Made by a program: the position numbers and the translations under genes
Origin: Terriglobales bacterium
Lineage (GTDB): Bacteria > Acidobacteriota > Terriglobia > Terriglobales > SCQP01
Direction of reading: 5' to 3'
Assembly: GCA_035573035.1 (NCBI GenBank)
Contig: DATNAC010000092.1
Coordinates: forward strand, 1 to 48,473
Length of the DNA: 48,473 nt
The notes under the pieces: generated by a model
The model's database searches: none
Told to the model about the DNA's origin: nothing
The model's input: only the letters and a program-made list of their open reading frames with translations
Shown: positions 1 to 48,473 of the stretch, in pieces
How positions within the stretch are numbered: position 1 is the stretch's first letter
How the letters are laid out: every line of letters begins with the position of its first letter

Positions 1-294
1 GCGTTTTGTACGCCGCCGCAGGTTAGAGCACCTCATTCGCGAAGCCCCGGTTCTTGCCCGAAACGCTGACAGTCCCTCGGAATAACGGGACAGCAATCTT
101 GGCGGTGTCGGGCGGCGGCAGCGCAATCTTTCCCACGCGCTCTTTCACCCGGTAGACTCGCCCCAGGATCTGTGTCTTTCTCCGGGTCGGACTACTTTTG
201 CCGGGCGATTCCATCGGAAGGCCGCAGCGGACGTTCGACGAGTCCGTTGCCATCAATGAACACAAGTCGTACATGTGTTACGCTGGCCGAAAGC

Positions 295-534
295 ATGGAC
301 ACGACCATACGAAACCTGGATCCGGTGCTGTACCGGCGGGCGCGGGCGCGCGCGGCGACCGAAGGCAAGACGGTGGGAGCGGTGATCAACGAGGCGCTAC
401 GCCAGCATCTTCGGCCACAGTCGCGGACAGACGCCAAGCCGCACTGGTGGGACGTGCCGGTGGAGAACTGGGGGCCAGGCACAGAGAACCTCTCGAACGA
501 GGTGGAGGACATCCTCTACGGCGAAGACCAATGA
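295..534 (+). CDS. vapB: Type II antitoxin, ribbon-helix-helix type (VapB/FitA-like)
   Basis: In-frame ATG at 295 inside ORF 172..534. The product MDTTIRNLDPVLYRRARARAATEGKTVGAVINEALRQHL matches the N-terminal RHH antitoxin pattern. Its stop overlaps the start of the downstream PIN gene (ATGA at 531-534). Confidence 0.7.
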   Translation: MDTTIRNLDPVLYRRARARAATEGKTVGAVINEALRQHLRPQSRTDAKPHWWDVPVENWGPGTENLSNEVEDILYGEDQ

Positions 535-944
535 TCGTTCTCGATACCAGCTTCTTGCTCGGGCTCGTCAACCAGCAGGATGTGCATCATGAGGCGGCGC
601 GCCGCCTCCAGTCGGAATTGCGGTCAGGCCGGTGGGGGCAGGGGGCGTTGCTGGAGTACGTCATGGTCGAGCTGATGAATATGATGGTCAAGCGCCGGGG
701 CGCCGAGCATGCGGCGCGTACCGGTCGCTACCTGCTGGGCTCGGATTTGCATTTCGTGGCGTGCAGTCCGCTGTTCGGGTCGGCGTTTGTGGCATGCTGC
801 GCTCAGTCTGGGACGAGGGCAGGCTTGGTAGACATGGCTATCGCTACCTATGCCCGCGCCCACGCCGACGGGCAGGTGGCAACCTTCGATCGGGAGTTAG
901 CGCGACTGCCGGGGATAATCGCTGTGCCGGCGGAGGGGGCGTAG
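531..944 (+). CDS. vapC: PIN-domain ribonuclease toxin (VapC family)
   Basis: In-frame ATG at 531 within ORF 198..944. The N-terminus MIVLDTSFLLGLV has the conserved PIN acidic Asp, and the C-terminal part has LVDMAIATYA...VATFDRE. There is a 4-nt ATGA overlap with the antitoxin. Confidence 0.8.
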   Translation: MIVLDTSFLLGLVNQQDVHHEAARRLQSELRSGRWGQGALLEYVMVELMNMMVKRRGAEHAARTGRYLLGSDLHFVACSPLFGSAFVACCAQSGTRAGLVDMAIATYARAHADGQVATFDRELARLPGIIAVPAEGA

Positions 945-977
945 CCCGCTATACTGGGGCGGCTGAGGACCGTGGGT

Positions 978-2225
978 ATGCCGATTTCGCGTCGCGCGTT
1001 GATCAAGGCCGCCGGGGCCGCGCCGCTTGCCGGGGCCGCGCTGGCGCATGGCCTGAGCTGGCCGGAAGTGCCGCTGAACCCGCCGGCCCAGCTTCCCGAT
1101 AAGGCCTCGTTCCGGTTCCCGGGCACGTATTTGAACGCGGCGTACACCCATCCGATGAGCCGGCAGGCGGCCGCCGCTGGGGAGGCGCATCTCGAGCTGC
1201 GGCAGCGGGATGCGAGCCGCGCCTGGCCGGGGGACAACCCCCGCAACGCCGCCGTGCGCGCCTTTGCGGAGCTGATCCATGCCGAACCTAGTGAAGTCGC
1301 GGTGGTGCCGAGCACGATGGAGGGCGAGAACCTGATCGGCCAGGCGCTCGGACTGGGCCCCGATGCCGGCGTCCTGACCGATGCCTTTCACTACGACGCC
1401 TCGCTCGCCATGTACGGCGAGTTGCAACGATTGCGCGGGGTGCCGGTGAGCGTGGTGAAGCCGCGCGCCAACCGCATGGACCTCGAGGATTTTGCCGCTC
1501 TGCTGCAACCGTCGACGCGCTTGATCGCGGTGTCGCTGGTGGCCAGCATGGCCGGGTTTGCCCACGATCTCAAGGCGCTGTGCGACCTGGCACACGCGCG
1601 GAACGTGCTGGTTTATGCCGACATTGTGCAGGCGGCCGGCGCCGTTCCCATCGACGTGAAAGCCAGCGGGGTCGACTTCTGCTGCTGCGGAACTTACAAG
1701 TGGCTGATGGGCGACTTCGGGACGGCGTTCCTCTACGTTCGCGGCGACCGGCTGGAGCGACTACGGCGGGTGCAGTTTGGCTGGCGGCAGTTCAGCGGCG
1801 AGCAGCAGCACGTGTATCCCTTCGATGCGCCCGGGCCGGTCATCGGCGACTGGAAGCTGGGCAACAGCACCGCCGCGCATTTCGAGGTGAGCACGCCCGA
1901 TTGGGCGGCGCTGGCGATCGTCACCGCTTCCCTGGGCTACATCCAGAGCATTGGAGTCGCGGCGATCCAGCAGCACCGGCAAGCGTTGATCGACCGGCTC
2001 CAGCAGGAGCTGCCGCGGCGCGGTTTTCTGCCGCTGACGCCGCAACCCAGCCGGGGTCCGGTGGCGGCCTTCGCCTACCGGGATGCGCCAGCCCGGCTCG
2101 GTCCGCGTCTGCGCCAGGCCGGCATTACGATCACCATGTACGACCACATGATTCGTATTTCCCCTTCGGTGTACAACGACGAGGACGATATCGAGCGGCT
2201 TCTGCGGGCGCTGCCGGCGTCATGA
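978..2225 (+). CDS. Class V aminotransferase-fold PLP-dependent enzyme with twin-arginine (Tat) signal
   Basis: ORF 972..2225. ATG at 978 is preceded by GAGGA at 965-969. The N-terminus MPISRRALIKAAGAAPLAGAALAHG is Tat-like (SRRALIK). The motif CCGTYKWLMGDFGTAFLYV contains the candidate PLP-lysine typical of the cysteine desulfurase / isopenicillin-N epimerase-like fold. Confidence 0.8.
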   Translation: MPISRRALIKAAGAAPLAGAALAHGLSWPEVPLNPPAQLPDKASFRFPGTYLNAAYTHPMSRQAAAAGEAHLELRQRDASRAWPGDNPRNAAVRAFAELIHAEPSEVAVVPSTMEGENLIGQALGLGPDAGVLTDAFHYDASLAMYGELQRLRGVPVSVVKPRANRMDLEDFAALLQPSTRLIAVSLVASMAGFAHDLKALCDLAHARNVLVYADIVQAAGAVPIDVKASGVDFCCCGTYKWLMGDFGTAFLYVRGDRLERLRRVQFGWRQFSGEQQHVYPFDAPGPVIGDWKLGNSTAAHFEVSTPDWAALAIVTASLGYIQSIGVAAIQQHRQALIDRLQQELPRRGFLPLTPQPSRGPVAAFAYRDAPARLGPRLRQAGITITMYDHMIRISPSVYNDEDDIERLLRALPAS

Positions 2226-3688
2226 AGCGGGCAGTGGCCGCACTGCTATTGGGGTGTGTGACCCTGGCTGGAACGCAGGACCACGCGCTAGCGCCTCGGG
2301 ATGCCCATGCTGAGCTGAGCAAGCTGGCCGATGTCCTGCGGGCGAGCGGCGGGGCCTACGAGTACGATCGCCAGCTCGCCGATGGAATCGGTCCCCGCCT
2401 CACCGGTTCGTCCAACTATCGCCGGGCGGCCGATTGGGCGGTAGCGCAATTTCAGGCGCTGGGCCTGACCAACATTCACCGCGAGCCGTGGCCGCTGCCC
2501 GACAGCTGGGAGCCGGACGGAGCGGCGACGGCACGGATGACCGCACCCCGCGAGCAAACGCTGCACATGGTCAGCGAGGGCTGGAGCCCGTCCACGCCAC
2601 CCGGCGGCGTGCGCGGCAAGGTGGTGTACCTCGCAGATCTGCGCCCGGCGGCGGTGCGCGCGCAGGCCCGAGAGCTTGCGGGCGCGATCGTCCTGGTGGA
2701 CGAGGCCTCAATCGGCGCCGCCTCCACCATGGGCGAGGGGACGCTGTTTGACGGCATCCGGCTTATCGGGCGTGAGGGGGCGCGCGGGGTGATCTTCGGC
2801 GTGGGCAACAGCAACGGTGCCAGCGACATGTTCGGGGACACGGGCTTTACCGGAACGGTGGCCGATCTACCCGCGGGGAACCTCGGGCGCGAGGACACCC
2901 TTCTGGTCAAACGCCTCTTGCAACGCGGGCCGGTGGAGGTTGCCTTCCGCTTTCAGAATCGCATCCGGCGTGGGGTGGCGGTGGATAACATCGTCGCCGA
3001 CCTTCCCGGGCGGGACAGCCGCGGCGGATATGTGATCGTGGGCGCCCATCTCGATTCCTGGCAGGCGGGAACGGGCGCGCAGGACGACGGCACCGGCGTG
3101 GCCTCGCTGCTGGCGCTCGCCCAGGCCCTGCGGGCCACCGGGCTGCGGCCGCGGCGCACGATCCGCTTCGCGCTGTTTGGGGGCGAGGAGGAGGGCTTGC
3201 TGGGCTCGATTGCCTACAGCCGGCGGCACGAGGCCGATCTGTCCCGGTGTGCGGCGGTGGTGATGACCGACACCGGCGGGGGCGCGCCGGATGGGTGGTT
3301 CACCCTGGCCCGTGCGGACGAGCAGGAGGCATTGATGCCGCTGGCGCCGGAGTTGAACGCCCTCGGCGCGGGCAAGACGACCGACGGCGGGCGGTTCGTG
3401 TTCAGTTCCGACAGCGCGCCGTTTCTGGTGGCTGGGGTGCCTGGATTTTTGCTCTCGGCGCCCATCGGACCCTATCTCCGGATTCATCATCAACCGGGCG
3501 ACACGTTCGACAAGGTCAATAAGCACGATCTGGGCGTGAGCGCCGCCGTGTTCGGCGTCACCGCCTACGGTTTGGCGGACATGCCCACGCGCCTGCCGCG
3601 ATTCACGCCGGCGGAAGTGCGAGACGAGTTGCACGCGCTCGGCCTGCTCGGCCGGTATCAGGACATGCGGTCTCACGGAATATTCTAA
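2222..3688 (+). CDS. Secreted M28-family aminopeptidase with PA domain
   Basis: In-frame ATG at 2222 in ORF 1580..3688, overlapping the upstream stop (ATGA). Signal peptide MKRAVAALLLGCVTLAG. M28 metal-binding motifs VIVGAHLDSW, GAQDDGTGVASLL and FALFGGEEEGLLGS. Confidence 0.85.
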   Translation: MKRAVAALLLGCVTLAGTQDHALAPRDAHAELSKLADVLRASGGAYEYDRQLADGIGPRLTGSSNYRRAADWAVAQFQALGLTNIHREPWPLPDSWEPDGAATARMTAPREQTLHMVSEGWSPSTPPGGVRGKVVYLADLRPAAVRAQARELAGAIVLVDEASIGAASTMGEGTLFDGIRLIGREGARGVIFGVGNSNGASDMFGDTGFTGTVADLPAGNLGREDTLLVKRLLQRGPVEVAFRFQNRIRRGVAVDNIVADLPGRDSRGGYVIVGAHLDSWQAGTGAQDDGTGVASLLALAQALRATGLRPRRTIRFALFGGEEEGLLGSIAYSRRHEADLSRCAAVVMTDTGGGAPDGWFTLARADEQEALMPLAPELNALGAGKTTDGGRFVFSSDSAPFLVAGVPGFLLSAPIGPYLRIHHQPGDTFDKVNKHDLGVSAAVFGVTAYGLADMPTRLPRFTPAEVRDELHALGLLGRYQDMRSHGIF

Positions 3689-3910
3689 TTAACTGTGGGG
3701 ACCGCCGGGCCAGCAACAGGGCCGGCGCTTGCCTTCCTTTGGCCCCACCCCGGGGCGGTCACGGTTGGCCGGGCCGGGCCCCGAAGTGGAGCCCGGTTCG
3801 CAGACCACGTTTAGCACCGGCGTCAATCTGTCTGCGGGCGATGGAATCTTCTTCATTGCTGCAGCTCAACATTTCCCGTTCTACCTAGCTACAATATACG
3901 AGCACAAGTC

Positions 3911-3961
3911 AAGCGGAGGATCGAGCCATCCTCCAGGGTTCCGAATCCCGCCTCTCCGCCA
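3911..3961 (+). other. tRNA-like 3' fragment (possible tRNA-Ser 3' half, integration scar)
   Basis: The sequence GGAGGAtcgagccaTCCTCC-aGGGTTCcGAATCCCg-CCTCTCC-G-CCA shows an extra-arm-like hairpin and a T-arm-like GGTTC(c)GAATCC carrying one extra base. It also has a 7-nt acceptor 3' strand complementary to the GGAGAGG 5' end typical of tRNA-Ser, a G discriminator and an encoded CCA. No matching 5' half (GGAGAGG, D-arm or anticodon arm) lies upstream, so this is not an intact tRNA. Confidence 0.3.
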
Positions 3962-4008
3962 GTTTCCCAATACGGCGGCGCTGCTAGAGGGCGCTTTCAT
4001 ACCAGCGA

Positions 4009-5157
4009 TTAGTGATTTGGCTTGAGCGTGATCACGCGCGAGAGGACCGGTGTCTGGCTTTTAGGACGTTGCAGGCAGAAGGAGCCGTCCGGGGCGGCCC
4101 AGCACGCCTCGGACTGGAATCGGAAGCGGAGTTCGTGGGTTCCTGGCGCGTCGAGCGGGGCGGCGTCATAGAGTGGCGCCAAGCTGGCAATGGAGAAGTC
4201 GCCTTCGGCCTTCTGGCCGGGCATGATCGGCGTCTCGACGACGAAATTGCGAGAGCACTCCATGAGACGGGAGCTGAGAGGGGCCCAGGCGCCGCCCTTG
4301 GCTCGATGCTCGGGGATGATGCTGAAATCGCTGCAGGTCCACCGGCCATTTCGAATGGGCCGGCTGCTCAAGTTGTGGATTGCGTAATGGAATACGGTGC
4401 ATGCGGCGCTGGTGTCGGACGGCGACGCACATGAACCGCCAGCCCGCTTTCGCTCCGCGGCGGCCTCCGTTTCCGTGGCGAGCGACACTTCGAATCCGAT
4501 CCTCAACGGTCCGAGGTCGGGCAGCGAGGGGGAGCTGACTTCGATCTGGTTGGACACGACCTGGATCGGAGATTGGAGATCCACGTCGGGAGCCGCGGAG
4601 TTCGATGTCGGAATCCGCGGTGGCGCAAGACAGTCCGTTCCCTCCGATTCTTCGGTGCAGCCATAGAGCGACCAGGTGGCGCGGATGGTGTATTCCCCGG
4701 CATCTGTGGGCGCCGTCACCGGAAGCCGGTTCGGGGAGACGAGGCGTGTCTCGTATTGGGTTTCGTCGCCAGGCCGCAGGCGGAGATCTTGAAAAGTCAG
4801 GGGATCGCAAAGAGTGGAGTACGACGGCTGACTGATTGGCCACCAGCCGGTTGAGGAATTTGCCTGCTTTTTGCTGAATCCGACATTCGGCTCACGGCAG
4901 TTGGGCCTGCTCAGGTGGACGGTGCGCCCGCCGACGTTCTTCAGGGTGACGATGAACGAGCGACAGGCGAGTGTAACCGCCGCGTCGCCTCCGCACGATG
5001 GGCCCAGAGGCAATTTGCTGCCGGGGTTCTCGCGAATCGTGAGAACGAACGCGTCGGGATCGGGTAAGAGTTGCGGGAACTGTCCCGCCGCAACTACGGG
5101 AAGCGTGCCGAAGATGAGAAGGGCTCCGATCAGCGTGACTGTTCTGAAGTTGCGCAT
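4009..5157 (-). CDS. Hypothetical secreted Cys-rich two-domain protein
   Basis: In-frame ATG at 5157 in ORF 4009..5235, 8 nt downstream of the permease stop. Signal peptide MRNFRTVTLIGALLIFGTLPVVAAG. Two Cys-containing halves are separated by a charged linker (ETEAAAERKRAGG). No family recognised. Confidence 0.6.
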   Translation of the reverse strand: MRNFRTVTLIGALLIFGTLPVVAAGQFPQLLPDPDAFVLTIRENPGSKLPLGPSCGGDAAVTLACRSFIVTLKNVGGRTVHLSRPNCREPNVGFSKKQANSSTGWWPISQPSYSTLCDPLTFQDLRLRPGDETQYETRLVSPNRLPVTAPTDAGEYTIRATWSLYGCTEESEGTDCLAPPRIPTSNSAAPDVDLQSPIQVVSNQIEVSSPSLPDLGPLRIGFEVSLATETEAAAERKRAGGSCASPSDTSAACTVFHYAIHNLSSRPIRNGRWTCSDFSIIPEHRAKGGAWAPLSSRLMECSRNFVVETPIMPGQKAEGDFSIASLAPLYDAAPLDAPGTHELRFRFQSEACWAAPDGSFCLQRPKSQTPVLSRVITLKPNH

Positions 5158-5164
5158 CGAGAAC

Positions 5165-7639
5165 TCAATCGCATCGCAGGGCGACCGCGGCATCGGTGCG
5201 GGCAGCGCGGATCGCCGGTAGGGCGCTCGCCGCAACGGCGGTGATCAAAACTGCGAGGACGCCGAGCCCAAAGACCCTGGGGGCGACAGGACTAAGGCCG
5301 AACAGTTGGGCGCGCAGCAGGCGCACCGCAAACAGGGCCACGATGGCGCCTGTTATTACGCCGGCTGCGGTGAGCCCGAGGGATTCGACGATCACCAGGC
5401 GAAACAACGCCGCCGGATCGGCACCCAAAGCCAAGCGAACGCCCAACTCGCGGCGGCGGCGATTCAGACGCCAGGATTGAACGCCATACATTCCAAGACA
5501 GGCGAGCATCAAGGCAAGCCAGGCGAACAGGCCGTACAGGCGGGCGATGAGGTGCTGATTCACAAGACGGCCTTCAAGGTTGGCTTCCACCGTCTCCATA
5601 CCGCTGACGGGCACATTCGGGGCGGCAGCATCCAGGGCGCGGCGCAGAGCCGGAATCAGCGCCGCCGGATCACCCGCAGTGCGGATTTCCAGGGCGCGCA
5701 CGGTGAGGGGGTTCTGGTCGAGATCGAGATAGACCATGGGCGGAACGCGGCTAAGCAGCCCGTCCACCTGGGCATCGGCGACAACGCCGACAACGCGGGG
5801 ATTGTCAAAATCGTCGAGCGTGAGCTGCGAGCTCACGGGATCGCGATTGGGAAAATACCGGCGCAAGAAGGCTTGGTTGACCAAGGCAACGCCCGGCGAG
5901 GCAGCCGTATCTTCGCGTGTGAACCCGCGGCCGCGCAGGAGGTGCAATCCGGCGGTGGCGAAAAAGTCGCGGCTGACGATATCGACCTGCATCCTGGCGG
6001 CAGGATTCGAGAAATTACCGCTGGCGGTAATTCGGTAGCTTCCCGTGATGTCGCAGTACCATCCGCAAGCGGCCACGGCGGCGGAGCGTACGCCAGGCAG
6101 CGCCAGGATGTGGTCTAGCAACGTGGGGTAGAGCTCGACAAACTTCACGGGCGAGTAACCGGCGGCGGCGGGGTCCATACGGGCGGTCAACACGTTACGG
6201 CGGTCGAAACCGGCCTGGGTGGTCAGCAGGTGTTGAAGGCTGCGGGTAAGCAAGCCGGCGGAGACGGTCAGAACGAATGCCAGCGCAATCTGACCGGTGA
6301 TAAACCAGCGTCCGCCGCGGCCAAAAATCAGCGAGGATGAACCTCCGCCGCTCAACGCGCCCGAACGCAAGTCATTCAACGGGTCGTCGCGGCGCCTTCC
6401 GATCCAGGGAGCCAGCGCCAGCGCCAGCGCGCAGAGGAACGCGACGGCCAGCGTAAACGCAAGAACCCGCCAGTCGAAGCCGGCCGCAGCCGGCACGGAG
6501 CCGGTACTGAGCGCGCCGGGAAGCGCGATGACCATCCAGCGTGCCAGGAGTAGGCCCAGGCCGGCTCCGGCAACGGCAAGGATGAGGATTTCGGCGAAGC
6601 GGCGGCGGAACAGGCGGGCATGGCCGGCGCCCAGCGCGAGGCGCACGGCATCCTCCTGGCGGCGGGCGGCGTCACGCGCCAGCACCAGCAGCACAAGATT
6701 GAGGCAAGCGATCAGCAGCACCGCTTCCACCGCGACCGTCAGAATCAGGAGCGGCGAAGAGAACAATTTGCCCGCCGCGCCGCCCGAGGCTTGGGCGAGA
6801 GGGACGAGCCGCATCTGTGTCTTCTCGATTAGCGCGCGGCGGTCGGAGGGACTGGCGCCGGCATAGCGGTTCCGCAAGGACGCCAGGCCGATCGCGCTGG
6901 CGGCGCTGGCGACGGCCGCAGGCGCCACCGGGGGACGGACGCGGGCGTAAAGCTGGAGCCAACCGATCCCGGACTGCGTTGCCCAGGGTTGGGAAGGATC
7001 CACCCCGCCCATGCCGCTGTCGAGCGAAGCGGATTTGTCGTAGCCCAGCAGGTGCTGCAGCGGGAGAGGCGACCAAACGTCCACCGACTTGAACTTGTCG
7101 AGACCGCTAAAGCCGGGCGGTGCGATGCCAATGACGTCGACCGCCTGCCGATTGAGCACGAGCGCGTGGCCAAGCGCCGGGGCGCCGTCGTACTCGCGCC
7201 GCCAGAAGGCGTAACTGATCACGGCAACTCGGAGTGGCGCCGAGACCAGGGTATCGTCCGGGTTAAAGAAGCGTCCGCGCCATGGCTGCACGCCAAGTGC
7301 TGCAAAATAATTTGCCGATGTCAGTTGCGCGGTGACGGCCCGCGGTGTAGCACCGGCCACTTGCACGTGGACGGGAAAGGGATGGGCCTGCGCGATAAGA
7401 TCGCTGCCGACAGGCAGACCCCCGCGGAGCGCATGATAGGCTGCGGTCGAGGAATCGCGCTGATTCAGGCGAATAAGGGCGTAGAGCTGGTCTTGATGGG
7501 ATACCGGCAGAGAACGCAGCAGGGCCGCGTCGACCAAGGAAAAGATCGCGGTATTGGCGCCAATGCCCAGGGCCAACGAGAGTATGGCGACGAGAACAAA
7601 CCCAGGCTGGTGGCGGAGGCCGCGCAAGACGGGAAGCAT
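5165..7639 (-). CDS. ADOP-family duplicated ABC-type permease (MacB/FtsX-like, two MacB_PCD+FtsX halves)
   Basis: 824 aa. The N-terminus LRGLRHQPGFVLVAILSLALGIGANTAIFSLVDA is the canonical ADOP/MacB start. A second half repeats the TM-periplasmic-4TM layout and ends in the FtsX-type stretch LALGADPAALFRLVIVESL. Strong SD AGGAGGG upstream of ATG 7639. Confidence 0.9.
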   Translation of the reverse strand: MLPVLRGLRHQPGFVLVAILSLALGIGANTAIFSLVDAALLRSLPVSHQDQLYALIRLNQRDSSTAAYHALRGGLPVGSDLIAQAHPFPVHVQVAGATPRAVTAQLTSANYFAALGVQPWRGRFFNPDDTLVSAPLRVAVISYAFWRREYDGAPALGHALVLNRQAVDVIGIAPPGFSGLDKFKSVDVWSPLPLQHLLGYDKSASLDSGMGGVDPSQPWATQSGIGWLQLYARVRPPVAPAAVASAASAIGLASLRNRYAGASPSDRRALIEKTQMRLVPLAQASGGAAGKLFSSPLLILTVAVEAVLLIACLNLVLLVLARDAARRQEDAVRLALGAGHARLFRRRFAEILILAVAGAGLGLLLARWMVIALPGALSTGSVPAAAGFDWRVLAFTLAVAFLCALALALAPWIGRRRDDPLNDLRSGALSGGGSSSLIFGRGGRWFITGQIALAFVLTVSAGLLTRSLQHLLTTQAGFDRRNVLTARMDPAAAGYSPVKFVELYPTLLDHILALPGVRSAAVAACGWYCDITGSYRITASGNFSNPAARMQVDIVSRDFFATAGLHLLRGRGFTREDTAASPGVALVNQAFLRRYFPNRDPVSSQLTLDDFDNPRVVGVVADAQVDGLLSRVPPMVYLDLDQNPLTVRALEIRTAGDPAALIPALRRALDAAAPNVPVSGMETVEANLEGRLVNQHLIARLYGLFAWLALMLACLGMYGVQSWRLNRRRRELGVRLALGADPAALFRLVIVESLGLTAAGVITGAIVALFAVRLLRAQLFGLSPVAPRVFGLGVLAVLITAVAASALPAIRAARTDAAVALRCD

Positions 7640-7882
7640 TTTCCCTCCTGTGCATCAATGTAGATGATTTGGTTCCGTTCCGCACGCCGTCGAGGTTGGC
7701 CAACCGACGAGGCAGCCGGACCGGATTCCCCGCGCCTTGGTTTCCTTGGACCCGAAACGCACTGGCCAAACGGCAGGGCGCCGGGTCTCGTCAGGGCCGG
7801 CGCCCCTCGCTGTCCGAGTCCCCAAAACGGTTCGGGGTGGTAACTCGGAAAGGTTCGCCGTCCCTCACGGGACCTTTTTGGT

Positions 7883-8269
7883 TTATGAAATCAGAGTGTA
7901 CACGCAAGGCGATCGCTGTGGATAACCGACAAAGCGCGATTCGCAATCTGGCGCGACGCATTGCCAGTGGGGTGTGTTCTCGTTGTAGGATCGAATCGCC
8001 ATCGAGGTGTGCATCGAATCGGTACTCGTCAGATGGCCGCACAGCTTGAGCATCGTGAAGCCATTTTCGATATGGCCGTCTTCGGCAATGTTCACGTAGC
8101 CGAGGTTCGGTGTGAAGTACCGCGTACAGCCTGGCGCGTCACAGCGCCAATAGTCCTGGTGCCAAAAACCGACCAGCTCCGACCGCAACCCAAGTACCAC
8201 AGGAACCATTGGCCGTCTGTGCCGATTGCATAGGACAATAGATGTTGGGTCGATGTCTTCGTGCCGCAT
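7883..8269 (-). CDS. Hypothetical small protein with two tandem zinc-ribbon-like modules
   Basis: In-frame ATG at 8269 in ORF 7883..8305, preceded by the strong SD AAGGAGGAG. The internal duplication is LCNRH...YWRCDAPGCTRYF and LCGH...HWQCVAPDCESRF. The ORF has visibly lower GC than its neighbours. Confidence 0.55.
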   Translation of the reverse strand: MRHEDIDPTSIVLCNRHRRPMVPVVLGLRSELVGFWHQDYWRCDAPGCTRYFTPNLGYVNIAEDGHIENGFTMLKLCGHLTSTDSMHTSMAIRSYNENTPHWQCVAPDCESRFVGYPQRSPCVYTLIS

Positions 8270-8418
8270 CTGGCTCCTCCTTGACCTTTCGCGACCACAC
8301 CGCAAGTGGCGCTAAGCCTAATGTAGCATTTTCGGTGCATCTTTGCGACAATCTCTTCGCTTTTTCTTTGGTCATAGTCGCTCGATCCGCCAGTCACGTC
8401 CGTCTTGTCCCCATGCCA

Positions 8419-8735
8419 TCAGAGATCATAAGGCCGGCTATGTGGATCGCTTCGGCGGGCATGAGGGGCGAGCCTTGGTAGCCGAACCGCACCTCTGGCC
8501 TCGTCCCGCGTTGATGTGCCGTTGAACTGAAGCACGCCGAAGGCCGGGATGCCGTTGCTATCCGGGCGCACGATGTTGACGCCCTGGCTCTCGCTCACGA
8601 TCAGCGCCTCGATATCGGCCACGTTCTTGAACTCGAACGGGACCGTATGCGCCCAGCCGTTGCCCGAAATCGTCGTCTGGACGGCCGGAATGGCTGGCGA
8701 TACGGCAGTGACCCTGCTGGACGCGAAAACGGCTC
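8419..8735 (-). pseudogene. Orphan gene fragment of unknown family abutting the IS remnant
   Basis: The minus-strand frame reads ...VTAVSPAIPAVQTTISGNGWAHTVPFEFKNVADIEALIVSESQGVNIVRPDSNGIPAFGVLQFNG with strong GC3 codon bias. It starts directly at the IS630 remnant boundary, has no credible start codon (only an internal GTG) and its coding signal decays towards the stop. Confidence 0.3.
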
Positions 8736-9075
8736 CTAGTGTAGTGTCTCAAACACTTTGAACATTAAGCAGGGCCCGTTGGCCGCGCGGGTGACCTTGG
8801 CGAGGATGTCGCTGGCACGGCGGTCCCAGATGAAGGGGTTGGGAGCGGCGTTGTGGTGATCGAGGTAGTCGTGTATGGCTTCGATGAGCTCGGCGACATC
8901 GCGGAAGACGCCGCGGGCGGATGCGGTTCTCGGTCAGATCGCGAGAGAAACGCTCCACCATGTTCAAACAGGAGGAGCTGGTGGGCGTGAAGTGGATGTG
9001 GAAGCGTCGGTGCCGTTTCAGCCAACGCTGGATCTTGAGGTGTTTGTGGGTTGCATAGTTATCGACGAGCTGCGC
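8736..9075 (-). mobile_element. IS630-family transposase remnant (5'-truncated and frameshifted pseudogene)
   Basis: Minus-strand translation gives LVDNYATHKHLKIQRWLKRHRRFHIHFTPTSSSCLNMVERFSRDLTENRIR, the DDE region of an IS630/Tc1-type transposase. After a 1-nt frameshift near 8905-8915 it continues RGVFRDVAELIEAIHDYLDHHNAAPNPFIWDRRASDILAKVTRA to a TAG stop at 8736-8738. An in-frame stop lies about 25 codons upstream of the LVDNYATHKH motif and there is no N-terminal DNA-binding part. Confidence 0.75.
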
Positions 9076-9208
9076 TTCCTGTACGGCGCGACCCCGCGAA
9101 TGGTGGTCCCGTTGCGGCTCCGTGGTCGGGTGAACGAAACTTCATGTCCGGTTCCGTGTTTTAATCTTTGGCACAGTAGTTGCTCGGGTTGTTGCGGGAG
9201 AGAGTCCT

Positions 9209-10051
9209 ATGCGAAAAGTTTTCCCGGTTGTGGTGCTCGGGCTGATGGCCGCACTGATGGTTGGCGTGGCGCCGGCCGCGTCGGCGCAGGTAGCGGTCGG
9301 CGTGTCGGTGCGGATTGGGCCGCCGCCGCTGCGCGTGGTGGCGGTGCAGCCGATTGCCCCCGGCCCTGGATACCTATGGACGCCGGGATACTGGGCTTAC
9401 GGTCCGGCGGGCTACTACTGGGTTAACGGAGCGTGGGTAATGGCGCCGGCGCCGGGAATGCTCTGGACTCCTGGCTACTGGGGTTGGGAGGGCGGCCTGT
9501 ACCGCTGGCACGTTGGGTACTGGGGACCGCACGTGGGTTTCTACGGCGGCGTCAACTACGGCTTCGGCTACTTCGGCACCGGTTTTGCCGGCGGGCGCTG
9601 GACCGGCGGGCGATTCTTCTACAACACCGCGGTCTGGCATGTGAATGAGACCGTGATTCATACCACCTACGTGGACCGCACGGTGGTGCGCAACGTACAG
9701 GTGAACCGCGTCAGCTTCAATGGCGGTCCCGGAGGCATCCATGCCCGCGCGAGCGCCGAAGAAATGCGGTACGCGCAGGAACGGCACATGGACGCCACCC
9801 CGATGCAGGCCCGCCACGAGGCAAGCGCCCGGACCGTCGCGGCGCGCCATGGCGGCTTCCGTCCCGCGGGTACGCCGGACCGCGCCCCCAACCGGCAGGC
9901 CCAGGCTGGCCGCCGCGGCAACGCGGGTCGCAGCCAAGAGCGGCCGAATGCGGCTGGAGCGCGCGGGGAACGCGGGAACCGCAAGCCGGCCCCCAACCGC
10001 GATAAGCGTCCCGACGGGGACCGCGGCGGCAGAAACGGCGGCGGATTTTAA
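9209..10051 (+). CDS. YXWGXW-repeat secreted protein with basic Arg/Gly-rich tail
   Basis: Signal peptide MRKVFPVVVLGLMAALMVGVAPAASA. Repeated motifs: YLWTPGYWAY, YYWVNGAWV, MLWTPGYWGWEGG and YRWHVGYWGP. The C-terminus is low-complexity R/G/N/P-rich. Confidence 0.85.
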   Translation: MRKVFPVVVLGLMAALMVGVAPAASAQVAVGVSVRIGPPPLRVVAVQPIAPGPGYLWTPGYWAYGPAGYYWVNGAWVMAPAPGMLWTPGYWGWEGGLYRWHVGYWGPHVGFYGGVNYGFGYFGTGFAGGRWTGGRFFYNTAVWHVNETVIHTTYVDRTVVRNVQVNRVSFNGGPGGIHARASAEEMRYAQERHMDATPMQARHEASARTVAARHGGFRPAGTPDRAPNRQAQAGRRGNAGRSQERPNAAGARGERGNRKPAPNRDKRPDGDRGGRNGGGF

Positions 10052-10117
10052 TACTCGCCAGCAGCCCGGCGTCTTATGGCTTGACCCACTTCCCGCTGAG
10101 CGGCTGGGCGCTGTCGA

Positions 10118-10684
10118 TCACCACCGCTTTACCTTATTGATGGGCGCGGGCCCAGCGCGGTAGAGCACGTGGCGCGACAAGCGGTGGCCGGGGGGCAGAC
10201 TGGGGTGATCGAAATCGTCGGCGGGATCGTGGGTCATGCGGAGCTTTTCCATGATGCGCCGGGAGCGCGCGTTCTCGGGCACGGTCCAGGACAGCAACTC
10301 GGGTAGACCGAGCGCCGCGAAGGCGTGATGCACCACGGCGCGGGCGCCCTCCGTCGCCAGGCCCAGCCCCCAGTGCGACGGCGCCAGCCGCCAGCCAATT
10401 TCGACGCAGGGGGTGAACCGCGCCTCGAAGGGCGGGACGACCAGCCCGACGTAGCCGAGAAACCGCGGGGGCTCCAGCAGCTCGACGGCGAAGAGACCGA
10501 ACCCATGTTCCCGCCAGTGGCGCTCGATGCGGTCCACAAACGCGTCGCTGGCCTTCGAGTCGAGAGGCGTGGGCAGGAACTCGCTGACGCGGGGATCGGC
10601 GTTGAGCGCGGCGAAGGGCGCGCGGTCGGAGACGCGCCAAGGGCGAAGACGCAAGCGTGCGGTGATGAGTTCGACCTGTGACAC
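10118..10684 (-). CDS. GNAT-family N-acetyltransferase (RimJ/RimL-like)
   Basis: C-terminal 188 codons of ORF 10118..11296, with a putative GTG start at 10684 (VSQVELITARLRLRPWRVSDRAPFAALNADPRV), 17 nt after the kinase stop. GNAT core GYVGLVV...IGWRLAPSHWGLGLATEGARAVVHHAF. The start codon is uncertain. Confidence 0.75.
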   Translation of the reverse strand: MSQVELITARLRLRPWRVSDRAPFAALNADPRVSEFLPTPLDSKASDAFVDRIERHWREHGFGLFAVELLEPPRFLGYVGLVVPPFEARFTPCVEIGWRLAPSHWGLGLATEGARAVVHHAFAALGLPELLSWTVPENARSRRIMEKLRMTHDPADDFDHPSLPPGHRLSRHVLYRAGPAPINKVKRW

Positions 10685-10701
10685 CGTCGGGGTCCGCGGT
10701 C

Positions 10702-12207
10702 TTAATGCTGGATGTCGCTGATATGAATCTGTGTGCCGGCGCCGCCGGCGGCCGCCGTTATGGTCAGGATGTCCCCGCCTTGCATCAACACCAGGCGGGC
10801 CCTGGCGCCGTCTTCGGAAATATGCGCCGGGGGATATAGGGGCCGGTAGAACTCGATCACTTGGCGCGGCGAGTCGGCGGTATGGAACCGCAGGGTGGTG
10901 ACGCCGTGTTGGGGTTGCCCGATGTGGCTGCCAGGATCGCTCACGGCTCCTGGGTAGACCGCAATCTTCGCCGCCTGCGCCAGCTTGGCGGAGTCGGCGT
11001 TGCCCCCGGCGTTGCCAGCGTTCCGGCGAGCGGCATTTTGCAATGACTGGAGCGCGGCCATTCCCGCCGCCACCCCGGCTGTTGCCGCATCCGCGCCGGC
11101 AGCCTGGCCGAGCGGAGCGATTGTCGCCGGCGGCGCCGCAACGGTAGGAACCGGAGCCACGGGGGCGGCGGTGATCTGGCTGGTCAGCGCCGGGGCCGGC
11201 GTTGGCGCTGCCGGCTTGACTTTGGGCCAGGCTGCCCAGGCAATGGCAGCTGCGACGAGAACGCCGGCCACAGCCGCGGCGAGCGGGAGGCCCCACGCGG
11301 GCCGGCGGGCCGGCTTTATCTCAGCCGGCGGTGGGGGCGCCGCGACCGACATGACCGAGGCTCCCGCCAGCACTTGTTGCAGCGCGAAGCTCAGGTCGCG
11401 CGCCGACTGGAAGCGCTGGCGCGGATCCTTCTCCAGGCAGCGCAGCGCGATCCGCTCCAGGCCCGGCGCCATCGCCGGCGGCGATCCGCTCTCCACCGCC
11501 GGTTCGGATTGCAGCACGGCAGCCATGGTCTCGACCGCGCTCGGCCGCTGGAAGGCGCGCCGGCCGGTCGTTATCTCAAACAGGATGGCGCCGACGGCGA
11601 ACAGGTCGCTGCGCGCGTCCACGGGCTCGGCCCGCACCTGCTCGGGCGACATGTAGCCCGCGGTGCCGATGATCGAGCCGGGCAGGCTGGCGCCGGCCAT
11701 GGTCGCCGCATCGGCCGTACTCTCGGGCAGCGCCAGCCGGGCAAGCCCGAAATCCAGGATCTTCACCCGCGCATCCCGGCAGACAAAGATGTTCTCGGGC
11801 TTCAGGTCGCGATGCACGATGCCGCCCTCGTGCGCCGCCGCCAACCCGTCGGTGATTTGCAGGGTCCACTCCAACGCCCGCCGCTCAGGCTGCGCGCCCG
11901 CCCGCAGCCGCTCGCGGAGGGTCTCACCCTGGAGCAGTTCCATGACCAGGTAAGGAACGTCCGCCTGATCGCGGCCGATGTCGTAGATGGCCACCAGGTT
12001 GGGATGGTTGAGCGCGGCCAGCGTCCGCGCTTCCTGCTCGAATCGCCGCAACCGCTCGGCATCGTTGGCAAAGCTGGGGGGCAGCAGCTTGATCGCCACG
12101 GTGCGCCCCAAGCGCGGGTCCTGGGCTTGGTAGACCACCCCCATGGCGCCTTCGCCGATCCGCGCCCCCAGGCGGTAGGGGCCGAGCATGGTGCCTTCTT
12201 GCAGCAT
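10702..12207 (-). CDS. Hanks-type Ser/Thr protein kinase with one TM helix and an extracytoplasmic C-terminal domain
   Basis: Kinase motifs: GEGAMGVVY (G-loop), VAIKLL, HRDLKPENIF, DFGLA and GTAGYMSPEQ. TM segment WGLPLAAAVAGVLVAAAIAWAAW, followed by an Ala/Pro-rich linker and a roughly 100 aa C-terminal domain. Confidence 0.9.
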   Translation of the reverse strand: MLQEGTMLGPYRLGARIGEGAMGVVYQAQDPRLGRTVAIKLLPPSFANDAERLRRFEQEARTLAALNHPNLVAIYDIGRDQADVPYLVMELLQGETLRERLRAGAQPERRALEWTLQITDGLAAAHEGGIVHRDLKPENIFVCRDARVKILDFGLARLALPESTADAATMAGASLPGSIIGTAGYMSPEQVRAEPVDARSDLFAVGAILFEITTGRRAFQRPSAVETMAAVLQSEPAVESGSPPAMAPGLERIALRCLEKDPRQRFQSARDLSFALQQVLAGASVMSVAAPPPPAEIKPARRPAWGLPLAAAVAGVLVAAAIAWAAWPKVKPAAPTPAPALTSQITAAPVAPVPTVAAPPATIAPLGQAAGADAATAGVAAGMAALQSLQNAARRNAGNAGGNADSAKLAQAAKIAVYPGAVSDPGSHIGQPQHGVTTLRFHTADSPRQVIEFYRPLYPPAHISEDGARARLVLMQGGDILTITAAAGGAGTQIHISDIQH

Positions 12208-12372
12208 CTCCGACTCTCTATATCTTAAATCCTGATTCTCGACTCATGCGTCCGGCACGCATTCCCCCCAGGCGCTGCGCGGGAACCTGGCGCCCAACTG
12301 GTTCGGAGTTGACCATTCAGGCATACTAGGCGGGACCAACGGAAACGCGTCCCCGGAACGCGCTGCCGCCCC

Positions 12373-14796
12373 ATGCGCCGATTCGCCCCGCTGTTGCGTA
12401 TTGTTAGCTGCTTGGGCGCCGTAGTAATTGGCGCCTTGGTTGTGAGCGGCTACCTGCTGCACGACCTGCCCTTGGTGCGCCTCCCCACCGGGCTCGGTCC
12501 CGAAATGGTTCTGAACACGGCGCTGGGCCTGCTGCTGGTCGGTATGGCCGTGCTGCTGCTCCCGTATGCGCCGCGGGCGTGCCGGGGAGTTGCGGGGCTG
12601 GTGACCGTGGTCAGCGTGGGCGTCCTGATTGAAGGGCTGCTGCAGGTGAACCTGGGGCTTGACGAAAGGCCATGGCACATCTGGCTGGGTCCGCCCAATT
12701 ACAACCCGGGACGGATGGCGGTGAACACCAGCTTCGCGCTGGCATGCCTGGGACTGGCGGTGGTGCGCACCACCTACGCACGAGAGGATGCCGGAAGAAT
12801 CGCGCGCGGTCTGACCTGGGCGGCCATGGCCGTGGGGGTCTTCGGCCTCGCCGGGTACGGGCTGCACTTCGACGCATTGTACTCCTGGAACAGCATGTCC
12901 CGCATGGCTCCGATGACCGCCGGCGGCATCCTGCTGATTGCCGTGGGGCTGGGGTTGACCTGGAGGACGGGAACCCTCGCGCAACCCGAGGGCGACGACG
13001 CGCTGGCGGCGCGCATCATGACCACGGCGACCTTGGCGCTGGCGGGCATGGCGGTGGTGGGAGGACTTACCGGATTTTTTCTGCTGCACCGGCATCTCGA
13101 AGACACCACGATCACCAACCTCACCGCGCGCCGCAACGACCACGGCACGTTCCTGGCAGGGGTGGTGCGGGACCATCTGGCGCGCGCACAAGCGCAGGCG
13201 GAGCGCGCCGATCTCCGCCAAGCGCTGGCGCGGAACGATATCGCGGCGCTGCGGCAGTTGACCAAGGCGACGATGGGATTCCGGTACCTCGCGGTCCGCG
13301 TGGTGTCTCCCAGCGGCGCAACGCTGGCGGAGATGGGAACATTCCAACCTGACTCCGTTCTCCATGTACGGCTCACGCTGCCGGACGCGCCCCAACTCCT
13401 GTGGGCGGGACGGTATCTCATGCGGGACGACCTGCCTGTGACTTCCGCCGGTCCGCATCCCCGGCTGCTGGGACGCATCGTGACGGAACAGCCGCTGTCG
13501 CTGCTCGACGACGTACTCGGCAACAACGGAGCCTTTGGCAGCACCGGGCGGATACGCTTGTGCGCCTCGGCCGCGGCGGCGGGCACGGCCGAAGTGGAGT
13601 GCTTTCCGGAGCGATTGCGGCCGGCTCCCTACCCCTCCGCAGCGCCCCGCGACGGGGTAGCGCGGCCCATGAACCTGGCGCTGCACGGCGCATCGGGATG
13701 GCAGGAGAGCGTGGACGAGAGCGAGGACCGGATCGTCGCCTCCTATGGACCGGTCGACGGTACCGGGTTGGGGATGACCGCGCAGATGGATTTGTCGGAG
13801 TTTTATGCTCCGATCCGCACGCAGTTTCTGGTGATGCTGCCGCTGCTGGCGCTCTTGAGCGCGGCAGGGGTATTTGCGGTGGACCGGCAGATTCGCCCGG
13901 TGGTGGCGGAGTTGACCGAGGCGCACCGCCGGGCGCTCGAAAGCGAGAGCCGGTTCCGCGCGGCGGCGGACAGCAGCCTCGACGCCTTCTGCCTGCTCAA
14001 GAGCGTCCCCGACCGGGACGGCGTCATCAGCGACTTCCGTTTGCGCTACAGCAACAAGCTGGGAGCGGCGCTGCTCGATCCGCCGGCAAGCCTGCTGCGG
14101 AACCGGGACTTCCGCGCGCGGCTGGCACGCGTGGTGGAGACGGGAACGCCGCTGGACGAGGAGTTTGCGATCGGGACCCCCCAGGGCATCCTCTGGCTGC
14201 ATCACCAGGTCGTGCCCCAGGGCGATGGGGTGGCGGTCACGGTCCGCGATATTACGGCACGCAAAGCCAACGAAGCGAACCTGGAATTCCTGGCCCGGTT
14301 CGACGCCCTGACCGGGCTGGCCAACCGGACCAACTTTCTCACCCGCTTGCAAGAAGAGATACAGGCCGTCGCCGAGGGGCGGAGCGGTCCCATGCTGGCC
14401 GTGCTGTATTGCGATTTGGACGGATTAAAACAGATCAATGACACCCGCGGTCACGCGGAGGGCGACGCCATGCTTCAGGCGTTTGCATCGCGCCTGCGTG
14501 GGTGCGTGCGCAAGGACGACGTGGTGGCGCGCATGGGCGGGGACGAGTTTACCGCGCTGCTGCTGGGCTTGGAGCATGAAGGGGAAGCCAAACGGGCGAT
14601 CGAGGCGTTCATGCAAGAGCTGTCGGCGCCGGTAGCGCGCCCCGGCGGGGACATAGCGCTCTCCTGCAGCATCGGGGTGAGCTTTTACCGTGGCGGGATC
14701 CTGGACGCCGAAGCCTTACTGCACCAGGCGGATCAGGCTCTGTACCTGGCCAAGCAGGCGGGCAGGAATCGTTTTCGGGTGCATGCCGACATTTGA
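12373..14796 (+). CDS. Membrane sensor diguanylate cyclase (multi-TM N-terminus, PAS-like region, GGDEF)
   Basis: 807 aa with several N-terminal hydrophobic helices. A PAS-like segment (SLDAFCLLKSV...ITARKANE) is followed by FDALTGLANR, CDLDGLKQINDTRGHAEGD, RMGGDEFTALL and YLAKQAGRNRF. Confidence 0.9.
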   Translation: MRRFAPLLRIVSCLGAVVIGALVVSGYLLHDLPLVRLPTGLGPEMVLNTALGLLLVGMAVLLLPYAPRACRGVAGLVTVVSVGVLIEGLLQVNLGLDERPWHIWLGPPNYNPGRMAVNTSFALACLGLAVVRTTYAREDAGRIARGLTWAAMAVGVFGLAGYGLHFDALYSWNSMSRMAPMTAGGILLIAVGLGLTWRTGTLAQPEGDDALAARIMTTATLALAGMAVVGGLTGFFLLHRHLEDTTITNLTARRNDHGTFLAGVVRDHLARAQAQAERADLRQALARNDIAALRQLTKATMGFRYLAVRVVSPSGATLAEMGTFQPDSVLHVRLTLPDAPQLLWAGRYLMRDDLPVTSAGPHPRLLGRIVTEQPLSLLDDVLGNNGAFGSTGRIRLCASAAAAGTAEVECFPERLRPAPYPSAAPRDGVARPMNLALHGASGWQESVDESEDRIVASYGPVDGTGLGMTAQMDLSEFYAPIRTQFLVMLPLLALLSAAGVFAVDRQIRPVVAELTEAHRRALESESRFRAAADSSLDAFCLLKSVPDRDGVISDFRLRYSNKLGAALLDPPASLLRNRDFRARLARVVETGTPLDEEFAIGTPQGILWLHHQVVPQGDGVAVTVRDITARKANEANLEFLARFDALTGLANRTNFLTRLQEEIQAVAEGRSGPMLAVLYCDLDGLKQINDTRGHAEGDAMLQAFASRLRGCVRKDDVVARMGGDEFTALLLGLEHEGEAKRAIEAFMQELSAPVARPGGDIALSCSIGVSFYRGGILDAEALLHQADQALYLAKQAGRNRFRVHADI

Positions 14797-14983
14797 TGGG
14801 CGCGGGCCCCAGCGCGGAAAACCGCGCGCCCGGCGCTTCCGGGCGCCTTCGGCTTATGCTCGCACCGGCAAGGGGACCCCAGAGCCCCATGCCGGTGCTG
14901 CGCTCGCGGAAACCGCGCCTGCGGAATATCGCGGCCCTTCGCACCGACTTTGCCCACAGCGCAAACGGCGCGCCCCCCGCGAT
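14792..14983 (+). repeat. Intergenic structured repeat: module 1 plus an internally deleted module 2
   Basis: TTTGATGGGCGCGGGCCCCAGCGCGGAAAACCGCGC...CACCGGCAAGGGGACCCCAGAGCCCCATGCCGGTG...TTTGCCCACAGCGCAAACGGCGCGCCCCCCGCGATC. Near-identical to 27443-27558 and to the reverse complement of 41592-41869. It lies between convergent genes, and its first bases include the cyclase stop codon. Confidence 0.8.
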
Positions 14984-14995
14984 CAGCACTCCGGG

Positions 14996-17743
14996 CTAGA
15001 AGTGCTCGAGTTGGCGGATGACCTCGGGTGAAGTTTCGAGCGACCAGCCTTGGGTGGCGGTGATGCGGGCGGGGGCGGTCTTTTGGACGGCGCCGGCCTC
15101 GAGCGTGACGTTATAAGCGCCGAGCGGTTCGAGTTGATCCACCACGGTTTGTCCTGGCTGGACGGGCACGGGACCGCCGCGGCGGCCACCCGGGCGCGGG
15201 CGGCGGGTGTTCCACACCACCGAGTGCAGGCCGGCGTCACCGGAGCCGGTGAGCTGGGCTACTTGCTGGCCGGAGGCATCGGTGATGGCGATGGTGGGCG
15301 GGGCGGCGGCCGCTTGCTTGAGGTAGTACCAGATCACCGTGCCGTTGGGCGGGTTGGGCGTTCGTAGGTTCTGCTGGCCGAAGAGGTAGTCGTTGGCGCC
15401 GAACTGCCAGGTGACGCGTTGGACGGTGTCGGGGATGGTGAAGAGGTGGACATCCTCGGCGAGCACCGCGGGGGTGAGCTGCTCCAGCGGGGCGATGTTG
15501 GTGATCCAGACGCCGCGGCCGTAGGTGCCGACGACGAGGTCCTTTTGCCGGGACTGGATCACGATGTCGTGAACTCCGACGCGGGGGATGTTGTTGTTCA
15601 TGCGCTTCCAATGCGCGCCGCGATCGAACGAGACGTACACGCCGGCATCGTCGCCCAGAAATACGAGATCGGGGTTCACGGGATCCTCGGTGATGACGTT
15701 CACCGGCGCGGCGGGCAGTCCGGCGGAGATGGGCGTCCAGGTGGCGCCGTAGTCGTCGGTGCGGAAGACATAGGCGGCGAAGTCGTCAAAGCGGTAGCCG
15801 CTCTTGGTGAGATAGGCGCGTCCGGGGACATGGGCGGAGGCGCGCACCCGGCTGACGTAGGCATCCGCCCGTCCTCCAGCGGAGGCCACGTCGGCGGTAA
15901 GATCGGTCCAGTTCTTGCCGCCGTCGCGCGTCACCCATACCTTGCCGTCGCTGGTGCCGGTCCAGATTTCGCCGGCGGTGAGCGGCGACTCCGAGATGGA
16001 GGAGATGGCGAACCAGGGAATGCCGCCCGGCAGGCCGCCTTCGGATTCGGGCAGGATCTTATCGCTGGGATGGGTGCTGAGGTCGGGGCTGATCGCCGTC
16101 CAGTGATCGCCCCGGTCGGTGGACTTCAACAGCATCTGACCGCCGGTGTAGATGGTGTGCGCGTCATGGGGCGAGAGCACGATCGGCGGTTCCCAGAGGA
16201 AACGGTAGGGCGGCTGCGAGGGATCTGAGGGGTGGGGCTGAATGGGCGTGCGGATGCCGAGCTTCTGATCCACGCGGCTGTGACCGCCGTACTCGCGATC
16301 GGTGTAGAGCCAGCGGCTGTCGGTGGGATCGACGACGGTGGCAATGCCGTCGCCGTCGCCCACGGCACGGCAGTTCTGGGGCGTGACGCGGCCCATGCCG
16401 GTGGCGGAGGGACAGCGCCAGTTTTCGTGGTCCTGCAAGCCTTCGTAGATGTTGTAGGGGTCGGCGTTATCCACGCTCAGGGCGTAGACCTCGCCCACGG
16501 GGATGTTTTCGAGGGCGTCGCTGGTGCGGCCGCCGTCGTAGGAGACGGCGATGCCGCCGTCGCTGCCCTGGATCATGCGGTTGGAGTTGGTCGGATCGAT
16601 CCAGAGGGTGCGGACGTCGCCGAACATGCCGGGAAAGGGTTCCGGGGCGTCCCAGGTGCGGCCGCCATTGATGGAGTGGCGCAAACCGTCCTGGGTGACG
16701 AAGATGTTCTGGTCGTTGTTGGGGTCCACGCGGATCTGGTTGAAGTAGTACGGCCCCTTGGGGGTGACGTCGAAGCCGTCCGCGTTCATCTTCTGCCAGG
16801 TGCGGCCGCCGTCGCCGGTGCGGTAGACTTCGCCGCCGATTACCGGCTGCACGCCGGGACGGAGACGGCGGGCGCCGGCCAGGGGGGTGGTGCGCGGGTT
16901 GTCGTTCTCGACGATGGCGTAAAGGATCTGGGGGTTGCCGCGGTAGATGTCGAGCCCGATGCGTCCGATGTGGTTGGCGGGCAAGCCGCCGCCGAGCTGG
17001 GTCCAGTGGTCGCCGCCGTCGGTGGTTTTGTAGATGGCGCTGCCGGGGCCGTCGGGCACGAGCTGCCAGGGCAGGCGGGTCTTGTCGTAGGTGGCGGCGT
17101 AGAGCACGGCGGGATGAGCCGGGTCCATGACCAGGTCGATCACGCCGATGTGCGGGCCTTTGTCGAGGACCTTCTTCCAGGTGCGGCCGCCGTCGCGGGT
17201 GCGGTAGACGCCGCGCGCGTCGTTGTCGGAGAAGAGATGTCCCATAGCCGCGACGTAGACGACGTCGGGATTGGCGGGGTGAACCAGGATGCGGGCGATG
17301 TGCTGGGTGTCGGCCAAGCCCATGTTGGCCCAGGTCTTGCCGGCGTCGGTGGACTTGTAGACGCCGTTGCCGGCCAGCGAGCTGCGCGAAGTGAACGCGT
17401 CGCCGGTACCGGCCCAGACGATGTTCTCGTTGGAGGGGGCGACGGCGATGGCGCCGATGTTCAAGTTGTTCTGGGAGTCGAAAACGGGCTGGAAGGTGGT
17501 TCCGCCGTTGGTCGTCTTCCAGACGCCGCCGGTCCAGAAGGAGACGTAGAAGGTATAGAGATGCGCCGACTCGGGCGTGGTGGGGACGGCAATGTCGGAG
17601 GCGCGCGCGCCAATCCAGAACGGGCCGATGTTGCGGTAGATAAAGGGGCGCAGGAGGCTCTGGTTGAATTGGGGCGGCTGCTGGGAGAAAGCGGGCAAGG
17701 CCAGAAGCGCGATGGCCACGGCGGCGAAGGCGGGCACTCTCAT
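14996..17743 (-). CDS. VPS10/sortilin-like BNR-repeat beta-propeller protein, secreted
   Basis: In-frame ATG at 17743 in ORF 14996..17800. Signal peptide MRVPAFAAVAIALLALPAFSQ. Many BNR/Asp-box motifs: KTTNGGTTF, KSTDAGKTW, RTRDGGRTW, KTTDGGDHW, RTGDGGRTW, SINGGRTW, KSTDRGDHW, VTRDGGKNW and RTDDYGATW. Confidence 0.85.
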   Translation of the reverse strand: MRVPAFAAVAIALLALPAFSQQPPQFNQSLLRPFIYRNIGPFWIGARASDIAVPTTPESAHLYTFYVSFWTGGVWKTTNGGTTFQPVFDSQNNLNIGAIAVAPSNENIVWAGTGDAFTSRSSLAGNGVYKSTDAGKTWANMGLADTQHIARILVHPANPDVVYVAAMGHLFSDNDARGVYRTRDGGRTWKKVLDKGPHIGVIDLVMDPAHPAVLYAATYDKTRLPWQLVPDGPGSAIYKTTDGGDHWTQLGGGLPANHIGRIGLDIYRGNPQILYAIVENDNPRTTPLAGARRLRPGVQPVIGGEVYRTGDGGRTWQKMNADGFDVTPKGPYYFNQIRVDPNNDQNIFVTQDGLRHSINGGRTWDAPEPFPGMFGDVRTLWIDPTNSNRMIQGSDGGIAVSYDGGRTSDALENIPVGEVYALSVDNADPYNIYEGLQDHENWRCPSATGMGRVTPQNCRAVGDGDGIATVVDPTDSRWLYTDREYGGHSRVDQKLGIRTPIQPHPSDPSQPPYRFLWEPPIVLSPHDAHTIYTGGQMLLKSTDRGDHWTAISPDLSTHPSDKILPESEGGLPGGIPWFAISSISESPLTAGEIWTGTSDGKVWVTRDGGKNWTDLTADVASAGGRADAYVSRVRASAHVPGRAYLTKSGYRFDDFAAYVFRTDDYGATWTPISAGLPAAPVNVITEDPVNPDLVFLGDDAGVYVSFDRGAHWKRMNNNIPRVGVHDIVIQSRQKDLVVGTYGRGVWITNIAPLEQLTPAVLAEDVHLFTIPDTVQRVTWQFGANDYLFGQQNLRTPNPPNGTVIWYYLKQAAAAPPTIAITDASGQQVAQLTGSGDAGLHSVVWNTRRPRPGGRRGGPVPVQPGQTVVDQLEPLGAYNVTLEAGAVQKTAPARITATQGWSLETSPEVIRQLEHF

Positions 17744-17907
17744 CTTTGTTCCTTGAACTGGAGCGTGGCCAGTGTAGCAGGAGGGTGCGTCCCACCGCAT
17801 GGAAAAGCGCGGCCAGCATGGGCGGAGCGCGAGGCGTTTTTGCCCGTGCGATCTTCTTCCCGGCTCGAAGGCGTGTGCGAGCGCCGCACAGTGCTGCGCA
17901 CCCGCGA

Positions 17908-19554
17908 TCAGCGTTTGGCCGACCGGATGACCGGCTTCACGATGATCGTTCCAACCATGCCGCTGTGCTCATGTTGCGTGCAAACGTAGTGGTAAACGCC
18001 GGGGGTATGGAAGACATAAGTGAAGCTCTGGCCCGACTGCAAAAAGGGCGAGGCGAAAGCCTGGGCGCCCACGGGCAGCGCTACGTCTTTTGCGTCCAAG
18101 GCCACCGCGGCATTGTCCACGACCGTGTGGATGGTCGAGGCGGTGTTTTGCCAAGTGATCGCTTGGCCGACCGAAACCTCAATCACGGCGGGAACAAATC
18201 CCGTATCGGTCATGGTCACCCGCGTCGTGGCCACGGCTACCAGGGCGGCGGGCGCGGGCGCGTCTGGCCGGGGTTGCGGAACGTCCGCGAGTAGGGCGTC
18301 GGCCGAATCCGCGGGCGTGATCGCGAGCGGCGGAATCGGTCCCAAAAACTCGTTCGGACCCGGGTACATGAGTTTGGCCACGTCCTCGCCGGTGACGTTC
18401 ATCACGCCCACCAGGCCCTTTTGCACGCGGGCAATCGCGTGATCCACGAAGTTGAAGGAGCCGGGCATGCGGGCCTTCAATTCGAAGATCGCCGCGCCCC
18501 CGGGAGGTACCGTGGCGGTCTGGACGCCGGTGAGCGGAGCCGATACAACCGAGCCGAACTCGTAATATTTTGTGAATATCTCCCCGACCATGTGCGGCGA
18601 AGAGGTGGAATTGGGTCCGGCGTTGCCGAAGAAAATGCGGACGCTTTGCCCCACGGAGGCGGTCATGGGGTACTGCTTGGTCAGCGCGCCGATAGCGCCA
18701 TTGAAGACGTAGTACCGCGGGGTTTCCGCCAGCAGCTTGGCCTGGTCCAGCCCCAGGGTTTCGCCGCGGCGGCCGGGCCCGGAAGCGTAGATTTCACCCT
18801 GCATGACGTAGTACTCGCGATCCACCGGCGGCAGCCCGCCGCGGGGCTCGACCAGAATGAGACCATACATACCGTTGGCGATGTGCTCACCCACCATGGG
18901 TGTGCCACAGTGGTACACGTAGAGACCGGGGGTGGTGGCGACAAAGCTGAACGTCCGCTCCTGTCCGGGCGGTACCTGCATCAGGGCAGCGCCGCCGCCC
19001 GGGCCCAAGGCAGCGTGCAAGTCAATCGAGTGCACCATGCGGTCGCCGGCACTGTTCCGCAAGGTTACCTCGACCGTGTCGCCGACACGCACGCGGATCA
19101 TGGGACCTGGCACCTTGCCGTTGAATGTCCAATAGTGATACGACACGCCGTTGTCGGGGTCGAGCAGAGCGTCCACTTCGCGCGCGGTGAGCAGGACGCG
19201 CTGGACATGGGCCGGCGGTAGATCCGCAAGCGGCCTCTGATTCACCGGACCCGGGAGGTCGCTGGGGTCTCGCACAATAGACGACCCGACAGACACGGGC
19301 GCCTTGGCGGGTGCCTGTTGTGCTCGCGCCGGCAGTGGGATCAGCCACACGAGCAAGAGTGCGAACACGACGCCACGCGGGTATGCCCTGCCCGATGCGA
19401 ATCGAGCCCGCAGGGCGGCGAGTGACGCTCTCCTAGCCCGCTCGAACCACAAAAGGCCCGGCAGCACCAAGAACGCCGCCGCCACACTCCCCGCGAAACT
19501 TGTGAGATCCGCGAAACCTCGCGCCTGGGAAACCCAAAAAGTTCTGGTTTGCAT
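17908..19554 (-). CDS. nirK: Copper-containing nitrite reductase NirK with fused C-terminal plastocyanin-like cupredoxin domain
   Basis: Candidate NirK ligand motifs are HSIDLH (T1/T2 His plus catalytic Asp), YVYHCGTPMVGEHIANGM (His-Cys...His...Met) and SSPHMVGEIF. A Pro-rich linker is followed by a roughly 100 aa domain with HTVV and YHYVCTQHEHSGM (C-x2-H-x4-M). The true start is uncertain because the N-terminal roughly 80 aa has two hydrophobic stretches; the cleavable-looking one is VVFALLLVWLIPLPARA. Confidence 0.85.
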   Translation of the reverse strand: MQTRTFWVSQARGFADLTSFAGSVAAAFLVLPGLLWFERARRASLAALRARFASGRAYPRGVVFALLLVWLIPLPARAQQAPAKAPVSVGSSIVRDPSDLPGPVNQRPLADLPPAHVQRVLLTAREVDALLDPDNGVSYHYWTFNGKVPGPMIRVRVGDTVEVTLRNSAGDRMVHSIDLHAALGPGGGAALMQVPPGQERTFSFVATTPGLYVYHCGTPMVGEHIANGMYGLILVEPRGGLPPVDREYYVMQGEIYASGPGRRGETLGLDQAKLLAETPRYYVFNGAIGALTKQYPMTASVGQSVRIFFGNAGPNSTSSPHMVGEIFTKYYEFGSVVSAPLTGVQTATVPPGGAAIFELKARMPGSFNFVDHAIARVQKGLVGVMNVTGEDVAKLMYPGPNEFLGPIPPLAITPADSADALLADVPQPRPDAPAPAALVAVATTRVTMTDTGFVPAVIEVSVGQAITWQNTASTIHTVVDNAAVALDAKDVALPVGAQAFASPFLQSGQSFTYVFHTPGVYHYVCTQHEHSGMVGTIIVKPVIRSAKR

Positions 19555-19804
19555 ACCCGCAGGAATGCAGGCCGCGGGCCACCTGGGGTTGCGGAAAATA
19601 GGGGATTTATACGCCGCGCGTCACGTGGCTTGGGTTTCCTGGCACGGGGCTGCGCGAGTTGCCCCATGCCATCGGCGCGGGCCGCACGACCTCGTTAACC
19701 CAGGGCGGGCCGCCCTCAGGCGTTCGCGGCCCGGCGCCCACTTGAACGCGGCGCCCGCGGCGCGACCCCGCGAGCGGAACATCCGGCTGCTTGCGCCCCT
19801 TGCC

Positions 19805-22800
19805 TCAGGGCTGCCGGGCACTGTGGGCGGCGGCGACGTCGGCTTGCAGGCGGGTGACGCCGGCGGCGGCTTGCTGGATGTAGTCGTCGGCGACTTGCAC
19901 CATGGAGGGGGTGGGCGGAACCATGGCCAATCCCACCTGGCTGGCGATCGAGGTCAGCCAGGCGCGCAGGCGGCCGGGGTAGACCAGGGCGCCCTCGCTG
20001 GATTGGATCTTGAGGTCCACCAGATCGTCAATGTCGCGGTTCAGGTTGGCGAGGGCGGTGCCGCCGCTGCCCGACTTCTCGAGCGCGGCGCGGGCATCGA
20101 TCGCCTCGTTCAGGTTGGTATCGAGTTGGTTGAGGGCGGTGTGAATGCGCATCAGCAGGTCGAAGCGCTGCTGCAACTCCGCCTGCGAGGTGGCGAGGCG
20201 CGGGTCGAGCTTGACCTCGAAGGGCTGTTTCTGCGTGGCTTGGCCGACGGTGAGGGTGACGTCGTAAGTGCCGGGCACCACCTCCGGGCCCACGGGCACG
20301 GCGGCGGCGAAGCCGGAGTTGAATATCCCCTTAACCTCGGTGGCGTTGGGGTAGCGCAGGTTCCACTGGTAGCTGTTCATGCCGGCGTGCAAGCGGGCGA
20401 CGCGGGCTCCGCCGCGGCCACCGGGAGCCGCGCCCCGTCCACCCGGTGCGGGACGCTGGGGCAGCGTGACGGTGTTGATCTCCTGGCCGCTGGCGGTGCT
20501 GAACGTGAGCTTGACCGGGGTGCCGGCGGTGTAGTCGGAGGGCAGATGGAAGAACACGGTGACGCCGGCGGGGCGGTTCTCCGCTCCCGCGCCGCCGCGG
20601 CCACCGCCGCCACCCCCGCCGCCGGCGGTGAGCCAGGCCTGCTGGGGCTTGAAGAGGTACGCCGTGTCGTCGGAAACGTGCGCGGTGCCGAGCTGTTCGA
20701 GGTACTGCAGGTTATCCATCACCCAGAAGGCGCGGCCGAAGGTGGCGAGTACCACGGCGTGCTGCTGGGACTGGATCTCGACGTCGTTGACGCGCACCGC
20801 GGGCAGGTTGAGGCGGAGCGGCTGCCACTGCTGGCCCTGATCCAGGCTGAAGTATACGGACTTGCTGGTGCCCGCGATCATCAGGTTGGCTTGGTTCGGA
20901 TCCTGGCGGACGCTCTCCACGTACTCGTCGGCGGGCAGACCGTTGGTGAGCGCGGTCCAGGTCTTGCCGTAGTCGGTGGTCTTGTAGACGTAGGGGTGGA
21001 AGTCATCCCAATCGAAGCGGCTGGCGGACACGTAGGCGGTGCCGGCCTCGGTGTGCGAGGGCTCGATGCAGGTGACGGTGGACCACTCCGGAAGCTGGGG
21101 CGGCCGGACCTGGGCCCAGTTGGCGCCGGCGTCCTGGCTGACGTGGACCAGGCCGTCGTCGGAGCCGACCCAAATAACGTTGTCGGTGAGCGGCGAGACG
21201 GCGATCGAGGAGATGGTGTCGAACATTTCCTCGCCGGTAACGTCGGCGCTGATGGGTCCGCCGGGCCGCGCCTGCTTGGTTTTGTCGTCACGGGTGAGAT
21301 CGGGGCTGATCACCTTCCAGTGCGTGCCTTCGTCGAAGCTCTCAAACAAGACGTTGGCACCAAAGAGCAACTCCTTGGAATTGCCGGGGGCGAAGACGAT
21401 GGGGTGGTGGATCCAACCGAAGCGGTACTTGATCAGCGAGCCCTGCAGGCCGAACTTGTAGGCGGGCCAGGGAGCCACGTTGGTGACCAAGCCGGTGCGG
21501 CGGTCGTCGCGCCACTCATTGCTGTAGTAGCCGCTGCCGTAAGTGATCCAGGGCTTGCCCGGAGTCGGCAGCACCCAGCTCATCTCGCCGCCCTGCACCG
21601 TGTTCCACACCGGCGGCATGGCGCCACCCACGGTGGCGCTGGGGCCCTCGTTGGAGCTGCGGTCCTGCTGCGCGCCGTAGATATTGAAGGGGAACTCCTC
21701 GTCGAGGTTGGCGTGGTAGAACTGGCCGGTGGGCTGGTTGTCTTCGGAGCTGAAGGCCTTGCCGCCGTTCAGGGTGACGGTGGCGCCGCCGTCGTTGCCT
21801 TCGATAAAGATCTGGGTGTTGTTGGGGTTGATCCAGAAGGCGTGGTTATCGCCGTGCGGGGGGCGCAAGGGGAGCAGCGTCTTGCCCGAGTCGTGGGAGA
21901 TGTAGACGCCGACGTTGGGCAGGTAGATGGTGTTGGGGTCCTTGGGGTCCACGTAGACGCGCCCGTAGTAGAAGGCGCGCTGCGTGATGTCCATGCTGTT
22001 GTTGATCAGGCGCCAGGTCGCGCCGGCGTCGTCGGAGCGGAACAGGCCGCCGGCCTGTCCCTTATAGTCGGCCTGGATCAGCGCATAGACGACTTTGGGA
22101 TCTGTGGGTGCGACCGCGACGCCAACCTTGCCGAAGATGCCGGTGGGCAGGCCGGGGCGGTGCGAGATGTTGGTCCAGTTGGCGCCGCCGTCGGTGGATT
22201 TATAGAGGCCGCTGCCGGGGCCGCCGCTGGAGAAACCCCAGTGCGTGCGCGACATCTGCCACATGGCGGCGTAGACCACGCTGGGGTTGGTCTGATCCAT
22301 GGCCATGGTGATGGCGCCGGTGTCGTTGTTGACGAACAGGATTTTTTTCCAGGTCTGGCCGCCGTCGGTCGTCTTGAAGACGCCGCGGTCGGGGTTGGGC
22401 GCAAAGAGGTGTCCCAACGAGGCCACGTAAACGACATCGGGGTTCTGGGGGTCCACCAGGATCCAGTTGATCATGTGGGTATCGCCCAAGCCGATGAAGG
22501 ACCAGGACGTGCCGCCGTCGGTGGACTTGTACATGCCCTCGCCGGTAAGGACGGTGTTGCGGGGGGCGGAGTCGCCGGTGCCGACGTAGATGATCTTGGA
22601 GTTGGAGGGCGCGACCGCCATGGCGCCGATGCTGCCGGTCTTGAAGTCCTTGTCGGAAATGTTGTGCCAGTTCTGCCCGTAGTCCTCGGTCATCCAGACG
22701 CCGCCGCCGGCGGTGCCCATATAGAAGATATTGGGCTCAGAGGCGACGCCGGCCACGGTGGTCACACGACCGCCGGTAAAGGGGCCCACGTTGCGCCAGT

Positions 22801-22912
22801 GCAGGGCGCTGGTCAAGGGGTTGGACGGCACGGGCGGGGCGGGAGCAGCCGACACCGCCAGCAGACCCAGGGACAGACCGCAAAACAGCAGAGCGTAGCG
22901 AGTTTTGGACAT
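19805..22912 (-). CDS. VPS10/sortilin-like BNR-repeat beta-propeller protein (paralog) with C-terminal helical extension
   Basis: In-frame ATG at 22912 in ORF 19805..23392. Signal peptide MSKTRYALLFCGLSLGLLAVSAAPA. BNR motifs: KSTDGGTSW, KTTDGGQTW, KSTDGGANW, RSDDAGATW, ISHDSGKT, VSQDAGANW and KTTDYGKTW. It aligns by eye with 14996..17743, for example AVAPSN...GTGD...YKSTD.G.W and VDPQNPDVVYVA versus VHPANPDVVYVA. Confidence 0.85.
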   Translation of the reverse strand: MSKTRYALLFCGLSLGLLAVSAAPAPPVPSNPLTSALHWRNVGPFTGGRVTTVAGVASEPNIFYMGTAGGGVWMTEDYGQNWHNISDKDFKTGSIGAMAVAPSNSKIIYVGTGDSAPRNTVLTGEGMYKSTDGGTSWSFIGLGDTHMINWILVDPQNPDVVYVASLGHLFAPNPDRGVFKTTDGGQTWKKILFVNNDTGAITMAMDQTNPSVVYAAMWQMSRTHWGFSSGGPGSGLYKSTDGGANWTNISHRPGLPTGIFGKVGVAVAPTDPKVVYALIQADYKGQAGGLFRSDDAGATWRLINNSMDITQRAFYYGRVYVDPKDPNTIYLPNVGVYISHDSGKTLLPLRPPHGDNHAFWINPNNTQIFIEGNDGGATVTLNGGKAFSSEDNQPTGQFYHANLDEEFPFNIYGAQQDRSSNEGPSATVGGAMPPVWNTVQGGEMSWVLPTPGKPWITYGSGYYSNEWRDDRRTGLVTNVAPWPAYKFGLQGSLIKYRFGWIHHPIVFAPGNSKELLFGANVLFESFDEGTHWKVISPDLTRDDKTKQARPGGPISADVTGEEMFDTISSIAVSPLTDNVIWVGSDDGLVHVSQDAGANWAQVRPPQLPEWSTVTCIEPSHTEAGTAYVSASRFDWDDFHPYVYKTTDYGKTWTALTNGLPADEYVESVRQDPNQANLMIAGTSKSVYFSLDQGQQWQPLRLNLPAVRVNDVEIQSQQHAVVLATFGRAFWVMDNLQYLEQLGTAHVSDDTAYLFKPQQAWLTAGGGGGGGGRGGAGAENRPAGVTVFFHLPSDYTAGTPVKLTFSTASGQEINTVTLPQRPAPGGRGAAPGGRGGARVARLHAGMNSYQWNLRYPNATEVKGIFNSGFAAAVPVGPEVVPGTYDVTLTVGQATQKQPFEVKLDPRLATSQAELQQRFDLLMRIHTALNQLDTNLNEAIDARAALEKSGSGGTALANLNRDIDDLVDLKIQSSEGALVYPGRLRAWLTSIASQVGLAMVPPTPSMVQVADDYIQQAAAGVTRLQADVAAAHSARQP

Positions 22913-23564
22913 GGCGGAGGGCCTCCCTCTCAAGCGCTTCCCGAACAACGGCTCAGAATAGCCGGAGTGTAGACGATTTTCGGGGAAAAATATAGTCCAT
23001 TGAGCGGCATTCATCCTTGTATAATCGCGGGCCTCACTTCCCCGGCGTTTTGATGGGCGCGACCCCCGCGACTGGTTCAGCAAGCGGGCGAGGCGGAGCC
23101 CGGCTTGGTCGAGGCGCAACTCGATCACCGGAGCGGCCTCGTCCAGCATTTCCATCGGGAGAGGCTGTTGGCGGGCGGCGCAGCTCTTCACGCCGGGCTC
23201 CAGGTCCACGGCAAGGGGCGCGGGCAACGTACCGTACACGGCCTTGACGGCGGCGGGCAAAACCCGGACGGGAAGGGGAAGGAGTCCTCTCACGCGGGGT
23301 TCCTCGGGTGGATCGGGAGCCATGCGGGGAAGCGTACATGCGCAGCCATCCCCCGCGGCATACCTGGAGCCCCGGCGGCGCGGCCGTCTCAATTCGGTTA
23401 CACGGATGAGGTATTCAACCTTCGGAGAGGACTCGCTGCAACCGTTCTGTAACCGGCGTGCCGCGCGGCGACGCGTGATCGAACTGTAACGCCGCCGCGC
23501 GATTGCCGCTGCCTACAATCGCTTCGTTCGCACTCACACCTTCGCGGGAAAAAAGGAGTACCGA

Positions 23565-26500
23565 ATGAAAATGCAGCCATGCTTTCTGTTTCGTGCGCTG
23601 GGCCTTGGCGCGGTCGCGTTGTGGTTGTTCAGCGGCCTGCCGGCGGCGGCGCAACAATCGGTGGGCAACGTGTCCGGCACGGTGTTCGATTCGAGCGGCG
23701 CGGTGATTGCCGGGGCGCGGGTGGCGCTCGCGAACGCGCAAACCGGGCTGCGGGAGTCCGGAGTCTCCAACTCCAAGGGCGAATACAGCTTCTTCGGGCT
23801 GCCGATCGGCACCTACAGCCTCACCTTCAGCAAGGCCGGCTTCCAGCCGGAGGCGCACCCGGCGATCGTGGTCAGTGCCGCGGCCACAACCACGCTGCCG
23901 GTGACGCTGCATCCCGGCAGCGATGCGCAGCAGGTGACGGTGACGGCGACGCCGCTGCTGAACAAATCGGACACGACCAACGGTTACGTGCTGCCCGCGG
24001 CGGTGATCAATAGCCTGCCGCTGGGCACCGGCAGCTTCACGCAACTGGCGGTGCTGAGCCCCGGGGTAAGCGCGGACCTGCTCTCGGGCTCGGGCAGCAA
24101 CGCCGGACTGGGCAACCAGGCGATATGGTCCAACGGGCAGCGCGACACCAGCAACAGCTTCAGCTTCAACGGCGTGGCCTCGGAGAATCTGTTCAACGGC
24201 AAGTCGGGCAGCTCGGTGGGCGAAGCGGCGTTCCTGCCCAACACCGGCGAGCACTTCCTGCCCGGTGGGCAGATCGAGACCAACACCTCGGTCTACGACG
24301 CCATCGGCGAAGGCCTGCCCACGCCGCCGCCGGAGACTATCGATGAACTCAAAGTGGACAGCTCGATGTACGACGCCAGCGAGGGCTCGAGCAGCGGTGC
24401 GCACGTGGCGGTGGTCACAAAATCGGGCACCAACCAGTATCACGGCATGGGTTACTGGTACTTTCAGAACAGCGCGCTGAACGCGGCGCCATTTTTCTAC
24501 AATGCCTCGCCGGCAATCCCGCGGGGCCAGAAGGTACCCGAGCTGCAGCGCAACGTCGGGGGCGTGACCTTCGGCGGCCCGCTGGTCAAGAACAAGCTGC
24601 TGTTCTTTGCCTCCTATCAGGGCGTGGCCGATCACGACCAGCTCAATGGCACCTCCAAGCTCAACGTGCCGCTGGCGCTGACCAACGACCGCTCGGCAGG
24701 CGCGTTGGAGAACGACTTCGGCGTGAGCTCGATCAGCCCGGTGGCGCTGGCGCTGTTCCAGGCGAAAGTCAACGGGCAGTACCTGATCCCGACGCCCTCG
24801 GTCACCAGCGCGGCCACCGCCAAAACGCTGGGGTACGACGCCATCATCACCGGCAGGCCCGAGTTCAGCTCGAACCAGGCCAACGCCAACCTGGACTATG
24901 TGGTCAGCGCCAACGACCGCCTGGCGTTCAAGTACTACTACCAGAACGACCCCACGCTCTCGCCGTTCGCGGTCAGCGCGCTGCCCGGTTTTGCGCAGCA
25001 ATTGCAGGCGGGGGGGCAGGTGGCCTCGCTGGAAAACATGCAAGTACTCTCGCCCACGATGACCTGGGAACAGAAGGCGGGTTTCATCCGGCAGATCGCC
25101 AACGCCAATGTGCAGCAGCAGTTGACGCCCGGAGCGGTGGGCATGAACCTTTTCGGCTCGACGCTTTTTCCGGGGCTGACGATTGATTCGTTTGACCCCA
25201 CCTTGAAGAAAAACATCAGCCTGGGCTCCTCGGGCAACTTCACCAACGGCGGCGTTTTCCAGAACCAGTTCAGCTACACCACCGAGCTCAACTGGGTGCG
25301 GGGAGATCACCGCTTCGAGGCCGGCTTCACCTTCACCCAGGCGCAGCTGAACGTGGTGAACCGCTCCAACGAGGCGGCGCAGGTCACGGTTTCGAGCCTG
25401 GCCAGCTTCCTCGCCGGCAACGTAAAATCCACGCAAATGCTGGTGGGCTCGACCAACCGGTACTACCGCGCGCCGACCCTGGGCGCGTTCGCGCAGGACA
25501 GTTGGCAGGTGTCGCGCAACCTGAGCGTGATTTACGGACTACGCTGGGACTACGACGGCCCGCTGAGCGAAGAGCACGGCATGCTGACCAATTTCGACCC
25601 GAGCCGGTACCAGTACAATGCCACCACCGATACGGTAACCAACGACGGCCTGGTGGTGGCGGGCAACAACCCGCAATACGCCACCGCCGGCGTGAGCGAC
25701 TCGACGCTGACGGCGCACCAGTACGGCTTCGCGCCGCGGCTGGGGGTGGCCTGGACTCCAGGGGCGAACTCGAACCTGGTGATTCGCGCCGGCGTGGGGA
25801 TGTACTACGACCGGGGCGAGTTCTTCACCGACTTCTCGCCTGGCGCGGGCTACGGCATCAGCGGACCACTGGGGGTAACGCAGGAGCTGCCCTTCGTGGA
25901 GCCCTTCCACAGCCCGGGCGGATCGACGCTGGCGAGCCCGCTGGGACCGACCGCGCCGGCGCTCACGCCCGGCAACCCGGCGCTGTTCGCCGCGACCATT
26001 CCGAACCTGACCGCCACGGCGGGCTGTCCCGCGGGGCTGCTGCCGAACCCGTTGGGTTGCGGGGCGAACCATGCCGCGCCCAACACCTTCGACGGCGGCG
26101 CCGTGGCGGCGCAGATCGGGGGCTACGACATGAACAACAAGCTGCCCTACTCGGAGAACTGGCTGTTCGACATCCAGTGGCAGCCGGTCAACGACCTGGC
26201 TCTGACGGTGGGGTACACCGGCAATCATGGCGTACACGAGTTGCTGCCCATCCCGATCAACCAACCCGCGCTGGCCTCGCCGACGCATCCGGTGAACGGA
26301 CAGATTTACAACTACGGCTTCAATCCGTGCCCATTGGCGGATAGCAACTGCAGCCCCTACGGCCCCTCGACGCCGAATTCCCCCAGCGCCGGCCTGGTCA
26401 CCGAGCCCTACAGCAACTACAACAGCAGCTTCGACGGCGGCAACGTGGACTTGCGCGTGCCCTTCATCGGCTACAGCCCCAACCTGGCGCTGTGGGAGGC

Positions 26501-27374
26501 GGAAGGCGTTTCGCACTACAACGCGCTGCAGTTCTCCGCCACCAAGAAACTCGGACATGGTTTGCAAATCAACGGCTCCTACACCTACTCCCATACCCTG
26601 GACGAGGGCAGCGGGCTGGGTCTGTTCTACAACGGCAACGATCCGATCAACCCGCGCAGCGCCTACGCCACGGCCGACTTCGACCGCACCCACGTGCTGG
26701 CGTTCAGCTACCTGTATCAACTGCCCACGCTGGGCGCGGCCAACTCCCTGCCCGGACGCCTGGTCAACGGCTGGGGCGTGAGCGGCATCGTCACCTTCCA
26801 GAGCGGGCTGCCGTATAGCGTATGGGACTACTCGGGCGGCGCCGCCTCGAACTACTACAGCTCGAACGACGTGATCACCAACCCGCTGATCCCGCTGGCG
26901 CCGGGGCAATCGGTGGCCTCGGCCCAGACGACCATCAACGGGCTGCCGGGGTTGAACCCATCCGCATTTGCGCCACCGCTGCTCGGGGCCGGCCAAGCCG
27001 GCGTCCCGCCCTGCGGACCCACGGCCGATGGCTCCAGCGCCAACTTCTGCGACACGGTGGAGAGCGGCTACGGAGCGGCGGGGCGGAACAACTTCCGCGG
27101 ACCATTCCAGTCGCGCGTCGACTTCTCGCTCCGCAAGGACTTCAACCTGAGCGAACGGCTGGGGCTGCGGGTCCAGGCCGACGCGCTCAACCTGTTCAAC
27201 ACGCCGAGCTTCGACGCCCCCAACGTCAACTCGGAGTTCAACGCCAGCTACAGCGACTTCCCGACCAACGGCAACGCGCCGGGGTTCACGCAGGGCAACT
27301 CCAGCTTCGGGCTGATCCAAGACACGATCGGCAGCCCGCGGTTCATCCAGCTGTCGCTGCATTTGTCGTTTTGA
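23565..27374 (+). CDS. TonB-dependent outer-membrane receptor with N-terminal carboxypeptidase-regulatory-like domain
   Basis: SD AAGGAG lies 7 nt upstream of the ATG. A signal peptide is followed by GNVSGTVFDSSGAVIAGARVALANAQTGLRESGVSNSKGEYSFFGLPIGTYSLTFSKAGF (CarboxypepD_reg pattern). The body is long and beta-strand rich, with C-terminal ...FIQLSLHLSF ending in the aromatic residue typical of OMP barrels. Confidence 0.9.
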   Translation: MKMQPCFLFRALGLGAVALWLFSGLPAAAQQSVGNVSGTVFDSSGAVIAGARVALANAQTGLRESGVSNSKGEYSFFGLPIGTYSLTFSKAGFQPEAHPAIVVSAAATTTLPVTLHPGSDAQQVTVTATPLLNKSDTTNGYVLPAAVINSLPLGTGSFTQLAVLSPGVSADLLSGSGSNAGLGNQAIWSNGQRDTSNSFSFNGVASENLFNGKSGSSVGEAAFLPNTGEHFLPGGQIETNTSVYDAIGEGLPTPPPETIDELKVDSSMYDASEGSSSGAHVAVVTKSGTNQYHGMGYWYFQNSALNAAPFFYNASPAIPRGQKVPELQRNVGGVTFGGPLVKNKLLFFASYQGVADHDQLNGTSKLNVPLALTNDRSAGALENDFGVSSISPVALALFQAKVNGQYLIPTPSVTSAATAKTLGYDAIITGRPEFSSNQANANLDYVVSANDRLAFKYYYQNDPTLSPFAVSALPGFAQQLQAGGQVASLENMQVLSPTMTWEQKAGFIRQIANANVQQQLTPGAVGMNLFGSTLFPGLTIDSFDPTLKKNISLGSSGNFTNGGVFQNQFSYTTELNWVRGDHRFEAGFTFTQAQLNVVNRSNEAAQVTVSSLASFLAGNVKSTQMLVGSTNRYYRAPTLGAFAQDSWQVSRNLSVIYGLRWDYDGPLSEEHGMLTNFDPSRYQYNATTDTVTNDGLVVAGNNPQYATAGVSDSTLTAHQYGFAPRLGVAWTPGANSNLVIRAGVGMYYDRGEFFTDFSPGAGYGISGPLGVTQELPFVEPFHSPGGSTLASPLGPTAPALTPGNPALFAATIPNLTATAGCPAGLLPNPLGCGANHAAPNTFDGGAVAAQIGGYDMNNKLPYSENWLFDIQWQPVNDLALTVGYTGNHGVHELLPIPINQPALASPTHPVNGQIYNYGFNPCPLADSNCSPYGPSTPNSPSAGLVTEPYSNYNSSFDGGNVDLRVPFIGYSPNLALWEAEGVSHYNALQFSATKKLGHGLQINGSYTYSHTLDEGSGLGLFYNGNDPINPRSAYATADFDRTHVLAFSYLYQLPTLGAANSLPGRLVNGWGVSGIVTFQSGLPYSVWDYSGGAASNYYSSNDVITNPLIPLAPGQSVASAQTTINGLPGLNPSAFAPPLLGAGQAGVPPCGPTADGSSANFCDTVESGYGAAGRNNFRGPFQSRVDFSLRKDFNLSERLGLRVQADALNLFNTPSFDAPNVNSEFNASYSDFPTNGNAPGFTQGNSSFGLIQDTIGSPRFIQLSLHLSF

Positions 27375-27394
27375 GGCGGGGCGAAACCGTCTGG

Positions 27395-27558
27395 CGCCTT
27401 GCGATCGCGGGGCGCCAGCACCTGACGCGCGACCCGCGCCGTTTTGATGGACACGGGCCCCAGCGCGGAAGGCCACGCGCCCGGCGTTTCCGGGCGCCTT
27501 CGGCTTATGCTCGCACCGGCAGGGGACCCCGGAGCCCCATGCCGGTGCCGCGCCCGCG
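27395..27558 (+). repeat. Intergenic structured repeat: degenerate mini-palindrome plus module 1
   Basis: GATCGCGGGGCGCC...GCGCGACCCGCGCC is followed by GTTTTGATGGACACGGGCCCCAGCGCGGAAGGCC...CACCGGCAGGGGACCCCGGAGCCCCATGCCGGTG. It matches 14792-14908 nearly base for base. Confidence 0.8.
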
Positions 27559-27628
27559 AACATGGTAACAGGAAGGCACAATACCTTGCGCTCACTCCAT
27601 TTCTGGGATACTTTCAGCCCATACGTCC

Positions 27629-29575
27629 ATGTCGCGCAGGCAGATACTGAAGATCGGCGCCGGATTGAGCGTGGCGCTGTGCCTGGCGGCAGCCGGCGTG
27701 GCTTGGCGAGCACAGCAGGCGCTCCAACGGGCCGCAGTGCAACTGACGGCGGAAGGACAGCTGGGAGTCGAGGCGCGGTCCCTAACCCCGCTGCCTAATC
27801 CCGGATTCCAGAGCATCAGCGCGCCGGCGGTTTTTGCCAGCGCCGCCTACTTTGACGGCCGCTTCTACCTGATGGGGCCGGCCGGAGTCTTTGCTTGGAC
27901 GTCCGAAGGCGCTCTGGAACATGTGTATCGGCCGGGGCAGGATTTTCCCGCCAGCGCGGCGGGAGCGGCGACGGTGGGGACGCTGGCCGACGCCCGGCAG
28001 CCGGAATTGTTGTTCGGCACCGACCGGGAGGGCGTCATCGCCTTCGACGGCAAAAGCTTCCGCCAGATTCGACCCGCCGATTCGGCGGCGCGGCAGGTTA
28101 CGGCGCTGCTGGCGCTTCGAACCGGGCAGCTGCTGTGGGGTACCGCCAAACGCGGACTGCTGATCTATGACGGCCGCACGCTGCGTCCCTTCCACCCGAC
28201 GACCAGTTCCGTCTACGTCACCGCGCTGGCGGGCACCGACGGCGATTTGTGGGTGGGCACGCTGAATCACGGCCTACTGCACTGGCACGGCGGCGAGACG
28301 GAGGCGATCGGCGTGGCGCAGGGATTGCCCGACGCGCGCATCGAGGCGATCGCGATCGCCGGCGGCAGGGTGTATGCGGCCACGCCAGTGGGCGTCGCCG
28401 AGATGCGGCAGGGCCGGGTTAGCCGTATTCTGGCACCCGGGCGATTTGCCCGCGCCGTCCAAGTAGAGGCCGGCCATTTGCTGGTGGGGCAAGTTGAGGA
28501 GGGCGTGTTCGAAGCCCCCCTGGCCGGGCCCGGGCCCAGTGCGGATGCCCGGCGGCCCATCGCGGCACAGGCCGAGGCAGGCGTGGATCAGCCGTCCGGT
28601 ACCACCGCGGAGCAGTTCCTTTCCGCGGGTGGGCACACCTACGCCGTCGCCGAGGGGGGCCTGTTGGAGCGGGGGGCGGATGGAACATGGAACCCGGTGC
28701 TGAAGGCCGGGGGGGCGCTGCTGGGGGCGCGGCACATCTCGGCGCTGCTGCCAGCAAGCGACGGACGGCTCTGGGTAGGTTACTTCGACCGCGGCCTGGA
28801 CATTCTGCCGCCGGGCGGAGGCATGGCACACCACATCGAAGACGACCACGTTTTCTGCATCAATCGCATCGTGGAAAATCCCCGGCAGGGAGACGTCGTG
28901 GTGGCAACCGCCAACGGACTGGTGCTGTTCGACCGCGACGGACGGCAGCGGCAGGTGCTGGAGCGCGCGGCCGGATTGATCGCCGACCACGTCACCGACG
29001 TCGCCCTGTACCGGGGCGGGCTGGCGGCGGCAACCCCGGCGGGAATTACGTTTCTCGGGCCGAGCGGCACCGCCAGCGTGTATACCTTTCAAGGGCTGAT
29101 CAACGATCACGTGTACGCGCTGGGCGTACAGGGCGAGCAGATGCTGGCTGGAACGCTGGGCGGACTTTCTCTGCTCCAGGGCGAGAGCATCCGGCGCAAC
29201 ATCACCATGACCGACTCGGGCTTGCGGGACAATTGGATCACCAGCATGGTGCGGGCCGGCGACAGTTGGCTGATCGGCACGTACGGCAGCGGGGTCATGC
29301 GGATGGAAGCCGATGGGACCATTGCCGCCACCGAGGCCACCCGCGCCGGCACGATCATAAATTTCACGGCCATGCTCGCCGACGGAAAACTGGTACTCGC
29401 GGGCACGCTGGACCAGGGCTTGCTGGTGGGCGATGCGAGCGGGCAACACTGGAGGACGGTCACGGCGGGATTGCCCTCGCTCAACGTGACGGCGTTGGCG
29501 GCCGCCAATGGAACCATCTATGTCGGCACCGAGAGCGGCTTGGTGAAGATCGAGGAAAGCCGCCTTGAAGAGTAA
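27629..29575 (+). CDS. Exported or anchored beta-propeller protein with Reg_prop (two-component regulator propeller) repeats and Tat-like N-terminus
   Basis: The N-terminus MSRRQILKIGAGLSVALCLAAAGVA matches the S-R-R-x-F-L-K Tat consensus. Recurrent repeats: LLWGTAKRGLLIYDG, DLWVGTLNHGLLHWHG, RLWVGYFDRGLDIL, SWLIGTYGSGVMRM, LVLAGTLDQGLLVG and TIYVGTESGLVKI. Confidence 0.8.
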   Translation: MSRRQILKIGAGLSVALCLAAAGVAWRAQQALQRAAVQLTAEGQLGVEARSLTPLPNPGFQSISAPAVFASAAYFDGRFYLMGPAGVFAWTSEGALEHVYRPGQDFPASAAGAATVGTLADARQPELLFGTDREGVIAFDGKSFRQIRPADSAARQVTALLALRTGQLLWGTAKRGLLIYDGRTLRPFHPTTSSVYVTALAGTDGDLWVGTLNHGLLHWHGGETEAIGVAQGLPDARIEAIAIAGGRVYAATPVGVAEMRQGRVSRILAPGRFARAVQVEAGHLLVGQVEEGVFEAPLAGPGPSADARRPIAAQAEAGVDQPSGTTAEQFLSAGGHTYAVAEGGLLERGADGTWNPVLKAGGALLGARHISALLPASDGRLWVGYFDRGLDILPPGGGMAHHIEDDHVFCINRIVENPRQGDVVVATANGLVLFDRDGRQRQVLERAAGLIADHVTDVALYRGGLAAATPAGITFLGPSGTASVYTFQGLINDHVYALGVQGEQMLAGTLGGLSLLQGESIRRNITMTDSGLRDNWITSMVRAGDSWLIGTYGSGVMRMEADGTIAATEATRAGTIINFTAMLADGKLVLAGTLDQGLLVGDASGQHWRTVTAGLPSLNVTALAAANGTIYVGTESGLVKIEESRLEE

Positions 29576-31979
29576 GATCAGGCGCCGAACGTATCGGCTG
29601 TTGGCAGGTCTCCTGTCGCTCGGAATCGCGGCTTGGGGCGATACGGGAGTATTGATCCCGATGAACCGGAGATCACCCGATCCGGCCATCCTCTCCCTGC
29701 GCGAGATGAACGTGGATGTCCACGTCGACAACGGGGATGCGCGGGTGCGCATGCGCCAGATCTTCGCCAACCACACCGGCAGTCCCGAGGAGGGAAATTA
29801 TCAATTTGCACTGCCCACGGGCGCGCAGGTGTCCGATTTCGCGGTATGGGATGGGCCGGTGCGGATTCCGGCGGTAGTGCTGGCGCGCAAGAGAGCGAGC
29901 GAGGTCTACCAGGCGCTGAAAAGCCAGGCGATCGATCCCGGCCTGCTGCAACAAGGAGAACAGTCCGAGGCGGAGGCGCGGCGGAGCGGCATTTTCAGCG
30001 CCGACATCGCTCCGGTCCCGGCCTGGGGCACCAAACGGCTCGAAATCGAGTATCACCAGCCGGTGCCGGTGAGCGCGCGCAAGAGCTATTTCGTCCTGCC
30101 CTTAAAACCCAGCGCCTACGGCGTGCAGCACGTCGAACACTTGACCATTCATTTCGACCTGGACACGGCGGCGAGAGTGCAGGACTTCACCTACCAGGGG
30201 AAGGTGCTGCCGTTCCATATCGACACCCAGGACGCGCACGGGTTGCGCGGCACGGTGGACGTGCAGGACGTCAATCTAACCGAAGATTTTGCCGTGACCT
30301 GGAGTGTCGGTGAGCCGGACAACGCCCTGGAGATTGTGACCTACCGGAATCCGCATCCGGTGGTTCCGCCGGGAATCGAGGCGGCTCCGGCGACACCGCA
30401 AGAGGAAGAAGCACCGGGCTATGTGGAGGGTACGGCACAGTTTGGCGGCGCCGGCGCCTTGGCGGGCGGAACCGCCAGCCCGCGCACGGTAGTCATCCTG
30501 ATGGATACCTCGTTCTCCATGCAGTGGGACAAGCTGGAGCACAGTTATGCGGCGGCGGCCAAGATACTTGCGAGCTTGCGGCCCGGGGACCGCTTCAACC
30601 TGCTGCTGTTCAATACGGGAGTTGCCGCATTTCGGCCGGCGCCAGTGCCCGCGGATGCGTCCGCCACGATGGCCGCGATGAACTGGCTGCGCGCACAGCC
30701 GCTCGGGGGCGGCACCGACCTGCAGCAAGGGCTCGCGGCAGGGCTGCAACAGGCGTTGCGGCCGGGAACGGCGCTAGTGCTGCTGTCCGACGGGGGCGCC
30801 GATCGCGGCTTGGTCCAGAATGGCCACCTGGCGGCTTGGTACACGGCGAAGTGGAAGGCGCTGCCGGCGGGCCAGCGGCCGAAGACCGACATTTTTGCGG
30901 TCGGCGACGACGCGAACCTCCCGCTACTCCGCATGCTGGCCGGCAACGGCGGCGCCATGGAGCAGGTGCTTTCGAGCGAGCCGGTGGAGTATAAGCTCGC
31001 GGCCTTTCTCAACGAAATGGGACACGACGCCGTGCGGGATTTGGGTTTCGAGGCCTCGCCCGCCGGAGCGATTCACCTGGTCTACCCCCTGCAGGACTCG
31101 GTCTTCCCCGGTGGACAGGCGCGATGGGTGGGACAGTACGCGCGGCCGCAAAAGAGCGTGACCTTTCACGCGGGGGGACGCGAGGGGACGGAGACCATGG
31201 GCGCGAGCGCCAGCGCCGAGCTGCCCGAGCAGGCGCTCGAGCATGATCAACTGCCGCGTCTTTGGGCCGGGGCCCGAGTGCGGGCGCTGCTGGATCAGAT
31301 CGAGCGCAACGGTGAAACCGCTGCCGCCGTGAACGAGATCATCCGGCTGGCAAAGCAGTACAAGTTCGTGACGCCGTACTCTTCGTTTCTTGCGGCGCCG
31401 CGGGCGCTGCTGCGGCCGCGGGTCATTCAGCCGGGCGACCCGCTGCTGCGGGTGCACACCGATCCGGCGATCGTTTCGGTAATCGCCCTCTTTCCCTTCG
31501 GGCCCGAGAAGCCGCTGCGGTATCTACCGGCGGGCGACGACTCGGCCATCGCCACCGGGGACGCGCACACACGGGTGTGGGAAACGCGGTTTCTGGCGCC
31601 TCCGAACCTAAGAGATGGAGCCTACACCGTCCGGCTGATTCTGCGAGATCGCGATGGGCGGGTCTACCGGGAGTCCAAGAGCTTCGTTATCGACTCGACG
31701 CCGCCGGTGGTGCGATTGCGGCTGCCGCGGACGCGGTTCCGCGCCGGCGAGATCGTGCCGCTGCGCGTGAGCGCCTCGGCGTGGACCCGGACCATCACGG
31801 CCGAGATTGCCGGGTTGGCGCCCGTGGACCTGCGGTGGAATGACGACGCTCACGCGAGCACCGGGCAGCTTTTGATTCCGGCAGGTCTGCCGCCGGGCGA
31901 GTACGCGATCCAGGTCACCGCGGAGGATGCGGCGCATAACGTCGGGCGCGCGGAGGTGAAAATTGCCGTGGTGCCGTAA
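29565..31979 (+). CDS. Secreted VIT-domain plus von Willebrand factor A (vWA) protein with C-terminal Ig-like region
   Basis: TTG start at 29565 (GAGGA 8 nt upstream) overlaps the upstream gene by 11 nt. Signal peptide KSKIRRRTYRLLAGLLSLGIAAWG. VIT-like LREMNVDVHVDNGDARVRMRQIFANHTG...YQFALPTGAQVSDFAVW. vWA domain with MIDAS VVILMDTSFSM and later VLLSDGGA. The C-terminal beta-rich part includes YTVRLILRDRDGRVY and YAIQVTAEDAAHNVG. Confidence 0.85.
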   Translation: MKSKIRRRTYRLLAGLLSLGIAAWGDTGVLIPMNRRSPDPAILSLREMNVDVHVDNGDARVRMRQIFANHTGSPEEGNYQFALPTGAQVSDFAVWDGPVRIPAVVLARKRASEVYQALKSQAIDPGLLQQGEQSEAEARRSGIFSADIAPVPAWGTKRLEIEYHQPVPVSARKSYFVLPLKPSAYGVQHVEHLTIHFDLDTAARVQDFTYQGKVLPFHIDTQDAHGLRGTVDVQDVNLTEDFAVTWSVGEPDNALEIVTYRNPHPVVPPGIEAAPATPQEEEAPGYVEGTAQFGGAGALAGGTASPRTVVILMDTSFSMQWDKLEHSYAAAAKILASLRPGDRFNLLLFNTGVAAFRPAPVPADASATMAAMNWLRAQPLGGGTDLQQGLAAGLQQALRPGTALVLLSDGGADRGLVQNGHLAAWYTAKWKALPAGQRPKTDIFAVGDDANLPLLRMLAGNGGAMEQVLSSEPVEYKLAAFLNEMGHDAVRDLGFEASPAGAIHLVYPLQDSVFPGGQARWVGQYARPQKSVTFHAGGREGTETMGASASAELPEQALEHDQLPRLWAGARVRALLDQIERNGETAAAVNEIIRLAKQYKFVTPYSSFLAAPRALLRPRVIQPGDPLLRVHTDPAIVSVIALFPFGPEKPLRYLPAGDDSAIATGDAHTRVWETRFLAPPNLRDGAYTVRLILRDRDGRVYRESKSFVIDSTPPVVRLRLPRTRFRAGEIVPLRVSASAWTRTITAEIAGLAPVDLRWNDDAHASTGQLLIPAGLPPGEYAIQVTAEDAAHNVGRAEVKIAVVP

Positions 31980-31983
31980 GCGG

Positions 31984-34900
31984 ATGCTGGGACGCGTGGG
32001 CCTGCTGCTGGGCTGCGCGCTGGCCGCGGCCAGCCTGCTGGCCCAAACAAACCTCTCCGCCTGGCTCGGCAACGCGGTCGCCGGGTCCGCGATCGAGGCG
32101 GCGCTTTACCGAGCCATGCCGCTGCCGGGGGGCATCTTTCTTTTTCGCCGGCCGCCGGGGGAGGCGCAGGCCGCGCTGACGCACATGGCGGGGGCCGCCG
32201 CCAGCGACCCGGCACTGTGGCAACTGCGCGCGCTGGAGGACGAGCACGCTCTCGACTTTGACGCCGCCGAGCGCGACTGGAAGACCTGGACGGAGAAGGC
32301 GCCGGACCCGGGCGCCGCGGAGCTCGACCTGGCCGGCTTCTATGCCCGCCGCCTGCGCCCGCAGCCAGAACTAGAGGCTCTGGCCGCCGTGGGCCGCTCC
32401 CCGGCCCGGGCGGCGGAACGCTGGACCGCGCCGGAACGACAGCGCGCTTGGCAGGCATGGTCGCAGTCGCTCGAGGTCGTGCGCCAATTCCATTTGCCAC
32501 GCTCCGCCGCGGCTTCGGTATACCAAGCGTGGGAGCAGCGCTATCCCCAGGCACCGGGCGTCTATGCGCAAGAGTTCGCCTACCGGCTGGCGGGGGGCGA
32601 GGACCGCGCCGGCGAGGACGTGCTGGCCCGCTACCGCCGCGCGTTTCCCCGGGACGCGGCTACCGCGCTGCGGTGGCAGGCTCAACTGGCGGCGCGCCGG
32701 GGATCGCCGCGGGATGGATTGGCGCTATACGACCGGAATTTTCAGCCGCTATGGCCGCAACCACTGATCACGGCCTGGTTCCAACTGCTCACCCAGGCGG
32801 GAGAGGTGCGCCGCACCGGCGATGAACTGCGGGCAAAACTCGCGACGGATCCCCGGGATTTGTTGGACACAGCGCGGCTGTTTTGGATCGAACAGCAGCA
32901 GGGACAGACCGAGGCGGCACGTGCCGTGCTGGTGAACTATCGCACCCGACGCGAGGCCGCGGGAGGCGCCTGGAGCGGCACCGAACTCGACACCCTGGCC
33001 CAACTCGCGGACCGGGCAGGAGACATCCCCGAGGCCGCGCGTTACTACTATGCGCTGGCCACGCCGCCGGCGGGAACGCCGGACCCGGCGGAGCCGGACG
33101 CGGAAGAGAAGGGGTTGGCCGGTTTGGCGCGCCTACTGCTGAGCGCGCCGGATCAGCCACTGCGCGCCGGCGCCGCAAACCTCTCGATGTACCGCGATAT
33201 CGCCACTCTGGATCGCGGTCCGGGATACCTGAACGGCATTCTTTCGCTGCTGTTGAATTCCGACTCTCCGCGGCGGGAATTGGCGCAGGAGGAGCGGCTG
33301 GCAACGCCGTATTACCATCGCGCCAAAGCCGCCGAATTGATTGCTCGAGTCGACCAACGCTATCCCCAGGCGAAGGATCGCCCGGAACTACATGCCAGCC
33401 TGATTGTGGCGTACCAGGACTACGGCGACGACGCGGACGTGGTGCGCGAGGCCAAGGCATTCCTGGCGAACTATCCGGAAGCGCCGCAGCGCGTCGAGGT
33501 GGCGCTCGAGGCCGCCAACGCCGATGCGCGGATGGGGCAGACCGACCAGGAGTTTGGACTATATCGGGACCTGCTCCAGGAGTTGGCGGCGCGGGCTGGA
33601 GGCATGCCGCTGAGCGGCGGCGGCGCGGCGGGCGCTCAGTTCCCCGATAGCGAGGCGGCACCGGGGCCGCCACTGTACGCGCAAGTGCTCGACCAGTACC
33701 TATCCCGGCTGGTGGCCCTGGGACGCATCCCCGACGCGCTCGCGGTACTGCGCGGCGAGTTGGACCGGAACCCACGGGATCCGGGTCTGTATGAACGGCT
33801 GGCGCAGTTCCTGCAACAGAACGCCCTGGATGGCCAGATCGAAGCGGTCTATCAGCGCGCCCTGCAACAGTTCCCGGACGCAACCTGGTATGCGAAGCTG
33901 GCGCGTTTTTATCTGCGCCGGAACCGCCGGGCCGACTATGCCGCCCTGACCCGCAAAGTCACCGGCATCTTTTCGGGTACCGGGTTGGAACAGTACCTGG
34001 AACAAGCGCCCGCTCCGGACCGAAGCCTGGCGCTTGAGGTGAGTCTCTACGCGAACCGGCGCTTCCCGCACGATCTGCGTTTCGTCGAGGACCTCATCGC
34101 CGACTACACCGGCGAACACCGGGATGACGCCGCCATGCAATTGCTCTGGGCGCACTGGAGCGAATCCCCGGACCTGCGCCGGCAGTTGTTCGAGAAACTG
34201 AGCTCCCGCGGGCGCTTGGATCCGGTCCTGGCCACCTTGCGCCAACAGTCTCCCCAGATCGGCAGGGGCGAGTGGAAGGCGCTGGCGCAGGCGAATCCGG
34301 CGGCGGAGCGGTTCTGGGTGGAAGCGTGCCTGTGGCAGAGCCATTACGAACAGGCCGTGGATGCCGCAGGCGCGCTCTCCAGCGCCTTTCCGGCCGAGAC
34401 GGAGATCGGCGACGATGCGGCGGCGTTGTACCGTTCCTTCGCCTACTACCAGGGGGAGGACACCGCCAAAGCGGTCGGCGTCGAGAACCGGTTGCTAAGC
34501 GTGCATCCAGGCGACGTGCAAACGCTGGCGCATATCGGCGACATCTATGCGGATCGCGGAGGGATGAGCGAGGCCGCCCCGTACTGGCGGCGCATGGGGG
34601 AGGTTCACCCGGGCGACTCCGACGGTTATCTGCAATCCGCCACCGTGTACTGGGACTACTTTGAGTTCCCTCAGGCCCTCGGGGAGATCGAGCGTGCGCG
34701 GCAGGCGCTGCGGCAGCCCACGCTGTACGGCTACGAAGCCGGCGCGATCGACGAGAGCAGCGGCGACACCGCGGCGGCAATCCACGAGTACGCGGCTAGC
34801 GCGCTGCGGGATGGAGAAACCTCGCCCAGCCGCGGGCGGCTCCTGACGCTGGCCAAGCGCGCCCCGCTGCAGCCCCTGATCGAGGCCGCGACCTCGCGAT

Positions 34901-37900
34901 GGCTGCAGGGCGCCGCGCCCACGCCGGTGGAGATCTCGCTCCGGGCCGGCATCCTGGACGCCGAGCACCGCCGGGATCAGCTAACGCGGGAACTGGTGGC
35001 GGCGGCCGGCCGCACGGCGTCCTTCGAGTCGCTCGACGCGATTCGAGCGGCCGCGCAAAGGCAGTCGCTGCCGGAGGCGGTTCAGGCATCGCTCGAGCGG
35101 CAGATCGCATTGACCACCGACCCGGTGCGAAGCCTGCAACTGCGTTACCAATTGGTTGATTTTTATGTCAGCCGCCATGATGCCGCCGCGGCGGCGGCAT
35201 CCGTCGACGCGGTCGACCGCGACCACCCGAGGATTCTCGGCGTAGTGCGATTCACGGTGGATTACGACTGGAATCACCGGCGCCGGCCGCGGGCGGTCAC
35301 GGTCCTGTTGGGTGCGGCGCGGACCGCCTACCCGGCGCTGCGGCGCGATTTCCTGCTGGAAGCCGCGGCCAAGCTCACCGACATGGGCGAGTACGCCCGA
35401 TCCCGAAGTCTGCTGGAAGCCCTGTTGGCGGCCAATCCCGAGGCACGGGTGGAAACGGCCCTCGCCGCGAACTACGGCCGTTCCGGCGATGAACGCGGGC
35501 TGATGACGTTTTATCAGCAGCGGTTGCGCGCCGCGGAAAACTCGACTCTGACCGGCGCCGCGAAGCGGGACCGGATCGCGGAGGTGCGGCGCGGCATGAT
35601 TGCGGCGGCGAAGGCGCTGGGGCAACCCGAGGTGGCGCTCGACCAGTACGTCGAGCTGATCAACGCGTACCCCGACGACGACGGGCTGACGCAGGAGGCG
35701 GCGCTGTTCGCGCTGGGCAGCGGCCAAGGCGACCGGCTTTTGGGCGTGTACGCGAAGGCGGAACAGGCGTCGCCGCGGGATCCACACCCGAGCATTGTGC
35801 TGGCGCGGCTGGCCACCACGGCCGAAAATCTTCCCACGGCAATTGACGCCTACGGAAAAGCCATCGCTTTGCGTCCTGAGCGGCAGGACCTGCTGGCCGC
35901 GCGGGCGGGGCTAGAGGAGCGGCTGCAACGTTTCGATGGCGCGGCGACCGACTACCAGAGGCTATACGCGCTCAGCTACCACGATCCACAGTGGATGCAG
36001 AAGCTGGCCGAGGACCGGGCGCGCCAAGGGCGCACCGCCGACGCGGCGCAGGCGCTGCAAACCGCATGGATCGACGGACGTGCGCCGAAGGCGGCGAACG
36101 ATTTTCAAGTGGCCGCGGAACTGGACTCGTGGAACATGGTCGATCTGGCGCGACAGTACGTCCAGCAGGGGGTGCGGCTTGCGGGTTCGGACCTGCTGGT
36201 GGACAGCGCCGACCAGAGCGGAGCGGCGACCTATGGACGCATCCTGGCGCGGCAGCGTCAGGCGGACACGGCGGTCGCCACGCTGCTGGCGGCGCGTTCG
36301 GCGGCGGGAGCGGGCGGGGAGAACACGGCCCCCGCACCGGCAAATGGAAATGCCTCCAACCAACCTTGGCTGGAGCTTCGCCGGCGCGAGCGCGCCGGGG
36401 AGGCCCAAGCGGGTTTTGCGGGAGCGCTGCGCGCGGTCGGCGGTGCCGTCAAGGCCTACTACACGCCGGAAGAAAGCGCGCGGTTCGCGGCGTGGTTGCA
36501 GACCCGCAGCCGCGGCGCCCGCGCGAACGATTTGCGGGAGATTTGGCTGCCCCTGGCGGCTTCGGCCGGCATGGCCGAGAGTGAGGCGAACCTGCGCTGG
36601 CAGCTGGCCGCACTGACTGCGCCGGCGGAGACGCCCGCCCAACTGGATGGGTGGGCCCGCCTAGAGGAACGGCGGGGACAACTCAACGGCGTGGAGGCAA
36701 GATTGGCGGGCCTCGCCGGCAAGGGCGGCAGCCAGGCGTATACCGCGGCGCTGTGGCGGCAGGCCGCCGAGGTCGCCCGGCGCAGTGGCGATACCGGCGC
36801 AGAACTAGGCGCGCTGCAAGCCCTGGACGGGGAGCATATGCTGGGCAACGACCAGGCGCGCTATTTCCAGCTGCTGCTGACGCAGCGGCCGCAGGAACTG
36901 GTGCGGCACGCGGCACAGGATCCCGCGGCGCGATTTCTGGTGATGTACGGCAGCGATACGCAAGCCTTCGCGGCGATTGCGGCGCGTGCCGCGAATCAGC
37001 CGCCGGCATGGTTGCGGGCTTACACCGCGCTGACCGGCCTTTACCGCGATACTCCCACACCCCAGGTGACGCAAGCGTTTGTCGAAGCGCTCGACGCGGG
37101 CGCCGCGATCGGCGACCGCATGGAGCATCCCGTGGACCGGGACCAGCAGCTAGCCGGTTCGGTGTGGTTCTATTACGGATCGCGTTACGGCGAGTACCTT
37201 GACCGGCGAAAGAATCCTCAAGCCGGCCAATATTTGGTATCGGGGCTGGAGGCGGCCCCCGGCAGTCCCGCGGCCTATATCGCACTCGCAGGATACGAGA
37301 CGCAAGCCGGCCGTTATCCGGCTGCGCTCACCGAGTATCGGCACGCATTGGAAATCGCACCGGACCAGCCCGAGGCGCTGAACAGCATGGCTGTGGTCGA
37401 GACGAAGAGTGGGGACACCGCCGCAGCCGTCGCCACCTGGAAGTCGGCGGTTAGCCTGTTGGCGAAGCAAGCGGATGCGCATACGGTGCCGTCCTCATTT
37501 TGGAGCGGCACCATCCAGGTGCTCCGCGACGCGAGCGCCGCGGGCCAGCTGCGCGCGATCAGCCCGCCCATCGATGCGATGCTGCGCCATTACCTGGCCC
37601 GCAACGGGAACTACCGTGCCGAGGCGTTGCTGGAAGCCGGCTACCGCGCCCATGGCGACTCGATGACCTGGGCGCTGCAAACCGTGGCGGGGCTGGATGC
37701 GGAAGCCGCCCTGTTGCGCGGAATGCACAACTCCTTGGGTTCGCTTGGCAACGGGCAGGCAAGTCTGCTGCTAGGCCGGCTGGTGGAGATCGACCGGCGC
37801 ACCGCGCAGCGGAGTGGAGGGCCAGGGTACTCCAACCTGGCGTCCGACCAAGCGGCGTGGGCGGCGGCGCTGCTGGACGAGGGCGAGACCAAAGCGGCGC

Positions 37901-39099
37901 GCAGGGTGCTGGCGCAGGTTCCGGCCGCGCAGCGATGGACGCCGTTGTGGCTGCCGGCGGAACTCCGCCTGGCACAGAGCGATCACGCGCTGCCCAAGCT
38001 GGTGGCGGAGTGGCGGGCCGCCGGACCGGAGGCGCCGCCTCCCGGCAGCTTGCTGGAACTCGCCGCCAACCTGGCAGAACCTGGCCAAGACACCGTGCTG
38101 ACGTATGCCTATGAACGCATGCTCGCGATGCGCGATTTCGCCGCCCCGAACTTCCTGGGATTGGCGGCGGTGCGGCTGAATGCCGGGGATGTGGCCGGAG
38201 CCATGCAGCTTCTACGGCGCATGCTGCTGATCAGCGGCGACGTTTATAGCGATCTGGATTCGGCGGCGGCGTTGCTGGAGGAGCGCCATCACCCGGCCGA
38301 GGCCCTGCAATTCCTGCGGCCGCTGGCCGAATTCACGCCCTGGAACGCGGAGTACAAGGTGCGGCTGGCGGCAGCGCTGTTGGCCGTGCAGCCCTCGCCA
38401 AGCGGCGCGCCGGCCCTATTACAGGCGGTCGCCGCCGACCCGAGCGCCGAATACCGGCAGCGCACCGCGGCGGCCGAGGCGCTCAAGGGCCGCGCGCAAA
38501 CGGGAGTCCTCCAGGGTGAACTGGCGCTGCTGGCGCAGACGAGTTGCCCGACTCCCGAACAGGCATCGCAGCCCATGGTTGTCGCAGCCCGCGTAGCGGC
38601 GGCCTCCTGCGCAGCCGGGGACGCCGTACGCGAGCCCCTGCTGCGGGCGGCGGTGGCGCTCCGTCCCGATGACACTCGGATTCGGCTGCAATACGTGTGG
38701 GCCGCGTTCGGATCCGGAAAAGCACGAGAGGCGCTGCTCGCGGCGGAGCCGCTGCTCGCGGCCTCTCCCTTTGGGGACCGTTCCGCGTACGGCTACACCG
38801 GCGAGGGGAACGGTGTCGCCGCGATGGACCCGGCGGATGCCGGCCGACTGTACTTGCTCGTTGCCCAAGCTCTGGACAAGATGGCCGAGGATGCCATCGC
38901 GCTGCGGGAGGCCGACGCCGGGATCCGGCTGGCTGGGGATTCCGCCTCGGCGCCGGCGCTCCGAAGCGAGGAGAGCCGGCTTAAGGATCGCGTTGCCCGG
39001 CAGCAGCAAAACGCGGCACGGGCTCCGCAAATTGGCGATGCGATCGAGCAGCAACGCGTCGTCCGGCCACGGCTGACCGCAAGCGAGGCGCCGCGATGA
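31984..39099 (+). CDS. Giant (about 2370 aa) secreted TPR/HAT-like helical-repeat protein
   Basis: The single uninterrupted ORF 31963..39099 could alternatively start at TTG 31963. ATG at 31984 gives the signal peptide MLGRVGLLLGCALAAASLLAQ. The whole length is made of Ala/Leu/Arg-rich about 34-residue helical hairpin repeats, for example YRHALEIAPDQPEALNSMAVVETKSGDTAAAVATWKSAVSL and AIDAYGKAIALRPERQDLLAARAGL. No catalytic motif recognised. Confidence 0.8.
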   Translation: MLGRVGLLLGCALAAASLLAQTNLSAWLGNAVAGSAIEAALYRAMPLPGGIFLFRRPPGEAQAALTHMAGAAASDPALWQLRALEDEHALDFDAAERDWKTWTEKAPDPGAAELDLAGFYARRLRPQPELEALAAVGRSPARAAERWTAPERQRAWQAWSQSLEVVRQFHLPRSAAASVYQAWEQRYPQAPGVYAQEFAYRLAGGEDRAGEDVLARYRRAFPRDAATALRWQAQLAARRGSPRDGLALYDRNFQPLWPQPLITAWFQLLTQAGEVRRTGDELRAKLATDPRDLLDTARLFWIEQQQGQTEAARAVLVNYRTRREAAGGAWSGTELDTLAQLADRAGDIPEAARYYYALATPPAGTPDPAEPDAEEKGLAGLARLLLSAPDQPLRAGAANLSMYRDIATLDRGPGYLNGILSLLLNSDSPRRELAQEERLATPYYHRAKAAELIARVDQRYPQAKDRPELHASLIVAYQDYGDDADVVREAKAFLANYPEAPQRVEVALEAANADARMGQTDQEFGLYRDLLQELAARAGGMPLSGGGAAGAQFPDSEAAPGPPLYAQVLDQYLSRLVALGRIPDALAVLRGELDRNPRDPGLYERLAQFLQQNALDGQIEAVYQRALQQFPDATWYAKLARFYLRRNRRADYAALTRKVTGIFSGTGLEQYLEQAPAPDRSLALEVSLYANRRFPHDLRFVEDLIADYTGEHRDDAAMQLLWAHWSESPDLRRQLFEKLSSRGRLDPVLATLRQQSPQIGRGEWKALAQANPAAERFWVEACLWQSHYEQAVDAAGALSSAFPAETEIGDDAAALYRSFAYYQGEDTAKAVGVENRLLSVHPGDVQTLAHIGDIYADRGGMSEAAPYWRRMGEVHPGDSDGYLQSATVYWDYFEFPQALGEIERARQALRQPTLYGYEAGAIDESSGDTAAAIHEYAASALRDGETSPSRGRLLTLAKRAPLQPLIEAATSRWLQGAAPTPVEISLRAGILDAEHRRDQLTRELVAAAGRTASFESLDAIRAAAQRQSLPEAVQASLERQIALTTDPVRSLQLRYQLVDFYVSRHDAAAAAASVDAVDRDHPRILGVVRFTVDYDWNHRRRPRAVTVLLGAARTAYPALRRDFLLEAAAKLTDMGEYARSRSLLEALLAANPEARVETALAANYGRSGDERGLMTFYQQRLRAAENSTLTGAAKRDRIAEVRRGMIAAAKALGQPEVALDQYVELINAYPDDDGLTQEAALFALGSGQGDRLLGVYAKAEQASPRDPHPSIVLARLATTAENLPTAIDAYGKAIALRPERQDLLAARAGLEERLQRFDGAATDYQRLYALSYHDPQWMQKLAEDRARQGRTADAAQALQTAWIDGRAPKAANDFQVAAELDSWNMVDLARQYVQQGVRLAGSDLLVDSADQSGAATYGRILARQRQADTAVATLLAARSAAGAGGENTAPAPANGNASNQPWLELRRRERAGEAQAGFAGALRAVGGAVKAYYTPEESARFAAWLQTRSRGARANDLREIWLPLAASAGMAESEANLRWQLAALTAPAETPAQLDGWARLEERRGQLNGVEARLAGLAGKGGSQAYTAALWRQAAEVARRSGDTGAELGALQALDGEHMLGNDQARYFQLLLTQRPQELVRHAAQDPAARFLVMYGSDTQAFAAIAARAANQPPAWLRAYTALTGLYRDTPTPQVTQAFVEALDAGAAIGDRMEHPVDRDQQLAGSVWFYYGSRYGEYLDRRKNPQAGQYLVSGLEAAPGSPAAYIALAGYETQAGRYPAALTEYRHALEIAPDQPEALNSMAVVETKSGDTAAAVATWKSAVSLLAKQADAHTVPSSFWSGTIQVLRDASAAGQLRAISPPIDAMLRHYLARNGNYRAEALLEAGYRAHGDSMTWALQTVAGLDAEAALLRGMHNSLGSLGNGQASLLLGRLVEIDRRTAQRSGGPGYSNLASDQAAWAAALLDEGETKAARRVLAQVPAAQRWTPLWLPAELRLAQSDHALPKLVAEWRAAGPEAPPPGSLLELAANLAEPGQDTVLTYAYERMLAMRDFAAPNFLGLAAVRLNAGDVAGAMQLLRRMLLISGDVYSDLDSAAALLEERHHPAEALQFLRPLAEFTPWNAEYKVRLAAALLAVQPSPSGAPALLQAVAADPSAEYRQRTAAAEALKGRAQTGVLQGELALLAQTSCPTPEQASQPMVVAARVAAASCAAGDAVREPLLRAAVALRPDDTRIRLQYVWAAFGSGKAREALLAAEPLLAASPFGDRSAYGYTGEGNGVAAMDPADAGRLYLLVAQALDKMAEDAIALREADAGIRLAGDSASAPALRSEESRLKDRVARQQQNAARAPQIGDAIEQQRVVRPRLTASEAPR

Positions 39100-40820
39100 G
39101 GGTCCTCCCGCGTTTCGTGCTCCCGACATTGCTTGGCGGCGCGGCTTTATGGGCGTTGGTAGCGGTCCAAGCCGCCAAGCCTCCAGGCCTCGCGTCGCTC
39201 TTCCCCGCGGGAGCTCCGATCTACGTCGAAGCCAAAGATTTCCACGGGCTGCTGCGTCAATGGGACAACTCGCCCGAAAAGCGCACTTGGCTGAGTAGCG
39301 ATAGCTATGCGGACTTCAGCCGGTCGCGCCTGCTCTCGCGGCTTGCGGAGGCCCAGGGCCAGTTCTCGGCGGCGGCGGGCATTCCGGCGGATGTGAACCT
39401 GCTGGAGACGGTGGCCGGCAAAGAAAGCGCCCTGGCAATTTACGACGTCGGCAGCCTCTCTTTCGTGTATCTCACGCGCATGGACCAACCCTCCGCGGAG
39501 ACCACGCCGCTCTGGCTGATTCGCGGCCGCTTCGAACAACGCAACGAGGCGGGGAGCGTCTTCTTCGTTCGACAGGACCCGGAGTCGCGTCGCGTGGCGG
39601 CGTTTGCGGTTCAAGACGGCTGGCTGATTCTGGGCACACGCGAAGATCTGGTGGCCGGCGTGCTTGACCGGCTGCACCATGAAGCAACCCAAGACCTGGC
39701 GGGCGAGGCGTGGTTCGCCGGCGCCGTCCAACAAGCCGCGGAACCGAGCGGCGATTTGCGGATGCTGTTGAACCTCGGCAAGCTCGTTGCGATGCGGCCG
39801 TTCGACAGTTATTGGGTACAGCAGAACGATGGGGAACTCAAGCAGTACAGCGCCGCGGTCAGCGACCTGTATTGCGAGGCGCCGGCATGGCGTGAGCAGC
39901 GGACGATGCTGCGCGAGCCGCAGCCGAATCCGCGGCCGCCGGGCACGGATGTGTCTTCGCTCGCAGCACTGGCGCCGGCGGGGACGACATTCTGGTCCGC
40001 GCGGGCCGCACCAAGTACACTGTCCCTCCTGACAATGCTGCGGGACGATCTGCTGGATCCACAGCCCAGTTCTACATCCGGCATGGCATACGCCCCACCG
40101 CTGGCGACCGCCGAAAGCGCGGGCGCCTCCTCGGATCTCGAAACCCGGATTGATCGGTCACCCGCGCTCGCCACGCAGTCTGATCCATGGCGGACGCTGC
40201 GGGAGATGCTCGTTGCCGCGCAACCGTCGGGCGTCCTGTCCGTTTATGAGGCCGGCCCCGCGCCGACCGGCATCTTCATTCCCATTCATCATGCCGTGGT
40301 CGTCGCGTCCGCGCGGGACTGGAACATGGTGGAGGTGCAGGAGGCGTTGACGGCCGCGTTGCATTCCCGCCTCGCCGTGAGTCAACTGGGGATTGGTTGG
40401 GTGACGCGCTCCGGGCCGGAGGGCGGCTTCGAAGCTCTGGATGGCCAAATCACCTTGTTGGCGGCGGCGCGGAATGACAAGCTGTTTCTGGCCAATGATG
40501 CCGCCATGCTCTCGTCGCTACTGGCCAACGCCGGCAAGACGGCGACGGAGGACGCCGGCGTCACCTACGCGGCCGTCTTCAATCACAGTGACGACGAGCA
40601 GGCGACTTTCCGCAATCTTTTCGGCCTACTGGACCGCGCCGGGAGCCGCGGCAGCGCGGACGGAGCCGGGGACGTCCAGCGTGGCGAACCTCCGGCGTTC
40701 TTCTCAGGAAACCTCGCCAGTTTGAGCCGCGTCTTCTCGGCAGTATCCCAGGTCAGAATGGAGGAGCGCGACCAGGGAGCCAAGGTTTCGGAGTCGGTAC
40801 GCTACCTCTGGAAGCGGTGA
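39096..40820 (+). CDS. Secreted hypothetical protein (DUF3352-like, tentative)
   Basis: ATGA overlap with the giant TPR gene and GAGG 8 nt upstream. Signal peptide MRVLPRFVLPTLLGGAALWALVAVQA. The family assignment is only a recollection of the typical DUF3352 N-terminal layout (FPAGAPIYVEAKDF...) and is unverified. Confidence 0.7.
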   Translation: MRVLPRFVLPTLLGGAALWALVAVQAAKPPGLASLFPAGAPIYVEAKDFHGLLRQWDNSPEKRTWLSSDSYADFSRSRLLSRLAEAQGQFSAAAGIPADVNLLETVAGKESALAIYDVGSLSFVYLTRMDQPSAETTPLWLIRGRFEQRNEAGSVFFVRQDPESRRVAAFAVQDGWLILGTREDLVAGVLDRLHHEATQDLAGEAWFAGAVQQAAEPSGDLRMLLNLGKLVAMRPFDSYWVQQNDGELKQYSAAVSDLYCEAPAWREQRTMLREPQPNPRPPGTDVSSLAALAPAGTTFWSARAAPSTLSLLTMLRDDLLDPQPSSTSGMAYAPPLATAESAGASSDLETRIDRSPALATQSDPWRTLREMLVAAQPSGVLSVYEAGPAPTGIFIPIHHAVVVASARDWNMVEVQEALTAALHSRLAVSQLGIGWVTRSGPEGGFEALDGQITLLAAARNDKLFLANDAAMLSSLLANAGKTATEDAGVTYAAVFNHSDDEQATFRNLFGLLDRAGSRGSADGAGDVQRGEPPAFFSGNLASLSRVFSAVSQVRMEERDQGAKVSESVRYLWKR

Positions 40821-40849
40821 GCCGGTGGAGCGGACGCGGGGTGGCGGCG

Positions 40850-41005
40850 GAGGACGGCCGCTGCTTGCCGGGGGCGCGAAGCTCGCACTGCGAGCTTCGC
40901 CCCTCCGGAATTACGACCACCCCACCGCGCAGAACGCGGTGGGGGCCCGGTTCGTGGCCCTTCGCGCCGACTTTGCCCACAGGGCAAATGGCGCGACCCC
41001 GCGAA
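40850..41005 (+). repeat. Intergenic structured repeat: module 2 (three consecutive hairpins)
   Basis: Three hairpins: GGGGCGCGAAGCTCGcactgCGAGCTTCGCCCC; CCCCACCGCGcagaaCGCGGTGGGG (10-bp perfect stem); GCGCCgacTTTGCCCacaGGGCAAAtGGCGC. The element ends GACCCCGCGA. It is the reverse complement of 41592-41738. Confidence 0.85.
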
Positions 41006-41051
41006 TTGCGGACGTGAATCGCGGCCGTGCGATTCGTTATGATGGGCCGCG

Positions 41052-44083
<3,032 letters not shown>

Positions 44084-44239
44084 TGGCGGCAGCTCGCAGA
44101 TGCCCTGAGCAGAGCGGGCATCCCCTGCCGGCAATCGAAGTCCGGCCTCCGAGCGACCAACGGGAGCGACCCAGGCAAAAAGTGGCCGTGCCACAACCCT
44201 CCGGTTGCGCGGGGCGCGGCGGCGGGCTAGAGTCGCTGC

Positions 44240-45016
44240 ATGCAGGCTGCGGTGCGTGGGTATGGCCGGCTCGTTTTGGGGCTGGGAGCGATCCTTTATG
44301 GCGCGGTGGACCTGATCTGGCATGACGCCAGCGCCTGGCGGCAGGTCGCACCGTTGGCGCACTGGCCGGCGGGTCTGCTGCTCGGACTCTTTCTGTTCAT
44401 GGCGGCGGTGGAGTTGGCGGGCGGCATATTGCTGCTGACGCCGCCGGCGCGCGCCGGCGCCTGGATGCTGGTGGCGGCGTATATCGTCGCCACGCTGCTG
44501 ACGCTGCCGGACGTCATGCTGCATCCCGCGGTCTTCAACAGTTGGGGCAATCTGGGCGAGCAGCTCTCGCGGCTTGCGGGGGTGGTGCTGGTGCTCGCTC
44601 TGACCCGGGCGATTCCGCCGGCACTCGGGCGGGCGGCGTACTGGGCGTTCGCGGCGTGCGTGGTGACGTTCATGGGCGAACAGTGGGCGTACTTCCCGCC
44701 GACGGTGGCGCTGGTGCCGAAGTGGATTCCCCTAGGGCAGGCGTTCTGGGCGGTGGCCACGACGGTGGCCTTCGGGTTGGCGGCGGCAGCACTGCTGGCA
44801 CGGCGTGCGGCGCTGCCGGCGGCGCGGCTGCTGACGGCCATGCTGCTCGTCTTCGCGGTTGCGGTGTGGGCGCCGATCGTGGCAGCCCATCCGCACGCGC
44901 TGGGGAACTGGACCGAGATGGCGGAAACCGTCTCGATCGCGGGTGCGGCCTGGATGGCGAGCGACTGGTTGGCAACACGGCGCGGACACGATGCAGCAAG
45001 GGCCGCGGCCTCATAA
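44240..45016 (+). CDS. Hypothetical integral membrane protein (DoxX-like topology, tentative)
   Basis: 258 aa with about 7-8 hydrophobic helices (LVLGLGAILYGAV, LLLGLFLFMAAVELAGGILLL, WMLVAAYIVATLL and others). The family call is weak. Confidence 0.55.
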   Translation: MQAAVRGYGRLVLGLGAILYGAVDLIWHDASAWRQVAPLAHWPAGLLLGLFLFMAAVELAGGILLLTPPARAGAWMLVAAYIVATLLTLPDVMLHPAVFNSWGNLGEQLSRLAGVVLVLALTRAIPPALGRAAYWAFAACVVTFMGEQWAYFPPTVALVPKWIPLGQAFWAVATTVAFGLAAAALLARRAALPAARLLTAMLLVFAVAVWAPIVAAHPHALGNWTEMAETVSIAGAAWMASDWLATRRGHDAARAAAS

Positions 45017-45025
45017 TTGCGTGGT

Positions 45026-45490
45026 TTACTTCTCTTCCACCGATTCAATGCGCCAGTCGCCAAGGGATTTCATCATCGGGATGGTGGTGATCTCGAGGTA
45101 GCGGGCGGGCTGGGCGGGGTCGGCGTTGGCGTGCTTGTGCCAGGCGAAGTTCGGCGTGAAGAAGAGGTCGCCCGCTTGCCACTCAATTTTGGTTTCGGGC
45201 GTGTCGTCGTCCCAGACGACGGACCAACCTTTGCCCACGAGCACGTAAAAGAGCGCCTCGCAAGTGTGGCGGTGGGTTTTGGTTTCGCCACCGGGGGGCA
45301 ACTCGCTGACGTGAGCTTCGAGCGCCTTCAGCTTCTCGAACCCGAAGTACGCCCCGGCGTTGCCGCGATGGGCCCGCGCATGCACCGGGTGATGCGGGAT
45401 GTCTTTGACAAGCAGGCCGTCGGCGGCCGGGTAGACGTGCGTGCTCATGAAGGCGTCAAGCGCCGCGCTGTCGTTAATGGTCCGGGGCAT
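45026..45490 (-). CDS. Cupin-domain protein
   Basis: In-frame ATG at 45490 in ORF 45026..45637, with SD AGGAGGGGAG just upstream. Cupin metal motif PPGGETKTHRHTCEALFYVLVGKG and second motif GDLFFTPNFAWHKHAN. Confidence 0.8.
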   Translation of the reverse strand: MPRTINDSAALDAFMSTHVYPAADGLLVKDIPHHPVHARAHRGNAGAYFGFEKLKALEAHVSELPPGGETKTHRHTCEALFYVLVGKGWSVVWDDDTPETKIEWQAGDLFFTPNFAWHKHANADPAQPARYLEITTIPMMKSLGDWRIESVEEK

Positions 45491-45522
45491 ACTCCCCTCC
45501 TGAGCCCATTTTAGGCCTTGGA

Positions 45523-45711
45523 CTAACAGGCCGCGGCCCGACGGTGACCGCGGTCGGCGTAGCGCAGCAACTCGCGGTCGGCGGTCATCGGTGTCAGGCA
45601 TCTTTCGCGGGCCGTGGCCGCAAGAATACGGTGCCATGGGTCGCGCGGCGGATCGCCCGGCAGGAAGTTGGCATCAATCAGGGTCTGGGGTTCGGCCGCC
45701 TCCAGACGCAT
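45523..45711 (-). pseudogene. C-terminal remnant of a PIN-domain (VapC-like) toxin gene
   Basis: NFLPGDPPRDPWHRILAATARERCLTPMTADRELLRYA resembles the conserved PIN C-terminus (LP.HHRDPFDR.LIAQA....L.L.T.D..I..Y). The N-terminal two-thirds with the catalytic acidic residues is missing. The hairpin repeat at 45728-45776 sits 17 nt upstream of the first Met, and no antitoxin gene is adjacent. Confidence 0.45.
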
Positions 45712-45727
45712 GTCGGCCGGTTCCAGT

Positions 45728-45776
45728 CGCGGGGGTCGCGCCGTTTGCCCACAGTGCAATCGGCGCGACCCCCGCG
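45728..45776. repeat. Palindromic mini-derivative of the module 2 terminus (long hairpin)
   Basis: CGCGGGGGTCGCGCCG-tTTGCccacagtGCAAt-CGGCGCGACCCCCGCG has a perfect 16-bp outer stem plus a 4-bp inner stem. The arms equal the terminal sequence of module 2 in both orientations. Confidence 0.8.
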
Positions 45777-45842
45777 ATCCGAAGAACGTTGGTTCTTGTA
45801 CTGCGGCATGGGGCCGGCTTGGGTGGGATAAGCTGGGTAGCC

Positions 45843-46520
45843 GTGGGCATCCGTTTCCAGAATGGCGCGGTAGAGATCTCCTCGCGACGGCAGGGGAGGG
45901 CCGCGAGCCAGTGCCGCGAGCCGCGCGGCTGGCTCGGGCGGCTGGTGCTGCGCAACATGAACCTGCGGCACTCTGGGGTCACCGACTGGGGGCTGGGGCA
46001 GATCGCCGTGCGGGCGGGCGACACCGTGCTCGATGTGGGCTGCGGCGGCGGGAGGACGCTGGCGAAACTGGCGGGGCGGGCGCCGGCGGGTACCGTCTAT
46101 GGGGTGGATCACTCGCCCGAAAGCGTGCGGGTGGCGGGCCGGGTGAATCGGGCCGGAATCGCGGCCGGGCGGGTGGTGGTGCGCGAGGCCTCGGTGATGG
46201 GGCTCCCCTTCCCTGCCGCCACCTTCGACTTGGTGACGGCGGTGGAGACACACTTCTGGTGGCCGGACCTGGCGTCCGGACTGCGCGAGATCCATCGCGT
46301 GCTCAAGCCGGGCGGGACCGTGGCGCTCATCGCCGAGATCCACAAGGGCGCGCCCGGGCGCATGGCCGCCGTTCTGGAGCGGAAGCTGCCGGCCACCGGC
46401 CTGCAGCTGCTGAGCGTGCAGGAACACCGCGCGGCGCTCGCGGACGCGGGCTTCCATGAAGCCACCGTGACGACGCAAGGCGCCTGGATCTGCGCTACCG
46501 GCCGCCGCACGGAGGGGTGA
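45843..46520 (+). CDS. Class I SAM-dependent methyltransferase
   Basis: SAM-binding motif I VLDVGCGGGRT, then post-I YGVDHS, then FDLVTAVETHFWW and LKPGGTVALI. The 5' part of ORF 45591..46520 overlaps the PIN remnant and the repeat, so the start is placed at the in-frame GTG at 45843. The start is uncertain, and ATG at 45957 is an alternative. Confidence 0.75.
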   Translation: MGIRFQNGAVEISSRRQGRAASQCREPRGWLGRLVLRNMNLRHSGVTDWGLGQIAVRAGDTVLDVGCGGGRTLAKLAGRAPAGTVYGVDHSPESVRVAGRVNRAGIAAGRVVVREASVMGLPFPAATFDLVTAVETHFWWPDLASGLREIHRVLKPGGTVALIAEIHKGAPGRMAAVLERKLPATGLQLLSVQEHRAALADAGFHEATVTTQGAWICATGRRTEG

Positions 46521-46627
46521 TCCTGAACGTGCGGCGCAAACTTCGTTAGCGCCGCCGCCGGTCGGCGCAGCATCGCGGCCGCGGCCTTGGCATTCCGGGG
46601 GGCATTCTTCAGCAGCGGCGGCGCGGC

Positions 46628-48061
46628 CTACTGACAGCCCGTGAAGGCGAGAATCGCCGCCTGGGTGGTGGCGCCCGGAGTGACGGTGAGGGTCAGGTTG
46701 GCGCTGGTGGAAGCGGTGGTCTGGGTGGCGGGCGAGCAGTCGGCGGTGCCGCCGCTCGAGGGGACGGCGGCATCGCCCTCCACCGAGTAGGCCACGGCGG
46801 CGGTGCCCTGGGTGTAGGTGGTGCCCGCGGCGGCGAAGCTCCCGACGTTCGCATCGGCCGCGGGCACCGAGAGACTGTAGCTGGCGCAGTCGGTGTTGGC
46901 CGTGCAGCTCACGCTGGCGGCGGTGCTCACGTTCAAGGTCGCGGCCGATTGCTGCACCAGGGGCATGGTAAAGGTCAGGGTGCCGCTGCCGACACTGACC
47001 TGCTGCAAGGCGGATAGGGTGATGTCGGCCGCGGTGGCGGCGCTGCCCGTACTGGTGGTCACTTCGCCGGCAATGGTCGCGGCGGCGGTGCCGGCGAGGC
47101 CGGTCTCGGCCACAAGGGGCACATTGCCCATCGCCGTGCCGTTGGCCACACCCGTGGTGACAGTGGCGGCGTAGGCAACATTGGAACCACTCACGCCGAC
47201 GGCCACGACGTCATACGCGCCGGCGGGCACGGGGCAGAAGACGAAGTGACCGGAGGTGTCGGCGTTGGTGGCCATCACCACACGGTCCACACCGGCGGAG
47301 TCCTTCTGCTCGAGCGCCACCATCACGTTGCCGCCCACGATGGCGCTGCCGGTGGCCTTATCCACCACGGTTCCGTTGATGGAGGTGGAGGTGGCGGCGA
47401 TTTCGCCGGCGTGCAGCACGGGCTTGAGGCGCACTTGTCCATTGCCCTCGGTCACAATCGAGGAACAGGTATTGAAGTCGAGGTTTAGGTCCTTGGTCTG
47501 GCCGGCGGCGACCACGAAGGCGCCCCCGGCGATCTGCCCGGCGGGGATCTTGATGCCGGTTTGGGATTCGCTGGAGAGCTGCAGGGTTTCGACCGTGCCG
47601 TCGTTGAGCACGACACAGTTGGCGGCGGTTGAGCCGCACTTGTTGTTGGCCACCACCGAGGCGGAGTTGTTGTCCTCGAGGACCAGGCGGATCTGCTGGT
47701 AGCTGCCGGGTTGAAGCTGGGTGGTCGAGCCCAGGGTGGCGAGCAGGCACGAGTTGTTCGCTTGGCCAAGCAGATCAATTTGCATGGGCGACTGCGCCAG
47801 CGAGGGAGTGAGATCCGCGAAGCCGGTCGAGGCGTTGGCGTCGGTACTGGCTTGCACGTCCTTGACGGTAACGTAGACGTGACTATAGGGACCGCTGGGA
47901 CCGGCGCAGGTGGCCGGATCGCTCATGGTGATGTTGGTGGTCGCCGGCTGGGCTGAGGTCGAAGATGGCGGCGCGGAAGAGCCGCCGCACGCCGCGGAGT
48001 ACAAGACCCCTCCGATCCCCAAAGCCGCGCATAGCCATACGCCCGACGTCGTGTTTCGCAT
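46628..48061 (-). CDS. Lipoprotein with DUF4382-like N-terminal domain and carboxypeptidase-regulatory-like domain
   Basis: Lipobox-like VLYSAAC. HVYVTVKDVQAS...MQIDLLGQANN...LQPGSYQQIRLVL fits the DUF4382 pattern. INGTVVDKATGSAIVGGNVMVAL...TSGHFVFCPVPAGAYDVVA fits a CarboxypepD_reg fold. The tail is Thr/Ala/Gly-rich. Confidence 0.75.
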   Translation of the reverse strand: MRNTTSGVWLCAALGIGGVLYSAACGGSSAPPSSTSAQPATTNITMSDPATCAGPSGPYSHVYVTVKDVQASTDANASTGFADLTPSLAQSPMQIDLLGQANNSCLLATLGSTTQLQPGSYQQIRLVLEDNNSASVVANNKCGSTAANCVVLNDGTVETLQLSSESQTGIKIPAGQIAGGAFVVAAGQTKDLNLDFNTCSSIVTEGNGQVRLKPVLHAGEIAATSTSINGTVVDKATGSAIVGGNVMVALEQKDSAGVDRVVMATNADTSGHFVFCPVPAGAYDVVAVGVSGSNVAYAATVTTGVANGTAMGNVPLVAETGLAGTAAATIAGEVTTSTGSAATAADITLSALQQVSVGSGTLTFTMPLVQQSAATLNVSTAASVSCTANTDCASYSLSVPAADANVGSFAAAGTTYTQGTAAVAYSVEGDAAVPSSGGTADCSPATQTTASTSANLTLTVTPGATTQAAILAFTGCQ

Positions 48062-48166
48062 GAGTCACCTCCGCACCTCTCACACCTTCTAGCAAGTGGA
48101 AGGCCAGACCACGAGTGATGAAAAGCGAGGGACTTAGCGGCGCGCCGCCCGTGCGGCGGCTAGCCA

Positions 48167-48473
48167 TCAGGTAATTTTGTCCTTGGCCTCGAGGCGCGCG
48201 CAGACCGAGAGCAGCGTGTTCCAGTTGCGCGTGGTGGCGGCGGCTCCGAATATACGGTCCAACCGGCCCAAGTGGCCAATAGTTTTCATGTGGCGGCGGT
48301 AGACGCCGTAGACGAAGCGTCCCCGCGCTCCGAGCACGCGCACCAGCCACTCGCCTTCAGGCGGCAGTGCGAAGGGCAATTGCGCGGGAGCGCGGCCGGC
48401 GCGCGCGAAGATGCTGACGAAGCGGATGAGGCCGGGCTCGGTGGGCGCAGTGGCGAAGGGGTCGCTGGAACGG
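48167..48473 (-). CDS. DUF1697-like protein, C-terminal part (5' end outside the window)
   Basis: The reading frame is open to the window edge. The C-terminus ...GRFVYGVYRRHMKTIGHLGRLDRIFGAAATTRNWNTLLSVCARL resembles the conserved DUF1697 ending (..aT.RNWnTv.kL). The M in the ORF track is an internal TTG. Confidence 0.5.
   Translation of the reverse strand, partial: RSSDPFATAPTEPGLIRFVSIFARAGRAPAQLPFALPPEGEWLVRVLGARGRFVYGVYRRHMKTIGHLGRLDRIFGAAATTRNWNTLLSVCARLEAKDKIT

Follow-up and report, generated by a model that had tools for sequence, protein, structure and literature searches.

The window, a stretch of 48,473 nt of Terriglobales DNA, carries four consecutive genes on the plus strand, here termed g1 to g4. 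The first, g1 (27629..29575), is an open reading frame with a Reg_prop match and encodes a propeller protein of 648 aa. The second, g2 (29565..31979), matches the Pfam VIT and VWA families and encodes an exported, ITIH-like VIT-vWA protein of 804 aa. The third, g3 (31963..39099), is an open reading frame with TPR-class Pfam matches, and encodes a giant protein of 2,378 aa, or 2,371 aa when counted from ATG 31984. The fourth, g4 (39096..40820), encodes a 574 aa exported protein of an unnamed family, described as alpha/beta from its AF2 model. All four N-termini consist, by inspection, of a basic stretch followed by a hydrophobic helix of about 20 residues, and the export signals that a preliminary description had read in all four products were thus recovered.

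The four genes are tightly packed. The g1/g2 overlap is 11 nt, running from the TTG at 29565 to the TAA at 29573-29575, with a GAGGA upstream. If g3 starts at TTG 31963, which has a GGAGG 6 nt on its 5' side, it overlaps g2 by 17 nt; if it starts at ATG 31984, a gap of 4 nt (31980-31983) is left, and not of 5 nt as first described. The g3 and g4 genes have an ATGA in common (39096-39099). These coordinates and the 11-nt, 17-nt and ATGA overlaps were read from the sequence and agree with the preliminary description. The called genes of relatives keep the 17-nt g2/g3 overlap, which is the conserved arrangement, and likewise the 4-nt overlap. Fold analysis placed hairpins on both flanks of the unit. 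Directly 3' of the g4 stop, a GC-rich plus-strand hairpin of 18 pairs (40868..40908; fold -57.4 kcal/mol, z -2.74) lacks a U-tract and is terminator-like only; transcription of the unit probably ends there in this genome. Each gene has hundreds of full-length homologues, so the reading frames are genuine and do not merely reflect a high GC content. In conclusion, g1 to g4 are one real operon.

The gene order g1-g2-g3-g4 is retained in essentially all loci examined in Terriglobales, Acidoferrales and Bryobacterales, and g2 was found in at least 569 species-level genomes. Among about 80 Terriglobales and Acidoferrales loci, counting those that reach far enough upstream, g2, g3 and g4 are contiguous with a single exception; g1 lies directly 5' of g2 in 73/73 loci and g3 follows g2 in 72/72. 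The Bryobacterales loci have g1 in 72/72, g3 in 64/64 and g4 in 61/61 cases. Order is kept among loci in which the identity of g4 drops to about 30%, while the genes flanking the cluster vary between relatives and both flanks turn over completely. The preliminary description had named a loss of synteny outside very close relatives as the finding that would speak against a unit; instead, the four genes are kept together class-wide. They encode exported proteins and are inherited together as a unit throughout the Terriglobia, a class of soil acidobacteria, and we propose that the operon is ancestral to this class.

The usual form of the cluster is six genes. Downstream of g4, 67/80 loci carry g5 (PF00905), which encodes a small transpeptidase of PBP type whose SxxK, SxN and KTG motifs are intact, and g6, which encodes a SpoIID/LytB protein (TIGR02669 at 155 bits). 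The g4/g5 overlap is typically 13 nt, and g5 occurs in 55/61 Bryobacterales loci. The one locus in which g2, g3 and g4 are not contiguous (L037) carries mutually overlapping g4, g5 and g6 without g1 to g3; therefore, g4 travels with either half. Neither g5 nor g6 lies beside g4 in this window's lineage or in 12/80 related loci, so the enzyme link is dispensable in cis, and it could reflect an ancestral neighbourhood instead of a function. The six-gene form had escaped the preliminary description. Could these be four (or six) functionally unrelated genes for exported proteins, adjacent through vertical inheritance alone? The evidence for cooperation is all genomic, but order and overlaps persist at about 30% g4 identity and with fully replaced flanks, and the translational-coupling overlaps (17, 4 and 13 nt) are conserved. 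We regard this explanation as very improbable.

The product of g1 has a short basic N-terminus and a single hydrophobic helix (residues ~8-26), followed by about 600 residues of Reg_prop beta-propeller repeats (PF07494, 39.2 bits against a cut-off of 20.4). Its homologues at 57-68% identity number more than 2,800. Its N-terminal export or anchor segment (27629..27709, plus strand) includes a Tat-like SRRQILK, which had been taken as a near-consensus twin-arginine motif (S/T-R-R-x-F-L-K). The motif is present, but a Tat route did not hold up: even a relaxed RR-x-hydrophobic-hydrophobic pattern was found in only 13/120 orthologues, and several have no RR at all. Because SRRQILK is unconserved, the N-terminus is more likely a signal-anchor than a Tat signal, and the conserved W-R-x-x-R-A-L directly behind the helix suggests that this anchor is uncleaved. 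The PDB matches (3v9f, 3va6 and 4a2l) are propellers from the periplasmic sensors of hybrid two-component systems in Bacteroides. The propeller repeats are common to g1 and these BT4663-type sensors. However, the Pfam scan of g1 gave no Y_Y_Y, kinase, receiver, DNA-binding or other cytoplasmic output domain, no second transmembrane segment was found, the protein ends behind the propeller region, and its cytoplasmic N-terminus has only 5-8 residues. Unlike the hybrid sensors, g1 is incapable of signalling alone.

The likeness of g1 to glycan sensors encoded in polysaccharide utilisation loci of Bacteroides also bears on the upstream neighbour, a TonB-dependent receptor-like gene (23565-27374, plus strand) that ends 254 nt 5' of g1. 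The preliminary description gave this spacing correctly and suggested that the two might work together, which would make the cluster a glycan-capture or uptake accessory of this outer-membrane protein. Such a role is extremely improbable and largely refuted by synteny. The receptor adjoins the cluster in 0/61 relatives, and a paralogue, at 24-26% identity, lies within 10 kb in only 3/61. Every locus that was read has other genes upstream, the receptor gene is followed by a hairpin and then a T-run, and g1 lacks a signalling output domain.

The product of g2 consists of a VIT domain (residues 45-163; PF08487, 64.7 bits against a cut-off of 26.5), a vWA domain (residues ~305-480), a conserved FVTPYSSF...PGDP segment and a tail of about 180 aa. 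The vWA domain carries a DxSxS MIDAS motif (D314-T-S316-F-S318; 30504..30518, plus strand), with T384 and D409 as the remaining residues of the site. None of the five varies in 78/78 orthologues, and the motif is intact as first reported. By column counts, the most conserved segment is residues 600-646, KFVTPYSSFLAAPRALLRPRVIQPGDPLLRVHTDPAIVSVIALFPFG (31362..31502, plus strand), which includes the invariant P-G-D-P at residues 623-626. Residues 300-624 match the structures of ITIH4 and ITIH1, and phmmer aligned g2 to ITIH4 up to residue 610 and to ITIH1 up to residue 624, the FVTPxTS part included. The relation to ITIH heavy chains, earlier offered as an analogy, is judged from these alignments to be real homology that runs beyond the vWA domain into FVTPxTS. 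Like ITIH1-4 (6fpy, 9c4f), g2 has in the same order a VIT domain, a vWA domain with complete MIDAS, and FVTPxTS. About 20 residues further on, g2 has its invariant G-D-P and then the tail, an arrangement that may recall how ITIH is processed, with its D|PHFII site and C-terminal propeptide; there, cleavage at Asp-Pro leaves a new C-terminal Asp that is ester-linked to a glycan. In contrast to ITIH, g2 is bacterial, periplasmic and operon-encoded, and the bikunin/chondroitin context is absent. Its tail has no ITI_HC_C match; the Ig-like character once assigned to it rests on Big_13 (21.7 bits) and DUF4625 (18.4 bits), both under the cut-off of 27. A DUF58 match within the vWA domain is likewise sub-threshold (20.2 bits against 23.4), and the match to TIGR03788, a marine proteobacterial sortase target family, reaches 116.4 bits and stays below the cut-off of 551.65. 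The C-terminus, ...AEVKIAVVP, has no LPXTG and no PEP-CTERM end.

In nearly every locus, g3 is one uninterrupted reading frame, about 7.4 kb long. Its product has an N-terminal hydrophobic helix and a short beta-hairpin, followed by an unbroken solenoid of TPR-like helical hairpins. In 20 orthologues, Pfam gave TPR-class matches only and no beta-barrel porin domain. The AF2 model, which covers residues 8-1190 (the N-terminal half only), has helix hairpins throughout (pLDDT 77), and Foldseek matched it to the giant TPR scaffolds IFT-A/TTC21B, Ski3 and Ctr9.

The family of the g4 product comprises 954 clusters at 50% identity. Neither Pfam-A nor NCBIfam gave a match to the window protein or to four orthologues, also when hits up to E<=10 were admitted; the resemblance to DUF3352 that had been suggested is therefore unsupported. 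The AF2 model (pLDDT 79.7, pTM 0.74) has Treponema pallidum TP0453 (3k8g-3k8j) as its top Foldseek match and only significant structural one (E 1.2e-5, probability 1.0, TM to target 0.45-0.51), over an alignment of about 260 columns with 9% identity that covers less than half of g4. The predicted fold is thus TP0453-like, with moderate similarity in the alpha/beta/alpha domain. Both are envelope proteins, but g4 is twice the length of TP0453, and the window protein has no lipobox Cys in its N-terminus, MRVLPRFVLPTLLGGAALWALVAVQAAKPP; some orthologues have an LLLGC-like sequence. The function of TP0453 is itself only partly known. Orthologues conserve residues 35-100 of g4, which favours the start at ATG 39096 over the shorter gene call of the source annotation.

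Taken together, the preliminary description was right in its coordinates, its junctions apart from the 5-nt gap, and its Reg_prop, VIT plus vWA and TPR domains, all of which have Pfam matches, and in seeing a co-inherited exported unit; its DUF3352 affinity, Tat route and TonB cooperation were not supported, and its Ig-like tail has sub-threshold matches only. Its view that the system is undescribed was upheld: neither profile libraries nor the literature gave a characterised pathway, no publications describing the cluster were found, and g1 to g4 matched none of the PADLOC models for anti-phage defence. The PBP-like and SpoIID/LytB genes at the end of the cluster point to the cell wall or envelope rather than to adhesion in a generic sense. 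The cluster is probably an undescribed cell-envelope machine.

Our best explanation, held tentatively, is that g1 to g4 encode a periplasmic, membrane-anchored, TPR-scaffolded complex that acts on peptidoglycan or the envelope. The products would form a multiprotein periplasmic assembly, probably anchored in the inner membrane, for which the g3 solenoid of about 2,400 residues would be the platform. The g1 protein would supply two glycan-sensor-type beta-propellers, tethered via its N-terminal helix, while g2 would bind a partner or polymer through its intact metal-dependent adhesion site. The TP0453-like g4 protein may contact membrane or lipid, and would couple the assembly to two enzymes, the small PBP-type transpeptidase/carboxypeptidase and the SpoIID/LytB lytic enzyme, both of which are, in most genomes, encoded right after g4 with translational coupling. 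The assembly might then direct where the cell wall is remodelled or regulate this remodelling, or it might link the wall to the membranes. The domains of g1 to g4 include no recognised peptidoglycan-binding module (LysM, SPOR, OmpA-like, PG_binding). The analysis itself shows how the genes are arranged, their domains and folds, N-termini of the export type, synteny across the class and the association with genes for peptidoglycan enzymes; that the proteins form a physical complex, that peptidoglycan is their substrate and what role they have in the cell is what we infer.

Alternatively, the products might build an extracellular-matrix, exopolysaccharide or surface-adhesion assembly, a reading close to the periplasmic or surface assembly of the preliminary description. 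A secreted polysaccharide would be bound by g2, or have g2 attached to it, and would also be the glycan bound by g1, while g3 would resemble in its action the TPR scaffolds of polysaccharide export (BcsC, PelB, PgaA, AlgK). ITIH heavy chains bind glycosaminoglycans and become esterified to them, g1 resembles glycan sensors, and weak NCBIfam matches are to bacterial VIT-vWA relatives whose names (sortase, PEP-CTERM and XrtN targets) denote surface-anchored proteins. Some g3 orthologues carry the label 'cellulose synthase operon protein C', a generic naming of TPR proteins. However, the g3 orthologues show no C-terminal beta-barrel porin, and the conserved neighbours in the flanks include no gene for a glycosyltransferase, a polysaccharide synthase, Wza/Wzc, an exosortase or a sortase. 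Moreover, g2 ends without LPXTG or PEP-CTERM, and the neighbours that are conserved are peptidoglycan enzymes. We consider a matrix assembly unlikely.

The Bat clusters of Bacteroides and Leptospira, and other MoxR-DUF58-vWA-TPR clusters, also have an exported vWA protein beside a TPR protein, and the window has a catalase-peroxidase gene some 0.8 kb 3' of the cluster. A MoxR-independent relative of these systems, acting in oxidative or envelope stress tolerance, is nevertheless improbable. As the preliminary description had noted in setting the Bat operon aside, no MoxR (AAA_3) or DUF58 genes occur among the window ORFs scanned; the flanks of relatives have none either, with no MoxR ATPase beside the cluster in L002-L006 and L087-L091. 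L090 has an AAA_5/AAA_3 gene, but on the other strand and some 6.8 kb downstream. KatG is no conserved neighbour, as tblastn gave no match in any related locus. The architectures also differ, in that the vWA proteins of Bat clusters have no VIT domain, which g2 adds, and Bat TPR proteins are small, with g3 about ten times larger, and the cluster has extra propeller, TP0453-like, PBP-like and SpoIID genes.

A peptidoglycan-directed assembly has parallels in concept. The E. coli TPR proteins NlpI, LpoA and CpoB scaffold or regulate peptidoglycan enzymes. With these, and with Tol-Pal and its TolB propeller, the cluster has in common the combination of periplasmic TPR protein, beta-propeller and genes for peptidoglycan synthases or hydrolases. 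The homology is limited to generic TPRs, there is no TolQRA-type motor and no Pal, and none of these systems matches the scale of about 2,400 aa or the composition of the cluster. The TolQR-coupled vWA 'force transducers' (PMC12204202) belong to different phyla; the cluster has no tolQ/tolR-like motor genes in or near it, and the g2 N-terminus lacks their His-containing SHLS-type helix. Nevertheless, both systems place a membrane-tethered periplasmic vWA protein beside a TPR gene, which is uncharacterised in the force transducers (PMC12204202).

Four abutting genes on the plus strand, here called g1 to g4, encode a Reg_prop propeller protein (g1, 27629–29575, 648 aa), a VIT-vWA protein (g2, 29565–31979, 804 aa), a TPR giant (g3, 31963–39099, 2,378 aa) and a protein of an unnamed family (g4, 39096–40820, 574 aa). 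Since the G+C content of the window is 63–70%, long spurious open reading frames are common in it. The four frames in the preliminary description were confirmed, each having hundreds of full-length homologues. At the junctions, we likewise found the 11-nt overlap of g1 and g2, the ATGA overlap of g3 and g4, and a 17-nt overlap of g2 and g3 when g3 is started at TTG 31963. A GAGGA box precedes the g2 start (TTG 29565), and GGAGG lies 6 nt upstream of TTG 31963. The gap of 5 nt that had been given as the alternative g2/g3 arrangement measures 4 nt, with g3 started at ATG 31984. Gene callers give identical 17-nt and 4-nt overlaps in relatives; because the 17-nt overlap recurs there, the overlapping g3 start is the conserved one. 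The g4 call in a public protein collection (P0001, 475 aa) begins about 100 codons late and misses 39096–39392. As orthologues have about 575 aa and residues 35–100 are conserved, this call is too short. Judged by sequence, the N-termini of all four products look like export or anchor signals.

A GC-rich hairpin of 18 pairs lies 3′ of g4 (40868–40908, z −2.7), and a second hairpin (27392–27417) follows the upstream outer-membrane protein gene. A sigma-70 promoter scan of the window returned no site, and terminator-like sites were rarer than in shuffled sequence, in a scan of low information. No RNA elements, Rfam families or tRNAs were found in the whole window.

Relatives were sought by pattern scans over one genome per GTDB species, and the window proteins were compared by tblastn with the loci found. 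Relatives of g4 occurred in 145 species-level genomes, those of g1 in 435 and those of g2 in at least 569. The records listed were nearly all labelled Acidobacteriota, other phyla being named on a few MAG labels, and included Terracidiphilus, Acidobacteriaceae, Acidisarcina, Granulicella, Sulfotelmatobacter, Acidoferrales, Bryobacterales and Solibacteraceae. The order g2-g3-g4 was present in every locus with enough sequence except L037, from an Acidobacteriaceae MAG; g1 was followed by g2 in 73/73 loci, and g3 was in place in 72/72. In the divergent branch, Bryobacterales, identified via an alignment led by the g2 of locus L090, g1 was found in 72 of 72 loci, g3 in 64 of 64 and g4 in 61 of 61. 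Identity of g4 falls to about 30% in related loci. The preliminary description had made its proposal depend on synteny beyond close relatives, and the g1–g4 order is kept across Terriglobia, almost without exception in distant relatives. The cluster is thus a class-wide operon of exported proteins; that its genes are unrelated and merely co-inherited has a very small probability. Among the best 80 loci listed per search there was no sign of the cluster beyond Acidobacteriota, and a scan with a single protein, P0390, for relatives outside the class found nothing. One Acidoferrales MAG, MFD05521.bin.1.74, holds two whole-cluster copies (L050, CAVYTB010000001.1; L051, CAVYTB010000005.1), explicable by a true duplication, by strain heterogeneity or by an artefact of binning.

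The flanks of the cluster turn over completely between loci. Upstream of g1, relatives have a chemotaxis cluster, a kinase/phosphatase pair or an inositol-phosphate synthase. A partnership with the TonB-dependent receptor encoded upstream in the window had been suggested; a receptor-like gene of this type is adjacent in 0/61 loci, so the partnership is unsupported, and a role of the cluster as an accessory of such a receptor is the least probable of the explanations considered here. Directly 3′ of the cluster in the window (41052–44083), a GNAT acetyltransferase gene is followed after 33 nt by a catalase-peroxidase (KatG-like) gene. As candidate downstream members of the cluster, both were rejected, having no match in any related locus.

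Further away in the window, a multicopper oxidase/cupredoxin gene sits between the genes of two large Sortilin/BNR-repeat proteins (14996–17800, 17908–19554 and 19805–23392, all on the minus strand), and this group is oriented divergently to the TonB-dependent receptor-like gene. A plus-strand frame at 19304–22972 had no domain match and is probably spurious. Other genes encode a PIN-domain protein (198–944), a MacB/FtsX-type permease (5165–7639, minus strand), a Ser/Thr kinase (10702–12207, minus strand) and a GGDEF diguanylate cyclase (12373–14796). In the closest long relative of the window (L091:11913–16795), g4 is followed on the opposite strand by genes for an nSTAND1-TPR protein and a SIR2/TIR protein, which look like a defence-type pair.

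The g1 protein is a tethered propeller of the sensor type. Its Reg_prop repeats exceed the Pfam threshold, and it matches 3v9f, 3va6 and 4a2l, periplasmic sensor propellers of Bacteroides hybrid two-component systems; no output domain was found in g1. At the N-terminus, MSRRQILK precedes a hydrophobic helix, and export by the Tat route had been proposed from this motif. We rejected this route as a conserved feature, since among 120 orthologues a relaxed twin-arginine pattern occurs in only 13, and some of the 120 lack RR altogether. All 120 orthologues examined keep a basic stretch, a helix of about 20 residues and a W-R-x-x-R-A-L motif, and we read this N-terminus, from its sequence, as a putative signal-anchor and not a Tat signal.

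The g2 protein resembles the inter-alpha-trypsin-inhibitor heavy chains (ITIH). Pfam recognizes VIT (64.7 bits) and vWA domains, and homology to ITIH4 and ITIH1 spans the vWA domain to an FVTPxTS segment. The metal-dependent adhesion site (MIDAS) was correctly described as intact: all five of its residues are invariant among 78 orthologues, the mark of a site under selection. Residues 600–646 (31362–31502) are nearly invariant (KFVTPYTSFLA.PR.LLRPRVIRPGDPVLRV) and include P-G-D-P. In position, the G-D-P of g2 matches the Asp-Pro processing site of the ITI heavy chains, and a tail of about 180 aa follows; by this analogy, the segment may serve for cleavage or transfer. The tail had been called Ig-like; the Ig-like labels are sub-threshold. 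The best NCBIfam match of g2, to a sortase-target VIT-vWA family, falls far short of the cut-off, and g2 lacks an LPXTG. The likenesses to ITIH and to sortase targets would suit an exopolysaccharide, matrix or adhesion assembly. Neighbours for polysaccharide synthesis or export are absent, however, and we regard such an assembly as unlikely.

The g3 protein is a giant solenoid, among the largest periplasmic TPR proteins known. The window protein and 19 orthologues gave TPR-class matches only, and nearly all loci carry g3 as a single open frame of about 7.4 kb. In an AlphaFold2 model of the first 1,183 residues (pLDDT 77), the N-terminal half of the protein forms one small beta-hairpin and then unbroken helix hairpins; the Foldseek neighbours of this model are the eukaryotic giant TPR scaffolds IFT-A/TTC21B, Ski3 and Ctr9. 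Residues ~396–436 (~33150–33270) form an invariant stretch, NLSMYRDIATLDRGPGYLNGILSLLLNS, where model confidence is low, a combination that in the model would be typical of a partner-binding loop. A second invariant motif, ...QDRVVRPRL, ends the protein (39030–39096). Both are candidate partner-binding elements.

The g4 protein had been described as DUF3352-like. We found no Pfam or NCBIfam match for it even at E ≤ 10, so that this label is unsupported; the family profile had no sequence match in the PDB, and DUF3352 was not mentioned in the literature searched. At 50% identity, the g4 family falls into 954 clusters. The g4 model (pLDDT 79.7, pTM 0.74) has a membrane-protein-like fold whose sole significant structural neighbour is TP0453 of Treponema pallidum (E 1e-5), the membrane-inserting amphipathic helices of which are reportedly the subject of an earlier study. 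An internal duplication was rejected, the hhalign comparison of the N-terminal and C-terminal halves being not significant (probability 1.5%).

The cluster usually continues into two peptidoglycan enzyme genes, overlooked in the preliminary description. Of the 80 loci whose downstream sequence is long enough, 67 carry g5 and g6 after g4 (for example L002:11722–14449, L178:20379–21797 and L090:11629–14634). The g5 product (~290 aa) has a penicillin-binding transpeptidase domain (PF00905) with all three catalytic motifs intact (SxxK/SxN/KTG, as GSLVKPF, SCN and KTGT), its matches to PBP2 models being weak; g6 encodes a SpoIID/LytB-domain protein (TIGR02669, 155 bits). Typically, 13 nt are shared between the end of g4 and the beginning of g5. 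Bryobacterales are arranged likewise, with g5 in 55/61 loci; since g5 and g6 follow g4 in most loci, these included, the ancestral unit is one of six genes. The cluster ends at g4 in the window, in its nearest relatives L087 and L091 and in about a dozen other loci, and no homologue of g5 or g6 lies elsewhere in the 48-kb window. The enzyme genes are thus dispensable in cis. In L037:9944–13439, g4, g5 and g6 overlap one another and g1–g3 are not upstream, so g4 can associate with the enzyme pair alone; it is the hinge of the unit and can go with either half. In L090:14959–19349, from a Bryobacterales-like metagenome contig, gas-vesicle genes (GvpA, GvpK, GvpG, GvpL/F and an AAA_5 protein) lie just 3′ of the six-gene cluster.

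We rate the cluster as a putative TPR-scaffolded envelope assembly built of familiar domain types. Tentatively, we lean towards a membrane-anchored periplasmic complex, scaffolded by g3, that would act on peptidoglycan or on wall-membrane coupling, a reading in which we infer each functional step. A more specific and improbable alternative builds an envelope structure of a new kind. Eukaryotic ITI heavy chains are processed and covalently transferred to glycan; by analogy, g2 would be processed at the invariant Gly-Asp-Pro and transferred covalently to peptidoglycan or an envelope polysaccharide. The TPR giant would then be the assembly platform or ruler and the propeller the glycan holder, while the PBP-like g5 and the SpoIID protein g6 would prepare or catalyse attachment. 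If true, this would be a new mode of protein linkage to the cell wall and a bacterial counterpart, possibly the evolutionary source, of heavy-chain-to-glycan coupling.

In soil, Terriglobia belong to the most abundant bacteria, and to our knowledge hardly any work has addressed the biology of their cell envelope. An operon of 13–15 kb, intact class-wide, makes a strong candidate for an envelope machine specific to the lineage; from it one could learn how these bacteria, which grow slowly and tolerate stress, construct or remodel their wall and what bacterial VIT-vWA proteins do. Because cultured carriers exist (Bryobacterales bacterium F-183, Granulicella rosea DSM 18704 and Granulicella sp. 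S156), the cluster is testable.

The cluster had been described as unplaced in characterised pathways, and it stays so: no profile library has a name for g4 or for the cluster, neither the cluster nor its domain combination was found in the literature searched, and source annotations read ‘hypothetical’, ‘ligand-binding sensor domain-containing protein’ or the generic ‘TPR repeat protein’. PADLOC matched no known defence system, and the TolQR-coupled vWA transducers (PMC12204202) are a different system. The Bacteroides aerotolerance (Bat) operon had been named as an analogy that lacked MoxR and DUF58 partners here. We confirmed their absence; the cluster is therefore not a Bat operon, and a Bat-like stress cluster working without MoxR is very improbable. 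For the TPR-scaffolded peptidoglycan complex that we favour, NlpI, LpoA and CpoB/Tol-Pal are the conceptual analogues, similar to the cluster in concept but not homologous to it.
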